A stretch of DNA of 61,732 nt, counting the filler. It is 3 parts of 3 records of this genome, joined end to end, with 100 filler letters (N's around TTAATTAATTAA, not from the genome) between each part and the next. Parts side by side here need not be neighbours in the genome. Positions count along the whole stretch, not along the records: positions 30,422 to 61,732 come from SRR31147125_73; 2 more parts are not named here. The stretch is one strand, 5' to 3'. The number at the start of each line of letters is the position of its first letter. Position 1 is the stretch's first letter. Under the pieces are notes generated by a model, which saw only the letters and a program-made list of their open reading frames with translations, made no database searches and was not told the DNA's origin. The position numbers and the translations under genes are program-made. Shown in pieces: positions 1 to 61,732 of this stretch.

Positions 1-823
1 TTTTTTCAAAAAAAGATTTCACAAAATTGCATTACCTCTGGTTCTATGGTCCATAATTTATACATTATGGAAAATATATTATAGAAATATGCCTGTCACT
101 ATTTACGATGCAATACTGGGTCCATTTGAAACGCCAGTGTATACTCATCTTTGGTTTTTATATGCTTTAATAGGTTTGTACCTTCTTACTCCAGCTTTAA
201 GAGTCTTTGTTCAAAATGCCAGCTCTAAAACCATACTTTATTTTATATTATTATGGTTTGGTGTGACCGGGATAAAGCCATTTATTTATGAAAATTTCAA
301 CTTTGATGTTAGGCTAAATGTTAATATGGCAACAGGTTATATAGGTTATTTCATATTAGGACATTTCCTTGGTAATTTAAAGTTAAATCGAAAAATTCTG
401 TTCTCTTCATTAATCAGTTATCTATTATGTTTACTGGTAACGGTTTTGGGTACATATTATACCTGCTTTAAAAGTACAGTATTTAATGAGTATATTTTTT
501 TCAGGCTTTCTCCAAATGTTATTATTATGTCATGTTGTGTGTTTATATTTGGAAGATATATTGGACAGAAAAGAATTTTAATGGACAACAAGTTTTCACA
601 GAATCTTTTTTATGAATTAAGCTTAACAAGTTATGGTGTATACCTGGTTCATCCAATTATTCAACATTTAGTATCCGATGGTCTTTTAGGCTTTCCATTA
701 AATGCCATGTATGGTATGGCTATTTTTTCAATTCCTTTTACAACAGGAGTCATTTATTTATTATCATTTCTTTTGATACGTACGATAAGGAAGATACCGG
801 GATTACGTCTTGTCTCACCATAA
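1..823 (+). CDS. Acyltransferase-3 family membrane O-acyltransferase, 5'-truncated by the window edge
   Basis: The frame stays open upstream of the ATG at 89 (..KRFHKIALPLVLWSIIY..). Polytopic hydrophobic protein with HLWFLY, GYFILG and SYGVYLVHP motifs. Confidence 0.85.
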   Translation, partial: FFKKRFHKIALPLVLWSIIYTLWKIYYRNMPVTIYDAILGPFETPVYTHLWFLYALIGLYLLTPALRVFVQNASSKTILYFILLWFGVTGIKPFIYENFNFDVRLNVNMATGYIGYFILGHFLGNLKLNRKILFSSLISYLLCLLVTVLGTYYTCFKSTVFNEYIFFRLSPNVIIMSCCVFIFGRYIGQKRILMDNKFSQNLFYELSLTSYGVYLVHPIIQHLVSDGLLGFPLNAMYGMAIFSIPFTTGVIYLLSFLLIRTIRKIPGLRLVSP

Positions 824-961
824 TAAATCGTTTTCATTTTTCCTATTCAAAAGCGCTACGGTGCCAGGGAACCATGTTTCGACCCAAAGGTTGAGTGGAT
901 TACTAATCAATGACTGAGAAGGCAATTACATGGGACGGACGAGTTTAAAAAAATTTTATAA

Positions 962-1154
962 GACAATAAGCTTATAGTTTCTTTACAAATATATGATCTT
1001 GTCGGTGAAGAAATTGAAACACCTTTGGATGGATATTTGTACAAAGGGGATTATAACGTAATTTGGACAGCACGAGGTTTATCAAGTGGAGTTTACCTGG
1101 CCCGTTTGCGAGATGGTAACTCTTCGATGTTAAAAAAATAACTCTTCAAAGATA
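962..1154 (+). pseudogene. Orphan remnant of a C-terminal sorting (T9SS type A / FlgD-Ig-like) domain
   Basis: Translates as DNKLIVSLQIYDLVGEEIETPLDGYLYKGDYNVIWTARGLSSGVYLARLRDGNSSMLKK. Preceded directly by an in-frame TAA (959-961) with no start codon. One extra A would give a typical KKITLQR* ending. Confidence 0.7.
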
Positions 1155-1368
1155 GAGTTGTAATTAGAATATGTGCGGTTAATGTGTAATAAAATATTTT
1201 TCTTTAATACTCGTTGGCTTTTTTGTTTTTAGCCATAAAGCACAACATCGTATTCTCTTTTTTGCATTTGCACAATCCACTTGCCTTTCACTTTTCAATT
1301 TTTTATCATTACCTATAATCCAATTGACAGATTTTCAGCTACAAGGTTTTCCTAACCAGAGTTAACGG

Positions 1369-2399
1369 ATGAAGCGAACCGTTTTATTCTTTTTCCTGTT
1401 CCTGATCCTGGTACCCTCTCTTGCCAAAGACAAGGCTGCCTTGCAGCAAAAAATTATCACACTTTTGAACAACCACTGCCCGGATGGCGCCAATATTCTT
1501 CGATTATGGCAGGAAAAGGTGCCGAAAAGCAGTCAGCTTGATATTACGTTTTGTGTCACTGAAGGAAAAGACGAGCAGGCCATTGTTAAATCGTTAAATG
1601 TCGTTGTGCATGAAGTGTATCATAATGTGAATTCATGTATGGCTCCTGTCGTATTGAGGGAAGAATTTGCCGGGACATCCGATCGGTTTCAAAATGTTCA
1701 TTATTTTTATCTAAAAAACAATCACTATATCCTGGTGGAAAGAACCCCGACATTCCCGGCCCGGAAAATGATAGACTCTTTTCCTGAAGAGTTGCGAACG
1801 TTTCATTTTGACTATATAGATACGGATAAAGAGTATCAAAGCACCCAGCTCCACGGCATCTATGGCTTAGTCGATGAAATGAATGCCTATTATCTGGGCA
1901 CTCAAACAGCTTATGATCTTTATGCCTGGTACCAGCAATTCGGATCCGCAGCACGCTGGCACGACTACTTTGAAGGTGTAAACAGTACCTTGTATGCCTG
2001 CCTGGAGTTTAAATTATATGTATTAAAATATCTGATTTACGCCAGAAAGCACCACCCGGACAAATATAGCGGCATTATCAACAATAAAAATCTGATCAAA
2101 ACCTTTTTAGAGGTGGATCAGAATGTATCAGATTTAGTGGACACCTATTTCGTTAAAAAAAGGAGCTATACAAGCAGCTGCGCGATTATGGTTGGGAAGT
2201 GTTTGAGGCAAACAATTATCTCTATATCCAAAAAGGAAACAAGAGAACCGGGCATATGACCTTTTTCGATATCTTAAATGTAATGCAGCAGGAATTAAGC
2301 AAACCGATTTATCAGCGATTATTAAATGAATTGGCTGATATTGTTCAAAATTGGGATCCGGAAACGATTTATAAAGACTTGACCGATTCAAAATCCTGA
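1369..2399 (+). CDS. Secreted protein, putative gluzincin-type metallopeptidase (one frameshift at the A7 run, 2155-2161)
   Basis: Signal peptide, HEVYH motif and downstream GLVDEMNAY. One added A joins ORF 1369..2259 to the frame of 2199..2399. Confidence 0.55.
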
Positions 2400-2510
2400 A
2401 ATAGTTGCAAGGATTCCAATTAAAGGTTGCTCTCTTTAAGAAAAATTCTCACATTTTGTTTAAAATAAAAACTCTATCAGGACGAGCACGATCCATCTCA
2501 GGAGATCAGC

Positions 2511-5500
2511 ATGCAGAAACTTTTTATCGCTTTTTCAGTTATGCTGTTGTTATCTTTACCAGCCAGTGTCAAAACAATCACATTAAATCCAACGGCAACA
2601 GTGTCTGGTTTTCATGGTATTGAACAAAAATCAGTTACCCATAATACCATCCACGACATTCATGGATCCATAGATAACAACATTCTTGAAGTCTCTACAG
2701 CACAAGGATCATTATTAAAGATCGAAGGCATGGATTATAACTGTGCTCCAAATGCATCACTTTTGCCACAAAAAAACATTCATATTGCACTTGCCGGATA
2801 TTATGACATTAAAGACGTAAACCTTGTATCCGGACAGATATACACCGGGAAAACAGAAAAGAACCTGTTGAAGAGCAGCACCTATGTAAGGATTAACTCC
2901 CCGTTAGAAATAAATGCAGATATCTCTCCGCAACAACAAGCAGAATGTGACAGCCAAAAGTTTTATCCGGGTAAATGGCTGTCTTTTACGGCCGGATATG
3001 ATAATGACTCGACCCATGTTTACATACACCTCTATCCAGTTCATTGGAAGCCAGCCACCCGTGAAATTGCCTTTTTAAAAGAATATACCATTTCAATTTC
3101 AGGACAAAAACGCGAATTCACATCTCCCCCAAAAGTAACAGCATTAATGAACGCACAACATCTCATTATAACACCTTCCGAATGGATCAGTTTGGCAGAC
3201 TCTATCGCTCAGATGCACAATGATGTAGGTATGAAAAGTCATGTCGTCAATGTGCAGGAGATTTATGAAAACTATGATCCGGTTGAAAATCCCTCGCATC
3301 CGGGATATGCTTTTACTCAAAATCCGGATATCCGCAATTATAATTTTGATCATGCAAAAAAAATTATTGCTTATTTAAGAGATCAGGATGCGCATCCTCG
3401 TATTCAATTTGTGACCATTCTGGGCAGCGGCAAAATTATTCCACCATCTTATTATTTTTATTTTCCGGTTCAGATACTGCCTCAGTATGATGCCTATTTA
3501 TCCTGGATCCCGTCGGATCAGTATTATTCGTCTCCTGATTATGACTGGGTTGATAATGTAACTGTTAACCGAATTTCCGTACATACCAAAGAACAACTGG
3601 CTACTTATTACGCCAAAATGCAGGAATGGAACAAGCATCTGAATGAATCCTGGGTCGAGAATATTTCTGTTTCCGGCGGTATACCCTGCGGCACCAACTT
3701 TTTTCTGGGTGAATTGTGCAACAATCACATTATCTGTTCGGATATTTTCAGTGGATGTGAAATCCAAAAATTTCAGCATCACCTTGGTAATTATGATGCA
3801 ACCAGTTTATCCAATCATCTGCAGAGTGATAATATTTTATGGCATTATAATGATTCTCACGGATCCGGCCGAGGTATCTATTTTGATGATAATTCGCATG
3901 TGGATTCGGACGATGTGCTAACCTTTCCGGCGAAAAACAGGTTGCCGGTTTTTCTCTCTCTCGCCTGTATGAACGGTAATTTTGACACAGACATGGTGGA
4001 TAATCCTTATGGCACGGGATTATCTTTTGGAGAAGCCATGATTTCCTCAAAAGGCGGTAGTATTGCCTATTTAGGTGGTTCACGCTATACCACCGGAGAT
4101 GTGTTGACAGCACTTGAAAACGGAAATATTAAATTTCTGGGTCAGAATCAATTATATGCCTTGCTTTACTATTATATGCAGGCCTATCGTGAGGTGGAAA
4201 AACCTTACCTGGGTAGTTTGTTTAAAGCTGCCAAAGAGAAATTTCTAATAGAACAGAATATGGGAGAACAATCCAATAGAATAGCTTATGTCCAGTTTGT
4301 CGGCATGTGCGACGCTGCGTTATTGCTACCGCAATCACTGGCAATGAATCCGTTAACAACGGTTCCAACCATCTCTGCTCAGGGAGCTCTGGAAAATCCG
4401 GACGATGATTTTCAAATTGTCAATCTTGCACAGAATGAGGATCCACTATATACTGTTTCAGATAGTGAATTATATGAACTTTGTACAATAAATGTTTCTA
4501 CAGGGATGAGTAAAAATGGTATTCCTGTAACCGATCAATTCACACTTGCAAATCTGGATGGTAACCAACTCCTTTTGAACAAACTTGTTAATCAGGAGGG
4601 AAAGGAAGCCTGGCATTACAGTATTGTGAACAAGGGGCTTAAAAAGATTGATGGCGATTTATCCGATTGGTTGCCAGGAGAATTGATTGCCAGCGATGAA
4701 TCCGGAGAAATTCAACCGGATGAATACGATTTAACTTTTATTTATTCAGCCTTGGATCATAAAAATAATGTTTTACATTTTGCCCTGCCTGTTCAACCAG
4801 CGCCAGAGAACCAGAATATCTATTATATTCTGGCTTTTGATGATGAGGATTCCTTTGGTTTTCGAAACAATATTACAGCGAAAGATCCTTTCCCATTTCC
4901 CATCTATCTTGGATTTGATAATGCGACAATGAACAAACTAATTGTTCTACAAACAGAACCCGGTGATTATTTTGAGTCCCCTTATGAGGTATCCAAATTC
5001 AGTTTTTTTGAATATGCTTATTGGAAAAATATACCGCAATATCCTTATTGGAGGGAAACACCCATCAATGAAAAAGAACTGGGAGGGATCGCTTATGGTA
5101 ATGATTCAACTATTGAACTGTCCATTCCGGCAGATTTGTTGAAACTGCAGCAATGTCGCCTGGCTGTATTTTCATCAATCGATCAGGGTATTATTGAAGA
5201 TGTGATACCGTCCTCACCAAACAATCCGACAGGTGTATTGTTTGGTCCTGAAAATGCCTATTCCATATCAGAGTTTATTCATTTTGGGACAATTGTCTCA
5301 GTACCACCGGAACCTGTTAGAGCGATAAAGACATTTACTCTGGAACAAAATTACCCAAATCCATTTAATCCTGCCACAACGATTTCATTTCAATTACCAC
5401 GAGCCACAACTGTACAGCTAGGCATTTATAATGTCCGGGGACAACTGGTAAAAACACTTGTGGATGGGGATGTGAATTCCGGTTGCCATTCAATACTATG

Positions 5501-5606
5501 GGATGGCAGTGATGATAGCGGCCAGATTGTCAGTTCCGGAATATATTTCTATAAACTTTTAACAGAAACAAAGAGTATTAAAAAGAAAATGCTGTTTTTG
5601 AATTAA
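2511..5606 (+). CDS. Peptidase C25 (gingipain-like) cysteine protease with C-terminal sorting domain
   Basis: Signal peptide; IPSDQYYS, DSHGSG (catalytic His), SLACMNG (catalytic Cys) and GGSIAYLG motifs; C-terminal LEQNYPNPFNP..SSGIYFYKL..KKMLFLN. Confidence 0.9.
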   Translation: MQKLFIAFSVMLLLSLPASVKTITLNPTATVSGFHGIEQKSVTHNTIHDIHGSIDNNILEVSTAQGSLLKIEGMDYNCAPNASLLPQKNIHIALAGYYDIKDVNLVSGQIYTGKTEKNLLKSSTYVRINSPLEINADISPQQQAECDSQKFYPGKWLSFTAGYDNDSTHVYIHLYPVHWKPATREIAFLKEYTISISGQKREFTSPPKVTALMNAQHLIITPSEWISLADSIAQMHNDVGMKSHVVNVQEIYENYDPVENPSHPGYAFTQNPDIRNYNFDHAKKIIAYLRDQDAHPRIQFVTILGSGKIIPPSYYFYFPVQILPQYDAYLSWIPSDQYYSSPDYDWVDNVTVNRISVHTKEQLATYYAKMQEWNKHLNESWVENISVSGGIPCGTNFFLGELCNNHIICSDIFSGCEIQKFQHHLGNYDATSLSNHLQSDNILWHYNDSHGSGRGIYFDDNSHVDSDDVLTFPAKNRLPVFLSLACMNGNFDTDMVDNPYGTGLSFGEAMISSKGGSIAYLGGSRYTTGDVLTALENGNIKFLGQNQLYALLYYYMQAYREVEKPYLGSLFKAAKEKFLIEQNMGEQSNRIAYVQFVGMCDAALLLPQSLAMNPLTTVPTISAQGALENPDDDFQIVNLAQNEDPLYTVSDSELYELCTINVSTGMSKNGIPVTDQFTLANLDGNQLLLNKLVNQEGKEAWHYSIVNKGLKKIDGDLSDWLPGELIASDESGEIQPDEYDLTFIYSALDHKNNVLHFALPVQPAPENQNIYYILAFDDEDSFGFRNNITAKDPFPFPIYLGFDNATMNKLIVLQTEPGDYFESPYEVSKFSFFEYAYWKNIPQYPYWRETPINEKELGGIAYGNDSTIELSIPADLLKLQQCRLAVFSSIDQGIIEDVIPSSPNNPTGVLFGPENAYSISEFIHFGTIVSVPPEPVRAIKTFTLEQNYPNPFNPATTISFQLPRATTVQLGIYNVRGQLVKTLVDGDVNSGCHSILWDGSDDSGQIVSSGIYFYKLLTETKSIKKKMLFLN

Positions 5607-5695
5607 CAAGAATCCATTTTTCTTCAGTTAGAAGGATGATTTGACAACACACTAAAAGATCCTCGCCCCGGATATTAATTTTTGGAGAATTTATT

Positions 5696-7189
5696 GTGTA
5701 TAAAACTATATTTTTTACCTTGATGTTATTGTATACCTCTTTAATTTTTGCACAACACATCGGAACCGATTTTTATGCCAATCTGGCTGATCTTCCTTGT
5801 ATGTATTCTAATGTCAAATCCTGTTATCTTTCCAGCTATGACCGTACCGGTGGTAATGACGATGGCTTTAACCGTACTTATTCAGAGTTGTATGAAGATA
5901 AGAATGGCGAGCATGTTATTTTTGAGGAAAAAGGGCCGGGTTGTATCTATAACATATGGGGAACAGGTCCGACGAAAACTGCGGACTGGGGTACCATGAA
6001 ATTCTATTTTGATGCTGAAAAAACAGCTCGCCTGGAAATAAATGCTGACGATTTTTTCTCCGGCTTGACAAGACCATTTCTTTTCCCATTAGTCAATAAC
6101 GAGTATGTTTCCAGTGGCGCGTCATCCTCCTGCGTGCCTTTTTCCTTTTCCCAAAGCCTGAAAATTACCACAGAAAAAAAGCCCTTTTTTTATAACATCT
6201 ACTACCAACTTTATAAAGATGTAAAAATTCGTACGTGGAGTATGGATGAAAAGTATGAAAAAATGACGGCTCTGTTTCAATCCTGTGGTTTCGATCCCAA
6301 ACAAGTGCAGCCGGATAGTGTTGAACGTAAAATGATATCCCTGGCTCCGTTTAACAAAAAACAGGACAACTTGGAAACATTTTTACAAAAAACCTCGCCA
6401 GGTGTGATTCACTATTTAAAAATAAATCCGTTATATAAACCGGATATGTACAATCTCAATCACATTTATCTTAGGATTACTTTTGAAAACCAGCCCGAAC
6501 CCAGCGTTAATGTGCCAATTGGTCCTTTTTCGGATCCGGTTTGGGCGAGGCGGATGTTAAAGGTCTGTTTGTAGGCATGTCTTCCTCTGGGGCCTATTAT
6601 TGCTATTTCCCCATGCCATATAAAAGGAATATCAAAATCGAATTGGAAAATACAGGATACGAATCCGGCGGCCGGTTCTTTGTCGAGGTGGGTTACTCGA
6701 ACTCTTATCCCGTGCATACCCACGGATGTGCTATCGGACAATTCGGAGCGAAATACAATAAAGCCTGGCCGATTGTGGGTGAGGATGATTACGAGTTGTT
6801 TAACTTTGAGGGAATGGGTGCCATTTTAGGGCAGGTTATGACCGTGGAACCAGTCAAACCGGATATCAAGCAATGGTGGGAAGGTGATATGAGGATCTTT
6901 ATTGACGGAGAGAAAAAGCCACGCTTTCACGGTACAGGCCACGAAGACGAATACCAGGTGGTCGAGTTTTTGGATGACAAATCCTTATTCTTTACCTCTC
7001 TATGGGCTACCCAAATCCGCAGGATTAAAAGATATTTTTGGTCAGATTAATGGCTCTGTCACGATGTATCGGTTTTGGCCGGGAACTATTCCCTTTAAAG
7101 AATCCATACGTATTAGCACCGAACATGGGACAGAAAACGGAAGAGCAGGTAATTACTCTTCTGTGGTGTATTATTATTTTATGCCTTGA
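5696..7189 (+). CDS. DUF2961 / GH172-like glycoside hydrolase (two frameshifts, near 6526-6530 and 6957)
   Basis: SSYDRTGGNDDG, GPGCIYNIW, YCYFPMPY, WWEGD..IFIDGE..HGTGHEDEY and IPFKESIRISTEHG motifs are spread over three consecutive ORFs. Confidence 0.85.
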
Positions 7190-7490
7190 CAGGAAAATAT
7201 AAGAAATTAATAAATTTATGAAACATGTTTAATCAATGACCGTACCTGTTTATTAGCGAGCATGTGCTCTTTCCCTGGGTCGGGGGATCGTAAAATCCTA
7301 ATCCAATTTTTAAATGTCTGTATTATATTTATCGAGTTATGAAAAATCGGACATCAAACGGATTTTTTTATAATACCCTTTGTTAAAAGTAGGTAACAGG
7401 TTGTTTGGATACTCATGCAAATGTGGATAGCACATTGTCTTGTCTAATCAATTATAATTTTTTTGACCACAAAACCTGAAACAAGAGGAC

Positions 7491-8461
7491 ATGATGAAAA
7501 AATTAGTTTTGGTTGTCTCTATTTTATTTCTAGTTGCCGTTAACAATTACGCCCAGGACATTCAACTTACTCCAGGTACAAATATCTCCTTTGCTTCTAT
7601 CAGTGAAGGCAGGGAATTTTTGACAGGTCGGGATGAATTCATTTCAACCATGAGTCCATTTGATCGTTCAGCCCGGAAAAAAACAGATCAGATTGTTTCG
7701 GAAAAAGAATTTTTACAGTTTTTATCAACGAACGCTCTTGAATGGCAGGAAGAAGAAATTAAAAAATTTAGCGATATTTTAAAAAGCATTAGCCTGAAAC
7801 TCGCAGACTATAATCTGACCTTTCCCAAAGAAATCCTTTTGATAAAAACAACCGGAAAAGAAGAGGGGGAGCTGCTTATACAAGGAAAAACGGGATTGTT
7901 TTTCCGGAAAACTTTATAAAAATGCCCCCAAATAATTTACACGATATTGTCATTCACGAATTGTTTCATATCCTGTCCAGAGAGAATCCCACGCTTCGTG
8001 AATCACTTTATAACATCATTGGATTTTCCCCTTGTAACGAAATTGAATTGCCTGAAAACCTGGGTGCACGAAAAATTTCCAATCCGGATGCCCCCAGGAA
8101 CGACCATTATATGAACGTTTCTTATAAAGAGTCAGAAGTACAGGTTATCCCGGTTATTTTTTCAAAAACGGAAAAGTATGATGTCGATAAAGGTGGAGAA
8201 TTTTTCAACTATCTTGAGTTTAAATTATTACAAATAGAAAAAAACAAAAATAACTGGTCTCCATCTTATGCAGAGCAGGAGCCCATCCTGTTTGATATAT
8301 CACAGGTGTCCGGATTTTTTGAGCGAGTTGGAAAGAATACACGATATATTATTCATCCTGAAGAAATCCTGGCTGATAATTTCGTGATCCTGGTCAACGG
8401 AAAACAGGATATCCCTACACCTGAAATTAGTGATAAAATGAAGAAAATATTGGCAAAATAA
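7491..8461 (+). CDS. Secreted protein, putative zinc metallopeptidase (frameshift at the G5 run, 7865-7869)
   Basis: Signal peptide. One added G gives EEGGAAYTRKNGIVFP and joins ORF 7922..8461, which carries HELFH and HPEEILADNF. Confidence 0.6.
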
Positions 8462-8525
8462 TGGACTTTTGCTATATTAAAAACAATTAATAAATTTTCA
8501 GTGATTCAAATATGCAAGGTAATGT

Positions 8526-9378
8526 ATGCCAATTTTCCAATCCTGTGTAAAGAAAAGCGTATGTTTTTATGCCCTCATTACTCTAGGGACTTTAATATTT
8601 CTGGCCTGTTCAGGCCAGTCAGGAGTAAGTGTCTCCGATTCGTCTCAGGAGTTTCATCTCTATTTGCTTATGGGTCAGTCCAATATGGCTGGTCGTGGAC
8701 ACATCAGCGAGCAGGATACAACCGTTCATCCACGAGTATTTGTATTAAATAAGGATAATGAGTGGGTGCCAGCACAAGATCCACTTCATTTTGATAAACC
8801 CAACGTTGTGGGCGTTGGACCGGGACTGACTTTTGGTAAATCGATGGCTGACAAGAAGAAAAATGTCAAAATCGGACTCATTCCCTGCGCCGCCGGGGGA
8901 TCACCGATATCATCCTGGACAAAAGGCGGATACCACAACCAAACGAAGAGCTATCCCTATGATGATGCAATAAAAAGAGCCAATATCGCCCGGGAAAGGG
9001 GTGTTATAAAGGGCATTTTATGGCATCAGGGAGAGTGATAGCTCACCTGAATTAGCTCCGCTGTATGAAAAGAATATCCAGGACCTTATAAAAAATATAC
9101 GTACTGATCTGAATGTTGGACCTGTTCCCCTTGTTGTCGGAAAATTGGGTGAATTTTATGTGGCGCGGAAAGAACAGGCACAGGTTATAAACGATATTTT
9201 GGAAAATATACCGAATTCTGTGGAAAACATGGCTTGTGTTGAAACAAACGGCCTGACAGCCAGGGAAGACAATACTCATTTTAATGCCGAATCAGCCAGG
9301 GAACTTGGCAAACGATATGCAAAAGCAATGATAAAACTGGAATCACGTGAAAGAAATGAAGAGACAATAAGGCAGTGA
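8526..9378 (+). CDS. SGNH sialate O-acetylesterase / CE6-like carbohydrate esterase (SASA), frameshift near 9030-9036
   Basis: MGQSNMAG, GVGPG, GLIPCAAGG and WHQGE motifs; continues in another frame as SD...DNTHF. Lipobox-like FLAC. Confidence 0.9.
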
Positions 9379-10049
9379 TTTTTTAAGATTGTTAATAGGG
9401 CTTTTTTATTAGAGAATGTTCAGTTTGATCATTTGATCAATCGGAAAAAATAACTGGACTTTTTGATGAAATTTTATTAATATATGTTGACAACACCGAG
9501 AAGGATTTATAACATCATGCCATCTCATGACATGAACTTTGTTGCACAAGTTCATAAAGCTCGAAACATAAAATGGATGACCAGGCCAGATAAACATGGT
9601 TTAGATACTGTAAAGATAAATTTTTACTAAAACTGTCAATTGTTACTTCAGTATATCATCATTATAATATACCACCCCCAGAGCTTATAAAAGTGCAATC
9701 AGGGACTTTTCTTCAACTGTTGCCGCAAGAGTCTTTATTCTTATCGGAATAAAGAGATACTCGAATCTTTCCATTAAAAAAAACATTTTATTTTTGATCA
9801 CTATCAATTAGCCAGGTGCTCTGATAATGTGAGCTGTTTGTGACTTTTTGTTTATTTATTAATTGCTCATTATAAATATGATGTAATTATTGAGCTTTAA
9901 AAGTCGTAAATACTCATTACCTACAGATGGATTAGCATATGCACACCTGACTATATTAAATAATTTATTGGATAACAATAATTTCTAATCAGACGTTATC
10001 CATTAATGAAATGTCACTTTATATAGATTTACTATCGAGGAGCAATGAA

Positions 10050-11411
10050 ATGGAAAAAACAGATGTCTTGGTTATTGGCGCCAGTGCAGCAGGACTCGTC
10101 GCTACAACCACAGTAAAAACAGTTTATCCAAACAAATCCGTTATGGTTATTCGTAAAAATGAAAACGTGCTTGTTCCATGTGGAATTCCCTATGTATTCG
10201 GTTCAGTGGGAAGCACGGATAAAAACTTGATACCGGTTGGAAAGGCTTTCGAAAACGCCGGCGTACAGCAACTGGTTGGGGAAATAGTCAGCATTGACCG
10301 GGAAAATAAGGTGTGCAAAACAAAAGAGGGATTGGAAATTGGCTACGATAAATTAGTCATCGGTACCGGTTCAACGCCCACTATTCCTTCCTGGCTGAAA
10401 GGCGCTGACCTGGAAAATGTTTTTTCTGTACCCAAGAATAAAGAATACCTGGATAATAAACAGTTACAACTGGAAAACTGTAAGAAAATTGTGGTTATTG
10501 GCGGCGGATTTATCGGTGTCGAACTTTCAGATGAGCTCACCAAGGCAGGAAAAGATGTCACCCTCGTGGAAATACTACCGCATATCCTGGGTCTGGCTTT
10601 TGATGAAGATATCGCTGTCAGGGCTGAAGGGCTTCTACTGGAAAGAGGGGTCAAGATAAAAACCGGAAGTGGCGTTAAAGAAATATTGGGAGACAAAAAA
10701 GTTACCGGTATTCTTTTGGATAATGGCGAAACTATGGAAGCAGATGCTGTCATTTTATCTATAGGTTACAAACCCAATACGACACTTGCTCAGGAAGCCG
10801 GGTTACCATTAAATGACAGAGGATCCATCAAGGTTGATGAATATATGAGAACAGCTGATCCGAATATTTTTGCTGTTGGCGATTGTGCTGAAAAGAGAGA
10901 CTTTGTCACCAGAAAGACAAGTGGTGTTATGCTGGCATCCACAGCTTGTGCAGAGGCGAGAACGGCAGGTATGAATTTGTTCAAATTGTCGGCTGTAAAG
11001 ACCTTTAATGGCACCATCTCTATTTTTTCCACAGCGATTGGTGATACCGGATTTGGCGTAGCCGGATTAACAGAAAGCGTAGCTAAAAATGAAGGATTTG
11101 ATGTTATAACCGGAACTTTTGAAGGTATGGATAAACATCCTGGCTCCCTACCAAATACGCACAAACAAATGGTAAAACTGATCGTGGCCAAAGAATCCGG
11201 TGTCATTCTGGGTGGTGAGGTCATCGGCGGCATAAGCGCCGGAGAGCTCACGAATGTTATTGGTTTTATTATTCAAGCGAGAATGAATATCAACACATTG
11301 CTGACATCTCAGATTGGGACTCACCCAATGCTTACAGCATCGCCGGCTGCCTATCCGCTCATGAAAGCGGCAGGCGTCATTGGGAAAAAAGCCCTTGCGA
11401 TGATGAATTAA
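10050..11411 (+). CDS. FAD-dependent pyridine nucleotide-disulfide oxidoreductase (CoA-disulfide reductase / NADH oxidase family)
   Basis: VIGASAAG, a single redox Cys in VPCGIPY, VIGGGFIG and IFAVGDC motifs. GAGGAG RBS before the ATG at 10050. Confidence 0.9.
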   Translation: MEKTDVLVIGASAAGLVATTTVKTVYPNKSVMVIRKNENVLVPCGIPYVFGSVGSTDKNLIPVGKAFENAGVQQLVGEIVSIDRENKVCKTKEGLEIGYDKLVIGTGSTPTIPSWLKGADLENVFSVPKNKEYLDNKQLQLENCKKIVVIGGGFIGVELSDELTKAGKDVTLVEILPHILGLAFDEDIAVRAEGLLLERGVKIKTGSGVKEILGDKKVTGILLDNGETMEADAVILSIGYKPNTTLAQEAGLPLNDRGSIKVDEYMRTADPNIFAVGDCAEKRDFVTRKTSGVMLASTACAEARTAGMNLFKLSAVKTFNGTISIFSTAIGDTGFGVAGLTESVAKNEGFDVITGTFEGMDKHPGSLPNTHKQMVKLIVAKESGVILGGEVIGGISAGELTNVIGFIIQARMNINTLLTSQIGTHPMLTASPAAYPLMKAAGVIGKKALAMMN

Positions 11412-11422
11412 CACTTTTTTGT

Positions 11423-11452
11423 CCGACACTCTCGGATATCCGAGAGTGTCGG
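11423..11452. repeat. Perfect 30-bp palindrome at the contig end
   Basis: CCGACACTCTCGGATATCCGAGAGTGTCGG equals its own reverse complement. Confidence 0.95.
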
Positions 11453-11552
11453 NNNNNNNNNNNNNNNNNNNNNNNNNNNNNNNNNNNNNNNNNNNNTTAA
11501 TTAATTAANNNNNNNNNNNNNNNNNNNNNNNNNNNNNNNNNNNNNNNNNNNN
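11453..11552. other. Artificial contig linker
   Basis: N44-TTAATTAATTAA-N44, which has stop codons in all six frames. Confidence 0.98.
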
Positions 11553-11662
11553 CCAAGAAAATAGGAATCAATTCCCTGAGCAGCCCTGTTTTTCATCCAC
11601 AAGCCAATTGTAACCATTCCGACCAGATAAATCGTCACAATAACGTAATCTACAAATGCCAT
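11553..11662 (-). CDS. N-terminus of a sodium:solute symporter family protein (truncated at the gap)
   Basis: Translates as MAFVDYVIVTIYLVGMVTIGLWMKNRAAQGIDSYFLG: first TM helix followed by the YFLG motif. Not in the ORF track. Confidence 0.8.
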
Positions 11663-11705
11663 GTTATCACCTTATAATAGTTAAAGTTACTTTCATTTTG
11701 TTATA

Positions 11706-12979
11706 CTATCGCAATAGAATCATCTTTTTTGTTTTGCTATATCCATCAGAAAATAATTTGTAATAGTAAATGCCACTGGGAAGTGAGTGTGCATCGAAAG
11801 AAATGTGATGTTTCCCCATTTCCATTTCATCATCAAGCACATTCGCAACCTCTGAACCGACAAGGTTGTATATTTTGAGAGATACACGTGCCTGCTGAGG
11901 TATTTCAAACTCGATGCGGGTCGTCGCGTTAAAAGGATTAGGGTAATTTTGATGTAATAACGCACTCTCAGGTATGGCATGCTCATTTGAAGATACGTTA
12001 CTAACCAGATCCCCCCGGTTTTTGTGCTGAGTATGAGTCCACCATTCCCAACGATCCAGCCTTTTTGATCATTGACCATAAATACAGACCAGAGTGTTGC
12101 AGAAGAACCACTCTTTTGCAAATGCCAGTTATATCCTCCATCCAGGGATCTGATAATTTTCCCCTTTTGGCCGACTGCCCACCCAAGCGTCTCTGACACG
12201 AATTGAACCGACAACAAAGATTCTAATCCCAATTCGTCATTCGAATCAGGCTTATTTATCTCCCATGTTTTACCGCCATCTATGGTCTTTAATATCTCGA
12301 GCTTGGAAAAAACCAAAGATGCCTTACGACCGACAATCCATCCAATGTTTTTATTAAGAAAGTAGGCAGAGTTGTATCGGGTAAATTCACTAATACCATC
12401 CAATTTCGCGGAAATCCAATCAGAGGAAATAGTGGATTTTGACAAAATATTCGCTCCATCACCGACAATCCAGCCCGTATTCGGATCGGTAAAAAACACA
12501 GAGTAAAAAGTAACGCTTGGATCATACGGTGAATATGTTTCAATATTCCAGGTTGCCCCGCCATTTGTCGTGAAAATAATTCTTTGTGCATCGCCTACAG
12601 CCCAGCCTATTTGCGTATCTACAAAGAAAACGGACTGCAAGTCAAGACTTGTTCCGCTTTCCATTTTAACCCAGGTTTCCCCGCCATTGCTGGTCTTCAA
12701 TAACAATCCTTCATCACCCGCAATCCATCCTGTTTTCTCGTTGACAAAGTAAATCGAATTCAAATTAAGGTTAAACTCGTTTTCTACGGAATTCCAGAGG
12801 GATCCGCCATTTGTTGTTTTTAGAATGAGGCCCCCAGTACCACAAATCAATCCGGTATTTTCATTCACAAAACAAACAGATAAAAGATTGTTATTCACAC
12901 CACTCTGTTGTGGACTCCACTGGGCATAAAGTGAAAAATTGAACAACAACAAAGCTAAAAAATGTGCAAGAATTCTCAT
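11706..12979 (-). CDS. YCF48-like/BNR-repeat beta-propeller protein with C-terminal sorting domain (frameshift at the C6 run, 12011-12016)
   Basis: Repeated GW.vG..G.Il.T.nGG.tW blades. One added base yields LHQNYPNPFNATT..LPSGIYYYKL..KKMILLR* ending at 11706. Confidence 0.85.
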
Positions 12980-13011
12980 ATTATTTCCCCTATTGTAAAT
13001 TATTTAGAGTT

Positions 13012-14295
13012 TTATTCACTCCAATATTCGATTATTGGAATAATTCCGTTGTCATTTTTGGTAAAAAACCTTTTTTCTTTATAATTCTGCAAAGAAACAT
13101 CTCCCACATGAGCGACCTGCCAAAAGGGAGTTGTATATACAGCCAGCAATCCATCATCATGAATATACAATCCGGCAGCAGCTGAAAAATGGCCCCACTC
13201 TTTCGGATTTAAGGCAGGATCGCCAAATATTTTTTCTGCAACTTTGGTAATTACAGGTTTGGAAAAGTATTCATTATCCGGGAAATCGACCTTGAACAGA
13301 TAAGCAGTATGTCGTCCGGGTTGTTCAGGATTTTGATCCTCGCCTTCAGCATGATTAAAATCAAAAGAGATCAAAAAGAGTTGGCCATCTTTTTGTTTGA
13401 TGAAATTCATTGATGAGCCGGCAAATTTAGTCTTTTTTAATCCATTTGCTGATGTCGTGTTATTCTCATCAAAAACAGTCATAGTAGATTGAAAACCATC
13501 TTCAAATCGGGTTGTTTTTGACAGGTAAAAATAAAGATGGCTCGTCGTCCTGGTTGCCAATAAAAATCTCTTATCAGTGAGTCTGACCATGGCAACAGCT
13601 CCCGCCTTATTCCGTTGTTCCCACTTTGTTCGGTCTATTTTAAAATCGAATAAAACAGGATGTGCCGGATCCATGACATTATAAAAAAGAATCTCTGAAA
13701 CAATCGCGCCCAGACGTTCATGATAATTTTCAACCGGAACGATTAAAATATCACCAACTACACTCAATCCGCCCGGATGCCACAAGTATGTACCGCATTC
13801 CAACCTCGAATTTATTTCAATATCCAGAACCAGTTTATCCTGCTCAGGGGGTCTTTCACTGTTTTTATCTACATTCGTTGCCAAAGAGCCGGTTGAAGAT
13901 TTTGAAGTGATTCGGGCGATATAGAGGTTGCCGCCAGGAGGTTTCATATCACCCCATTCTCCCGGACCAGGTAAATCAATATCTGACAAATCTCCCTGAT
14001 CTGCGATATTACTACCGGAGATAACGAGATAGTTTTTATTTCGCAATCGCTGAATACCCTGAAAATGGTTATCACCAAAATCATGTTCCTGGTTGACTGA
14101 ATAAAACGGATAAGGAATGACCTCATTCGTCCAGACAGCCATTTTTTTACCGGTTGTATCTAACTGATTAAAGGCTTTAACAACATTATCGACGGTCGGA
14201 TTTTCATATTGTATTCCGGATTGTGCACAAAAAACAGATAACAAGGAAGTGGTTATCATTAAATAAATAAACAGATTCGTCCAATTACGTTTCAC
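13012..14295 (-). CDS. Exported hypothetical protein
   Basis: 427-aa ORF with a signal peptide, co-oriented with its neighbours. HFQGIQRL and HPGGLS motifs; no family recognised. Confidence 0.7.
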   Translation of the reverse strand: MKRNWTNLFIYLMITTSLLSVFCAQSGIQYENPTVDNVVKAFNQLDTTGKKMAVWTNEVIPYPFYSVNQEHDFGDNHFQGIQRLRNKNYLVISGSNIADQGDLSDIDLPGPGEWGDMKPPGGNLYIARITSKSSTGSLATNVDKNSERPPEQDKLVLDIEINSRLECGTYLWHPGGLSVVGDILIVPVENYHERLGAIVSEILFYNVMDPAHPVLFDFKIDRTKWEQRNKAGAVAMVRLTDKRFLLATRTTSHLYFYLSKTTRFEDGFQSTMTVFDENNTTSANGLKKTKFAGSSMNFIKQKDGQLFLISFDFNHAEGEDQNPEQPGRHTAYLFKVDFPDNEYFSKPVITKVAEKIFGDPALNPKEWGHFSAAAGLYIHDDGLLAVYTTPFWQVAHVGDVSLQNYKEKRFFTKNDNGIIPIIEYWSE

Positions 14296-14334
14296 TGTGT
14301 TTTAACCTGTAATAATAGAATGTTACGACAATAA

Positions 14335-17300
14335 TTAATTATTGTTATGTAAAAATAAAAATGAAGATGGTACAAGTTGCTTGATAATTCCGGGTCCTTC
14401 ATACATCAATTGTAAAAATTCACCGGCAATGTCCTCCATATACTCAATTTGAATTGGATAAAGACCCCTTTTCAAATAAACAGTACCTTTTTTCTCACGT
14501 ATAGAATGAGTGCCATCATTATCAATCAAAACTCTATTATCAAAAACCAACCTGCTACCATCATCGGAAGAAAGATGAAATGTATAGTTCCCATCCACTT
14601 TAATGGCTAGATATCCCTTAAACCTGATGGCATAATGATCCTCGCGAGGTTTTATGTCCGTATAGCTAATGAAAAAAGTACGACCTTCTTTAACAGGGAT
14701 TAGTTCGTCAAACATGGGTAAACGATCCCATTCACCCTCATAATAGCTATATGAGAGACCATTTACACTGGGATCAACAACTCTATAGGTAACAGGCAAA
14801 GAGGAAAAACTCGGATTCCATCCTTTTTTAAACGCCTTGGCTTTGATAGTGGCATCTTTATTTACGGTAAATGGTTCTTTATATAAAAATGACTTTTTAT
14901 CCGGTTCCTGTCCGTTTAGGGTATATCTAATATCAGCGTCTTTTGTATCTACAGTCATACGAGCACTGATTTGATCCAGAGAAAAAACCAGCGTATCCTG
15001 CGGGAAGACATCCTGGATAGTAACAAATTTCTTTGAAAACGGTTCAGAATATTTTCTTTGCTGATAGGGTGCCGAAAAGGTGTATTTCCCACTCCCGATT
15101 GTTAAAACCACGGATTGATCCTCCACACCCTCATATCTGATAAATTCAGACTGTTTCATCTGTTGGCCATTTTCTAAAATATCATCAATAGATCTTGTCG
15201 GGAAAAAAATCCTGGCAACGGTATTTGGAGGTATCTGAACATTCAACGTAAAAAAACCATCATTGAGCTTCCACTCACTTTTAATATCGCCCCGAATCGA
15301 TTGATATGAACCTTTAGCCCAGGAAAGATCACCTATAACGTGAGGATGAATAATAATCCGGTCAAAACCAGCAGCATCAGGACCGGGTTGAATACCGGCA
15401 ACATATTTGTAAAACCATTCCTCGACATGCCCGAGCATAAAATGATTGTGGGATGATTTTCGATCAGCATCCCATGCTTCAGTAAGTGATGTCGCGCCTT
15501 TTTTGACCTGATAGCCATAACTCGGTACATCTGTTCGACTGGTCATGTCATATACAATATCGGATCGGCCATTTTCAGCCAGGGCGCGTAATACATAAAG
15601 ATGACCAATATCTCCGGCAGTGATGTGATTATGGTGTTCCTGGATATCCTTTATTAATTCAACTAATACCTTGTCCGATAATTCATTATCGACGAGCCCA
15701 ATTGCAAGGGGCATGGCATTCGCTGTTTGACTGTTTCGCGCGTAATAGTTCTTGTTTTTGTTGAAAAATTTTTCATTAAAGGAGGTCCGTATCTTTTCAG
15801 ACACAGATTTGTAATATGCACTATCTTTATTTTTCTGTAGCAAACGAGCTACGTTTTTCATAATCTCTATATCCTGATACAATATAGCCGTTGAGGTAAG
15901 ACCAGGAGGTGTCAATTTTGATCTGCCAGGGCTGCCAGGTCCGATATCATACCAATCGCCCAATCCGTGATAAACAATACCGTTTTCAGATTTTTGCAGC
16001 AGATAATCCACATATTTTTGCATGCCTTTATAATGTTCTTCCAGGATTCGGATATCGCCATAGTATTGATATACATTCCATGGATTAATAACATAGGCGC
16101 TGCCCCATTCCGGTGAATCACGAAATCCATCCCGAAAAACGACATATTCCGGTGCAATATCGGGCACAAGGCCATTGGAAAGTTGCGAATCCTGCATATC
16201 CCTCATGATCTTGGTGTATAACCGTGCAAGGTCGTAATTATACATTAAAGAGGGGCCAAGTAAATGTGTTTCTTCCAGCCAGCCAAGTTTTTCTCTGTGA
16301 GGACAATCAGTAAAAACACTCTGCATATTACTGCGCATTGCAGCTGTAATTATATGATGTATATCATTAAATAAGGTATTGGAACAGGAAAACGAACCAA
16401 CTGTTTCTGAAGACGAATGGATAAAGTGGCCCTCAAGATTTTTTACATAGGCAACATGATCCTGAACCTTTAGAGAATCTGGTGTACCACCTTCAACCTG
16501 GACATATCGAAATCCATAATAAGTAAAGTGTGGATGCCAGGATTCAATTCCATCGCCTTTTAATGTGTATTTGAATAATACAGGTCCACCGGAACCTCTC
16601 TGCGTTACAAAACCTTTATTATCGAGCAATTCTCCTGGTGTTAACGTTATGGTTGTTCCGGCATTTCCTTTTACAGTAATGTGAGGCCACCCTGAAAAAT
16701 TCTGCCCCAGATCATATACATATACACCTGGTTGCGGTTCAGTTATTTTTATCGGCTTGAAAGAATTCATAATCCTGACAGGAGGTGACAGGTGAGAAAT
16801 CAATTTACCCCCCGGTCCATGCACAACAGCCGCCCGCTGCCACCGGGAATCATCAAATCCGGCTTTATCCCATCCGTCTTTTTCCAGACGGGCATCATAA
16901 TCTTCACCACCATAAATACAGGAAAAAGTGATGGGACCGGAAGAAACAGACCAGGTATCATCACTCGCCACCACCGTTTCAGAACCATCATTAAATTCCA
17001 GATTCATCTGCAGAATGAATGCGGGCGCGTCAAAAGAACCTTTAAATTTAGTATATCGGCCACCAACAACATTGTAAAAACCATTCCCCAGAGAAACACC
17101 TAATGTATTGTCGCCACTGTCCAGAAAATCGGTCACATCAAACGTCACGTACATACAGGTTTTACGATAATTCGTCCACCCCGGATCCAGTACATGATCA
17201 CCCACTTTTTGACCATTTACAAAGAGCTCAAACTGGCCAAGTCCACATATATAGACTGTCGCCCTTTTAATACGTTTAACGAGACTCACATCTTTACGAA

Positions 17301-17784
17301 AAAGAATTCCAGCATTGCCAACCGAGTTATCCGCAGCAGAAATAAAAGTCCCCTTCCAGGCATCCTCTTCCAGTAATCCCATCATCCATGAGCCCTGCGT
17401 ACTCCAGGCAGATGCATGACCTTTCCTGTCCCATACCATGACCTTCCAGTAACAATGCTGATTACTTGAAAGAGGAATTCCCTCGTACTCTACATTCAAC
17501 TGATTTGATGAATTAACACGACCTGTATCCCATAAATCGCCATTATTGCGTGATAGCTTTTCAGAATCACTGGCTACCAAAATGCGATAAGCTGTCTGTT
17601 GTTGGCCTTTATCAATAGATTCCAGGATCCAGCTCAATCGGGGTTGAGGTGTATCTATGCCAATAGGATTTTTCTGATATTCACATTTTAAATTCAGGGG
17701 CTCCAAACCAGCAAAAGCATTCACAGCCAACAACATGCATAATAGTACACCAGTTACAGGTCTTCTCATTTTTTTCAACCTCAT
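14335..17784 (-). CDS. GH78 alpha-L-rhamnosidase family protein with FN3-associated and PA14 domains
   Basis: TDCPHREKLGWL, HGLGDW, GATSLTEAW and SHNHFMLG motifs; IRYTLNGQEP; PA14 SSDDGS..IDNDGTH. Confidence 0.93.
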   Translation of the reverse strand: MRLKKMRRPVTGVLLCMLLAVNAFAGLEPLNLKCEYQKNPIGIDTPQPRLSWILESIDKGQQQTAYRILVASDSEKLSRNNGDLWDTGRVNSSNQLNVEYEGIPLSSNQHCYWKVMVWDRKGHASAWSTQGSWMMGLLEEDAWKGTFISAADNSVGNAGILFRKDVSLVKRIKRATVYICGLGQFELFVNGQKVGDHVLDPGWTNYRKTCMYVTFDVTDFLDSGDNTLGVSLGNGFYNVVGGRYTKFKGSFDAPAFILQMNLEFNDGSETVVASDDTWSVSSGPITFSCIYGGEDYDARLEKDGWDKAGFDDSRWQRAAVVHGPGGKLISHLSPPVRIMNSFKPIKITEPQPGVYVYDLGQNFSGWPHITVKGNAGTTITLTPGELLDNKGFVTQRGSGGPVLFKYTLKGDGIESWHPHFTYYGFRYVQVEGGTPDSLKVQDHVAYVKNLEGHFIHSSSETVGSFSCSNTLFNDIHHIITAAMRSNMQSVFTDCPHREKLGWLEETHLLGPSLMYNYDLARLYTKIMRDMQDSQLSNGLVPDIAPEYVVFRDGFRDSPEWGSAYVINPWNVYQYYGDIRILEEHYKGMQKYVDYLLQKSENGIVYHGLGDWYDIGPGSPGRSKLTPPGLTSTAILYQDIEIMKNVARLLQKNKDSAYYKSVSEKIRTSFNEKFFNKNKNYYARNSQTANAMPLAIGLVDNELSDKVLVELIKDIQEHHNHITAGDIGHLYVLRALAENGRSDIVYDMTSRTDVPSYGYQVKKGATSLTEAWDADRKSSHNHFMLGHVEEWFYKYVAGIQPGPDAAGFDRIIIHPHVIGDLSWAKGSYQSIRGDIKSEWKLNDGFFTLNVQIPPNTVARIFFPTRSIDDILENGQQMKQSEFIRYEGVEDQSVVLTIGSGKYTFSAPYQQRKYSEPFSKKFVTIQDVFPQDTLVFSLDQISARMTVDTKDADIRYTLNGQEPDKKSFLYKEPFTVNKDATIKAKAFKKGWNPSFSSLPVTYRVVDPSVNGLSYSYYEGEWDRLPMFDELIPVKEGRTFFISYTDIKPREDHYAIRFKGYLAIKVDGNYTFHLSSDDGSRLVFDNRVLIDNDGTHSIREKKGTVYLKRGLYPIQIEYMEDIAGEFLQLMYEGPGIIKQLVPSSFLFLHNNN

Positions 17785-17901
17785 TTAAAAAAAGTTCTAT
17801 CTCCGTTCGCGGTCTCCAAAAACTGCGTATTCCCCAAAATCTGATGAGGATATTGCGAGGATTCTAATAAATTAATCAAGCATCAAAAGCGATTTTTTAG
17901 T

Positions 17902-19533
17902 TCATTCGCTTATAAACAAAACATCCGGAGGAATAATTTGTTTAGGGAGTCCTTCACTGCGATAATAAACATCCAGCCAGGCGCCACCACCTCCGTTAAA
18001 ATACTCGATTCTTATTTTGTGCAAACCCTTTGACAATTCAATTTGACCGCTGCGCTCAAGGGTACCGTGGTCCCCGTCATTATCCACAACCTTTTTATCA
18101 TCAATATATAATGCGCTACCATCGTCCGAGTTTGTATAAAACTTGTACGCACCTTTCCGGTCAATTCGAATTAATCCTTTAAACTGAATTGCAAACTGGG
18201 AATCGCGATGTTCTACCTGATCAACTCTGAACTGGAAGGCTCTGCCGCTTTTTTTCGCTGCCATATTCTCAAAAACAGGTAGAGCAATCCAGCTCTCACC
18301 TTCGTAATAGGAAAAATTTACACCATTTTTACTATCGGTTTTTACAATCCGAAAATAGGCTGTTGTGGTCAGACTTTCCTCATGTTTGTCACGAAACACC
18401 CTGGCTTTTACCACAGCGCTGGATATCAATAAAAACGGAGTTTTATATTGAATGGATTGTCTTGACGGTTCAGAACCATCTGTGGTATAATAAATCGACG
18501 CACCTTTCTCGCTTGTCGTTATTTTCACGGTTGCGTTCTGGTCAACAAAGAGTCCTCCGGGTGGATCATAAAATTTTTGTGGAGGATAAATAATGGGTGA
18601 GGTCAGCAACATTTTCTCAGACGTAACAACCGGATCAGAATATCCCACAAAAGCACTCTTTACAGGTCTGCCGATCCAGGCATAGGGAGGATCAATCCCT
18701 AAAGCAAAAGCCACCGTTGCAGCATTATCATATGTATAAACCGGATGAGTTATTTGTTTACCCTTTTTAACATTTTTCCCGTAAAGTATAAACGGAATTT
18801 CAATTTCGGCACGTGTTTCACCACCATGCCCGTATCCGATCCCACCATGGTCTGATGTAACAAGGATCATCCCATTATCCAGTAAAGCAGCTTGTCTGGC
18901 TGCCTGCACTATTTTTCCAATTAATATATCTGCTGCAGCAACAGAGTCATAATACTCCTCGCTGCCGTGCCCGCCGTGATGTCCGGCATGGTCCACATGA
19001 TCAAGATGAATAAACGTAAAAACCGGTTTTTTTGATGTGAGATAATCTATTGCCAGGTCAGTTGTTTCATCTTCAGTTGCAGCTGTTATATCATAATTCA
19101 CCGCACTTTTTTCAAACAATCTGCCAAATCCGTCCCAGTGATAAATAGTACCAATTTCTGCTTCCGGTCTCTGCTGTCTGATAACACCAAAAATTGTGGG
19201 AAAGATCTCTTCCATACCAGTGGTAACAGGAGGCAAAATATAATCATCTCGTTCCCAACCATTTGATGTGATTCCGTGTTGTGCGGGGCTGGCGCCCATT
19301 ATCATGGAAGCCCAGTTTGAACTGCTACTGGTTGGCAGAACGGCCCGTGCGCGCATAGTCGAGGAACCGTTCTTTATTAAATAGTCGATATTCGGTGTAT
19401 TCGCATTCTGAATCCCATCCGGGCTCATGCCATCCACACCGATTACGATAACATGCTCGATCTCGACTGGTTGTGAAAACGCGTTATTTATAAAAAGTAA
19501 AGCACTCAGAAGAACAAAAAGTATATATCTCAT
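17902..19533 (-). CDS. Alkaline phosphatase superfamily (NPP-like) enzyme with FN3-associated and PA14 domains
   Basis: IGVDG, PTSSSSNW, DHVDHAGH and TSDHGG motifs; YYTTDGSEP; NSDDGS..DNDGDH. Confidence 0.9.
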   Translation of the reverse strand: MRYILFVLLSALLFINNAFSQPVEIEHVIVIGVDGMSPDGIQNANTPNIDYLIKNGSSTMRARAVLPTSSSSNWASMIMGASPAQHGITSNGWERDDYILPPVTTGMEEIFPTIFGVIRQQRPEAEIGTIYHWDGFGRLFEKSAVNYDITAATEDETTDLAIDYLTSKKPVFTFIHLDHVDHAGHHGGHGSEEYYDSVAAADILIGKIVQAARQAALLDNGMILVTSDHGGIGYGHGGETRAEIEIPFILYGKNVKKGKQITHPVYTYDNAATVAFALGIDPPYAWIGRPVKSAFVGYSDPVVTSEKMLLTSPIIYPPQKFYDPPGGLFVDQNATVKITTSEKGASIYYTTDGSEPSRQSIQYKTPFLLISSAVVKARVFRDKHEESLTTTAYFRIVKTDSKNGVNFSYYEGESWIALPVFENMAAKKSGRAFQFRVDQVEHRDSQFAIQFKGLIRIDRKGAYKFYTNSDDGSALYIDDKKVVDNDGDHGTLERSGQIELSKGLHKIRIEYFNGGGGAWLDVYYRSEGLPKQIIPPDVLFISE

Positions 19534-19616
19534 AATGGCACCTCGACATTTGATTTATCATGTTAATTTAAATTATTAAAATTGTGACCATGAAATCATC
19601 GATTACCAGTGTAAAC

Positions 19617-20549
19617 CTATTTTTCAAGTCCAAAAGGGGTACTCTCCCACCCCCAGTCAGGATTAATCGGGATTTGCAAAAAAGTAAGTACTGTCGGTGG
19701 GACAGCAACCATGCCAGGAGAATCATTGAGTTCACCTTTCAAAGTACCTTTACCACTGACGAGAATAAATATTGTACGTTCGCCATCAGATTGCCCGCCA
19801 TGACCTGTTCCCGCACCTCCATGATCTGATGTTACAATGAATAACCATTCCTCATTTTTATAGTTTCCGCGATTCTGTACTCCTCTGACAACCGTACCAA
19901 CATGTTTGTCGACCTCGGTTATCGCGGCAAGGTATTCCTTGCTATTTGGAGAAAATCCAAACGAATGCCCGGCTCCGTCAACATCGTCAAAATGCAGAAA
20001 CAGAACTGTTGGATTTTGTTTTTCAAGATGTGTTAATGCCTGTAAAGCAACGAGCTGGTCGCTTCCGGTTGATTGATAATCAGCGTCTAAAAGAATCTTC
20101 TCGTTAATTGGCGACCAATGAACAATCGATGAAAGATAAGCATCTGAATCAACCTGTTTTATTCGCCTGAAAAAATGCGGATATTGGGTATAATCGGCAC
20201 CGCTAAAACTATTATCCCTTACTTTATGTTTATTTACCCAAACACCCGTTAAAATGCTGCTCCAGCCCGGTCCGCTGGATGTGGCCTGTTCAGTTGCTGT
20301 GCCTTTTATTCCACCAGCAAAAGCATGATAAGTAACAGCACCATCAGCAATGAGAGCATCAATATTTGGCGTACTGGCAGCTATTAAAGCATCAGAGCGT
20401 ACTCCATCAAGGCCTATAACAACAACATGTTTCGTAATTTCAGTTTGGTCTTCTTCTGTTTCACTGTTCACAGGATTATCCTTACCACACGCACATACAA
20501 GTGATAGCATAAACAGGAAAAAAAACATTTTCATATGATTGATAATCAT
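19617..20549 (-). CDS. Alkaline phosphatase superfamily (NPP-like) lipoprotein
   Basis: Lipobox-like VCAC; IGLDG, TSSGPGW, DDVDGAGH and TSDHGG motifs. Confidence 0.88.
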   Translation of the reverse strand: MIINHMKMFFFLFMLSLVCACGKDNPVNSETEEDQTEITKHVVVIGLDGVRSDALIAASTPNIDALIADGAVTYHAFAGGIKGTATEQATSSGPGWSSILTGVWVNKHKVRDNSFSGADYTQYPHFFRRIKQVDSDAYLSSIVHWSPINEKILLDADYQSTGSDQLVALQALTHLEKQNPTVLFLHFDDVDGAGHSFGFSPNSKEYLAAITEVDKHVGTVVRGVQNRGNYKNEEWLFIVTSDHGGAGTGHGGQSDGERTIFILVSGKGTLKGELNDSPGMVAVPPTVLTFLQIPINPDWGWESTPFGLEK

Positions 20550-20638
20550 CTTGTAATCTCTCTATAAATCAGGATTCATTTATTATCCTTGCATGGAGCA
20601 GCAAAGAACAGATATCTTTTTTTCAGAATACCCACTAT

Positions 20639-23600
20639 TTATTCCTTATCTGCCATTATCTTTTTTATATCATCCATGGAAAGTGCTTCAACATATATTC
20701 TGACATCATCGACAATTCCGTTTGTATGACGTCCAACAGGAATTTCTGCATTTCTACCAATATTCCAGGGAAAAGGAGAGGATTCAACAGGACCGGTAAC
20801 AGAAACGTGTCCTGCCAGCTCTGCATCAATATATAACCGTAAAGTGGAACCATCACAAACACCGGCTAAATGATGCCAGTTATGATTCCAGTCAGACGGA
20901 ACAGAAGCAGTGCATTCCCCTCGTCCCCATCCCCCGACAAAAAAGTTAAGTGTCGACGGATTTTGCATTTTTAATACATGATAATCACCTTTGGAAATAA
21001 AATCCGCCACTTGTTCATTTTCCGGATAAATCCATGCCATCAGGGACAAACAAGGTCCAGTCGTATTTAATCCAGGTGAATTAGCTATCTCAACATAACC
21101 ATTTTTACCCGTGCGAATTCCATTTCCTGATTTTCCTTTTACGATCTGAGCATCTCCGATATAGTGTGCATTATTTTGCAGACCGGATTGATCAACAGAA
21201 CGCTTTACATCCATTTTATCAAAATTGAGCTTGAGAACACTCGATTGCAAGGGGTGATTATAAATTTTCACACGTTGTGACAGGGTATCGGAAATAGAAA
21301 AAGAAGATATACCTGGTTTTAAAATTTTCATTTCAAAAATGACCGTTTTACTTTCCCCCGGCTCCAGAGAAACCATCTTTTCACAACATTTCACACTATC
21401 CCTGTATAAAACAACGGATTTCTCATCCCTTTTTGCAGATATATTTTTCACATGAACACTGGCATTTAGAGTATCTCCGAGTTTTACAATCGGATCGATC
21501 TTAAAATTTTGATATTCAAATAGTGCCTTTTTATTTCCAGGGTCTGGATTGACGAAAACCTGAAAAGCAGGCAATTCATCAATCTGAAGTTTATGTTTTC
21601 CCGGTTTGTACAATCGAAAAGTAAATACCTTGCCTGCGGTTTTCCCGTTGTTGACATAAAGCAATTCGCTCTTGAAAAGCTTTCCATCAATATGTAGATC
21701 CAGTTTTTTACATCCCTCAGCCCCATTATTCTCTACTTTTACTGAAATAGTGATCTGTTCATTGGGTTTTACCTCACTGGATGACAGGATTATATCTTTC
21801 ACGACAAAATCAGGCTGTGATGTGGTCATGGACGGTAATATAATCTCGTCTTTTGATGGCCATCCGTAATTGGGTGAATCTCCTAATTGGAATTGTAAAA
21901 ATCCACCACGCACAATATCTTTATGAGTAATCCACGGTGTCAATAATGGCTTGTTATTTAACGATGCTGCCTGGATAAACATGTTCTTTTCCGAAACATT
22001 ATCCGCTCTGATAATAAAATCTTTGCAGTTGTCTAGATGTATAGTCATTTCCGGAAAAAGTGGAGCGCTGATATCGTAAATACTCTGTCCCGGACAAACA
22101 GGGTAAAATCCCATGGCACTAAAAACAAACCAGCTGGACATGGATCCAAGATCATCGTTTCCCGGAATACCACCCGGCGAAGCCGAATAATAATTCATAA
22201 TATGGCGCACTGTTTTTTGTGTTTTCCAGGCCTCTCCGCTATAATTAAACAAATAACCAAAATTTATGGGTGGTTCATTATCATGAATAATCAAACCATT
22301 ATCAAAAGCATTATCCAACGTTGCCACAAAGGATTCTTTTCCACCCATCAGGTTTATCACATCCTGAAGATTATGAGGTACGAACCAGGAATAGTTCCAT
22401 TCGTCTCCTTCAATAAAACCACCTACATTATTCCAGGAACCATCCCTGTTTTTTGCCGCCATTAATCCGATATCCGGATTAAATACATTTCGATAGTTAT
22501 AGGCTCGGTCTTTCAGATCGGCATATTCACTTTTGTCAATGGATTTTGCGAATTCAGCAAGAGCCCAATCATTATACGCATATTCTAAAGTTCGGGTCAC
22601 AGATTCCGGCCATTGGGCTGGCACGTAACCAAGATCAACGTATTCCTGAAAATCCGGTTTGCTGTACGGCGGGTCATATATACTGCTTTTCATGGCTTTA
22701 TAAGCCAGTCCGATATCAAAATCTTTTATTCCTTTAAAGTAACTATCCACAATGACAGGGATCGCATGGTTACCTGTCATCGGTCCGGCAACCAGTTGCC
22801 CGCTGTGCTCATACATGAGCAAAAGACTTTTTATCATATCGCTTTGCACAGCAGGTTCAAGTAACGTCAATAAAGGGTGCAAGGTCCTGAATGTATCCCA
22901 TGGTGAAAAACCGGTATAATATGCTCCGTCTGACTTTTTATAAACATGGTCATCCAATCCTCGATACTGGCCGTTGACATCGGACGAGATATGAGGCATT
23001 AAAAGAGAATGATACAATGCCGTGTAAAAAACCGTCCTGTCATCCGGCGAACCACCCTTAATTTCCACTTTTCCCAGATGAGAATTCCATTTTTCTTCTG
23101 CCTGGCTTTTTATTTCCTTAAAATTCCAATGCGGGTTCTCTGATAAAAGATTTAATTTCGCATTCGCGATACTCACCTGTGACAAAGCGATCTTGAATTT
23201 AATACCAGGTTGTTTTTGAGACCCAAAATCGAATCGATAACTCTGGGCTTTTTCACTTGCACTCACATTCACAGCTTTATCAAATCTGCCAAAAAAGAAA
23301 TAATTATGACTTTTGCCCTGAAAAGAATAATTATCCGGCATTTCCAATTCAGCTATATCCCAGATAAAAAGTGATCCCGCATTATTCTTCGGAAACTCTA
23401 TTTTGACAAAACTCGTGCGTTCAGTGGACGTCGCTTCAACAACAATATTATTATTTAATTGAACAACATAATATCCGGGAGATGCCTTTTCATTTTCATG
23501 ACTGAATTGTATTTTAGATACACCTTTTGACTGTTGAACAGTGTTTATCATTGGCATAAATTTCAACCTGCCTGCAGAACCACTGGGATAACCGCTCATA

Positions 23601-23872
23601 TGATCGACTAAAGAAAAACAGCAAATATGGTCATCCTCATAATAATATCCTCTAGGATCGCCACTGTCACGCGTCTCTGGAGTTAGTTGCACCATCCCAA
23701 AAGGGACAACAGACCCGGGATAGGTGCCACCATAAAATCCCCATTTAGACGGTCCCTCATACTTGCCAGTACCTATAAATGGATTAACAAACTCTACAGG
23801 AGCTGAAAAAGCCAAAGCAAAAAAACAAAATAAAATAAATAATAATGTAAAAAATCTTATCACGTCATTCAT
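20639..23872 (-). CDS. GH92 alpha-mannosidase family protein with CARDB-like and LamG domains
   Basis: VNPFIGT, PFGMVQLTP, SPWDTFRT, TLEYAY and PGNDDLGSMSSW motifs; LamG WHHLAGV..LYID..GIVDDVRIY. Confidence 0.93.
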   Translation of the reverse strand: MNDVIRFFTLLFILFCFFALAFSAPVEFVNPFIGTGKYEGPSKWGFYGGTYPGSVVPFGMVQLTPETRDSGDPRGYYYEDDHICCFSLVDHMSGYPSGSAGRLKFMPMINTVQQSKGVSKIQFSHENEKASPGYYVVQLNNNIVVEATSTERTSFVKIEFPKNNAGSLFIWDIAELEMPDNYSFQGKSHNYFFFGRFDKAVNVSASEKAQSYRFDFGSQKQPGIKFKIALSQVSIANAKLNLLSENPHWNFKEIKSQAEEKWNSHLGKVEIKGGSPDDRTVFYTALYHSLLMPHISSDVNGQYRGLDDHVYKKSDGAYYTGFSPWDTFRTLHPLLTLLEPAVQSDMIKSLLLMYEHSGQLVAGPMTGNHAIPVIVDSYFKGIKDFDIGLAYKAMKSSIYDPPYSKPDFQEYVDLGYVPAQWPESVTRTLEYAYNDWALAEFAKSIDKSEYADLKDRAYNYRNVFNPDIGLMAAKNRDGSWNNVGGFIEGDEWNYSWFVPHNLQDVINLMGGKESFVATLDNAFDNGLIIHDNEPPINFGYLFNYSGEAWKTQKTVRHIMNYYSASPGGIPGNDDLGSMSSWFVFSAMGFYPVCPGQSIYDISAPLFPEMTIHLDNCKDFIIRADNVSEKNMFIQAASLNNKPLLTPWITHKDIVRGGFLQFQLGDSPNYGWPSKDEIILPSMTTSQPDFVVKDIILSSSEVKPNEQITISVKVENNGAEGCKKLDLHIDGKLFKSELLYVNNGKTAGKVFTFRLYKPGKHKLQIDELPAFQVFVNPDPGNKKALFEYQNFKIDPIVKLGDTLNASVHVKNISAKRDEKSVVLYRDSVKCCEKMVSLEPGESKTVIFEMKILKPGISSFSISDTLSQRVKIYNHPLQSSVLKLNFDKMDVKRSVDQSGLQNNAHYIGDAQIVKGKSGNGIRTGKNGYVEIANSPGLNTTGPCLSLMAWIYPENEQVADFISKGDYHVLKMQNPSTLNFFVGGWGRGECTASVPSDWNHNWHHLAGVCDGSTLRLYIDAELAGHVSVTGPVESSPFPWNIGRNAEIPVGRHTNGIVDDVRIYVEALSMDDIKKIMADKE

Positions 23873-23900
23873 TCAGTGTCATCAAGTGATATTCATTCAT

Positions 23901-26900
23901 TTATAGCATTGATTTCGGCATATAGGCCACTGACATCTGTAACGGGAAATTACATGTACAACCGGAACTGGCCTCAGGTATCAAAATTATACCACCGGCC
24001 GGGATAATATTAATCCAGCAACCGGGACGGCTCACCAGATTCAGCCTGGAGCCCTTTGTTGTTTTTACTACGTTGCACATGGCAGGATTAGACGCACGAA
24101 AAAACAAATGATGCGGAGAACCGGAAATTGTACCACAACCACCACCGCCGCGATTCAGTTTAAAATCCGGATCCTTTTCACCGGTGTGTAAATCATAACA
24201 ATAGGGTTCTGCAAACACTTTATCGCTGGCAACGACAGGATGACGAATCTGCTCGCCATGATCGCCACCTATGCCAGCCTTATTATTTTGTTCCTGATGC
24301 CAAACCGGAACACCTGATGTGGCATCAAATCCATAGAGGTCATACCAGACCTGATTATTTTTATTTTTTGATCCAAGGGCCAACAATTTTTCATTTGAAT
24401 AACTCAGAAATAGCACATGCTGACAGGCTGTAAAATCGAATTTGGTTTCCCACAATAATTTTCCTGACTTTGAGTCCAGGGCAACCAGATATGTTTCCTG
24501 GCCCAGAAATGTTTTTAATTCAATAAGACCATCTGTGTCAGATTTTGCTGCCTCATCTCTGTTTTCTATAAAATAAACTCGATTATTGCCAATGGCGATA
24601 CTGGAATGTAAAATGACACCATTTTTATATGTCCAAAGTACTTTTCGGTTAAAACGATTCATACTGAACAAATAATCACTTGTCACTAATGCTTTATAAT
24701 CTCCCCATTGTATTTCAAAGTCTTCCTGCTTGCTCATGAGTGTATAGGCGGCTTCTGGTTTCCGGCCGCTGCCAAACAATTGATCGCCTGAAGTAGCCAG
24801 ATACCCCCAGTACCGGGTTTGACGATGAACAAGCTGGGGCAGAACAAATTCGCGTTTTTGCTCGCCGGTTTTCGGATCGAATCCATAACAACGGGATTCA
24901 GCAGCCGCATATAAATGGTCGTCTGTCAGGGACATATTGCTGGCATCTCTCGGAGCAGCAAGTCTTCTGAAATTGGCCACTGTATTGTTCCATAAAATGG
25001 CGCCATTATAGGCATCTGCAGCGATGATATGATTATCACCGGGAATATACAGGATCCCATTTTTAAACAGCGGAGAAACATGGCGGTGATGCCGATCCGT
25101 CATTTGTCTGGGGCCGGGACGGCCAAACCACAAAGTTTGGTTTTCGTCACTTACTAATTGATCTGTGGTCGAAGCTGTATTTGCAGCATTCGCATACAGA
25201 TGTGTCCATTCACCACTGCCTTCCAGGTTACCCCTCTTTATCTGCGCCCACAGTCCCTGCTTTTTTACTAGTTCCCAGTTATCCTGAGGAAAACCGGAAA
25301 ACCACTGTCCTATGGTCGTTTCTTTCAAGGTTGTGTTTGCAGCCAATTGCCCCAGGTAAAGCAAACCACCACTGGGCCTTAAAATCCGATATAGTTCGTT
25401 TACATCCGCTGTGAAGGAATCTGAAACAACAAGTTTATCTGAAACAATCAGATTTGCCAGATAATTAGTAAAATTCAAATCTTTTAAATCGCCGGTAAAA
25501 ATGGATATTCGGTTTCCCAATAATCCGGCATTGTCCAGCGTTTTGCGGGCTTTATCAGCTATCCGGGCATTTTTTTCAATACCGATAATAGCCAGATCAG
25601 AACGTTTTGCTATTTCATAAGCTAACCGACCCTCTCCGCAGTCCAGTACCAGGCAATAGCCCTTTTTAATACCGGATGTTTTGAGGATATGCATGGCCGT
25701 TGCGGCATATTTTTTCTGAACTTTGTCGCCTGCAAATGGCTCATCGTTGTGTTTCGGTTCGATCAGAGATACATCCTTTAATGTCCCGGTACTGAAACAG
25801 TGAATCGCGCCTGTAGCTGTACTGGCATAAAGGCTCCCGTTTGCGGCTGCCAGACCGTATACACGATCCTGAGTCGATGCCGACCACCGTTTAGCTCCGC
25901 TGTTCAGCTGATATGCAGCTATTTCATTTTCCATACCCAGGACAACGTCATTTCCGGTCAAAATCATCGAATAGGGTCGATCAATGGATTGTTCCCAGAT
26001 GAATTCATTTCCATCCAGCTTTTTTAACTGTTCCCCTTTGCTGGCTATTAGATCAACCTTATCCGAGATCCGCTCGTCAATCTCCTGCAGGTCAGAATTT
26101 TGAGCTTTTTTCTTTTTTCCCTAAGCGATTTTATTTCTTTTTTTAATTGATCTAATTGTTTTTTAATTTTGTCTTTTTGGGAGGCAACCTGACGATAATT
26201 TTTCGCATCAATAGCTGTTAGCGTGTTTTCAGATGCAACGATGTATAAATCATCTTTGGTAACAAATTGTAAGCCGCCAAGTGCAAAGGTCAAAGGGTCA
26301 TCCGAATTGGTTTCTGTAACAGATAACTGGCCATTGTCGTGGGTACCGTATACCAAAGCATCACCAGCAAATGAAAGATAGGCCCCTGCTGAACCGGAAT
26401 ATCGTGTCAAATGCGTGCCTGTTTTCAAATCAATAACAGATGGTTGAGACCGACTGTTCGGCACAAATAATTTGGAATCGGATAAAACAGGATAACCTTG
26501 TGGAGAAATTTCATTTTGTTTCTTTTTCCACAGTTCTTCGCCACTATCCGGTTTTAAAGCGCACAGATAAACACCTTCCATTGGAAGCAAGCCGGCAACA
26601 AGATACAGAATATCCTTTTCAATAAGAACGCTGGTTCGAATGGGTGAAACAGAGATAATTCTTCCATTACCAGGAATTCTACGCGGATAAACCACAGGGC
26701 TGTATTTCCAGTTCAACGTTCCATCGATCGCATCCAAACAATAAAGATAACCGTCATCAGAACCGACATAGACACGACCTTTATAAACAGTTGGAGCGAT
26801 ACGATTTGGCGCTTCAGTATAAAAGTCCCATACCTGCTTTCCGGTTAGAGCATCCAGGCAATAAATTTTGTTATCAGAGGAGGTAGCAAAGTAGATTTTG

Positions 26901-27244
26901 TCATCTACAGCGGCGACAGGATAGGCTCTGTCATATGTTACCCGTGGATCAAGTTGAACCTTTTCATGCCAAAAATCTGCTTTTGCCGGAGCTGGCCAGG
27001 CAGGATTGGGTTGCTGGCGTGGTATAAATTGCCATTTTTCCTGTAACGGAAAAAGCAAAGCTTCATTTGTAACACCACTGTTTAAATTATCTTTTTGGTA
27101 TCTGGGCCAATCCTCTGCAAAACTCACTTTTGTTGACACAAACACAAGAATCAGGATAAAAAGCATTAATCCACTGCGAATAGGTCGATTAATTTGCTGA
27201 CATATCATATACCATTTCATACTATCCTCACTCTCTTTTTTCAC
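23901..27244 (-). CDS. PQQ-like beta-propeller protein with internal SAM-methyltransferase-like domain (frameshift at T runs, 26106-26118)
   Basis: EDWP start and YCLDA.tG..W blades. One added A joins 26048..27244 to 23901..25967. GYCLVLDCGEG..LRPSGG domain; C-terminal RPGCW..EASSGCTC. Confidence 0.85.
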
Positions 27245-27272
27245 ACATAAATTTCAACTCTCATAAAAGCTG

Positions 27273-27929
27273 TTAACGAATTATCCGCCCTTTATCAAGC
27301 TGGATAACTTTTGATGCATATTTTTCTGCGATGTCGCCGTGAGTAACGACAATGACCGTTCCACCATCGCAATGAAACTGTTCCAGATATTTCATAACTT
27401 CTGCAGAATTTTCAGGATCCAGATTTCCTGTGGGTTCATCAGCTAAAATAAATCCGGGTTTATTGATCAAGGCTCGCGCAATCGCAACCCGCTGTCTCTC
27501 CCCTGCACTGAGTGCAGATGGTTTGTGATGAATTCTGTTTGTCAGACAAAGTCGATTAAGAATGGACTCGGCATCTTTTCTATCTGCTTTATCTCCATTT
27601 AATCGTTGTGGCAACAGCACATTCTCTAACACGTTCAAATAAGGAAGCAAATGAAACATTTGAAATACAAAACCAATATTTTGGGCTCTAAATCTGGCAC
27701 GCGCGGCTTTATTCAAAGCATACACATTTTGATTTGAAATCAAAACATTACCAGATGTTGGACGCAGCATTCCTCCAAGAGTTAATAACAGCGTTGTTTT
27801 ACCACTCCCACTCGGGCCGCGGAGAACAACAAATTCATTGTCATGTACATTAAGTGATATTCCATCAATTGCCTGGACCTGTTTTTCTCCCTGGCCATAA
27901 TATTTGCAAACATTTTCTAATTTAATCAA
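27273..27929 (-). CDS. ABC transporter ATP-binding protein (LolD/MacB-like)
   Basis: GPSGSGKT, LSAGERQR, LADEPTGNLD and VTH motifs. Likely TTG start at 27929. Confidence 0.93.
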   Translation of the reverse strand: MIKLENVCKYYGQGEKQVQAIDGISLNVHDNEFVVLRGPSGSGKTTLLLTLGGMLRPTSGNVLISNQNVYALNKAARARFRAQNIGFVFQMFHLLPYLNVLENVLLPQRLNGDKADRKDAESILNRLCLTNRIHHKPSALSAGERQRVAIARALINKPGFILADEPTGNLDPENSAEVMKYLEQFHCDGGTVIVVTHGDIAEKYASKVIQLDKGRIIR

Positions 27930-27931
27930 TC

Positions 27932-29077
27932 TTAATCCTCCCTTAACGACGATGCAGGGTCCTGTGTAACAGCAATCATGGATGGGATAAAAGCCGATAA
28001 AGCGGCAAAAATGGGTGCAATAAAAAGTGCCCACCACAACAAACTATAGATCGCTTTGATAGACCTGGCCGTAATCCTGAAAATATCCGGCCCATAAGTG
28101 AGTGACAACATTGTTCCAATTATAAATCCCAGGACAGCACCCACAAGTCCGATCAGAGCTGCTTTACCTAAAAATAATATCGCCACTTTATTTGCGCCAT
28201 ATCCCAATGCTCTTAAAATGCCAATTTCCTGTTTTCGTTCTTTAACATTTAACATGGCAAGAGTCCCAATCCAGGCGGCACAGACGATAATAATAAGCGG
28301 TAGCACAAAAGCAAAATATTTTTCAAACATTACTCTCTGACGCTCGCGGGCAACAGCGATTGTTCTGTTCATCACGACCTTTGCGTCCGGCAAAACCTGG
28401 CCAAGCTGTTTCCGCAACAAAATTAATGGATCTGTTTCGCCATCTGCGAGGCAAAGGCAATTTAACGCTTTAATTTCGTTTACTTTTCCTTTTTTGTTTA
28501 GAATGTCCTGCACATCGGGTAACTGTGCAAAAATTCGAATATCGTCATCGCTGCCGTTTTCAGGCATTGTTCGGGCTACTTTGAATGAGGTGCCAAGAAT
28601 ATCAATATCATCGCCAGCTTTAATATGAAACGTATGTGCCAACTCGTAACCTATATGGATAGTGCCCGGCTTTATAAGAAAAATCATGGGCGCTTTTTGC
28701 CTGCCGGATGGTTCGATTTCCTTTAACGTGAGCCCGGTTAATATAATATTTTTATCCCGCCATTTGATTCGTTCATTAAGTGTCACCGTTAGATGAGCAT
28801 ATGAAAAGTCTTTAAACTCTTTAAATTTCAAAACATAATCTTCGGGCATGGTAATTTTTGAATAACCGGTCATCCAGAAATCATCCATATCTGTATCTTT
28901 GGGGATAATGCGAAGATTAAATCCCATATCCCTGGTCAGACGAATCGTTTCGCGATTTGAGGCAGAGCTCATTGTAAAAAAGGCAACAATGAGGGCCACA
29001 GCTGTAATAGCGGCCAAAGCTGACAGTATAAAATTAAATTTTCGATGGTTGATTTCTTTAAAAATCAATGATAACAT
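27932..29077 (-). CDS. ABC transporter permease (FtsX/MacB-like)
   Basis: One N-terminal TM, a periplasmic domain, NVKERKQEIGILRALG, then C-terminal TM helices. Confidence 0.92.
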   Translation of the reverse strand: MLSLIFKEINHRKFNFILSALAAITAVALIVAFFTMSSASNRETIRLTRDMGFNLRIIPKDTDMDDFWMTGYSKITMPEDYVLKFKEFKDFSYAHLTVTLNERIKWRDKNIILTGLTLKEIEPSGRQKAPMIFLIKPGTIHIGYELAHTFHIKAGDDIDILGTSFKVARTMPENGSDDDIRIFAQLPDVQDILNKKGKVNEIKALNCLCLADGETDPLILLRKQLGQVLPDAKVVMNRTIAVARERQRVMFEKYFAFVLPLIIIVCAAWIGTLAMLNVKERKQEIGILRALGYGANKVAILFLGKAALIGLVGAVLGFIIGTMLSLTYGPDIFRITARSIKAIYSLLWWALFIAPIFAALSAFIPSMIAVTQDPASSLRED

Positions 29078-29079
29078 TT

Positions 29080-30231
29080 TTATTCATTTCTCCTGTATGA
29101 TCTAAAGAAAACGACTCCTCCTCCCAGGAGGACGAAAAGAACAAATCCCAAAATAATTAAAAAACCTGGTATTGAATATTTTTGCAGAAAAGAAAAAGAT
29201 GAACCGGATTGATCGTTATTAGCTCCTTCAACCAGTTCAAATTCTTTTTCAGTATATCCATACAAATTATTCGTGGACAAATCAGCGTTATGAGATGTTC
29301 TTTCTTTATTCGGTGAAATAGACAGAATTTGACTCATTTCCGCTTTTATTAATGGATTCTCAGCATCAAAATTATGCCATTTCACAATTTCTGCCTGTCG
29401 ATCAGAATCCCATCTAATCGGGATCATTCGTCCTAAAATCCAGGAACGATCAAGTCCGCATTCGCAATCCGCACCTACAAAAGCCAGCAAATTTTTAATA
29501 ATATTTGAATTAATAATGTCAGACGGTAATAAACGTCCCATTTGCCGGCCACGTCCGTACAGCACTGTTATGCCTGGCTTTGCATGTGGTATATCATCCC
29601 AACCAAGTGCCCACAGTAATATTTTTTCATTTTCAATTTCTGTAGCCGGGATAACGATCAGGACAGGAGGTTGATCTACCGGCTTGGCCATATTTTTCAT
29701 CATTATTTTAATCTCATCCATGGCGTCCTGAATTTTTTGCAGAGCCTCCTTATTTTCCGTATCATCCTGTCCTTCAACAAAAACAACAACGCCGTAATTG
29801 CCGACAATCTGTGACAGCACCTGCTCACGAACCGGTGAAGAAACAACAAATTCCAGAACAGACCAAATTTCTTCTTTAAAATTTGAGCTATTTCTATCAA
29901 TATGTAATTTCAGAAAACGCCCATCCGCGGCAACCAGGGCTAATAATTGATTATCAGGATTCTCACTCTTGAAAAATTTTAATGCCGGGTGATCTGCCTG
30001 AGCCTGGACATCAACTATTTCTGATACGATATTTGCATCCAGTAAAGCGGCAAAGGAAATTTTACGAAAATTTGTCGCCTGGTCTTCCGTTGTATTCTGA
30101 TCTTTATAAAAATAAAGCGTATACTGATCTGTACCAAAATCGGCAAACCCAATTTCTCTGACTGTATACCGACAGGCCACAGATTGATCGTATAAAAAGA
30201 CAATAAAAAGTAAAAAAAAGATTTTTTTCAT
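29080..30231 (-). CDS. Exported, C-terminally anchored hypothetical protein of the PQQ/ABC module
   Basis: Signal peptide followed by ACRYTVREIGF; LYGRGR and GADCECG motifs; C-terminal TM. Ends 2 nt before the permease start. Confidence 0.75.
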   Translation of the reverse strand: MKKIFFLLFIVFLYDQSVACRYTVREIGFADFGTDQYTLYFYKDQNTTEDQATNFRKISFAALLDANIVSEIVDVQAQADHPALKFFKSENPDNQLLALVAADGRFLKLHIDRNSSNFKEEIWSVLEFVVSSPVREQVLSQIVGNYGVVVFVEGQDDTENKEALQKIQDAMDEIKIMMKNMAKPVDQPPVLIVIPATEIENEKILLWALGWDDIPHAKPGITVLYGRGRQMGRLLPSDIINSNIIKNLLAFVGADCECGLDRSWILGRMIPIRWDSDRQAEIVKWHNFDAENPLIKAEMSQILSISPNKERTSHNADLSTNNLYGYTEKEFELVEGANNDQSGSSFSFLQKYSIPGFLIILGFVLFVLLGGGVVFFRSYRRNE

Positions 30232-30245
30232 AGATAAAACTCGCG

Positions 30246-30321
30246 TTAATTATTGTTTTGTGATACAAAGACAAAGGAGGTTTGAATCGGATAATCACAG
30301 GTACAACCGGAACTGGATTCG
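30246..30321 (-). CDS. 3' end of a second PQQ-propeller paralog (truncated at the gap)
   Basis: Translates as ESSSGCTCDYPIQTSFVFVSQNNN*, matching EASSGCTCNFPLQMSV at the end of the 23901 protein. Not in the ORF track. Confidence 0.8.
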
Positions 30322-30421
30322 NNNNNNNNNNNNNNNNNNNNNNNNNNNNNNNNNNNNNNNNNNNNTTAATTAATTAANNNNNNNNNNNNNNNNNNNNNNN
30401 NNNNNNNNNNNNNNNNNNNNN
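30322..30421. other. Artificial contig linker
   Basis: N44-TTAATTAATTAA-N44, identical to the first linker. Confidence 0.98.
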
Positions 30422-31738
30422 GGGAGCTACGCCGTCACTTGTCACTCCAAAATTGAACAGCGTATTGCCTTTGGTCCTGGCTTTGAGCAGGGAGGCATTG
30501 TCATTGCCGGTATAGGTGTCAGTTAAGGGAAGAAGATGATTCAGATTAATGGTGGATAAAAGGTATCGTCGAGGGTTAGCGGTGCTATTGCCCATCAAAC
30601 TGCCTGCCCAAGCGGATACAGCGTTGAAAGTTTCCTGCACCGCTATAAAACCGGCACGGTTCAGAGCTTGAATCACATCCTTGATTTTTGTTTTTAACCG
30701 GCGAGAATCAGAATCAGTGATGATTATGGTGGTAGTCAGATAGCCATAAGCCGTCAGATCAGCTTGCACCGTTTCTTTGGCTTCCTCACACTCGCCACTC
30801 ATTTCCAAAGCATAGCCATTTTCTCTTCCCTCTTCGATACTTTCTGGAAAGAAGACTTCTTTAGCTAATCTGATTAATGAACGCCTTTGTCCGAAATATG
30901 CCTTGGAACGCCGTTCGATTTCCGACAAGGCTTCTGCCTTACCCAAAGCCAGCCAGCGAGTACACCACTGAAATCGAAAGCAAAGTTGCTTGAGAGCATT
31001 TAAGATCAGAGGCGTTGATTGTGGTGGGAACCGCAATATTGAGATCACGCCCAAGTATTCTGTTTCCCCCAATCCGTCCGTACAGATTTGTGGCTCAATC
31101 CCACCGATAAGGCTAGAATCGCTTAGGAAATCATACAAATACGGCTTAACAGGCACATTAACCGGAAAAGATTGCGTGGACAGTCGAGAATGCAGATAGG
31201 TCAGCGTTTCGGTCTCCGTTAATGGACGAATCTCCATAAAATGTGACAAGTGCCTGATGATCTCGGATGTCTGCCTTTTGAAGAAATCAAAGGCTTGCAG
31301 GTAATCATTTTCGTCTTTATGACTGCTAAACCATGCCCCCAATTTATGAGCAGTTGAAGAGGCTGGCAGATATGCAATGCCAAGAAAGTGTTGACCTTGG
31401 AAAATTTTCCCTAAGTTTGCGACCTCTTCATCATGGATGCTTGATAGTGCCAAGGAATCAAGAGAGTTTGAGGATTTGAGATACAGATCTGCTCGTTGGT
31501 GGGCGTATTCGAAGAATAGAGAGAAGTTAGAGCCGAAGCGAGAGAGAGTGTTATTCAGTTGGTAAAAGTAAGATTCGATTTGTTGATCGGAAGCGAACGA
31601 GAGGTCTGCCCCGCAGTATCGATAAATTCTAAGCCATGAACCATCTTTTTGTTGGATAGTGTTACCATCAAGAGGACAGAGCCACGGCAAGTAATTATGA
31701 AAGGGAGGTGGTTTAGCGTGTGATAAAAAGTTAAACAT
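30422..31738 (-). CDS. trbE: Conjugal transfer ATPase TrbE/VirB4, N-terminal part (truncated before Walker A)
   Basis: LPW..DGNTIQQKDGSW..RY.G.DL, YGYLTTTI and ETFNAVSAWAGSLMGN..ANPRR motifs; follows trbC-trbD. Confidence 0.9.
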
Positions 31739-31755
31739 TTATCCTCCTTAAAATA

Positions 31756-31775
31756 GAGACGGACTTAGCCGTCTC
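31756..31775. promoter_or_regulatory. Intercistronic stem-loop between trbD and trbE
   Basis: GAGACGG-acttag-CCGTCTC inverted repeat. Confidence 0.45.
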
Positions 31776-31790
31776 GTTTTATAAAGTGTA

Positions 31791-32033
31791 TCATGGTCGG
31801 TAATAGTCTGACTGTCGGATGTGTTCCCGTAGAATTTCCCAAAGATGTGGATCTTTGCGGAATATCAGGAATAAAATTAGGTATATAACTGCCAGTACTG
31901 GAAGTAGATCGAATGACTGTAATCCCAAGAAAAGAGCAGAAGCGATTGTTCCTAACAGGATTGCTACACGTCTCGGCAAGCCTCCCGCCATCATGCGTTT
32001 CCACAGGGATTGAAAAATTGGTGTTTCTTCCAT
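31791..32033 (-). CDS. trbD: TrbD/VirB3 family protein
   Basis: PIFQSL..MAGGLPR, two hydrophobic segments and KDP motif; GGAGG RBS; lies between the pilin and VirB4 genes. Confidence 0.88.
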   Translation of the reverse strand: MEETPIFQSLWKRMMAGGLPRRVAILLGTIASALFLGLQSFDLLPVLAVIYLILFLIFRKDPHLWEILREHIRQSDYYRP

Positions 32034-32060
32034 GAATTCCTCCAGAATGAGTGATGACGA

Positions 32061-32368
32061 TTAGCCACTGAATCCGAAAAAGAAAGACCGAATGATGCGG
32101 CTGAACAAGCTATAGATAAGCCAAATATTACTTTGATAGCTCTTTTGAAAACTCCATGGTTCTCCTCACTAAAAGCCAGTATCAAGCCGAACACGATGAT
32201 AGCGGCTACTGTGGCGACACGGAGAAAGGTGTTTTCCAGTGAGTCGGACAGAGTGGTGAGGGCGGAGTCCCAAGGAAGAGAGTCGGCTCCAAAAGCTTTT
32301 CTTTGAAAAGGCAAAAGAATGAAAATTGACATTTTAATCATCAAATCTATTATGCGTGTTTTATTCAT
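32061..32368 (-). CDS. trbC: TrbC/VirB2 pilin (frameshift at the A5 run, 32077-32081)
   Basis: Signal peptide, LPWDSAL and VIFGLSIA.SAASF motifs. One added base gives the typical end SFFGFSG* at 32061. GGAGG RBS before the ATG at 32368. Confidence 0.88.
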
Positions 32369-33530
32369 GAGATGCCTCCTTGCCCATATCGGCATAATCT
32401 AACTGACATACGCAGCTGCATTTTGATGCTTGCAGTCCTACATTTTCCCAAACTTTGGCGGATTCTTTGCAGAGGGCAATTTTACAATCTGAATATTTTT
32501 TGATTTCTCTGATTGCAAAACTAAAAATTTCTGCCCTTACTTCTTCTGAAAAACTGTATTTTCCAGCTTTTGGAGTCTTGGTGCCAGCAAAGAGTTTCGG
32601 CTCAAACATGGGTGCCATCTTCTCAATGTAGGACTTAAGATCCGACCCGCTTGTAAATATGCTGTTACGCATGTTAAAAAACCCCTTCTCGAACCGTAAG
32701 GTGCCAAGGGTTATTCTTTCCGGGAAAGTTTTCTCAAAGATTTTCTGAATGGTTTTGGCATATTCTTGTTTCCAGTTTGGAAAAGGAACTATCGGGTCAA
32801 GTCTTATCCTCAATGGATATCCTGCATTTTGAACTTTCTGTGCTGCCGTAAGTCGTCTTTCAAAAATGGGTGCTCCGATTTCATATTTTCTGGAGATCAT
32901 GTCATTGTTCATGCTCCACGCCACTATGGTGTGTTCGTTATGTTCAAGCTCTAAGATACCGTCCACGTTGTCGCTTTTGGTGAGCATAAAGAGATAGCCG
33001 TTTTCTGACTTTGCAAACCAAGGTATGAATGCCTCACCCGCACCTGTCAGGTGATCCAAGGCAAGAGAATCTGCAAGTTCACCACTATTGAAAATCACCG
33101 CTCCACTGTCTTTTTTTAATCTCTTCGCTAATTGCGATTTGATTTTGTCGTACTCTGCTTTTAAAGTGATATACGGAAAAGCAGCTCGATAAGTCAGTTT
33201 CAGGTAACACCAATCGCATCGGTAAGGACATCCATTTGAGGCAAGTTTTAAGCGGTCAAAGTGAGGACAAAGCATTCTGTCATCGGGCATTTCAAACTGG
33301 TCAACAGCGTTTCCTGCCGGGGAAATATATAGAACCTTTTTACCGGCAAGAATTTGGGGAAGCATTTTGGGTTCAGTACTCGAAATAATTTTCGATGTTT
33401 TTTTGATTGTCTCAGGTCTGCCATTATCGACCACATGCACCCATTTCACTTTTGCAGTTTCAATAATTCGTTTCGTTGAGGGATCGTTCTCGACGCTTTT
33501 ATGAACGATAATTTCTTGAGGTGTCAGCAT
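32361..33530 (-). CDS. Spore photoproduct lyase-like radical SAM protein
   Basis: GCPYRCDWCYL (CxxxCxxC), FNSGELADSL, LTKS, VAWSMN, EIGAP..RL.AA, RLDPI, TLGTLRF and LCKES motifs. Confidence 0.88.
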   Translation of the reverse strand: MLTPQEIIVHKSVENDPSTKRIIETAKVKWVHVVDNGRPETIKKTSKIISSTEPKMLPQILAGKKVLYISPAGNAVDQFEMPDDRMLCPHFDRLKLASNGCPYRCDWCYLKLTYRAAFPYITLKAEYDKIKSQLAKRLKKDSGAVIFNSGELADSLALDHLTGAGEAFIPWFAKSENGYLFMLTKSDNVDGILELEHNEHTIVAWSMNNDMISRKYEIGAPIFERRLTAAQKVQNAGYPLRIRLDPIVPFPNWKQEYAKTIQKIFEKTFPERITLGTLRFEKGFFNMRNSIFTSGSDLKSYIEKMAPMFEPKLFAGTKTPKAGKYSFSEEVRAEIFSFAIREIKKYSDCKIALCKESAKVWENVGLQASKCSCVCQLDYADMGKEASHE

Positions 33531-33605
33531 GTTTTCTCTCCTTTTGATTTCCTGTTTTTCGCAATGGCAAATGATACTGCCATGATAATTTTTAGGTTAG
33601 AGATT

Positions 33606-33626
33606 GGGCAGACGAAAAGCCTGCCC
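33606..33626. terminator. GC-rich stem-loop between the ParB-like and radical SAM genes
   Basis: On the minus strand GGGCAGGC-ttttc-GTCTGCCC. A T-rich tail is present only on the + strand. Confidence 0.45.
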
Positions 33627-33642
33627 GTTTCTATTTTCAAAA

Positions 33643-34456
33643 TTATTCTTTGACTAACTCATAAATTTTGTTGCACCGTAGGCACTTGGAATGAAAATTT
33701 GTAGCTTTGGACTCTGAAGTAGTATTTTTGTAAATGGCTACAACTTCAGAACAATTACATCGCCATATTTTTTGTTTGACGGGTGCACTTTTTTCTTTTT
33801 GGGAGATGAGGATTTTAGAAGTTTGGAAGCGGCATGAATGCTTTTATTGAGAGCGTTTTGTAATTTTCCCGCTTCTTTAAAATCTCTGACTTCAATTAAA
33901 TGTTCTATCTCTCTAATGACCTTGAGACCGTCCTCAGCAGTTTTACCAGCAAGACTTACTTTTTCTGCGGCTATGTCCCTCGCTTTACCCTTTCTTTTTT
34001 AGGTGGTGGAGAATTATCCACACCTTCCTTATCGCTTTTAGTGGATGATTTTTTCCCGCCGTCAATCTGCCTCTGTTTGGCAAGTTGGGTTTCAATTTCT
34101 TTATGAGCAGAATATTCTCGGATTTTCTGCTCGTTACTTTTCTCTCTCTGAGCATTCGCAGAAAGTAATATTTGTTTGAGAATAAGTTCGTCTTCTGTAT
34201 TGAGGACAATAGTCGGAACCATTTTGATATTGAGTCTGAGACAAATTTCCCGACGACGATGCCCGCTGATAATGGTTTTCTTTGGGGTAATGAGAAAGGG
34301 AGTTAATACGCCATTTTCTTTGATGTTTTCTGTCAGTTCTTCCGTGTCAGTCAGGCTTTCATTGCCGTACACCTGTTTGTTAAGAGGATGAGGTGTTAGC
34401 TCTTCCACATTGTGGAGGACAATTTGTTCTGATTGGATGTTATCGAGTTTGGACAT
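33643..34456 (-). CDS. ParB/Srx N-terminal domain protein with HTH and possible Zn ribbon (frameshift at 33995-34000, probably another near 33768-33799)
   Basis: LTPHPLN, IKENGVLTP and IISGHRR motifs. The shifted frames read GKARDIAAEKVSLAGKTAE, then WRCNC...KCLRCNKIYELVKE*. GGAGA RBS before the ATG at 34456. Confidence 0.8.
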
Positions 34457-34510
34457 TGTTTGGTCTCCTTTTTTTGTTGGAGCCAGCTTAACTGGCTCCA
34501 TGTTACTTGC

Positions 34511-34636
34511 TTATGATGCTTTGTAAGCTTTCTCTACCTCCTCAATCAGCACCATCACTTTTTCTAAGATTTCCATCAATTCTTCCAAAGTGACTATGTC
34601 AAGTTTTTGAAGTAAGACTTGAAGATCTTGGGACAT
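34511..34636 (-). CDS. 41-aa small helical protein
   Basis: Strong GGAGG RBS; MSQDLQVLLQKLDIVTLEELMEILEKVMVLIEEVEKAYKAS*. Below the ORF-track length cutoff. Confidence 0.6.
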   Translation of the reverse strand: MSQDLQVLLQKLDIVTLEELMEILEKVMVLIEEVEKAYKAS

Positions 34637-34697
34637 ATTTTTTCCTCCATTTAATGTTATTAGCTAAAGCTGTTCTTTCTAAATAAGTTGGGAGATA

Positions 34698-34718
34698 AGG
34701 GAGACTAAGAGTCTCCCT
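34698..34718 (-). terminator. Stem-loop after the 34726 gene
   Basis: AGGGAGACT-aag-AGTCTCCCT, a perfect 9-bp stem. Confidence 0.5.
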
Positions 34719-34725
34719 GCGGGAT

Positions 34726-35268
34726 TTAGGTTAAACTATTGAACCACGCTTTAAGGGCAGGCATTGTCAACGGCTGAGGGGCTGGAAGTGGGTAAGTAAA
34801 ATCGACCAATGTCTCATGGTTCGACTCGGACTCACCAACGGTCATAATAGTGACGGTAAAAAGATCATGAATAACCCCAAACAGCATTGAGTATCTCGCA
34901 TGTACAAATGCCTTATCGTCTTTTACTAAGCTCATTATTGTTTCCGTAGGCGTAATCAACAAAACATTAACAGGTTTAGGTTTATTGAGTGATTTTAGAA
35001 CACTATCAGCTGTGCAAATAGCAACCTGAAATGGTTGAAAAGGGGTGCTATACGGAATGGGAGGGGGTGTATGTGGATATGGTACATGATTAAACATGAC
35101 GAAAGTATTCCCGTCACCATCATATATAATAAGTAGAATATCGGAATTTCCACTATGAGCGTAAGCTTCTGCTAAAATATCGAAAGTTTGGATATCGGAA
35201 TTTGCTTGAGCTGTTGAGATGTTTTCAAGGATTATTGTCAGGGTATTATCGTTGGCTTCAGTTTTCAT
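34726..35268 (-). CDS. Hypothetical protein
   Basis: 180-aa ORF with an AAGGA RBS, co-oriented with the left-arm genes. Confidence 0.7.
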   Translation of the reverse strand: MKTEANDNTLTIILENISTAQANSDIQTFDILAEAYAHSGNSDILLIIYDGDGNTFVMFNHVPYPHTPPPIPYSTPFQPFQVAICTADSVLKSLNKPKPVNVLLITPTETIMSLVKDDKAFVHARYSMLFGVIHDLFTVTIMTVGESESNHETLVDFTYPLPAPQPLTMPALKAWFNSLT

Positions 35269-35523
35269 GAGTTTTCCTTATCTCGCTTGAAGCGATTTTT
35301 TTGTACTTGTTGTGGTTTTAGGGTTATAATGTGGCATTTTTTTGCTCTTATAATTAGATAAGTATTCGAAAATACATTGTAATTTTCCTTTTCTGATTTT
35401 TAACGCACTTCACCTGTTGGAGATGGGAAATGCGAAAAATGTTAATATTAAATGCTAAAAGGGATTCGTTTTTAGCGTGAGAACTGATTATTAAAAGAAA
35501 TTTTATTAATAAGAATTTATCAG

Positions 35524-35928
35524 TTAAGTTTCAGTCTCACCTGAAAGAAATCTTTCTTCTTCAAGTTGCCTTGCCCTAATTTTGCTCTCGTTAAGTATAA
35601 AGTTATCTCCTAATAATCTTTCAACTTGTGAAACTGATATATCCATTAATGACTCTATGGTTTTTAGCAATTCCAAATTATCATCAATTGATTTATTGAT
35701 TTTTTCCAAATGCAAAGGTATTTTGTCTTTGTTAAGCTCATGTTTTTTGTAAAAGTCATTCGTTCTTAGCCTCATTTGTGTTCTCAGTTTTTCAAGAGTT
35801 TCACGTTGCTTTAAAATAGAATATTTTTGCTTATCTGTTTCATAAGAAAATCCATTGTCTAAAGCTGAGATTTTGTGTTCACGTTTTGATAATTCCATAT
35901 TACATTTGGTTAAAAGATATAAATCCAC
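35524..35928 (-). CDS. Hypothetical coiled-coil protein
   Basis: Charged helical ORF divergent from the TPR gene. Start codon uncertain. Confidence 0.6.
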   Translation of the reverse strand: MDLYLLTKCNMELSKREHKISALDNGFSYETDKQKYSILKQRETLEKLRTQMRLRTNDFYKKHELNKDKIPLHLEKINKSIDDNLELLKTIESLMDISVSQVERLLGDNFILNESKIRARQLEEERFLSGETET

Positions 35929-36043
35929 AGTACTAAATGTTACCTAATAGTAAGTGAAAGTCAACCTCATTTTCCGAAAATGATATTTTATTTATAGTAA
36001 ATAAGTGCTTTTATTTCAATAGATTATCATTGGTATTCGAGGG

Positions 36044-38818
36044 GTGAAATACCAATTTGGAGAGTATTTTGAATCAAACAACAAACGCAGAAAAAATTTG
36101 GCAGGCGTTAAGAAAAAGTATTATGATGGGCAAGCTGTAGATGTTGAGTTAGAGCCTTTGAAATACTATTTTAAATTTGCGGGCAAGCGTGTGCGATTAG
36201 CTCGTGAAGTAAGCAGAAAAGATGGGAAAGATAGTTTAACCAGAGTTGAATTTATAAAAGAACGTTTGGTTATAAAGGCTCTCAAACGAAAAAAGCCTTA
36301 TTCTGAAGATACCCTTAAAAAATATGAAGAGGGGGCATTTACTCAACAAGAGCATGTTTTTCAGCAATATGAAGATGGGACAAGTAAGCCAAAACATTTT
36401 TTTGATTTTATAGAAAATCTTGCAAATGGATATTATAGAATAGATCCATGGCTATTCATTGATGAAAATATTAATGATATTAAATTTAAAAATATCGTAT
36501 TAGATAAATATGATAAAATTATTGGACAATTTCAAAGGCTTGCTCAACTTTTTCAAGAAGAATTGTTTTTATTTTGCGGTAGCGATGAATTTGAAAACAT
36601 TCACCCTAAACAAATTGCCCCCATTGAAAAATTCTTATCTAAAAATATTAAAAATGGTTTTGATGGAGCAAAATCAATGTGTAAAATTTCAATGGCTCTA
36701 TTTGTTATTTTATGTACAGGTTTAATAAAATCCAAAATTGCCTCAGCCTCAACAACCAAAACCGTCGTTGTCGGTGGCTCAATTCTTTTGGCATTAATAT
36801 TTTTCTACATTGGAGAACATTATTTCGATAAAAAAGAATATAATACCGCTGAATATTATTACACAAAAGCTGAAGATTTGTATCCTAAAGGAACAAAGGC
36901 TTTATTGATGCGTGGAATCATTAATATATTTCAGGAAGATTATAATGAGGCTCATGATGATTTTGACTCATACCTGACCAAGCATATAAATGACGAAACT
37001 GCACTATCATTAAATGCAATGACTTTATTAAAAATAAATATGCCAATAAAATCATTGCAAGAGTTAGAAAAAGCTTTAAAAGCTGATCCCAATAACCCGG
37101 GGATACTCAATTCATTTGGTATTCATTATGGGATAATGCAGGATTATAAAAAGGCATACCAATATTTCCAAAAGGCTTTAGATATTGAACCTGAATTTGA
37201 AGCCGCTTTTTACAACAGAGGTCTCTTCCGATTTTGGGAAAAAGATATAAAAGGGGCAAAAGAAGATTACAACAAAGTCTTACAAATGAATCCTAATGAT
37301 GTGATGACTTTAACAAATATGGGATTCATTTTTTATTTAGAAAAAGAATATCAAAATGCTATTTTATATTATTCAAAAGCTGTAAAAAATTATGACTTAA
37401 AGCAATTTTCTGTAGAGGGAAAAGCAAATTTGCATGCTGGGAAGGCTGCAATATACATGAATTTGAATCAGATGGGAAATGCACAAAATGAATTCAATTT
37501 AGCATTACAACTCACTCATGAAAGTTATACGCTTCTACTAAACTATGGAAGTTTTCATGCAAAGTTGAAACGATACAAACAGGCAGAAACGTATTACAAA
37601 AAAGCATTAGAAATAAAACCGAATTATGTAGGTGCATATAATGGTTTAGCAATTGTATATTATGAATGGGATATGCAGAAAAAAGCATTGGAAATGTATG
37701 AAACAGCACTGTCGATAAACCCTAATAACACGCAATCATTAACTGGTATAGGAATCTTATTGTGTGACATGGGGAAAATTCAATTCGGAATTGAATTTTT
37801 GACTAAGGCTTTAAGTGACGAACCTGAAAATGTAAGAGCTTTGTACTATAGAGGTAGAAATTATCTTAGGGGCGGAGATTTTCAACGAGGGTTGAAAGAT
37901 TTAAACCTCGTTCTTGAAATTACACCTGAATATGCCACTCGAATATATAGAGAACTTGCGAATGCTTATTTTAAAATTGAAAAATACAAAAAAACAATTG
38001 AGTATTGTTCAAAAATTTTAGAATTTGATCCTCGTAATATTATAACTCTTAAAAATAGAGCTCAAGCATATTTATTGACTAATAATGTGGACAAAGGACT
38101 CTCTGACTGTAACACTGCATTAGATATTAACCCCAATGATATAAAAATAAGAATGTTAAGAGTATTGTATTTCGATAAATTAAATAATATTTCTGCCGCT
38201 ATAGCGGATTTAACTTTTATAATAGAAAATTCCCTTGATAATGAAACTGCATTAGTGAATAGAGCAACTTTTTATATTCGGCTGAAAGACTATGAAAAGG
38301 CTCTGAGTGATTGTGATAAAGTCTTAGTAAAAAATCCTATACATTTGAAGTGCTTGGGGCGTAAAATTGAAATTTATGTTGCACTCAAGGATTATAAAAA
38401 GACCATAGAATACTGTGATCGTTTTTTACAACTAAATCTTGATAATGATGTGTTATTGTTTAAAGCGAACGCTCTTTTTAATTTGCGTCAATACAAAGAA
38501 TCTGCAAAAAATTTTCAACAGCTTATTGATAGAACGCCTGAAAATGAAATCTTATATGTTTATTTAAGTGTAGCCTATTTGGAGGACAAACAATATGAAA
38601 AAGCAATTGAGGTCAATAATCAATTACTGGAAATTAATCCCAATCATGCTGATGCGTTGAATAATCGAGATGTTCTTCAAAGAGAATTGAATGAGGAAAA
38701 AGAAAAACATAATGTTGTTACTGATAACTCAAATGAAAAACTGAATCCTGTTCTAAATTTTTCAAAGCAACAACGGACAAAAAATATGAACAAAACTGCA
38801 ACGGTAATAACAGAATAG
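36044..38818 (+). CDS. TPR-array protein with putative N-terminal XRE-like HTH and membrane segment(s)
   Basis: GKRVRLARE..LTRVEF..SEDTLKKYEEG; hydrophobic segments ISMALFVILCTGLI and VVVGGSILLALIFFYIG; then many A..Y.KAL.i.P repeats. Confidence 0.85.
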   Translation: MKYQFGEYFESNNKRRKNLAGVKKKYYDGQAVDVELEPLKYYFKFAGKRVRLAREVSRKDGKDSLTRVEFIKERLVIKALKRKKPYSEDTLKKYEEGAFTQQEHVFQQYEDGTSKPKHFFDFIENLANGYYRIDPWLFIDENINDIKFKNIVLDKYDKIIGQFQRLAQLFQEELFLFCGSDEFENIHPKQIAPIEKFLSKNIKNGFDGAKSMCKISMALFVILCTGLIKSKIASASTTKTVVVGGSILLALIFFYIGEHYFDKKEYNTAEYYYTKAEDLYPKGTKALLMRGIINIFQEDYNEAHDDFDSYLTKHINDETALSLNAMTLLKINMPIKSLQELEKALKADPNNPGILNSFGIHYGIMQDYKKAYQYFQKALDIEPEFEAAFYNRGLFRFWEKDIKGAKEDYNKVLQMNPNDVMTLTNMGFIFYLEKEYQNAILYYSKAVKNYDLKQFSVEGKANLHAGKAAIYMNLNQMGNAQNEFNLALQLTHESYTLLLNYGSFHAKLKRYKQAETYYKKALEIKPNYVGAYNGLAIVYYEWDMQKKALEMYETALSINPNNTQSLTGIGILLCDMGKIQFGIEFLTKALSDEPENVRALYYRGRNYLRGGDFQRGLKDLNLVLEITPEYATRIYRELANAYFKIEKYKKTIEYCSKILEFDPRNIITLKNRAQAYLLTNNVDKGLSDCNTALDINPNDIKIRMLRVLYFDKLNNISAAIADLTFIIENSLDNETALVNRATFYIRLKDYEKALSDCDKVLVKNPIHLKCLGRKIEIYVALKDYKKTIEYCDRFLQLNLDNDVLLFKANALFNLRQYKESAKNFQQLIDRTPENEILYVYLSVAYLEDKQYEKAIEVNNQLLEINPNHADALNNRDVLQRELNEEKEKHNVVTDNSNEKLNPVLNFSKQQRTKNMNKTATVITE

Positions 38819-38845
38819 CGATGAAAAAGTCGTCAGTAATTTTAT

Positions 38846-39052
38846 TCAATCAACCGATTCCCTCTGTTGAATATCCCGAACAGCCATAATGATTTTATTA
38901 ACAGCATCTATGATATCTGCGGAACCCTCATTATCCCACTCTTCCGCAATGAATAAAATCACAGATAACTGATTCATCACAATATCATCCAGCTCCATAC
39001 TAAGGCTGGGATATTCGGGATTGGACGACACTTTATAAAATGCGGGCGACAT
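38846..39052 (-). CDS. Small acidic hypothetical protein behind a structured leader
   Basis: 68-aa ORF directly downstream of a promoter-like sequence and a structured leader. Confidence 0.5.
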   Translation of the reverse strand: MSPAFYKVSSNPEYPSLSMELDDIVMNQLSVILFIAEEWDNEGSADIIDAVNKIIMAVRDIQQRESVD

Positions 39053-39216
39053 AAATGAATGGTTTTACCATAACAAAAAAAGGAACAACTGTCTGGTCGC
39101 CCATCTTGTCATCTTTCCCGTAGGATCAACACAATTTGGCAGAGCAGTTGCTCCCATCTTTGTGTTGATGATATAGGAAAAAATAATCCAACAAAAAAGT
39201 AACAAGATAAGCGACA
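39044..39216 (-). ncRNA. Candidate structured leader / antisense-switch RNA A
   Basis: Complementary pairs 39202-39215/39096-39109, 39160-39169/39125-39134 and 39140-39154/39082-39095, followed by a U7 tract. Confidence 0.5.
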
Positions 39217-39221
39217 GAAGT

Positions 39222-39249
39222 ATTGTACTTATTTTGTTATAATAATCAA
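39222..39249 (-). promoter_or_regulatory. Sigma70-like promoter for leader A
   Basis: TTGATT-16nt-TACAAT on the minus strand; the predicted start coincides with the first paired segment. Confidence 0.45.
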
Positions 39250-39262
39250 TATGAAAATGTTA

Positions 39263-41497
39263 CTAATTCTCTTCAGCTTTTTCCCACCGCTGTATTCTCT
39301 GGTTAATTTTCGGCAGTCCTTTTAAGAAACTCATTAATTCCGAATGCTTATCCACCCGATCCAACAAATGCCGTTCCGCTGATTTCCAAACCTCAAACAC
39401 ATCAGCAAGATACAAATTTGCCGATGGCGTCAATTTATCATCGGAATCAAGAAACTCCACACCAAACTCCGTTCCAACTTCATTCACCCGGTTACGCTGT
39501 GCATTGACCGTCAATTCCGAAAAATCCTCCCCAAAAGCAAGCTCCACCACTTTTTGATTTGTCTTCAAAACCGCTTCGCTAATCGAAGCAAAATCATCCT
39601 TAAATAGGCTCTCCCCATGCATTATCTTAATCATTTGAAGTGGATCGTTATTTTCGTTGCTATGATTTTTATCAATATGTGGTGCCGTAAAGGGAAAAAG
39701 CACACCAAGACCGGATTTTTGAGCAATATAGTCAGCTTGCAGAGTTTGGGAGCTTTCTACAAAATTATCGTGTTCATCCTTGGAAGCAAAAAGCACCTCA
39801 TCACCAATGGAAATTCTGGCAAGACTACCTGAGTCCAAAGGCAATGTTGCAACCAAAGAATGCTCTCTATTTTCGGTATCCATCGTAATTTCAAGTTGCT
39901 GTGAATTATCCGGCAAGGTCAGTAACCGGGCTTCGGCGTGAGGATTGAGTAAAGAGTCAATAGCTTGATTATCATCGATTAAGCGGGTAATGCTTGGAAT
40001 GTTGTGAAGCTCATTAATGGGGATGACTTCTGAGATTGCCGGAGGCGTGTTCAAGCGTTCGATTTCTCTTTTTTCTTCAGTTCTTTTTTCAGCGACATAT
40101 TCAGTGATGATATCATAGTCATGTGATACTGTTTCAAAAGCACTATCGTAATACTCATTGAAGAGCTCTTCGTTAACACCTTCTTCCGTGATAATTTCTC
40201 CCAATTTCCCGTCAGCTTCCAAATTTTCGATGGTGATTCGCAGGGTGTCTAATCCTCGAATTTCTGAGATGTGTTTATAAAAGACTTCCCTTTGTGCCGA
40301 TATTGACCGTCCAGTAATTTCTGCCATTTGTGCCAGAAACAAATCAAGGTAGGCGGTTCTTTCCTCCGGTGTTTCAAAGCTGTTTAACTTCCGGTTGATA
40401 CTGCGGTAATCTTCCAGTGTAATCCCTGTCGGTGTTTCAGTTTCATCTTCCGTTTTCTCCCGAATCCCCATCTCCAGTAAAAGGTTGTGAGTATCCTCAA
40501 TCTGAGCATTTCTTTGTTCATCTGTTTCCGCATTACCGTAATTGTCAGCTTGTATATCCCTTTCTATTTGGTTTTTTTGCTCATGGAGAATTTTAGCAAA
40601 AAGGCATCGGGCAACAAGCTCACGAGCTGGAATAGCTTCAGAGTTTTGAGCAATGACTTTCTTAGCAAGGTTGGGATGATTGGGGAGGATTTGTGGGGCG
40701 TATTCGCTTACCGAAATTGTTTTGTCTAAATTTTGAAAAAGTTGGTCATAAAGCTCTTTGTTATTTGCTTGTAGTGAGGCTATTTCTTCATTGAACTTTT
40801 TGATAGCCTGTTCTTTTTGGTTCTCGTTTAATTGTTCATACATGTCAGTTTTGGTGGCTGAATTTAAAATATTCTGCCCCTCTTTTGACTCTGTGAATGG
40901 AGGTTTTGAATCTTGATTATTCTTTGAATTTTCCGTTTCATTCTCGGAAAAAATGGTTAGATTTTTGGCAACGGTATTATGTGCTGGATTGTCTGCTGAT
41001 TGAGTTTTCTGATTAAAATATTGAGACAGCAATACCAAATTCACATTGCCATTATCATCTATGAGACCATCTGTTTTTCCCTCTGTTACAATGCGTTTGA
41101 GGGGTATGGAGATTTTAGCGGATTCCGTAATGGGTAAATCGACGGTCGCTCTGTATATTACATTCTGGATGAGGGATTCATTGTTGAGAGGGGAAAGAGT
41201 GGAGTTGGAGTTTTCCCTATTGCGGATTTGGGAAATGGTTATTTGGTGATCTGTTGAATCATCATCCAGTGCCGACAATAACGAGTCTCGGCTAAGGTTG
41301 TCAGTCGCATTTGATTTTTGTTCTTGTTCCTGTCTGGAAACGGATGTAAGCTTTTGCCTTTCCTCATCAATTAATCTGGCGGTCAAAAGAGTCAGCTTAT
41401 CATAGCCTCCTGTATCCTGTGACTGTTTCGGAGACTCCACCGATTCCAATGAGTCGGAAATGGATATATTCTTGCCTGCTAAACTTTCATTATTCAA
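39263..41497 (-). CDS. Large acidic hypothetical protein
   Basis: 744-aa uninterrupted ORF, rich in E/N/S, TTG start, no recognisable motif. Confidence 0.8.
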   Translation of the reverse strand: MNNESLAGKNISISDSLESVESPKQSQDTGGYDKLTLLTARLIDEERQKLTSVSRQEQEQKSNATDNLSRDSLLSALDDDSTDHQITISQIRNRENSNSTLSPLNNESLIQNVIYRATVDLPITESAKISIPLKRIVTEGKTDGLIDDNGNVNLVLLSQYFNQKTQSADNPAHNTVAKNLTIFSENETENSKNNQDSKPPFTESKEGQNILNSATKTDMYEQLNENQKEQAIKKFNEEIASLQANNKELYDQLFQNLDKTISVSEYAPQILPNHPNLAKKVIAQNSEAIPARELVARCLFAKILHEQKNQIERDIQADNYGNAETDEQRNAQIEDTHNLLLEMGIREKTEDETETPTGITLEDYRSINRKLNSFETPEERTAYLDLFLAQMAEITGRSISAQREVFYKHISEIRGLDTLRITIENLEADGKLGEIITEEGVNEELFNEYYDSAFETVSHDYDIITEYVAEKRTEEKREIERLNTPPAISEVIPINELHNIPSITRLIDDNQAIDSLLNPHAEARLLTLPDNSQQLEITMDTENREHSLVATLPLDSGSLARISIGDEVLFASKDEHDNFVESSQTLQADYIAQKSGLGVLFPFTAPHIDKNHSNENNDPLQMIKIMHGESLFKDDFASISEAVLKTNQKVVELAFGEDFSELTVNAQRNRVNEVGTEFGVEFLDSDDKLTPSANLYLADVFEVWKSAERHLLDRVDKHSELMSFLKGLPKINQRIQRWEKAEEN

Positions 41498-41606
41498 TTT
41501 CGGAGAAAAGTTGAAAATAAAAAAATACTATAATCTAACTTTATTTGATTAACGAATGTTTGGCAAGGGCAAGAATATGGGGAAAAAATTAATATTTTAT
41601 TAATAT

Positions 41607-42893
41607 TTAGCTTTTTTTATAAATTGTGACTTTTCGACCTGTGTTGTCTGCTTGTACCTCAAACGCTTTAAGACGTGGCATATGTTCAGATGTAAATTGG
41701 CTTAATAGAAAAATTTCCAAATACTCAAACATTGACCATGTTCGGGTTCTCATATCCATATGGAAAAATTTTTTACTTTGATTTGCGTAGATATAATCAT
41801 TTCTTATTGTCACGATGCTGTCCGTTGTGAATTCTGTTAAATCTGCTCCGCTAATATCTTCAATGAAAATCTTAACTACTTTTTTTGCTTTTAAGCCTAC
41901 TGCAAGAGCGTTGACAATTCGAAATCGGAACTCATCAAAAAGAGCCAGTTGACCATTACCTTTACGACGTTTCTTTTCTTCTGCCAAGGCTTTGAGTACA
42001 TAAGGGAGTGAGTCACGAAGTCTGTAACCATGTCCCAAAATCTGAGCCATTTGGTAATAAACGTCGGGTTTTATCTTTTCAAAGCCCTCTCTAATACTTT
42101 CTCCGACCTGCAAAATATCTTTGTATTTCCCTTTCCTATCGTTTTTGTAGAGATAGGATGTGATATACAAAGATGCGGTGTCCGCTGATCTGTCGTCAAA
42201 ACTCAAAATAGAGTCGCACAGGTAAGATGCTCCCAAGGTGTAATCATCAGCGTAAATTTTATTTGTTTCCGTAGCCCCTTTAATCAGTTTTTTAACGTGA
42301 CCTTGAGCCGTTTTCTCCAGCTTGGCTTTTTCGGTGTAATTGTCGGTAAATTCAGCCTGAATCATCAACTGCCCGACGAGGTGGTAACGCAAAAATCCGG
42401 CAGTCCAGTAATAAGGGCTGTTTTCCCCATCAAGTTTACCGGTTTTGTCATGTCCGTAGACTCTCATCTTACTGATGGCAATCAAGATCTCTCGGAAAAT
42501 ACTGACCATATTTTGGGGAATGTCTCTGTCAAAGCCGTTGAGTCGCAGAAAGACAGGCACGGTTTTGCCGTATTGAGTAAAAGTTTTGTGGGTATTCATC
42601 CAAATAAAATTGGCAATGGTTTCACTCATCGGGGTGAAATTTTTTGGATTATTCAGGGTGCCACTTTCTCTGTACTGAGTCACAAGGTCGGGATTGAAAA
42701 TGATGTCAATCGAATCCAATTCTTGAGTTTTCTTTTTCAGAAAAGGCTCACAAGTGAGCATTTTTTTAACGACAGTTTGTATAGACTCTGAGGCAAATAT
42801 TGGAGATGGCAGTAGGGAAAATGAGATAAAAGATATTGCAAAGAAAAAGACTGGAAGTGCTTGGAAAGAGTGGATTTTTTTATTTCTATTCAT
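41607..42893 (-). CDS. Exported hypothetical protein
   Basis: 428 aa with a signal peptide and GAGG RBS; no recognisable family. Confidence 0.8.
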   Translation of the reverse strand: MNRNKKIHSFQALPVFFFAISFISFSLLPSPIFASESIQTVVKKMLTCEPFLKKKTQELDSIDIIFNPDLVTQYRESGTLNNPKNFTPMSETIANFIWMNTHKTFTQYGKTVPVFLRLNGFDRDIPQNMVSIFREILIAISKMRVYGHDKTGKLDGENSPYYWTAGFLRYHLVGQLMIQAEFTDNYTEKAKLEKTAQGHVKKLIKGATETNKIYADDYTLGASYLCDSILSFDDRSADTASLYITSYLYKNDRKGKYKDILQVGESIREGFEKIKPDVYYQMAQILGHGYRLRDSLPYVLKALAEEKKRRKGNGQLALFDEFRFRIVNALAVGLKAKKVVKIFIEDISGADLTEFTTDSIVTIRNDYIYANQSKKFFHMDMRTRTWSMFEYLEIFLLSQFTSEHMPRLKAFEVQADNTGRKVTIYKKS

Positions 42894-43075
42894 TATGGCG
42901 GTACCTCTTTCATTTTGACTGTCCCCAAAAAAAACGGGGCAATGAACTCATTCATGCATCGTCCGAGGTACCGCCAAGCACCCACTCGAAAACACTAATA
43001 GAGTCCACGCCCCTATCGGGACGTGCTCCATCTGTGTCGTTTTCGAGTATAAAAATTGGCGGTTTTCGGACGAAA
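42891..43075 (-). ncRNA. Candidate structured leader / antisense-switch RNA B
   Basis: Complementary pairs 43056-43073/42959-42977, 43039-43048/42984-42993 and 43001-43013/42936-42949, then a U8 tract. 42965-42976 is perfectly complementary to the RBS region 42896-42907. Confidence 0.55.
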
Positions 43076-43195
43076 CGATTTGATGTTACACGTAAATGTC
43101 AGATTAAAACGATATTAGTACTTGGTTTTCCGCATCACCCCCTTAAAATTATAGATTCAAAACTTACCGAGTTTAATACAGCAAAGCGATGACTG

Positions 43196-43381
43196 TCAAT
43201 TTTTCCGAGCATCTTTCATGATTTTGATGGATTCCTTCATAATCTCATCATCAGAAAAATCAGCAATAGGCTCATCTTTTAAAGGCGTGGATAAAATCCG
43301 CTTCATGCGAGCAATCTTTACATTTTTTTTAAGCAATGCATTTGATTTAGACAAATTGTCGCTGGATGCTGTTTTTGGCAT
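43196..43381 (-). CDS. Small hypothetical protein
   Basis: 61 aa with an AAGGA RBS, divergent from the mob operon. Confidence 0.55.
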   Translation of the reverse strand: MPKTASSDNLSKSNALLKKNVKIARMKRILSTPLKDEPIADFSDDEIMKESIKIMKDARKN

Positions 43382-43604
43382 ATTAATTCCTTTTTAAATT
43401 TTTAAAGGATGACTGAAAAAAGAGTAATGATTTCAGATGAAAAAATCAATTGGTTACCGCTACAGTTTTCAATTTTGGAAAAAATTATGAGATTTATTAA
43501 TTTTGCATAAAATGCAAAATGGGATAACAAAGCAAAATATCAATTTAAGTTGTTGAAATATTAATTAAAAATTAATTTTTACCGCATAAAATTAACAAAA
43601 ACAC

Positions 43605-43634
43605 TTGCGTGACATATTTCACTTTTGTTAAAAT
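43605..43634 (+). promoter_or_regulatory. Sigma70-like promoter upstream of the structured/oriT region
   Basis: TTGCGT-18nt-TAAAAT with a TGn extended -10. Confidence 0.4.
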
Positions 43635-43649
43635 GTGTGAGTATACGTT

Positions 43650-43983
43650 CTTGAGCCGACAAGAATTTTCCAAGCTTGGTTTTGTCTGCTCAAATCTTGC
43701 AAGAATATTTTTATCATTAAATATATTGTCTGTTGATTCGGTGTCGAATCTGGCGAAGCATGACGAAAGTCAGCAAAGCTGAAGAACTGACATCTGAAAA
43801 TCAGATATAAGAGGTGGTTTCCGCATTGGTTACTTTAATCAGTGCGGAAACCGCAGAAGTGACCAGTTGCAGGGCAACTGAGCAAGATTGCTTTCAGGGA
43901 AAGCACCTGCGAGAACGCCTATCTTGGCAGGGGCAAGCCCCTACAACCCCATTCGCAGATTCCAATTACAGGGTAACCCCAAA
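43650..43983. other. Hairpin-dense non-coding region, candidate oriT (with or without a single-strand origin or ncRNA)
   Basis: At least eight short inverted repeats in series. CCTATCTTG at 43918-43926 resembles the RP4-type nic CCTATCCTG. Lies upstream of mobC-relaxase. Confidence 0.55.
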
Positions 43984-44166
43984 GTCTTTGGCTTATTTGG
44001 CTGTGTATTGAGCTCGTTTTAGAAGTGTTCATAAGAACTGTAGAAATCATTTTTAACGAGTGAGGTGTGGTTCCATAATATTTAGGAATCAGACTATCAT
44101 TTCTTTTTTTCCACAAAATCAATTCCTCAAAAATTACTGGCAGTACTGAAACAGGGTAACCCCAAA
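43968..44166. repeat. 16-bp direct repeat ACAGGGTAACCCCAAA, two copies
   Basis: Identical copies at 43968-43983 and 44151-44166. Confidence 0.9.
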
Positions 44167-44185
44167 TCGGTCTGCTTGTTTTGGC

Positions 44186-44917
44186 ATGTCGAAATTCTTC
44201 AAAAATCGATTTTTCTTTGTTGGCTCACCACGAAATCGTTTTGTTATTCTATATTCTAATTTCAATATCATGAAACATATATCAAACCTTATCACCAATA
44301 ACCGAGTCAACTTTAAAGATCTTATGAATCAGCATTACCAAGAGGATATCGCTGATAAAAATTCTTCAAAATCCACACAAAACAAAAGACACCGAGTGAA
44401 TTGTTCGTTTACGGCACTGGAATATGAACAGTTGTTAAATACCGCTCAATCTTATCACAGCAAGCCCTCAACTTTCCTCAAACAAGCCGCTCTTTCCTTC
44501 ATGGATAATAAACCAATCATGCCAGCTGGTTTTACTGAAAAGATGCAACGTCTGACTCAATTATCTGGTAGTATCGCAAACAATTTCCAGCAATTAATCC
44601 ATTTTGCCGGTGGCAATAAAACCAATGAGCAATATCTAAAAACCTGCAAGCAAAAGGTTTTTGAGTTGGAGGGGCAAGTAGAATTGTTTACTGATCAGGT
44701 AAGCTATTCGGCTTTTTTGGAGAATCGCACGGATCAACTGATTAGTTTTTTAAAAGTGTTGGCAGACAAGTTCAAAAATATTGTCTTTGAGCATTTGGAA
44801 ACAGGTAATGAGTTGAGTATTTCTGATTTTACGCAGATTGAAGATATTATGAAGCGATTGGTTAGAGGCATTGGAAATTACATCAACTATCAACGTTCTC
44901 TAAAAAAAGAGCAATGA
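44186..44917 (+). CDS. mobC: MobC-like relaxosome accessory protein
   Basis: RHH-like HRVNCSFTALEYEQL..PSTFLKQAAL and MobC-like SIANNFQQL. The stop overlaps the relaxase ATG (ATGA). The true start is probably further downstream. Confidence 0.7.
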   Translation: MSKFFKNRFFFVGSPRNRFVILYSNFNIMKHISNLITNNRVNFKDLMNQHYQEDIADKNSSKSTQNKRHRVNCSFTALEYEQLLNTAQSYHSKPSTFLKQAALSFMDNKPIMPAGFTEKMQRLTQLSGSIANNFQQLIHFAGGNKTNEQYLKTCKQKVFELEGQVELFTDQVSYSAFLENRTDQLISFLKVLADKFKNIVFEHLETGNELSISDFTQIEDIMKRLVRGIGNYINYQRSLKKEQ

Positions 44918-45795
44918 TAGTCAAATCATTTGGGCTGAAAACTCTAGCGTTTGATCGGGCTATCGGTTACGTCAGCCAAGCCAAGAAAACTTCTCCTGAC
45001 ACCCCTCCCGAACAGATTTTTGATCACCTGACCGATTCATCTCAGATGAAAACCCCGCCCATCTTGTGGAATCTGAAAGCTCATAGTTTCAATGCCAATG
45101 CCATAAAGCAAGAGTTCATCAACAACAGTCGGCACCTCAAATACCGTAAACGAGGCAATTTCCTGTATCACGAAATGATTTCTTTGAGCGATAAGGATAA
45201 AGAAAAAGTGACTCCCGCCATGCTGAACGATTTGGCACAGCATTATCTGGAACTGAGAGCCGGAAATGCTTTAGCCTTGGCGGTTGCTCATCATGACACT
45301 GATAATCCACATATTCATCTGATAATATCCGCAAATTACCGCAAAAGTGCTAAACGAATGCGATTGTCAAAGAAGCAGTTTCAGCAAATTAAGCTGAACT
45401 TGGAGGAATACCAACGCCGTCGCTATCCAGAACTGACTGCTTCACAGGTCAACCATGCGGGGCGTGATGCCAACAAACTCAAATACAGCCGAGGCGAGCG
45501 TGAAGCTATCCGGCGAATGGAGAAGAGTGGAAATCGGACATTAACCGTCAAAGAGCAAGTGAGGGAAACAGTTGGTCAGTGCTTTATCAAAGCCGGTTCA
45601 ATGGCTGAATGTCAGCGGAATTTGAGTCAGGCGGGTTTCCAGTTTTATCGACGAGGGGAAAAGACCGTGGGGGTGAGGCGGTATGAGGATAAACGGAAAT
45701 ATCGTTTGAGCACTTTGGGTTTAATGCCCCTGTATCAGTCTCGTGTTCAGGAATGGTCGATGAAGAAAGAAAAACAGATTTTTCCAGAAAGATAG
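44914..45795 (+). CDS. MOBP-type relaxase
   Basis: Motif I AIGYV, motif II YHEMISLS, motif III HHDTDNPHIHLII. Confidence 0.92.
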   Translation: MIVKSFGLKTLAFDRAIGYVSQAKKTSPDTPPEQIFDHLTDSSQMKTPPILWNLKAHSFNANAIKQEFINNSRHLKYRKRGNFLYHEMISLSDKDKEKVTPAMLNDLAQHYLELRAGNALALAVAHHDTDNPHIHLIISANYRKSAKRMRLSKKQFQQIKLNLEEYQRRRYPELTASQVNHAGRDANKLKYSRGEREAIRRMEKSGNRTLTVKEQVRETVGQCFIKAGSMAECQRNLSQAGFQFYRRGEKTVGVRRYEDKRKYRLSTLGLMPLYQSRVQEWSMKKEKQIFPER

Positions 45796-45817
45796 AAACG
45801 TAGAAATACGAGCAACT

Positions 45818-45935
45818 TGTCATTTCGACTGTAGCGAAGCGGAATGGAGAAATCCCTTTTCAACGTCGTAATAAAAAGGATTTCTCCGCTCCATATTTTT
45901 CCGTTTCACTCCAAAATATTCCGGTCGAAATGACA
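45818..45935. repeat. REP/MITE-like palindromic element
   Basis: Terminal TGTCATTTCGAC / GTCGAAATGACA (12-bp perfect inverted repeat). Inner arms 45846-45860 and 45873-45887 pair at 14 of 15 positions. Confidence 0.8.
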
Positions 45936-45969
45936 GACCACAACTTAAAAACACATAAAAAAATCAAAC

Positions 45970-47388
45970 ATGAAGTACCTATGGAAAGCCATTCTATGCT
46001 TATGGCTGGCTTATAAAATCATCTTCGGCAAAGCTCGTTCCGAGGCTTATGGCAAAGCCTATTTCATGGACAGAATCGAAATGAACGTCCATTTTGCCAA
46101 TAGCAATCGAGGCATCAGGTTATCAGCCCGACACCGGCTATCCTTGCCAGTCAGCTATCAAAATTTATGCCTGATTGCTCCCACTGGAAGCGGTAAAACC
46201 ACTCGTTACGTGATTCCCAATATCCTACATGCTCAAACTTCCGTGGTCGTGACAGATCCTAGTGGAGAGATCTACCAGCACACCGCCGGACATCTCCATA
46301 ATCGGGGCTTCAAAGTGCAAGTGTTGGCTCCGGCAGATTTGGCAAACAGTCTGCGGTTTAATCCTTTGGCATTTTTCCAAACCACTTCGGAACTTAAACA
46401 AATTGCCACTATATTGGGGAACCTGAACAGTAGCGGTTCAGATCAATTTTGGATAACTGGAGCCGTTCAAATCCTGTTCATCTGTTTAGTGGCAGTAAAA
46501 AACACGGCTGATGAGAATCAATTACACATCGGCAGAGTCAGAGAATTATTGAATGAAGTCGGCAAAAATTTGTCAGGCTTTCCGCCAAGATTACTGAGAA
46601 AGCAATTGAAAACAGAACTGACTGCCCTTGACGAGTTCATGCACAAGAATTTGGATCCAAGGACTTTGGTGGATTATCAGGCGTTTATGGCTCAGGATTC
46701 AAAAGTAAGTTCTTCCATATTAGCCACCGCCCGTTCCGCTCTCGACCTGTGGTCAGATCCCGATATTGTTGAGTTTAGCCAGGGTAATAGCGTTGACATT
46801 GAGGCTTTGCGACGAGAAAAAACAATCATTTACATTATCGTACCGGAACACCAACTCAGCTACTTTGCTATCATCATCAACCTGTTTTATTCAGCTTGCT
46901 TTGAACACTGTATCCGGCATCCACAAGGCAATCCCGTGTTTTACTTTCTTGATGAGTTCGGCAATCTGCCCAAAATTCCTAATTTTGCTTCCATTGCGAC
47001 TACCCTGAGAAAAAAACGCTGTTCTCTATCACTGATCCTGCAAGACCTTTCCCAATTAACCGCCGTCTACGGCAAAGATGAAGCTCAAGCCATCTTTGGC
47101 GGTGGGATGCAAAACAAACTTTTCTTTGCCGGTTTGGATTTGGAAAGCAGTCGCTATCTGGAAAACGTGTTGGGAATGCGAACCGCCTATGATTTCATCA
47201 CCGCCACAGGTGAAATGGACTTACTGAACAACCTCCGCACCGTAGCCAAGCCATTACTACCCGCCTCGGAAATCAGGATGATGAAAGCCCATGAAGCTAT
47301 TTTGGTTTCCGGTTCATTGAAACCCGCCAAGTTCACCATGAAGCCATTTTATAAGAATAGGAAAATGCAGAGGTGGAGCCGAAAATAA
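45970..47388 (+). CDS. virD4: Type IV coupling protein, VirD4/TraG family
   Basis: N-terminal TM; APTGSGKT, VTDPSGE, RFNPL, FLDEFGNL and LILQDLSQL.AVYG motifs. Confidence 0.93.
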   Translation: MKYLWKAILCLWLAYKIIFGKARSEAYGKAYFMDRIEMNVHFANSNRGIRLSARHRLSLPVSYQNLCLIAPTGSGKTTRYVIPNILHAQTSVVVTDPSGEIYQHTAGHLHNRGFKVQVLAPADLANSLRFNPLAFFQTTSELKQIATILGNLNSSGSDQFWITGAVQILFICLVAVKNTADENQLHIGRVRELLNEVGKNLSGFPPRLLRKQLKTELTALDEFMHKNLDPRTLVDYQAFMAQDSKVSSSILATARSALDLWSDPDIVEFSQGNSVDIEALRREKTIIYIIVPEHQLSYFAIIINLFYSACFEHCIRHPQGNPVFYFLDEFGNLPKIPNFASIATTLRKKRCSLSLILQDLSQLTAVYGKDEAQAIFGGGMQNKLFFAGLDLESSRYLENVLGMRTAYDFITATGEMDLLNNLRTVAKPLLPASEIRMMKAHEAILVSGSLKPAKFTMKPFYKNRKMQRWSRK

Positions 47389-47460
47389 CAGACTTTGCTT
47401 TTCGGATAGCTTTATCCATATCTTTCCTATTTACTGTATTTACATCTTAAACAAGCCATT

Positions 47461-48861
47461 ATGGAAACTTTGACAATCTACCCAGAATCAGTGCCTATGA
47501 ATGCTGATTCCACACCGGCTCAATCACAGAACAAACCAATTGAAAATGAAGACTATTTGTCCTCTATCTCTATTTTTGACAAGCAGGAAGAATGCGATTT
47601 AAAACAAGATAAATCAAATGGACATTTAGGTCGAAAAAGGCAAATAGGGCAATCGAGGCGAAATAAGCAAAAAGGGCAAAAAATTGCTGAGGCAACAAGA
47701 AAATATTATTCCCCAAACAATCAGACAGAGAAAATCAGCCTTGACCGCCAATCCTTGCAAATCATCAGGGATAATATCAGAGATGCCGCATCTTTACTAA
47801 ATGCCTTGGGATTACCCATCACAAAGAAAGACAAAAGCCATTACTGGATCAAATCACCGTTTAGAGTGGAACGCACCGCCTCATTGCATATCGAAAAAAC
47901 AGGTAAATTGAGATGGTGTGATTTTGGACAGAATCGGAACGGCGGTGGTCCACTCGAATTAATTCAGCAGGTTTTGGGTGTTAATATCTACCAAGCTGGA
48001 CGATGGGCAGTGGAACAAGGCTTAACCGAGGCTCCGCAGTCTTCAATCAAACCGATAATGGCACCTGCGGATAACCACAAAGAGGATGTCACACCTAACC
48101 GTCCCATCAGACAAAATCTGATTTCTTATCTGTCAGAGCTTGGCACTCACCCCGAATTTATTGAACGGCAAATATCCGCTGAAACCTGCGAATATTTGGG
48201 TTGTGGGTTCTTGGAGTATGGAAAACTGAGAAACAAGAATAATCAATTGCAAGAACGGATCGTGTTTCAGGTGCGGGGAGTGCAAGCCGATTCCGAAACG
48301 AAACAGCTAAAATCGGTTGTCCTGTCCCACGTCGGTGAAGCCATCAACGAGGAACAACGCCAACTGAACGGTAAATTTGTCAGCTACAAAGGCTTTGGCA
48401 AATCACAGGAACTCTACAACATTGACCATCTGTTATTGGATGAACGATCAATAGAGCAAATCAAAACCACTGGCAGGATATTGGTCGTGGAGGGTTTTTT
48501 CGGCACCGCCAAGCTTGTTGAAGCTGGTATTTACAATGTGGTTGCCACCATGGGAGCCAATCTTAGTTCATTCCAGATCGAAAAGATGAAATTCATCAAA
48601 GAGGCATTGCGGAATCACTTTCATCTGCCAGACGAGCCAAAGTTATTGATTTGGTATGACCGAGACATAGCCGGAACGACTGCCCAAACCAAAGCCGTGG
48701 CAGAACTGAAGAACAAAGGGCATCCTGTAGCGGATTTTGATTGGTGGCAAGAGTTCCATTCCGATGTCCGTTCTCGCATTACCATCCCTTTATCAATTGA
48801 AGATCCCTGTGACTTCAGCGTCCCACAACTGCAATGGTTGCGGGAACAGAACATTATTTAG
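47461..48861 (+). CDS. DnaG-like primase (degenerate CHC2 finger + TOPRIM)
   Basis: SPFRVERTASL..WCDFG, LYNID, VVEGFFG, NVVATMG and WYDRDIAG motifs. Confidence 0.85.
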   Translation: METLTIYPESVPMNADSTPAQSQNKPIENEDYLSSISIFDKQEECDLKQDKSNGHLGRKRQIGQSRRNKQKGQKIAEATRKYYSPNNQTEKISLDRQSLQIIRDNIRDAASLLNALGLPITKKDKSHYWIKSPFRVERTASLHIEKTGKLRWCDFGQNRNGGGPLELIQQVLGVNIYQAGRWAVEQGLTEAPQSSIKPIMAPADNHKEDVTPNRPIRQNLISYLSELGTHPEFIERQISAETCEYLGCGFLEYGKLRNKNNQLQERIVFQVRGVQADSETKQLKSVVLSHVGEAINEEQRQLNGKFVSYKGFGKSQELYNIDHLLLDERSIEQIKTTGRILVVEGFFGTAKLVEAGIYNVVATMGANLSSFQIEKMKFIKEALRNHFHLPDEPKLLIWYDRDIAGTTAQTKAVAELKNKGHPVADFDWWQEFHSDVRSRITIPLSIEDPCDFSVPQLQWLREQNII

Positions 48862-48879
48862 CCTTTAACTTTTCCCACC

Positions 48880-49179
48880 ATGACAGTCGAAAACATGCCC
48901 ATCGAGGCATTATCAACAGAGCGTCCGGACTTACCAGCAAAACCCAAGCCACCACTCAACTTCCCCACAATCACTGACAATATTTTTGATCCCGCTCCCG
49001 AAGAATCCCAAGAATATGAACCGGTCGAGAATCTGAAAGATTTCTTATCCCAACTGGACAAGCGAAAATTCAAGCTTGATTGCGGTCATAAAGTCACCTT
49101 TGGCTATTTCCTTGGCAATGACATCATGATTCGGAACGGCAAGGAAATGACCATAACATGCAGTCAATGTGCATATTAA
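48880..49179 (+). CDS. Small protein with putative Zn-binding CxH..CxxC
   Basis: LDCGH...TCSQC in the C-terminal half; lies in the primase-integrase run of genes. Confidence 0.7.
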   Translation: MTVENMPIEALSTERPDLPAKPKPPLNFPTITDNIFDPAPEESQEYEPVENLKDFLSQLDKRKFKLDCGHKVTFGYFLGNDIMIRNGKEMTITCSQCAY

Positions 49180-49203
49180 TTTACTTTTTAACCAAATATA
49201 AAA

Positions 49204-49692
49204 ATGAAAGAACAAATACCAAATTTATATGAGAATCATCCTTTTGATGAGGATATTGACACCATCGGCACCTTTTCCAATTTTGCAGATTTTGCGGACA
49301 TTTTTAATGATGCCGCAAATCTGAAAGCTCATATCATCGAATTGCTTGATACCATCGGCATTGATGAGAACAACTATGAGCAGTACCGGCAAGTAAACTG
49401 TGACTTCTGGAATGATTTGAACAGCAACGGTTATAGTTTTCGAGAGTTAGCCAATCAATGGGCAAATTCTCAAAAGGACGTTTACAATAGCAAACTTTGG
49501 CAAAATGCCATCAAATTCATCGAGTTTGAAGATGCCTATTTTGACCGGTATGGCTATGAATATGCCACTCAAGCCATGCAAGAGTGCGGTTTGACCAAGT
49601 TGTTAATGGAGATTCAATATATCGCCTACTATCAATTTGCTTGCAAGGTACTGGCGTTGATCGCTGAATTACCAAGCAATAATCCCCAATGA
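49204..49692 (+). CDS. Acidic hypothetical protein
   Basis: 162-aa ORF in operon-like arrangement. Confidence 0.75.
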   Translation: MKEQIPNLYENHPFDEDIDTIGTFSNFADFADIFNDAANLKAHIIELLDTIGIDENNYEQYRQVNCDFWNDLNSNGYSFRELANQWANSQKDVYNSKLWQNAIKFIEFEDAYFDRYGYEYATQAMQECGLTKLLMEIQYIAYYQFACKVLALIAELPSNNPQ

Positions 49693-49850
49693 ACATGGAA
49701 ACAACAGCAACAAAAATCAGTCTACCACCGGCAGGAAAACGGCATGAATCAATTTTGATTGAGACCAGATTTTTCCAATCAGAAGAGAAACAACAGGAAA
49801 CAGCATGGGAACGGTCTTTTCTAGTGGTCATGACTGAATACGGAAAATAA
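49689..49850 (+). CDS. 53-aa small protein upstream of the integrase
   Basis: ATGA overlap with the previous stop; MNMETTATKISLPPAGKRHESILIETRFFQSEEKQQETAWERSFLVVMTEYGK*. Below the ORF-track cutoff. Confidence 0.55.
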   Translation: MNMETTATKISLPPAGKRHESILIETRFFQSEEKQQETAWERSFLVVMTEYGK

Positions 49851-49946
49851 GAGAAACTTACCACAAAACCGCTTATTCACTAGCTATTCTTAATTTTAAG
49901 AGTAGTGTGTCAGTGACTTCAGATTTATCTTTTAACTCCAATAATT

Positions 49947-51812
49947 ATGACTAAAAATGACAACACAAATACTAGAGTTGCCCTTTACGTGCGTGTATCT
50001 ACAGAAGAGCAGGTAAACGGCGGTTTCGGCTTGGAACTGCAACTGAACGCCCTGCGAGAGGAAATAAAGCACAAACAGCGGTATCACCAATGGATACACA
50101 AAGAGCAATGGCTTTTTATCGACAAAGCCTGTACGGGAGCCACCTTGAAACGCCCAGGCTATCAAAAAATGATGCAATCCGTACAAAGAGAAGAATTTGA
50201 TTTGGTTTTAGTTTGGAAGATAGACCGGCTTTCCCGCACCCTCTCTGATTTACTCAAGACCTTTGAAACCCTACAAAAATACGGTGTCGGATTCTTCTCG
50301 CTGAAAGAGAATATAGATTTCTCTGGGGCTATCGGTAAGCTGACCTTTCAGCTATTCGGAGCCTTGGCGGAGTTCGAGAGAGAGACCATCAAATCAAGGA
50401 CGATTGAAGGCAAAATTCAGTCTGCACGGATGGGAAACTACATCGGCACCGGCATCCCATACGGATACAAGAAAGTGCCACGCAAACAGGGAAAAGGCTC
50501 AGTATTAGAGATCGTGCCGTATGAAGCGGAAATGATTAGGAAGATATTTAGAGACTTCGTGTTTCACCGTAAGAATTACGAACAAATTGCCCATGAAATA
50601 AATGATTTGGGCATTCCTAAAGGCGTATCCAGCCGTAAGAAGAAAAATAGCATGACATGGTTTGCCATCACTATCCGCAAGATGATTGCCAACCGCATTT
50701 ACATGGGAGAACATATTGCTCGTATTAATGACAGCAATAATCAGATGCAGGAAATAACAGTAAAAGTACCGGCAATCGTGACAGAATTACAGTTCAGAGA
50801 AGCTGAATCCTTGGCTAAGGATGTGACAAAGACCCACCGTCGTCGGAATAGCAGTGGGCATGTCTACCTGCTTAGCAGGAAAATTGTTGATACCGAAACT
50901 GGACGGAACTTCGTGGGAGTGCCACGCACCAAGGGAGGACAGAGCTACCGCCGGAAGTCATTCACGGAAAAACTCAGCGGTAAGAAATACCGCAATATGG
51001 AGCTACCCGCCAAGCCACTGGATGAATTTGTATGGAAACACGTCACCATGATCATCGATAATCCTGATAAATTCTATCAGATTTACCAAGAACAAAATAT
51101 GTCCACCGATTACTTGGAAGATTTACTAAAAGAAGAATCCGCCTTGCGAGAAAAAATTGATTTCCAAGCAGTCAAAATTACCAACATTCACAATGACTTC
51201 TATGACGGCGGGATTACCGAGAACGTCCGAGACTCACTGATTTCGAACTGTGAGCAGGTAGTCGATGCCAGCCGAACCAAGTTGAGAAAAGTCTCAAGGG
51301 AAGTACGGGATCTGCAAAGAATCAAGGAAGCAGAATTATCAATCCATGAGTTCTCCCATCGCTTTAAAGAGCGGTTTGAGGCTCTGGGAGATAGAAGCCG
51401 ACAGATACTTGTGGACATCCTGATTGATAGAATCGAGGTTAGTAGAGATGAAGAGGGTTACCGAGTGAAAGTGGTCTTCCGCTTCGTTCCACCTCATGCT
51501 GAAGCCGTTTCCAATGACATCCAACCAGTTTTAACGCAAAACAAGCCCTCCAGTGGGGGGCTTGTCTTGGATGATTGCGTATCTGGTCATCAAAGCCTCT
51601 CAAGTGACTCTAAATTGTGCGAATATTCAAACAGTAGGCACAATGCCAATGAAATGACGGGCAATTTCATCAAGAATACTCCGACGAATAAAATTGATTC
51701 ACACAAGAAAAGTAATAAGGGGCAAGACGGATTGGCAATGTTCCTGACAGCAAAAGTAGTGAAGTATCAAATTAATTCAATCTGGCACACTGAGATACAG
51801 TTGATTATATGA
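49947..51812 (+). CDS. Large serine recombinase (integrase)
   Basis: YVRVSTEEQ catalytic Ser, RPG, VWKIDRLSR, AEFERE, PYGY, NRIYMG and PAIV motifs; coiled coil; LIDRIEV. Confidence 0.95.
   Translation: MTKNDNTNTRVALYVRVSTEEQVNGGFGLELQLNALREEIKHKQRYHQWIHKEQWLFIDKACTGATLKRPGYQKMMQSVQREEFDLVLVWKIDRLSRTLSDLLKTFETLQKYGVGFFSLKENIDFSGAIGKLTFQLFGALAEFERETIKSRTIEGKIQSARMGNYIGTGIPYGYKKVPRKQGKGSVLEIVPYEAEMIRKIFRDFVFHRKNYEQIAHEINDLGIPKGVSSRKKKNSMTWFAITIRKMIANRIYMGEHIARINDSNNQMQEITVKVPAIVTELQFREAESLAKDVTKTHRRRNSSGHVYLLSRKIVDTETGRNFVGVPRTKGGQSYRRKSFTEKLSGKKYRNMELPAKPLDEFVWKHVTMIIDNPDKFYQIYQEQNMSTDYLEDLLKEESALREKIDFQAVKITNIHNDFYDGGITENVRDSLISNCEQVVDASRTKLRKVSREVRDLQRIKEAELSIHEFSHRFKERFEALGDRSRQILVDILIDRIEVSRDEEGYRVKVVFRFVPPHAEAVSNDIQPVLTQNKPSSGGLVLDDCVSGHQSLSSDSKLCEYSNSRHNANEMTGNFIKNTPTNKIDSHKKSNKGQDGLAMFLTAKVVKYQINSIWHTEIQLII
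51541..51565 (-). terminator. Minus-strand terminator-like hairpin inside the 3' end of the integrase
   Basis: ACAAGCCCTCC-agt-GGGGGGCTTGT preceded by an A run, which gives a short U tail on the minus strand. Confidence 0.45.
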
Positions 51813-52053
51813 GAAAATGAAAATAAGTTTAAAGGGTGTCTTACATACTTTCGAAAGTATTTGAGAATCTGATAAATGTATACTTTACACCAACAAGAAC
51901 GAAATTAAAAAGCTTTTTATTAAGGGACATGTCTATTCATCATAAAGATCTCAATATAAGTGCATGGTCTAAATATATTTCAGTTAAAATCTCAGACAAA
52001 TTCCATATTTGAAACAATCATCAATTGTAAAGGTTGAAATAATTTATGTCACA

Positions 52054-53169
<1,116 letters not shown>

Positions 53170-53182
53170 AGTATAGCGACTT

Positions 53183-54301
53183 TCAAGCCCGAATTGAGTC
53201 AAAGTGTTTGAATATTAATTTTAATTCAGAATTTTTGTATATTATTTTACCCCATGACCTTTCGATGGAGTTATTATTATTTTTTATATAATTCTTAACT
53301 TCTTCGTAGAGACAATTTAAAAAGTTCTGACAATCTTCATGGTCTGATTTAATAAAGAACCAATCAATTAATTCCAGTTGAGATTCTTTGGTAAACTTTG
53401 AATTTTCAGAGATTATTTTTTCATTCTGAAAATCTGAATAAAGTTGATAAACATATTTTAAATATTCCTCTATCTCATCGGATATTATTTCAGACAAATC
53501 ATCTAGAGTAATTCTTTCTGGCTCAATCCCATATAAATCTAAATCAGTTTTACAGATTTCTGCCAACTCTTTTTCATTGGGTTCTATTCTAGCATTCCAC
53601 ATGAAATTGCAAAGTCTTGAACTTGGAATAAAAGTCTTTTCAACCAAGCTATTAGGTTCTTCTTTTGGAAAACTACGAGTCACCAACAATTCATGATTAA
53701 TATCTATATCATTTCCTGGTAATTTTTTAGCTACTAAAGATTCATCTTGTTTCAACGTTTTTAATGCATCAGATAGATGTTGCTTTGTCTCGGCATTGAC
53801 CTCTTCGAATGGCTTTATAAATTCATTTAGATTTTGAGCACTGCTCTTTTTATTACGTGAGACAACATCGTATAATTGTTTGGGTTTCTCCATTTCTATC
53901 TGAATTAAATTGAATACCTTTGACATAATAAACAAAGGTATTTTATAGCAAGTTTTGTCAAGGTCAAGCCTTTCTTTCATTAAAATTATATCTTTTGAAG
54001 TGTGTGACATGATAAAGTTTCGTTGTTCTATTAAAGAGGCAAAGTTTGTTAATACATTATTGATAATAGGTTCTTCTTCAATATATTGATTTTTCTCATA
54101 TTCTTGCTTTATTATAAAAATTGGAAGATTAAATATATATGTTTCAACTTCTTCTGTCTCACCTATTTGACTTCTAAAATTAACAAAACTAGAGCCTACT
54201 TGAACAAATGGTAATTCAATTTGACTTGCCATTGATGCATTCATGCTTGTCTCTGATTGAAAATTAAATCGTCTTGTCAGATGAACTGTTCGTTCTTCCA
54301 T
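53183..54301 (-). CDS. Hypothetical protein
   Basis: 372 aa with a GGAGA RBS; ends 13 nt before the phosphoesterase ATG. Confidence 0.8.
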   Translation of the reverse strand: MEERTVHLTRRFNFQSETSMNASMASQIELPFVQVGSSFVNFRSQIGETEEVETYIFNLPIFIIKQEYEKNQYIEEEPIINNVLTNFASLIEQRNFIMSHTSKDIILMKERLDLDKTCYKIPLFIMSKVFNLIQIEMEKPKQLYDVVSRNKKSSAQNLNEFIKPFEEVNAETKQHLSDALKTLKQDESLVAKKLPGNDIDINHELLVTRSFPKEEPNSLVEKTFIPSSRLCNFMWNARIEPNEKELAEICKTDLDLYGIEPERITLDDLSEIISDEIEEYLKYVYQLYSDFQNEKIISENSKFTKESQLELIDWFFIKSDHEDCQNFLNCLYEEVKNYIKNNNNSIERSWGKIIYKNSELKLIFKHFDSIRA

Positions 54302-54382
54302 AATTAATTTTCTCCATTAAGCAATAATTCAATTCTTCATATTTATTATGCTTTTGAAAAATCGACAATACTATGTGCTACG

Positions 54383-55948
54383 CTATTCATGGCGTTTAGA
54401 TAGTAAATAGGCTTTTTCCAGTTCACTTATAATTTCATCAGAAGAAATAAAGTCATAGTTAATTTGTTTGTCAAAAAAAGGATTTGCCCTAATATTCATA
54501 TCAATTTCAGTGTTTTGGTCAGGATTTTTAACAAAAAAAGACACTAAAGGATAAGGAAAAACTTTGGCAATACCTTTGCATAACTGATTAGCATCCTCAT
54601 GTTTATCTTCAACCAGTGCTAAATTAAAAGCTTTATTTATCCAAAATAAATAAAGACTCTTTGATTTTCGTTGTATCTTTCGTACCACGCGAGGCAATAT
54701 TTGTCCAACTATTTGATAATTATCTCCCCAAAGTTCATTCTTTTTGTTTAAAGGTATAATAGTGCATAAGCATGCCCAGCCAACACCATTTACAAATATA
54801 GGAAGATATATTGCTCCAGGAATATCATTAGTATTGTTTCTGCCAGCTATTTGTCGTAGTAAGCAAAGTTCGGAATTTTGACGTTTAATTTGTCTGCTAT
54901 ATTCACCTTTGATGCTATTTTTATAACTTTCCTCTTCCCCACACCAATTCCTGTTTGCTCCTATTACCTCATATCCGAAATCAAGTAATCCCCCTTGAAG
55001 TACGAAATGACTTACTGCTCTAGCAGGTTCTTTTAAAGGGTATTCGATGGCTTTGATAAAATTGTCGCTATCTTGTATTTCTTCCCTATCTAATAAACAT
55101 CTCTCACCTTTTTCTTGACATATGTTGCAATGTTTTTTCTTGGAATTAAAGATCTCTTTAATTTGTTTTTTTTGAATTGAAGATAGAATAATTCTTGTTA
55201 CATAGGGAAAACGATCACTTTGGGTATTAAAATCAGGTAATTTCAAAACACAAAAAAGATTAAAAAAAACATTTTTATCATTAATTTTCTTTAAAAATAA
55301 AGGACTGTGATCGAGTCCACTATACGTATCATCTAGTAGAGCTCTAATTTCTTGAATGTAGTTACTATTTAAATTTTTTACGACCTCATCCTCTTTATTC
55401 GAATTTTTATTAGTGTTTTTAAAACTACAATATGGATTAACTGTGTTGTTATTCATATTGTTAATTATTTTCTGAATATAGAGGTGATCTGCTTTATTAT
55501 TACAAATCGTGTCTTTTATGTTGACAATAAGTTCTTTGATTTTTCTATAAATTTTTTGATCATTATCATTGGATGTAATGTTTATAATGTTGGGACGATT
55601 TGTTTTGCCTTGAAATTCAAGTTTAAAAAAAGACAAATAGTAACTAAAGTCTTCAATTTTAGTGAATTCAACAACATCCAAATCGTCTTTTATACCTTCT
55701 AATTTAGAAGATATTTCATCCCAATAATCAATAGCGGAGACATAAAAATATTCCCTTTTTTTCGTTTCATTGTTTTCTTTTAATATGGCAATCACAATAG
55801 GTTCTTGCACGTACAAGATTAGATAATTTAGTAGCGGGAAAATGGAATATTTTTCAGGCTCTCTTGACTCTCGAATCGTAGTGATTATAGCATCTTGAAT
55901 TAAAACAGAACGATTATCGGGATTCTCATAAATAGTTTGTTGAGTCAT
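54383..55948 (-). CDS. Hypothetical protein with possible GAF-like C-terminal domain
   Basis: 521 aa. AIYLPIFVNGVGWACL resembles the GAF beta-hairpin (weak). HCNIC..C cluster. Confidence 0.75.
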   Translation of the reverse strand: MTQQTIYENPDNRSVLIQDAIITTIRESREPEKYSIFPLLNYLILYVQEPIVIAILKENNETKKREYFYVSAIDYWDEISSKLEGIKDDLDVVEFTKIEDFSYYLSFFKLEFQGKTNRPNIINITSNDNDQKIYRKIKELIVNIKDTICNNKADHLYIQKIINNMNNNTVNPYCSFKNTNKNSNKEDEVVKNLNSNYIQEIRALLDDTYSGLDHSPLFLKKINDKNVFFNLFCVLKLPDFNTQSDRFPYVTRIILSSIQKKQIKEIFNSKKKHCNICQEKGERCLLDREEIQDSDNFIKAIEYPLKEPARAVSHFVLQGGLLDFGYEVIGANRNWCGEEESYKNSIKGEYSRQIKRQNSELCLLRQIAGRNNTNDIPGAIYLPIFVNGVGWACLCTIIPLNKKNELWGDNYQIVGQILPRVVRKIQRKSKSLYLFWINKAFNLALVEDKHEDANQLCKGIAKVFPYPLVSFFVKNPDQNTEIDMNIRANPFFDKQINYDFISSDEIISELEKAYLLSKRHE

Positions 55949-56506
55949 AGCAACAAAATCCTATATCTCAAGTCCGAATTTGATTTATTGGAATAAAAAA
56001 ATACAATACCCTTAAGAGACTGTTTGAAAATTCAAAAACTCTGAGCCATTTGACCAGATAATCGAAAAAAATGTCCGAAGTATTGGAGTAGGTTATCCCA
56101 TATTTCCGTGATGACAAATTTCCCATTGCTAATAAGATAAATCAGCAAAATAGATTCTATCACTTAATACATATTACGAAACACTGTCAATATAGCAAGT
56201 ATTTTTTTTGAAATTTTCCGATACAAAATTATCTACAATTTTGTCTTTGAAACCATTAATGGTATTTTGAAACAAAAAAATATGTATTAAATCTCAAAAA
56301 CAAATAAAAATAATGCTATTTTTTTATTTTAAACAACATATAAAGTATCCAAAATCGATAAAAATACTTGCTGTTTTCTTCAATGCATGAGGGAAAAAAC
56401 GTAAAAGTTATTTTTATACAAGCATTGATTATATTGTAGAAAAACAATTCTGAAGCACAGGTAGTACAGCAAACCATTCTCTATGATGCTTTATCAATCC
56501 AAATTT

Positions 56507-57937
56507 TTAATTCGGATGCAACACCATATTCTGAGTAAAAACCAATAGCCTTTTCGAAGCTCTAGTTAAGGCAACGTATAGATGTTTTGGGTATTCGAAT
56601 TTATGGGCATCCAGAATAGCTACTGTATCAAACTCTAATCCTTTAGTAAGTAACGTGGTGCCAATGCATTTTCCAAATATTTTCCTGCCTGATCGACGAG
56701 TCGTGTTCCTTTTGTTGGTCATAGCTTCTGATACAGTGATGTTTTCATACTCAGCCTCTTTGAGTGAGCTGATGAATGTATTGCATAGCTCTTTTCGGTA
56801 GCATTTTATACCATTCAAAGTGCTAATATATTGGAAAATGTCTGCTAGCACTAGGAACGAAATGTTTTTTTCCAAGGATTTTGTATTGCTTAGTATTGGT
56901 GCCAACATTAGCTTTTCTTCTTCTTTTCGTTTGTTTTTGAAACCCTTGGCGTTAAACCAAATATTTAATCCGCTAGTGTTAAAAAGCTCGTAAGCAATCT
57001 CTTTTATACCTTGAACGGGATTTTGATTTGAAATATTATCCGCTAAGTTAGCTAGTTTATAAAAACTCTTATCATCAATAGATTCGATTAATGACATACG
57101 GTTGCTAAAAATTTGTATTATCTTTATCCTTGGATGAACACTCGTCGAATTGGGATGTAAAAGTAAAACGCTTTCTTCATTTAGCAATTCCCATAACTTT
57201 TTCTGATACAGTGTGTGGGGCTTGTGTAAATCGGATGAATTAACATTATAGGTTTCAATAGAAGCATATTTCTTTAAGTTTAATGGCTGCTTGTTTATTA
57301 AAACCTCTCTTATTTGCTTAAGTTCAAGTCCCAGCTGTCGATTATTGCCATTGAGCCATCTTTGAGGTTCGGTCAGGGCATATCGATGATCTGTAAATCC
57401 ACACATTTCCTCATTGTTCTCTAAGTCAACAAGACACTCTCCCTTAAATCCAAAAATGCCTTGTAAAAAATCTCCAAAAATATGTGTCGGTAAATAATTC
57501 GCTAACGCTAAAATTAATGCGTGTTGTTTTTGGGTGCAATCTTGATACTCATCAACAAATACTCCGTCGTAACTACTAGACACAATTTTCTGAATTGGCT
57601 TGATAGAGAGTAGTGCTGTAGCCTTCTGTATAAGAAAAGAATAATACTTTTTACCGTCTTCTTGCTTAGGAATATCATTCCCAGTATAAAATGCGAGAAC
57701 ATATTTTTGGGCAAAGCTGGTAATAGTTTCGATATGAAACTTGGATGTTGGTAGCTGTTCTTTTTTTACTTTTTCTTTGATTGAGGCAACGCCAGCATGT
57801 GTATGGGTTAAAATCAACTGCTTTGTATTATTTGGGGTATACTTCAAACATTCAGCAATTGTGTATGTTTTTCCAAATCCAGCAGGGGCAATCAGCATGC
57901 TTTTTTCACAGCTAATAAATTCTTTGTAATCAATCAT
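56507..57937 (-). CDS. gajB: Gabija GajB-like UvrD helicase
   Basis: APAGFGKT, ILTHT, VDEYQD, FGD.LQGIF, KGLEFD and YVALTRA motifs. The ATG at 57937 overlaps the gajA stop. Confidence 0.85.
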   Translation of the reverse strand: MIDYKEFISCEKSMLIAPAGFGKTYTIAECLKYTPNNTKQLILTHTHAGVASIKEKVKKEQLPTSKFHIETITSFAQKYVLAFYTGNDIPKQEDGKKYYSFLIQKATALLSIKPIQKIVSSSYDGVFVDEYQDCTQKQHALILALANYLPTHIFGDFLQGIFGFKGECLVDLENNEEMCGFTDHRYALTEPQRWLNGNNRQLGLELKQIREVLINKQPLNLKKYASIETYNVNSSDLHKPHTLYQKKLWELLNEESVLLLHPNSTSVHPRIKIIQIFSNRMSLIESIDDKSFYKLANLADNISNQNPVQGIKEIAYELFNTSGLNIWFNAKGFKNKRKEEEKLMLAPILSNTKSLEKNISFLVLADIFQYISTLNGIKCYRKELCNTFISSLKEAEYENITVSEAMTNKRNTTRRSGRKIFGKCIGTTLLTKGLEFDTVAILDAHKFEYPKHLYVALTRASKRLLVFTQNMVLHPN

Positions 57938-59597
57938 CGAAAATCCATTTAGATAAATTATCAAATTGTAATCTTAAAGTTGTGCCTTCTATTTTTTCGA
58001 GATGATTACACCAAACTTCACCTATGACTTCTCCATGATCAATTCTTTTAAACCAACCTTTTTTGGCGGCTGAGACACCTAATACCTTTTTTATTTCCAA
58101 GCTGTCGCTATTTATCCAATCGTCAGGTAATCCGCCGGATATTTTACTACGAATGGTGTCTTCAATACTAGTTTGTCCATATTCATCCATAGCATATAAA
58201 ATTAGCTGTTGAGAAGCGTCCCAAGGGAGATCATTAAAAATTTGCTGTTCGATTGCATTTTTGTCATTACAATCTACAATTTCGATTCCCATGGCTTTAA
58301 GCTCATCTTTTTGATCATTAATTTTCTGCACATCAGAATCACAAAAAGCACAAACATCAAAGCTAGCTTTTTTGAAGTTTTGACAATAAGTAATGAATTG
58401 AGAGCCGGTTCCGTCAACGATACCAATTCCTAAAACTGAAAAATTCGGTTTGCCTTTATTTGTGTAATATTGGTTGATTGACCTACAAATACCAATTTCT
58501 GTTGCACCTTCACAAATCAGAATCTTCTTGGCAAAAAATGCTTCTGCATTATTTCTTAAACACCCTTGAAATGAACTATCAAAATCAATCAGGTGACTAT
58601 TTGCTTTTTTCTTTAAGTAAATATTATGAGCATCTAACTCGACCAAAACATCTCTGGAATGTGTCGTAATGAAGACCTGCCCTTGGTTTTGTTTTTTTAG
58701 TTGACTTGCTAAAAATCGAACTCGATCCGACTCTAAGCCTTGTTCTATTTCATCAATTAAAACAATGCCTCCTGATTTAGCCAATTCTGCTTGAATCGCA
58801 ATTGATAGCAGACGCTTTGACCCTTTTCCCTTTTGTCTAAATGGTATGTTTTCTTCGTGTAAGCAAATTCTGCCATCTTTTATTGAAATATCACGAGAAT
58901 CAATAGTAGTATGTGTATCTGCAACATCTATTCCTAGATTTGAGGCGGAGGCTTTTATTTTTTCGACTACCTTTTCCAGCTGTGAAAAAGCATTTGAATC
59001 AATTTTTTCTTTGGCTTCTCTTAGAGCGTCTATTATGACATTTTCATTTTTAAAAGCTGTATCCTCTTGCTTTAAGAGTGAGTACAGAGGATTACCTTTA
59101 TTCCATGAAAAATGCCGGTCAACATAATCAGAGACAAAAAACATATTAAGTTCGGCTCTGTCACTTCCTTTTATCTCTATGGGATCACGCCTACCATTGA
59201 CAACAGACCATTGAGGCTCTAGATCCTTTTCAACAACAAGCTTGATTGTGAGCAAAGGTTCATGATTGTTGTTTAACTCATCATGGATAGAGTTGTCTGC
59301 TGTATCTAAGCCTCTTATATACAAACCGCACTTGGAGTCTTTGAGTAGTTTAGGCGGTAAGTCGTATAAAGATGCTTCTATTGATATCGGATTGGATGTA
59401 TCACAACTAAAAAAATCCGTGTCATAAAATGTAAGATTCCACTTGGGGGATAAAACCGCTGAAATGGCTTCGAGTATAGCTGTTTTGCCAGAATCTCCTC
59501 TGCCTATCAAACAAACAAAGTTTGTAGGTTGGAAAGTCTGTTCAAAACTTTTGATGCCCTTGAAATTATTGATTATAAGTGTATGTATTTTTGCCAT
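57930..59597 (-). CDS. gajA: Gabija GajA-like OLD-family ATPase-TOPRIM nuclease
   Basis: INNFKGI, GRGDSGKT, LIDEIEQGL and ITTHS motifs; TOPRIM CEGATE and DSD; immediately upstream of a short UvrD. Confidence 0.87.
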   Translation of the reverse strand: MAKIHTLIINNFKGIKSFEQTFQPTNFVCLIGRGDSGKTAILEAISAVLSPKWNLTFYDTDFFSCDTSNPISIEASLYDLPPKLLKDSKCGLYIRGLDTADNSIHDELNNNHEPLLTIKLVVEKDLEPQWSVVNGRRDPIEIKGSDRAELNMFFVSDYVDRHFSWNKGNPLYSLLKQEDTAFKNENVIIDALREAKEKIDSNAFSQLEKVVEKIKASASNLGIDVADTHTTIDSRDISIKDGRICLHEENIPFRQKGKGSKRLLSIAIQAELAKSGGIVLIDEIEQGLESDRVRFLASQLKKQNQGQVFITTHSRDVLVELDAHNIYLKKKANSHLIDFDSSFQGCLRNNAEAFFAKKILICEGATEIGICRSINQYYTNKGKPNFSVLGIGIVDGTGSQFITYCQNFKKASFDVCAFCDSDVQKINDQKDELKAMGIEIVDCNDKNAIEQQIFNDLPWDASQQLILYAMDEYGQTSIEDTIRSKISGGLPDDWINSDSLEIKKVLGVSAAKKGWFKRIDHGEVIGEVWCNHLEKIEGTTLRLQFDNLSKWIFDD

Positions 59598-59647
59598 AAA
59601 TAGAAATTAACCTAACAAACAATGAATATTGTATATAATGAGAACAA

Positions 59648-60109
59648 TTAATCAATAGAGAGTTCTTGTCGAAAAGCATCCTTCGACAGCTCTAACCGAT
59701 ACAAAGTATCAGATATCCGAATATCAGTAATATCATTCATCTTGTTCCCCAAACTGGCTCGGACATGATAACAAAATCGTGTGAATGCCAAAATTTCAGA
59801 CTCATTTTCTAAAGTCCCACCTGCATTCCAAAATTCAGACAAAGCTTTAACCACCGGAGCCTCAGCACAAATACAAATTCTGGTTTTGGCATCGTTTAGA
59901 GCTGTCAGGTCATCTAAGTTATCTTCGGTTTCTCCTAATCGCCTGTTGGAAACCAATCTTGAGGTGGCATTAATAAAATCTGTGTAGGCTTTTAGTCGCA
60001 TTTCTGCCAATTCATCTTGGCGTTTACGTTTGCTTGCAAAAAGATGGGCGAGGATAGCAACCAATATGGCACTACAAAATGATATAGCTGAAGCTGTAAG
60101 CACTGTCAT
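59648..60109 (-). CDS. Hypothetical protein with N-terminal membrane anchor
   Basis: 153 aa; hydrophobic N-terminus followed by KRKR and a helical domain. Confidence 0.75.
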   Translation of the reverse strand: MTVLTASAISFCSAILVAILAHLFASKRKRQDELAEMRLKAYTDFINATSRLVSNRRLGETEDNLDDLTALNDAKTRICICAEAPVVKALSEFWNAGGTLENESEILAFTRFCYHVRASLGNKMNDITDIRISDTLYRLELSKDAFRQELSID

Positions 60110-60154
60110 ATTATATTCTCAGGTTATAATGGTAGAGATAGAAAAATGGAATTG

Positions 60155-60925
60155 TTATTCTCCCCAAATCAGGTTGGCAAATTCGGGATGGTCGATAAAA
60201 GGATTGCGATTGTGCTGTTTTTCATAGATTCGATTATTGCGTCTTCGTTCCCAATCATCGACGGAATCTTGTTGATGCCATATTAATAAGGTGGAAGATT
60301 TACCATGCAGGGGGGAAGGATAAGTTGATACTCGGTCAGCTAATTCCAAATCAGGTGCTCCATCTCCACCTTCATAGCGGACAGCCATATAAAAAATCAT
60401 GCGAGCAACATCTCCTTTTACTGAGTCAGGCGGTTCCCATGAATCAGAATCAACTCGACATTGGGTTTCTCCGTCGCCGTCATTATAAAGGTCGCCACCA
60501 TTGTCAAAATCAAGATTACCTCGGCGTGAATTTACAGTAACATCAGTTGGGCGAAGATGATGCAAGTCAGTTCCGGCGGGAGGTCTTTTCCCGAATTTTC
60601 CATGAGATTTTGCCCATACATGTTCTCGATTCCACTGAGAAGCATTGCCTCCGTGAGAGGACTTCGGAAGTGTCCAACCAGAATAAAGAAGTTTGACATG
60701 ATCTGGATTATTCAAATCCTCATCTGTGTAGGCTAATAAATCCCAAACTTCACGGTACGAATATTCGGTGTGATTTTTGATGATGTCATGTAGGCGAGAT
60801 TTGAGGTCGATATCGGTTAAATTTTCAGTACCAGCATAATAATCAGTCGGAACGTCTGCCATTACACTGACGGCAAAAAGAAGATAAAAACTCAAATAAA
60901 GTAGAAGATGATTCAATCTATTCAT
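60155..60925 (-). CDS. Secreted endonuclease I family (His-Me finger) nuclease
   Basis: Signal peptide; WNREHVWAKS, DLHHLRP..VNSRRGN, KGDVAR..FYMAVRY and NRNPFIDHP motifs. Confidence 0.92.
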   Translation of the reverse strand: MNRLNHLLLYLSFYLLFAVSVMADVPTDYYAGTENLTDIDLKSRLHDIIKNHTEYSYREVWDLLAYTDEDLNNPDHVKLLYSGWTLPKSSHGGNASQWNREHVWAKSHGKFGKRPPAGTDLHHLRPTDVTVNSRRGNLDFDNGGDLYNDGDGETQCRVDSDSWEPPDSVKGDVARMIFYMAVRYEGGDGAPDLELADRVSTYPSPLHGKSSTLLIWHQQDSVDDWERRRNNRIYEKQHNRNPFIDHPEFANLIWGE

Positions 60926-60990
60926 GCTTTGTTTCCTTTTTTGAAAAGGTACAAAAAAAACACTGTCATCAATGTGGTTCGTGAATCGCT

Positions 60991-61732
60991 TTAATATTTT
61001 TCTGTCTCGTCCTTAAAATTGTCAACTTCGCATTTATCGGAATTTGCACAATTATTGAATCTTTTTATCATTCCATTTTTTCGGTTATTTCTAATACTGT
61101 ATTTTATTTCAAAGCATTTATCTTTAGGTGCCGTGAACGAATACAGCGTTTTGTGAACATGATGGTTGATTACTTCTGGGTCAAGATAATACCCTTTGGC
61201 TTCAGCTGAATAATTTAAATGGATTGAGATATTATCAGTACAGTTAGTATTGTTCTTTTTGGGTAATTCAATTTTTTTCAATTCGGGAGCTACATAGCGA
61301 TTGTTCTTTTTATAGTCAGCTTTGTCTTTATCGTATATTTTTATTCGCCCCCATTCTTGAGAAATGTCGCAGTATGCCAGAAGAAAAGCCATGGGATTAA
61401 GGGACAAACAAATTCCATTTTCATTCATTTTTTTAATGGCTGTGAATATCGGCTTGTTATGTAAGGATATCGCTAAACATGAAATGTTTATTATGTGGGC
61501 AATTTGGGGTATTTTGTTAAAACCTTCATTGTTTTTGTAGTAATGTTGCATAAGGATAATCGCACTCAAGACACCATGATCATTGTGCTTAACAGTGTTT
61601 TGAATTAGAGTCCTGAAGATAAAGGATTCATTAAATTTGGGATTACATTCTCTGTGGACATGATAACAATGACAATATTCTGTAGGGAAAATGTAGTATG
61701 AACTAAGTTCTTGAAGTATTTTAGGAATCCGT
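60991..61732 (-). CDS. HD-superfamily phosphohydrolase-like protein, C-terminal part (5'-truncated)
   Basis: The frame is open to the window edge. NDHGVLSAIIL, AISLHN and LLAYCDISQEWGR motifs. Confidence 0.7.
   Translation of the reverse strand, partial: RIPKILQELSSYYIFPTEYCHCYHVHRECNPKFNESFIFRTLIQNTVKHNDHGVLSAIILMQHYYKNNEGFNKIPQIAHIINISCLAISLHNKPIFTAIKKMNENGICLSLNPMAFLLAYCDISQEWGRIKIYDKDKADYKKNNRYVAPELKKIELPKKNNTNCTDNISIHLNYSAEAKGYYLDPEVINHHVHKTLYSFTAPKDKCFEIKYSIRNNRKNGMIKRFNNCANSDKCEVDNFKDETEKY

Follow-up and report, generated by a model that had tools for sequence, protein, structure and literature searches.

The window analysed here, a stretch of 61,732 nt in which three records are joined with N filler, encodes a radical SAM enzyme of the spore photoproduct lyase (SPL) fold, and the reading that we favour, with modest confidence, is that this enzyme is directed at DNA and works with the ParB-like protein encoded upstream of it, the pair heading the trb operon of an integrative conjugative element from an anaerobe. 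Positions 30,422-61,732 of these concatenated contigs come from SRR31147125_73, and a contig end lies at 30421, at an N44-TTAATTAATTAA-N44 linker. The genes at the head of the operon are the following.

33643..34501, minus strand, ParB-like gene with a ParB_N domain and a GHRRR arginine patch (PF02195, E 2.7e-07)
32361..33530, minus strand, SPL-fold radical SAM enzyme, 389 aa (ORF, Pfam, NCBIfam and structure comparison)
32061..32395, minus strand, trbC/virB2 pilin (PF04956, E 9.1e-13)
31791..32033, minus strand, trbD/virB3 (PF05101, E 9.5e-10)
30422..31738, minus strand, N-terminal part of trbE/virB4, cut by the contig end (NF010447)

The radical SAM ORF begins with an ATG preceded by AAGGAG 7 nt upstream, and both this gene and its junction with trbC were unchanged in a second assembly, probably of the same source sample, whose 36.5-kb contig reaches about 15 kb past either end of 30422-36100 and thus past the contig end at 30421. 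In its ParB gene the second assembly has a single extra base behind each of 33788, 33994 and 34468, and it has another behind 32076 in trbC. The window reads the ParB gene as a 176-aa ORF (33971-34501) followed by two more open frames, whereas the second assembly gives a single gene of about 271 aa, running from 34456 to 33643, with a CxC...CxxC zinc-ribbon-like tail. Likewise, the trbC ORF ends at 31991 in the window and at 32061 in the second assembly.

The enzyme matched the Pfam SPL family PF20903 with an E-value of 1.4e-31 (110 bits, cut-off 27), and nothing else in Pfam except a sub-threshold PF04055 hit; SPASM, twitch and peptide-recognition domains were not found on it in Pfam. Against the SplB equivalog TIGR04070 it scored 121.7 bits, over profile positions 82-254 only, where the cut-off is 400 and a true clostridial SPL reaches 547 bits. 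The AF2 model had a mean pLDDT of 71, with low confidence at residues 74-116 and 370-389, and its best Foldseek match was the SPL structure 4fhf (E 1.8e-21, TM 0.69/0.79). The first six matches were all SPL entries, with E-values from 1.8e-21 to 3.2e-20, and the next came at 1.4e-03, RiPP maturases being matched at 1e-3 or weaker. Profile alignment by hhalign to a true clostridial SPL covered 319 columns with a probability of 99.5% and included the N-terminal domain, so that the fold is shared with SplB (4FHC-4FHG, 4K9R, 4RH0) over the whole length; identity to SPL was 27% in this alignment and 20-21% in the Foldseek alignments. Weak matches were also obtained to TIGR03886 (lyase_spl_fam), the Rv2578c family, the PA0069 family and radical SAM mobile pair B, which are SPL-related, uncharacterised radical SAM families of COG1533 type, some with links to mobile DNA, but every score fell far below the curated cut-off (for TIGR03886, 42.2 against 437.55). 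The clade to which the enzyme belongs is covered by no curated model.

SplB repairs a thymine dimer and uses Cys141, in the motif FEASCTSD, as its H donor. The initial annotation had set the segment FNSGELAD opposite this motif by eye, and phmmer confirmed the alignment, placing it opposite FEAASTSD and FEAAATSD of the C140S and C140A chains of G. thermodenitrificans SPL, and thus Glu151 at the position of the SPL H donor (Cys140). Together with the low equivalog score, this supports the view that the enzyme falls outside canonical SplB. The accompanying statement that no Cys is present holds for the aligned position but not beyond it, given an invariant Cys88 within the loop where clostridial SPLs hold an alternative donor Cys; the two cysteines were aligned by MAFFT but not by hhalign. 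The roles of the Bacillus-type and Clostridium-type donor cysteines are described in the available text of PMC3467042. The cluster motif CX3CX2C (C101/C105/C108) is shared with SplB and invariant in the subfamily, and further cysteines occur at 349, 354, 371, 373 and 375, including the C-terminal CSCVC that had been pointed out before and is invariant in 27/27 subfamily members. By phmmer mapping, with residue names from the available text of PMC3467042, the SAM-binding residues are kept as K185 (K174 in SPL) and S206 (S195), as are Y109 (Y98) and E281 (E268), and hhalign placed a GKY motif opposite GKF in the hairpin/Lys309 region of SPL. In contrast to SplB, the enzyme has Glu for Cys140, Trp for Tyr96 and Ala204 for Arg193. 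According to the same text (PMC3467042), the photoproduct bases are bound in G. thermodenitrificans SPL by Arg193, Glu268 and Tyr339; the C-terminal region of Tyr339 could not be aligned in our enzyme, which has a Cys-rich tail instead.

These differences extend to the wider clade, whose members depart from true SPLs in having Glu151 and an added Cys triad (C354/C373/C375), not present in the true SPL of the alignment, and in having lost Arg193. Among 110 members, Glu occupied the Cys140 position in 95, while Cys354, Cys373 and Cys375 were kept in 104, 90 and 89, respectively, and all four signature residues are present in the window protein. Its 17/17 diagnostic residues are intact, indicating that the gene is under selection. 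Genomic setting also separates the two groups. SplB is found in endospore formers, in a splA-splB operon, whereas the window has no splA, the gene upstream being ParB-like, and hosts of the window subfamily are non-sporulating Thermodesulfobacteriota; the partners known from the clade are ParB, DUF488 and TcmP.

Clustering at 50% identity divides the wider clade into no fewer than 368 representative clusters (E 1e-30 or better), and a rough neighbour-joining tree (Biopython) placed the window subfamily as sister to radical SAM-ParB and DUF488-radical SAM fusions. SPL-like/ParB_N fusions made up 11 of 26 long representatives, five with the radical SAM part first and six with ParB first, and the combination PF20903+PF02195+PF17762 was found in 11/24 homologs of at least 682 aa, which share 40-55% identity with the window enzyme. 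Other fusions joined the enzyme to an HsdS/MAD5-like specificity domain (P0207), a methyltransferase with a specificity unit (P0293), TcmP (P0294-P0296), a wHTH (P0167) or sigma-70 r3/r4 (P0212), and DUF488, fused in P0123, adjoined the enzyme gene in 10/104 loci of the window subfamily; a search of solved structures with this DUF488 neighbour gave no significant match. Neighbouring genes across loci encoded SSB, ParA/ParB, ArdC-N, D5/PrimPol primases, PolB and lexA-imuB-dnaE2. The ParB, DUF488, TcmP, type I specificity and wHTH partners suggest an enzyme acting on DNA, and the DNA-directed role proposed in the initial annotation is well in keeping with the SPL fold and these fusions. When 7-mers were counted in 99 upstream regions, no shared motif such as a LexA box emerged, the counts showing only Shine-Dalgarno-like words. 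Matches in PLSDB were confined to true splB and to distant genes of the 'SPL family' (below 33% identity), the cultured-phage collection and IMG/VR yielded no relatives, and PADLOC had no match for the enzyme, nor for the fused forms outside their R-M parts.

The ParB gene is the next one upstream, in the same orientation, across a gap of 112 nt. Its best match was the ParB part of the fusion P0201 (33% over 139 aa, E 2.7e-17), whose radical SAM part in turn matched the window enzyme (33% over 320 aa, E 3.8e-45), so that the two window genes are colinear with a ParB-radical SAM fusion. ParB, named earlier as the partner to be co-expressed with the enzyme, is a recurring one, although not an obligate one: within the window subfamily ParB was found near the enzyme in 3/104 loci with the ParB of locus L007 as query and in none with the window ParB, and 232/436 neighbouring proteins were singletons. 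A word-index search, which is weak evidence, found no longer relatives of the window ParB, and no convincing parS-like repeats were found on the element. Both the window ParB and P0201 gave a weak PADLOC match to a model for type II methyltransferases, in the part that covers their ParB-like N-terminus. Such a pairing has parallels in ParB-methyltransferase, DndB, KorB and BisD, in which a ParB-CTPase fold is joined by fusion or pairing to a DNA enzyme or a regulator and which, as far as the main text of 10.1101/2025.10.10.680097 goes, share with the window the N-terminal arginine patch, coding on mobile elements and a SAM-using partner. The window differs in that the partner of its ParB is a radical SAM enzyme. 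The words 'radical' and 'lyase' are absent from the main text of 10.1101/2025.10.10.680097, whose supplementary fusion lists may bear on the matter; in the literature searched, of which this main text is part, a ParB-linked or T4SS-linked SPL-like enzyme is undescribed.

The stop codon of the enzyme gene overlaps the start of trbC by 8 nt (CAT GAA TAA / ATG AAT AA), as first annotated. The likely trbC start is the ATG at 32368, 6 nt after AAGGAGG, so its Shine-Dalgarno site lies inside the 3' end of the enzyme gene; a longer trbC ORF starting at 32395 is possible. On the minus strand, no site resembling a promoter or a terminator separates the two genes, and a scan of 30422-36100 gave counts not above those of shuffled sequence. 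On a plain reading of this overlap and ribosome-binding site, the enzyme is probably co-expressed with the transfer genes, as had been supposed. In the IncP trb operon, trbB lies directly before trbC. The window shares the trbC, trbD, trbE order and the tight packing of IncP/Ti-type operons but has the SPL-like enzyme before trbC instead of a VirB11-type ATPase; among seven distant Trb loci, a VirB11-type ATPase was upstream in one, and the window, in which the contig end truncates the operon, showed no trbB. The trbE fragment scored 276.7 bits against the TrbE model NF010447 over profile positions 14-438 of 815. A conjugative/integrative backbone follows on the same contig, at 44914..51812, with these genes.

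44914-45795, plus strand, MobA/VirD2 relaxase (Pfam PF03432)
45970-47388, plus strand, VirD4/TraG coupling protein (Pfam PF02534)
47461-48861, plus strand, Toprim protein (Pfam)
49947-51812, plus strand, large serine recombinase (Pfam)

The element thus carries VirB2, VirB3 and VirB4 in order together with a relaxase and a coupling protein, the features of a Trb/VirB type IV secretion system (T4SS). A Gabija system was also detected on this contig by PADLOC.

The window subfamily (about 385 aa, mostly Thermodesulfobacteriota, with named relatives in Desulfamplus, Desulfobacula, Desulfosarcina, Desulfatiglandales and Syntrophobacteraceae) was examined at 104 loci besides the window, and TrbC, TrbD or TrbE occurred near the enzyme in none of them. 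Similarly, no TrbE match was found in five genomes bearing the enzyme, no such enzyme in seven related T4SS loci, and no trbC downstream of the closest relative (81% identity). Linkage to the pilin or the T4SS was accordingly rejected as a family trait: the coupling to trbC is peculiar to one element and not a property of the family. These counts lend no support to the proposal of an enzyme that is part of the transfer machinery, and of the links suggested to trb and parB genes, it is the one to ParB that recurs, as fusions. It had been allowed that chromosomal homologs with no link to mobile elements would make the arrangement a one-off insertion; the trbC coupling is indeed a one-off, yet 31/104 loci carried mobile-element hallmarks in a hand classification of nearby genes.

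The same counts bear on the idea, raised earlier for the pilin as a less likely option, that the enzyme is of the peptide-modifying radical SAM type and has the pilin or a different T4SS protein as its substrate. Its sole point in favour is the translational coupling to trbC; the 104 other loci have no pilin gene nearby, peptide-recognition domains were not found, SPL, which acts on DNA, can be aligned with the enzyme from end to end, and the fusion partners are all DNA-binding modules. As a family function it is very unlikely, and for the window enzyme we give it almost no credence. Chance could account for the arrangement if ParB were a trb regulator of the KorB/BisD type and an unrelated radical SAM gene had been inserted before trbC, sharing only its transcription. 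The uniqueness of the coupling and the very varied contexts of the subfamily, often with transposases or integrases, fit this account, and KorB and BisD, the latter named in the introduction of 10.1101/2025.10.10.680097, are precedents for transfer-gene regulators of the ParB family. It is nevertheless improbable in our judgement, as the window ParB is closest to the ParB part of a fusion with which the gene pair is colinear, fusions in both orders recur within the clade, and the diagnostic residues are intact. A nuclease-free defence or exclusion effector, which would damage or mark incoming DNA and be used against competitors, is very doubtful. Homologs fused to TcmP or to methyltransferase and specificity modules of MAD2/MAD5-like type would suit it, as would the position of locus L002 directly downstream of hsdS-yhcG-hsdR, the Mrr, DruA and DUF4145 neighbours at other loci and Gabija on the same contig, but PADLOC was null for the enzyme and its fused forms outside the R-M parts, a defence gene lay near the enzyme in only 7/104 loci, and no immunity or self-protection partner was evident.

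A weightier alternative is a genuine lesion-repair lyase acting in anaerobes on SP-like or other radical- or UV-derived pyrimidine dimers and carried as protective cargo, with ParB as a DNA-scanning aid or unrelated. The closest solved structure and the closest characterised family are both SPL, the SAM-binding residues, the Tyr98 and Glu268 equivalents and the hairpin motif are kept, and MAFFT aligns C88 with the clostridial H donor (PMC3467042, available text). SOS and repair genes adjoin some homologs (lexA-imuB-dnaE2 with M78 in L011, PolB in L005 and L028), and Aravind and colleagues tied 'SplB-like radical SAM photolyases' to SOS modules in the available part of PMC3765255. Against repair stand the score far short of the equivalog cut-off, the replacement of the dihydrothymine-binding Arg193 by Ala204, the Cys motif in place of the Tyr339 region, the conservation of Glu151 across the clade and the failure of hhalign to align C88 with the clostridial Cys; moreover, the hosts are non-sporulating anaerobes of dark sediments, and the specificity-subunit, HTH and ParB fusions fit a sequence- or site-targeted activity better. 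We regard repair as unlikely, though as a serious candidate. The favoured reading, a DNA-directed enzyme working with ParB, has its own difficulties: most genes of the window subfamily stand alone, ParB being seen at so few loci, and, given the gap between the two genes, ParB might instead regulate the trb operon in the manner of KorB.

The pair heads the trb operon, so that any translation of the pilin and pore genes would also yield the enzyme. The ParB-like, putative NTP-switch protein could load on the element DNA and bring or hold the enzyme there. A [4Fe-4S] cluster on C101/C105/C108 would cleave SAM, giving the 5'-deoxyadenosyl radical, which might abstract H from a pyrimidine that the conserved GKY hairpin has flipped from the DNA, and Glu151 and/or Cys88 may complete the chemistry in place of the Bacillus-type Cys. 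The conservation of C354, C373 and C375 suggests that the triad might hold a second metal or iron-sulfur site. We lean slightly towards targeted modification rather than lesion repair as the net reaction, because the fusion partners in the clade are sequence- or site-specific DNA-targeting modules. A precedent is gp53 of phage M6, an SPL-like isomerase of the radical SAM type that takes part in hypermodifying thymidine; here an SPL-fold enzyme installs or reshapes a base modification on a mobile genome under restriction instead of repairing damage (PMC8989533, available text). The gp53 cluster further includes a 5-hmdU kinase, an aGPT-Pplase and a PLP-enzyme, none of which occurs near the window enzyme, and the two are likened by description only. 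More speculatively, and rather unlikely in our view, ParB could load at a site on the element, spread from it and confine the enzyme to the element DNA, so that an unusual base modification is installed there by radical chemistry in the donor shortly before transfer, in a Mom-like, cis-targeted and pre-emptive form of anti-restriction; this would be the first ParB clamp to act as the targeting subunit for a radical enzyme that modifies DNA.

Among radical SAM enzymes that act on DNA, SPL is the textbook example, and in the literature consulted gp53 is the only other case (PMC8989533). Should the window enzyme prove to be a cargo lyase with no function but repair, it would represent a modest extension of a known family. 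If the clade acts on DNA as we propose, radical chemistry on DNA would extend well past spore repair, and ParB-fold switches would gain a new job in enzyme delivery. The position in a conjugation operon may then offer a tractable setting in which to ask whether the DNA of an element is altered or protected while its transfer genes are on.

The N44-TTAATTAATTAA-N44 stretches at 11453-11552 and 30322-30421, which join contigs in the window, are six-frame stop linkers, which makes the window a pseudomolecule built from three or more contigs. Genes at positions below 30322, an ABC transporter gene among them, do not adjoin the element considered here. On the last contig (30422 to the window end), the minus-strand gene order is a ParB_N gene, the radical SAM (rSAM) gene, trbC, trbD and a partial trbE, and farther along come a MobA/VirD2 relaxase, a coupling protein of the VirD4 type, a Toprim protein and a large serine recombinase. 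These genes therefore identify an integrative conjugative element. The contig has the following features.

ORF 33971-34501, minus strand: ParB_N-domain gene (PF02195, E 2.7e-07)
32361-33530, minus strand: radical SAM gene, 389 aa (PF20903 SPL, E 1.4e-31)
Directly after the rSAM gene, minus strand: trbC/virB2 (PF04956)
After trbC, minus strand: trbD/virB3 (PF05101)
After trbD, minus strand: trbE/virB4, first ~438 codons only, cut by the contig end
36044-38818, plus strand: TPR protein, 924 aa, lying after the ParB-rSAM-trb block and before the relaxase block
39263-42893, minus strand: two large proteins, 744 and 428 aa, without family match, between the same blocks
56507-59597, minus strand: Gabija pair by PADLOC, GajB (E 9.1e-127) and GajA (E 2e-175), beyond the serine recombinase
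60155-60925: Endonuclease I gene, after the Gabija pair

A candidate oriT-region repeat is present just upstream of the genes for the relaxase accessory protein and the relaxase; it is a 31-nt direct repeat (43968-43998 and 44151-44181) with 77% identity and the common core ACAGGGTAACCCCAAA. Between trbD and trbE, inside the operon, 31756-31775 holds a GC-rich hairpin with a T-run after it on both strands, which may be either an attenuator or a match by chance.

The overlap of the rSAM gene with the trbC start, reported in the initial annotation, was confirmed. The rSAM ATG is preceded by AAGGAG at 7 nt, the trbC ATG at 32368 has AAGGAGG 6 nt ahead and overlaps the rSAM stop as ATGAATAA, and a consensus scan of the minus strand detected neither a terminator-like nor a promoter-like site between rSAM and trbC. 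Placed before trbC with an overlapping start, the enzyme is thus expected to be translated along with the pilin. A public run sharing 97% of the sampled words of 31700-34600, which may be the source sample, gave a second assembly in which one contig spans 30422-36100. Its sole differences from the window there are four insertions of one base each, in the homopolymer runs behind 32076, 33788, 33994 and 34468; the rSAM gene and its junction with trbC do not differ between the assemblies. Three of the four insertions coincide exactly with frame changes of the window ParB gene, which reads through the second assembly as a single gene of ~271 aa from 34456 to 33643, its CxC...CxxC tail ending 112 nt ahead of the rSAM start; the insertion behind 32076 places the trbC end at 32061 and removes an odd 43-nt trbC/trbD overlap. 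Each insertion, whether in the ParB-like gene (three) or at the end of trbC (one), restores a frame that is longer or more regular, and from this assembly of the same probable sample we infer homopolymer-length errors in the window, with the ParB-like gene and trbC themselves intact. The window probably has such errors elsewhere as well.

The pilin link was followed across 104 loci bearing rSAM relatives: 24 from genomes (52 pattern matches gave 25 confirmed, minus one 25%-identical Clostridium gene) and the best 80 of 447 confirmed metagenome loci, from at least 600 pattern matches. Flanks reached at most 8 kb, the median locus was 7.4 kb, and seven loci had fewer than two neighbour ORFs. Tblastn with the window TrbC, TrbD, part of TrbE, ParB and eleven other element proteins placed none of them beside the rSAM gene in any of the 104 loci, apart from one stray TPR match, the TrbE query being sensitive enough to detect homologs at 25-34% identity. 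The closest relative (81% identity) has no ORF above 56 aa in the 640 bp downstream. None of five rSAM-holding genomes gave a TrbE match; TrbE matched in 6 of 401 sampled same-order genomes at E ≤1e-20, all at ≤34% identity, and no rSAM gene lies upstream of the seven TrbE loci in those six. The pilin link is not a family trait, and the arrangement with trbC is unique to this element among the loci compared. The earlier suggestion of a pilin modifier was accordingly not borne out, no TrbC being found beside the rSAM gene in the 104 loci; that of a DNA-directed enzyme co-expressed with transfer genes is supported for this element, but membership of the conjugation machinery is not (0/104 loci with Trb genes).

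By phmmer, the only PDB matches of the window enzyme are spore photoproduct lyase (SPL) chains (E 4.6e-21 to 5.6e-20, residues 98-281). The six best Foldseek matches of an AlphaFold2 model built from a 27-sequence alignment (mean pLDDT 71.2, low at 74-116 and 370-389) are likewise all SPL entries (TM-scores 0.69/0.79), and hhalign aligned the family profile with a true clostridial SPL (547 bits on TIGR04070) at 99.5% probability over 319 columns, including the N-terminal domain. The window enzyme itself scores 121.7 bits on TIGR04070 against a cut-off of 400. Residues of Geobacillus thermodenitrificans SPL named in PMC3467042 were mapped through the phmmer alignment.

Table. SPL residues and their window counterparts
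Lys174 (SAM binding): K185, kept
Ser195 (SAM binding): S206, kept
Tyr98: Y109, kept
Glu268: E281, kept
Hairpin/Lys309 region (GKF in clostridial SPL): GKY, residues 323-325, kept (hhalign)
Cys140 (H-donor): E151, changed
Tyr96: W107, changed
Arg193: A204, changed

The remark that Cys is lacking at the aligned donor position thus stands, but the family has an invariant Cys, C88, in the clostridial donor loop: the same source describes clostridial SPLs as also lacking Cys140 and using a Cys in an upstream loop instead. MAFFT aligns C88 with that Cys; hhalign sets the two four positions apart, beside a five-residue insertion.

A word-indexed search returned 829 proteins at E ≤1e-3, the best 120 of them with 62-81% identity and about 385 aa, including a few named members (Desulfamplus, Desulfobacula, delta proteobacterium NaphS2). 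HMMER with the family profile against 1.84 billion representatives gave 2279 matches at E ≤1e-3 and 368 at ≤1e-30. The window protein falls in protein-atlas clusters that bear the name 'SPL family radical SAM protein' and in which Thermodesulfobacteriota is the commonest phylum; the enzyme stays below the cut-off of every curated NCBIfam model, PADLOC has no model for it, and no clade member was found in PLSDB, a cultured-phage collection or IMG/VR. Two genomes with the window-type enzyme, from Desulfosarcina and Desulfatiglandales, also encode a second, more distant SPL-like paralog, 360-365 aa long and lacking the C-terminal CxC (loci L110:1267-3347 and L109:566-3687); in one it has a DEDDh exonuclease on one side and an SNase (staphylococcal-nuclease homolog) on the other, and in the other genome it follows a ParB-like gene whose stop meets the paralog start.

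Nine Cys are invariant in 27 aligned members (C88, C101, C105, C108, C349, C354, C371, C373 and C375). A 110-sequence MAFFT set, made up of domain-covering representatives plus six members of the subfamily, four reference proteins and the window protein, with two intein-bearing proteins excluded, conserves C88 in 102, E151 in 95, C354 in 104, C373 in 90 and C375 in 89; C349 (11/110) and C371 (20/110) are thus special to the window's subfamily. By secondary structure of the AlphaFold2 model, one of the three widely kept extra Cys stands where the last barrel strand ends, and the other two are in the C-terminal tail. True SPL in this alignment lacks C354, C373 and C375, whereas the window enzyme has all three, and their conservation may point to an additional site for a metal or an iron-sulfur cluster.

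When the 26 longest representatives were scanned with Pfam, and in a second search limited to proteins of at least 682 aa that gave 24 relatives, ParB was the recurring fusion partner.

Table. Domains fused to SPL-like rSAM proteins
26 longest representatives
ParB_N, often with HTH_ParB, order rSAM-ParB: 5/26 (P0122, P0128, P0129, P0131, P0170)
ParB_N, often with HTH_ParB, order ParB-rSAM: 6/26 (P0192, P0194, P0201, P0210, P0227, P0269)
DUF488-N3a: 1/26 (P0123)
Type I specificity domain: 1/26 (P0207)
wHTH: 1/26 (P0167)
Sigma-70 r3/r4: 1/26 (P0212)
Intein/LAGLIDADG: 2/26 (P0203, P0260)
SPL and rSAM domains only: 9/26
24 relatives of at least 682 aa
rSAM with ParB_N and HTH_ParB: 11/24 (40-55% identity to the window enzyme)
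DUF1848: 1/24 (67% identity)
Long extensions without other Pfam family: 7/24
MAD2-like methyltransferase, MAD5-like specificity domain and SPL-like domain: 1/24 (P0293)
N-terminal TcmP ('three-Cys-motif partner protein', TIGR04474): 3/24
Glycosyltransferase: 1/24

The best match of the window ParB is the ParB part of the fusion P0201 (33% over 139 aa, E 2.7e-17), and the C-terminal part of P0201 aligns with the rSAM of the window (33% over 320 aa, E 3.8e-45). The adjacent ParB and rSAM genes are thus a split form of such a fusion. In a rough neighbour-joining tree, the window subfamily lies beside rSAM-ParB and DUF488-rSAM fusions, and a second large subclade holds ParB-rSAM, HsdS-rSAM and wHTH-rSAM forms.

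Among 436 neighbour proteins (up to three each side), 232 were singletons. DUF488 neighbours occur in 10 loci, immediately upstream on the same strand in six; at L041:5413-5889 and L102:5413-5889, the directly upstream DUF488 gene starts with MKKWKPQEIIVNEKVK, which is the rSAM family's own N-terminal signature, as though insertion of a DUF488 cassette into the rSAM 5′ end had brought about a duplication. An 83-97-aa protein without Pfam or NCBIfam match (MLDD..VEQV.PYVTETVWIGKPN...) lies 60-66 nt downstream of the rSAM gene in seven loci (L009, L072, L073, L082, L096, L098, L099) and is possibly a small partner in its branch. D5-type primases and a second COG1533-like rSAM are each found near the gene in five loci, DUF1848, ArdC-N and Cdc6 in three each, and M78 peptidases, HU, SSB, ParA and ParB also recur. 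Further DNA-related settings are those of single loci, with lexA-imuB-dnaE2 divergent from the rSAM gene, PolB directly upstream or hsdS-yhcG-hsdR directly upstream; transposases, an integrase, an MCM helicase and a deaminase occur elsewhere. By hand classification, as raw counts without background control, 31 of the 104 loci hold a mobile-element hallmark, 7 a defence gene and 39 a DNA/RNA repair or replication gene, with at least one of these classes in 64.

Three observations point to DNA as the probable substrate: the SPL fold spans the whole length, the flipping hairpin is kept, and every partner is a DNA-targeting module. Further, judging from the ParB fusions and colinearity, the upstream ParB-like gene most likely encodes the working partner. 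As for the reaction, HsdS, HTH and parS-loading ParB partners would fit targeted modification better than repair, and phage M6 gp53, an SPL-like enzyme that reshapes a DNA modification (PMC8989533), is a precedent. Repair is nevertheless still alive as the rival reaction, given the SOS-type neighbours, the retained SPL residues and the tie of radical SAM photolyases resembling SplB to SOS modules drawn by Aravind and colleagues (PMC3765255).

Full-text searches found no description of ParB-linked or conjugation-linked SPL-like enzymes, and radical SAM is absent from the main text of a preprint on ParB-CTPase fusions (10.1101/2025.10.10.680097). The window enzyme would be a novel form within a known enzyme kind, and the interest lies in this ParB-partnered SPL-like clade together with its occurrence on a conjugative element.
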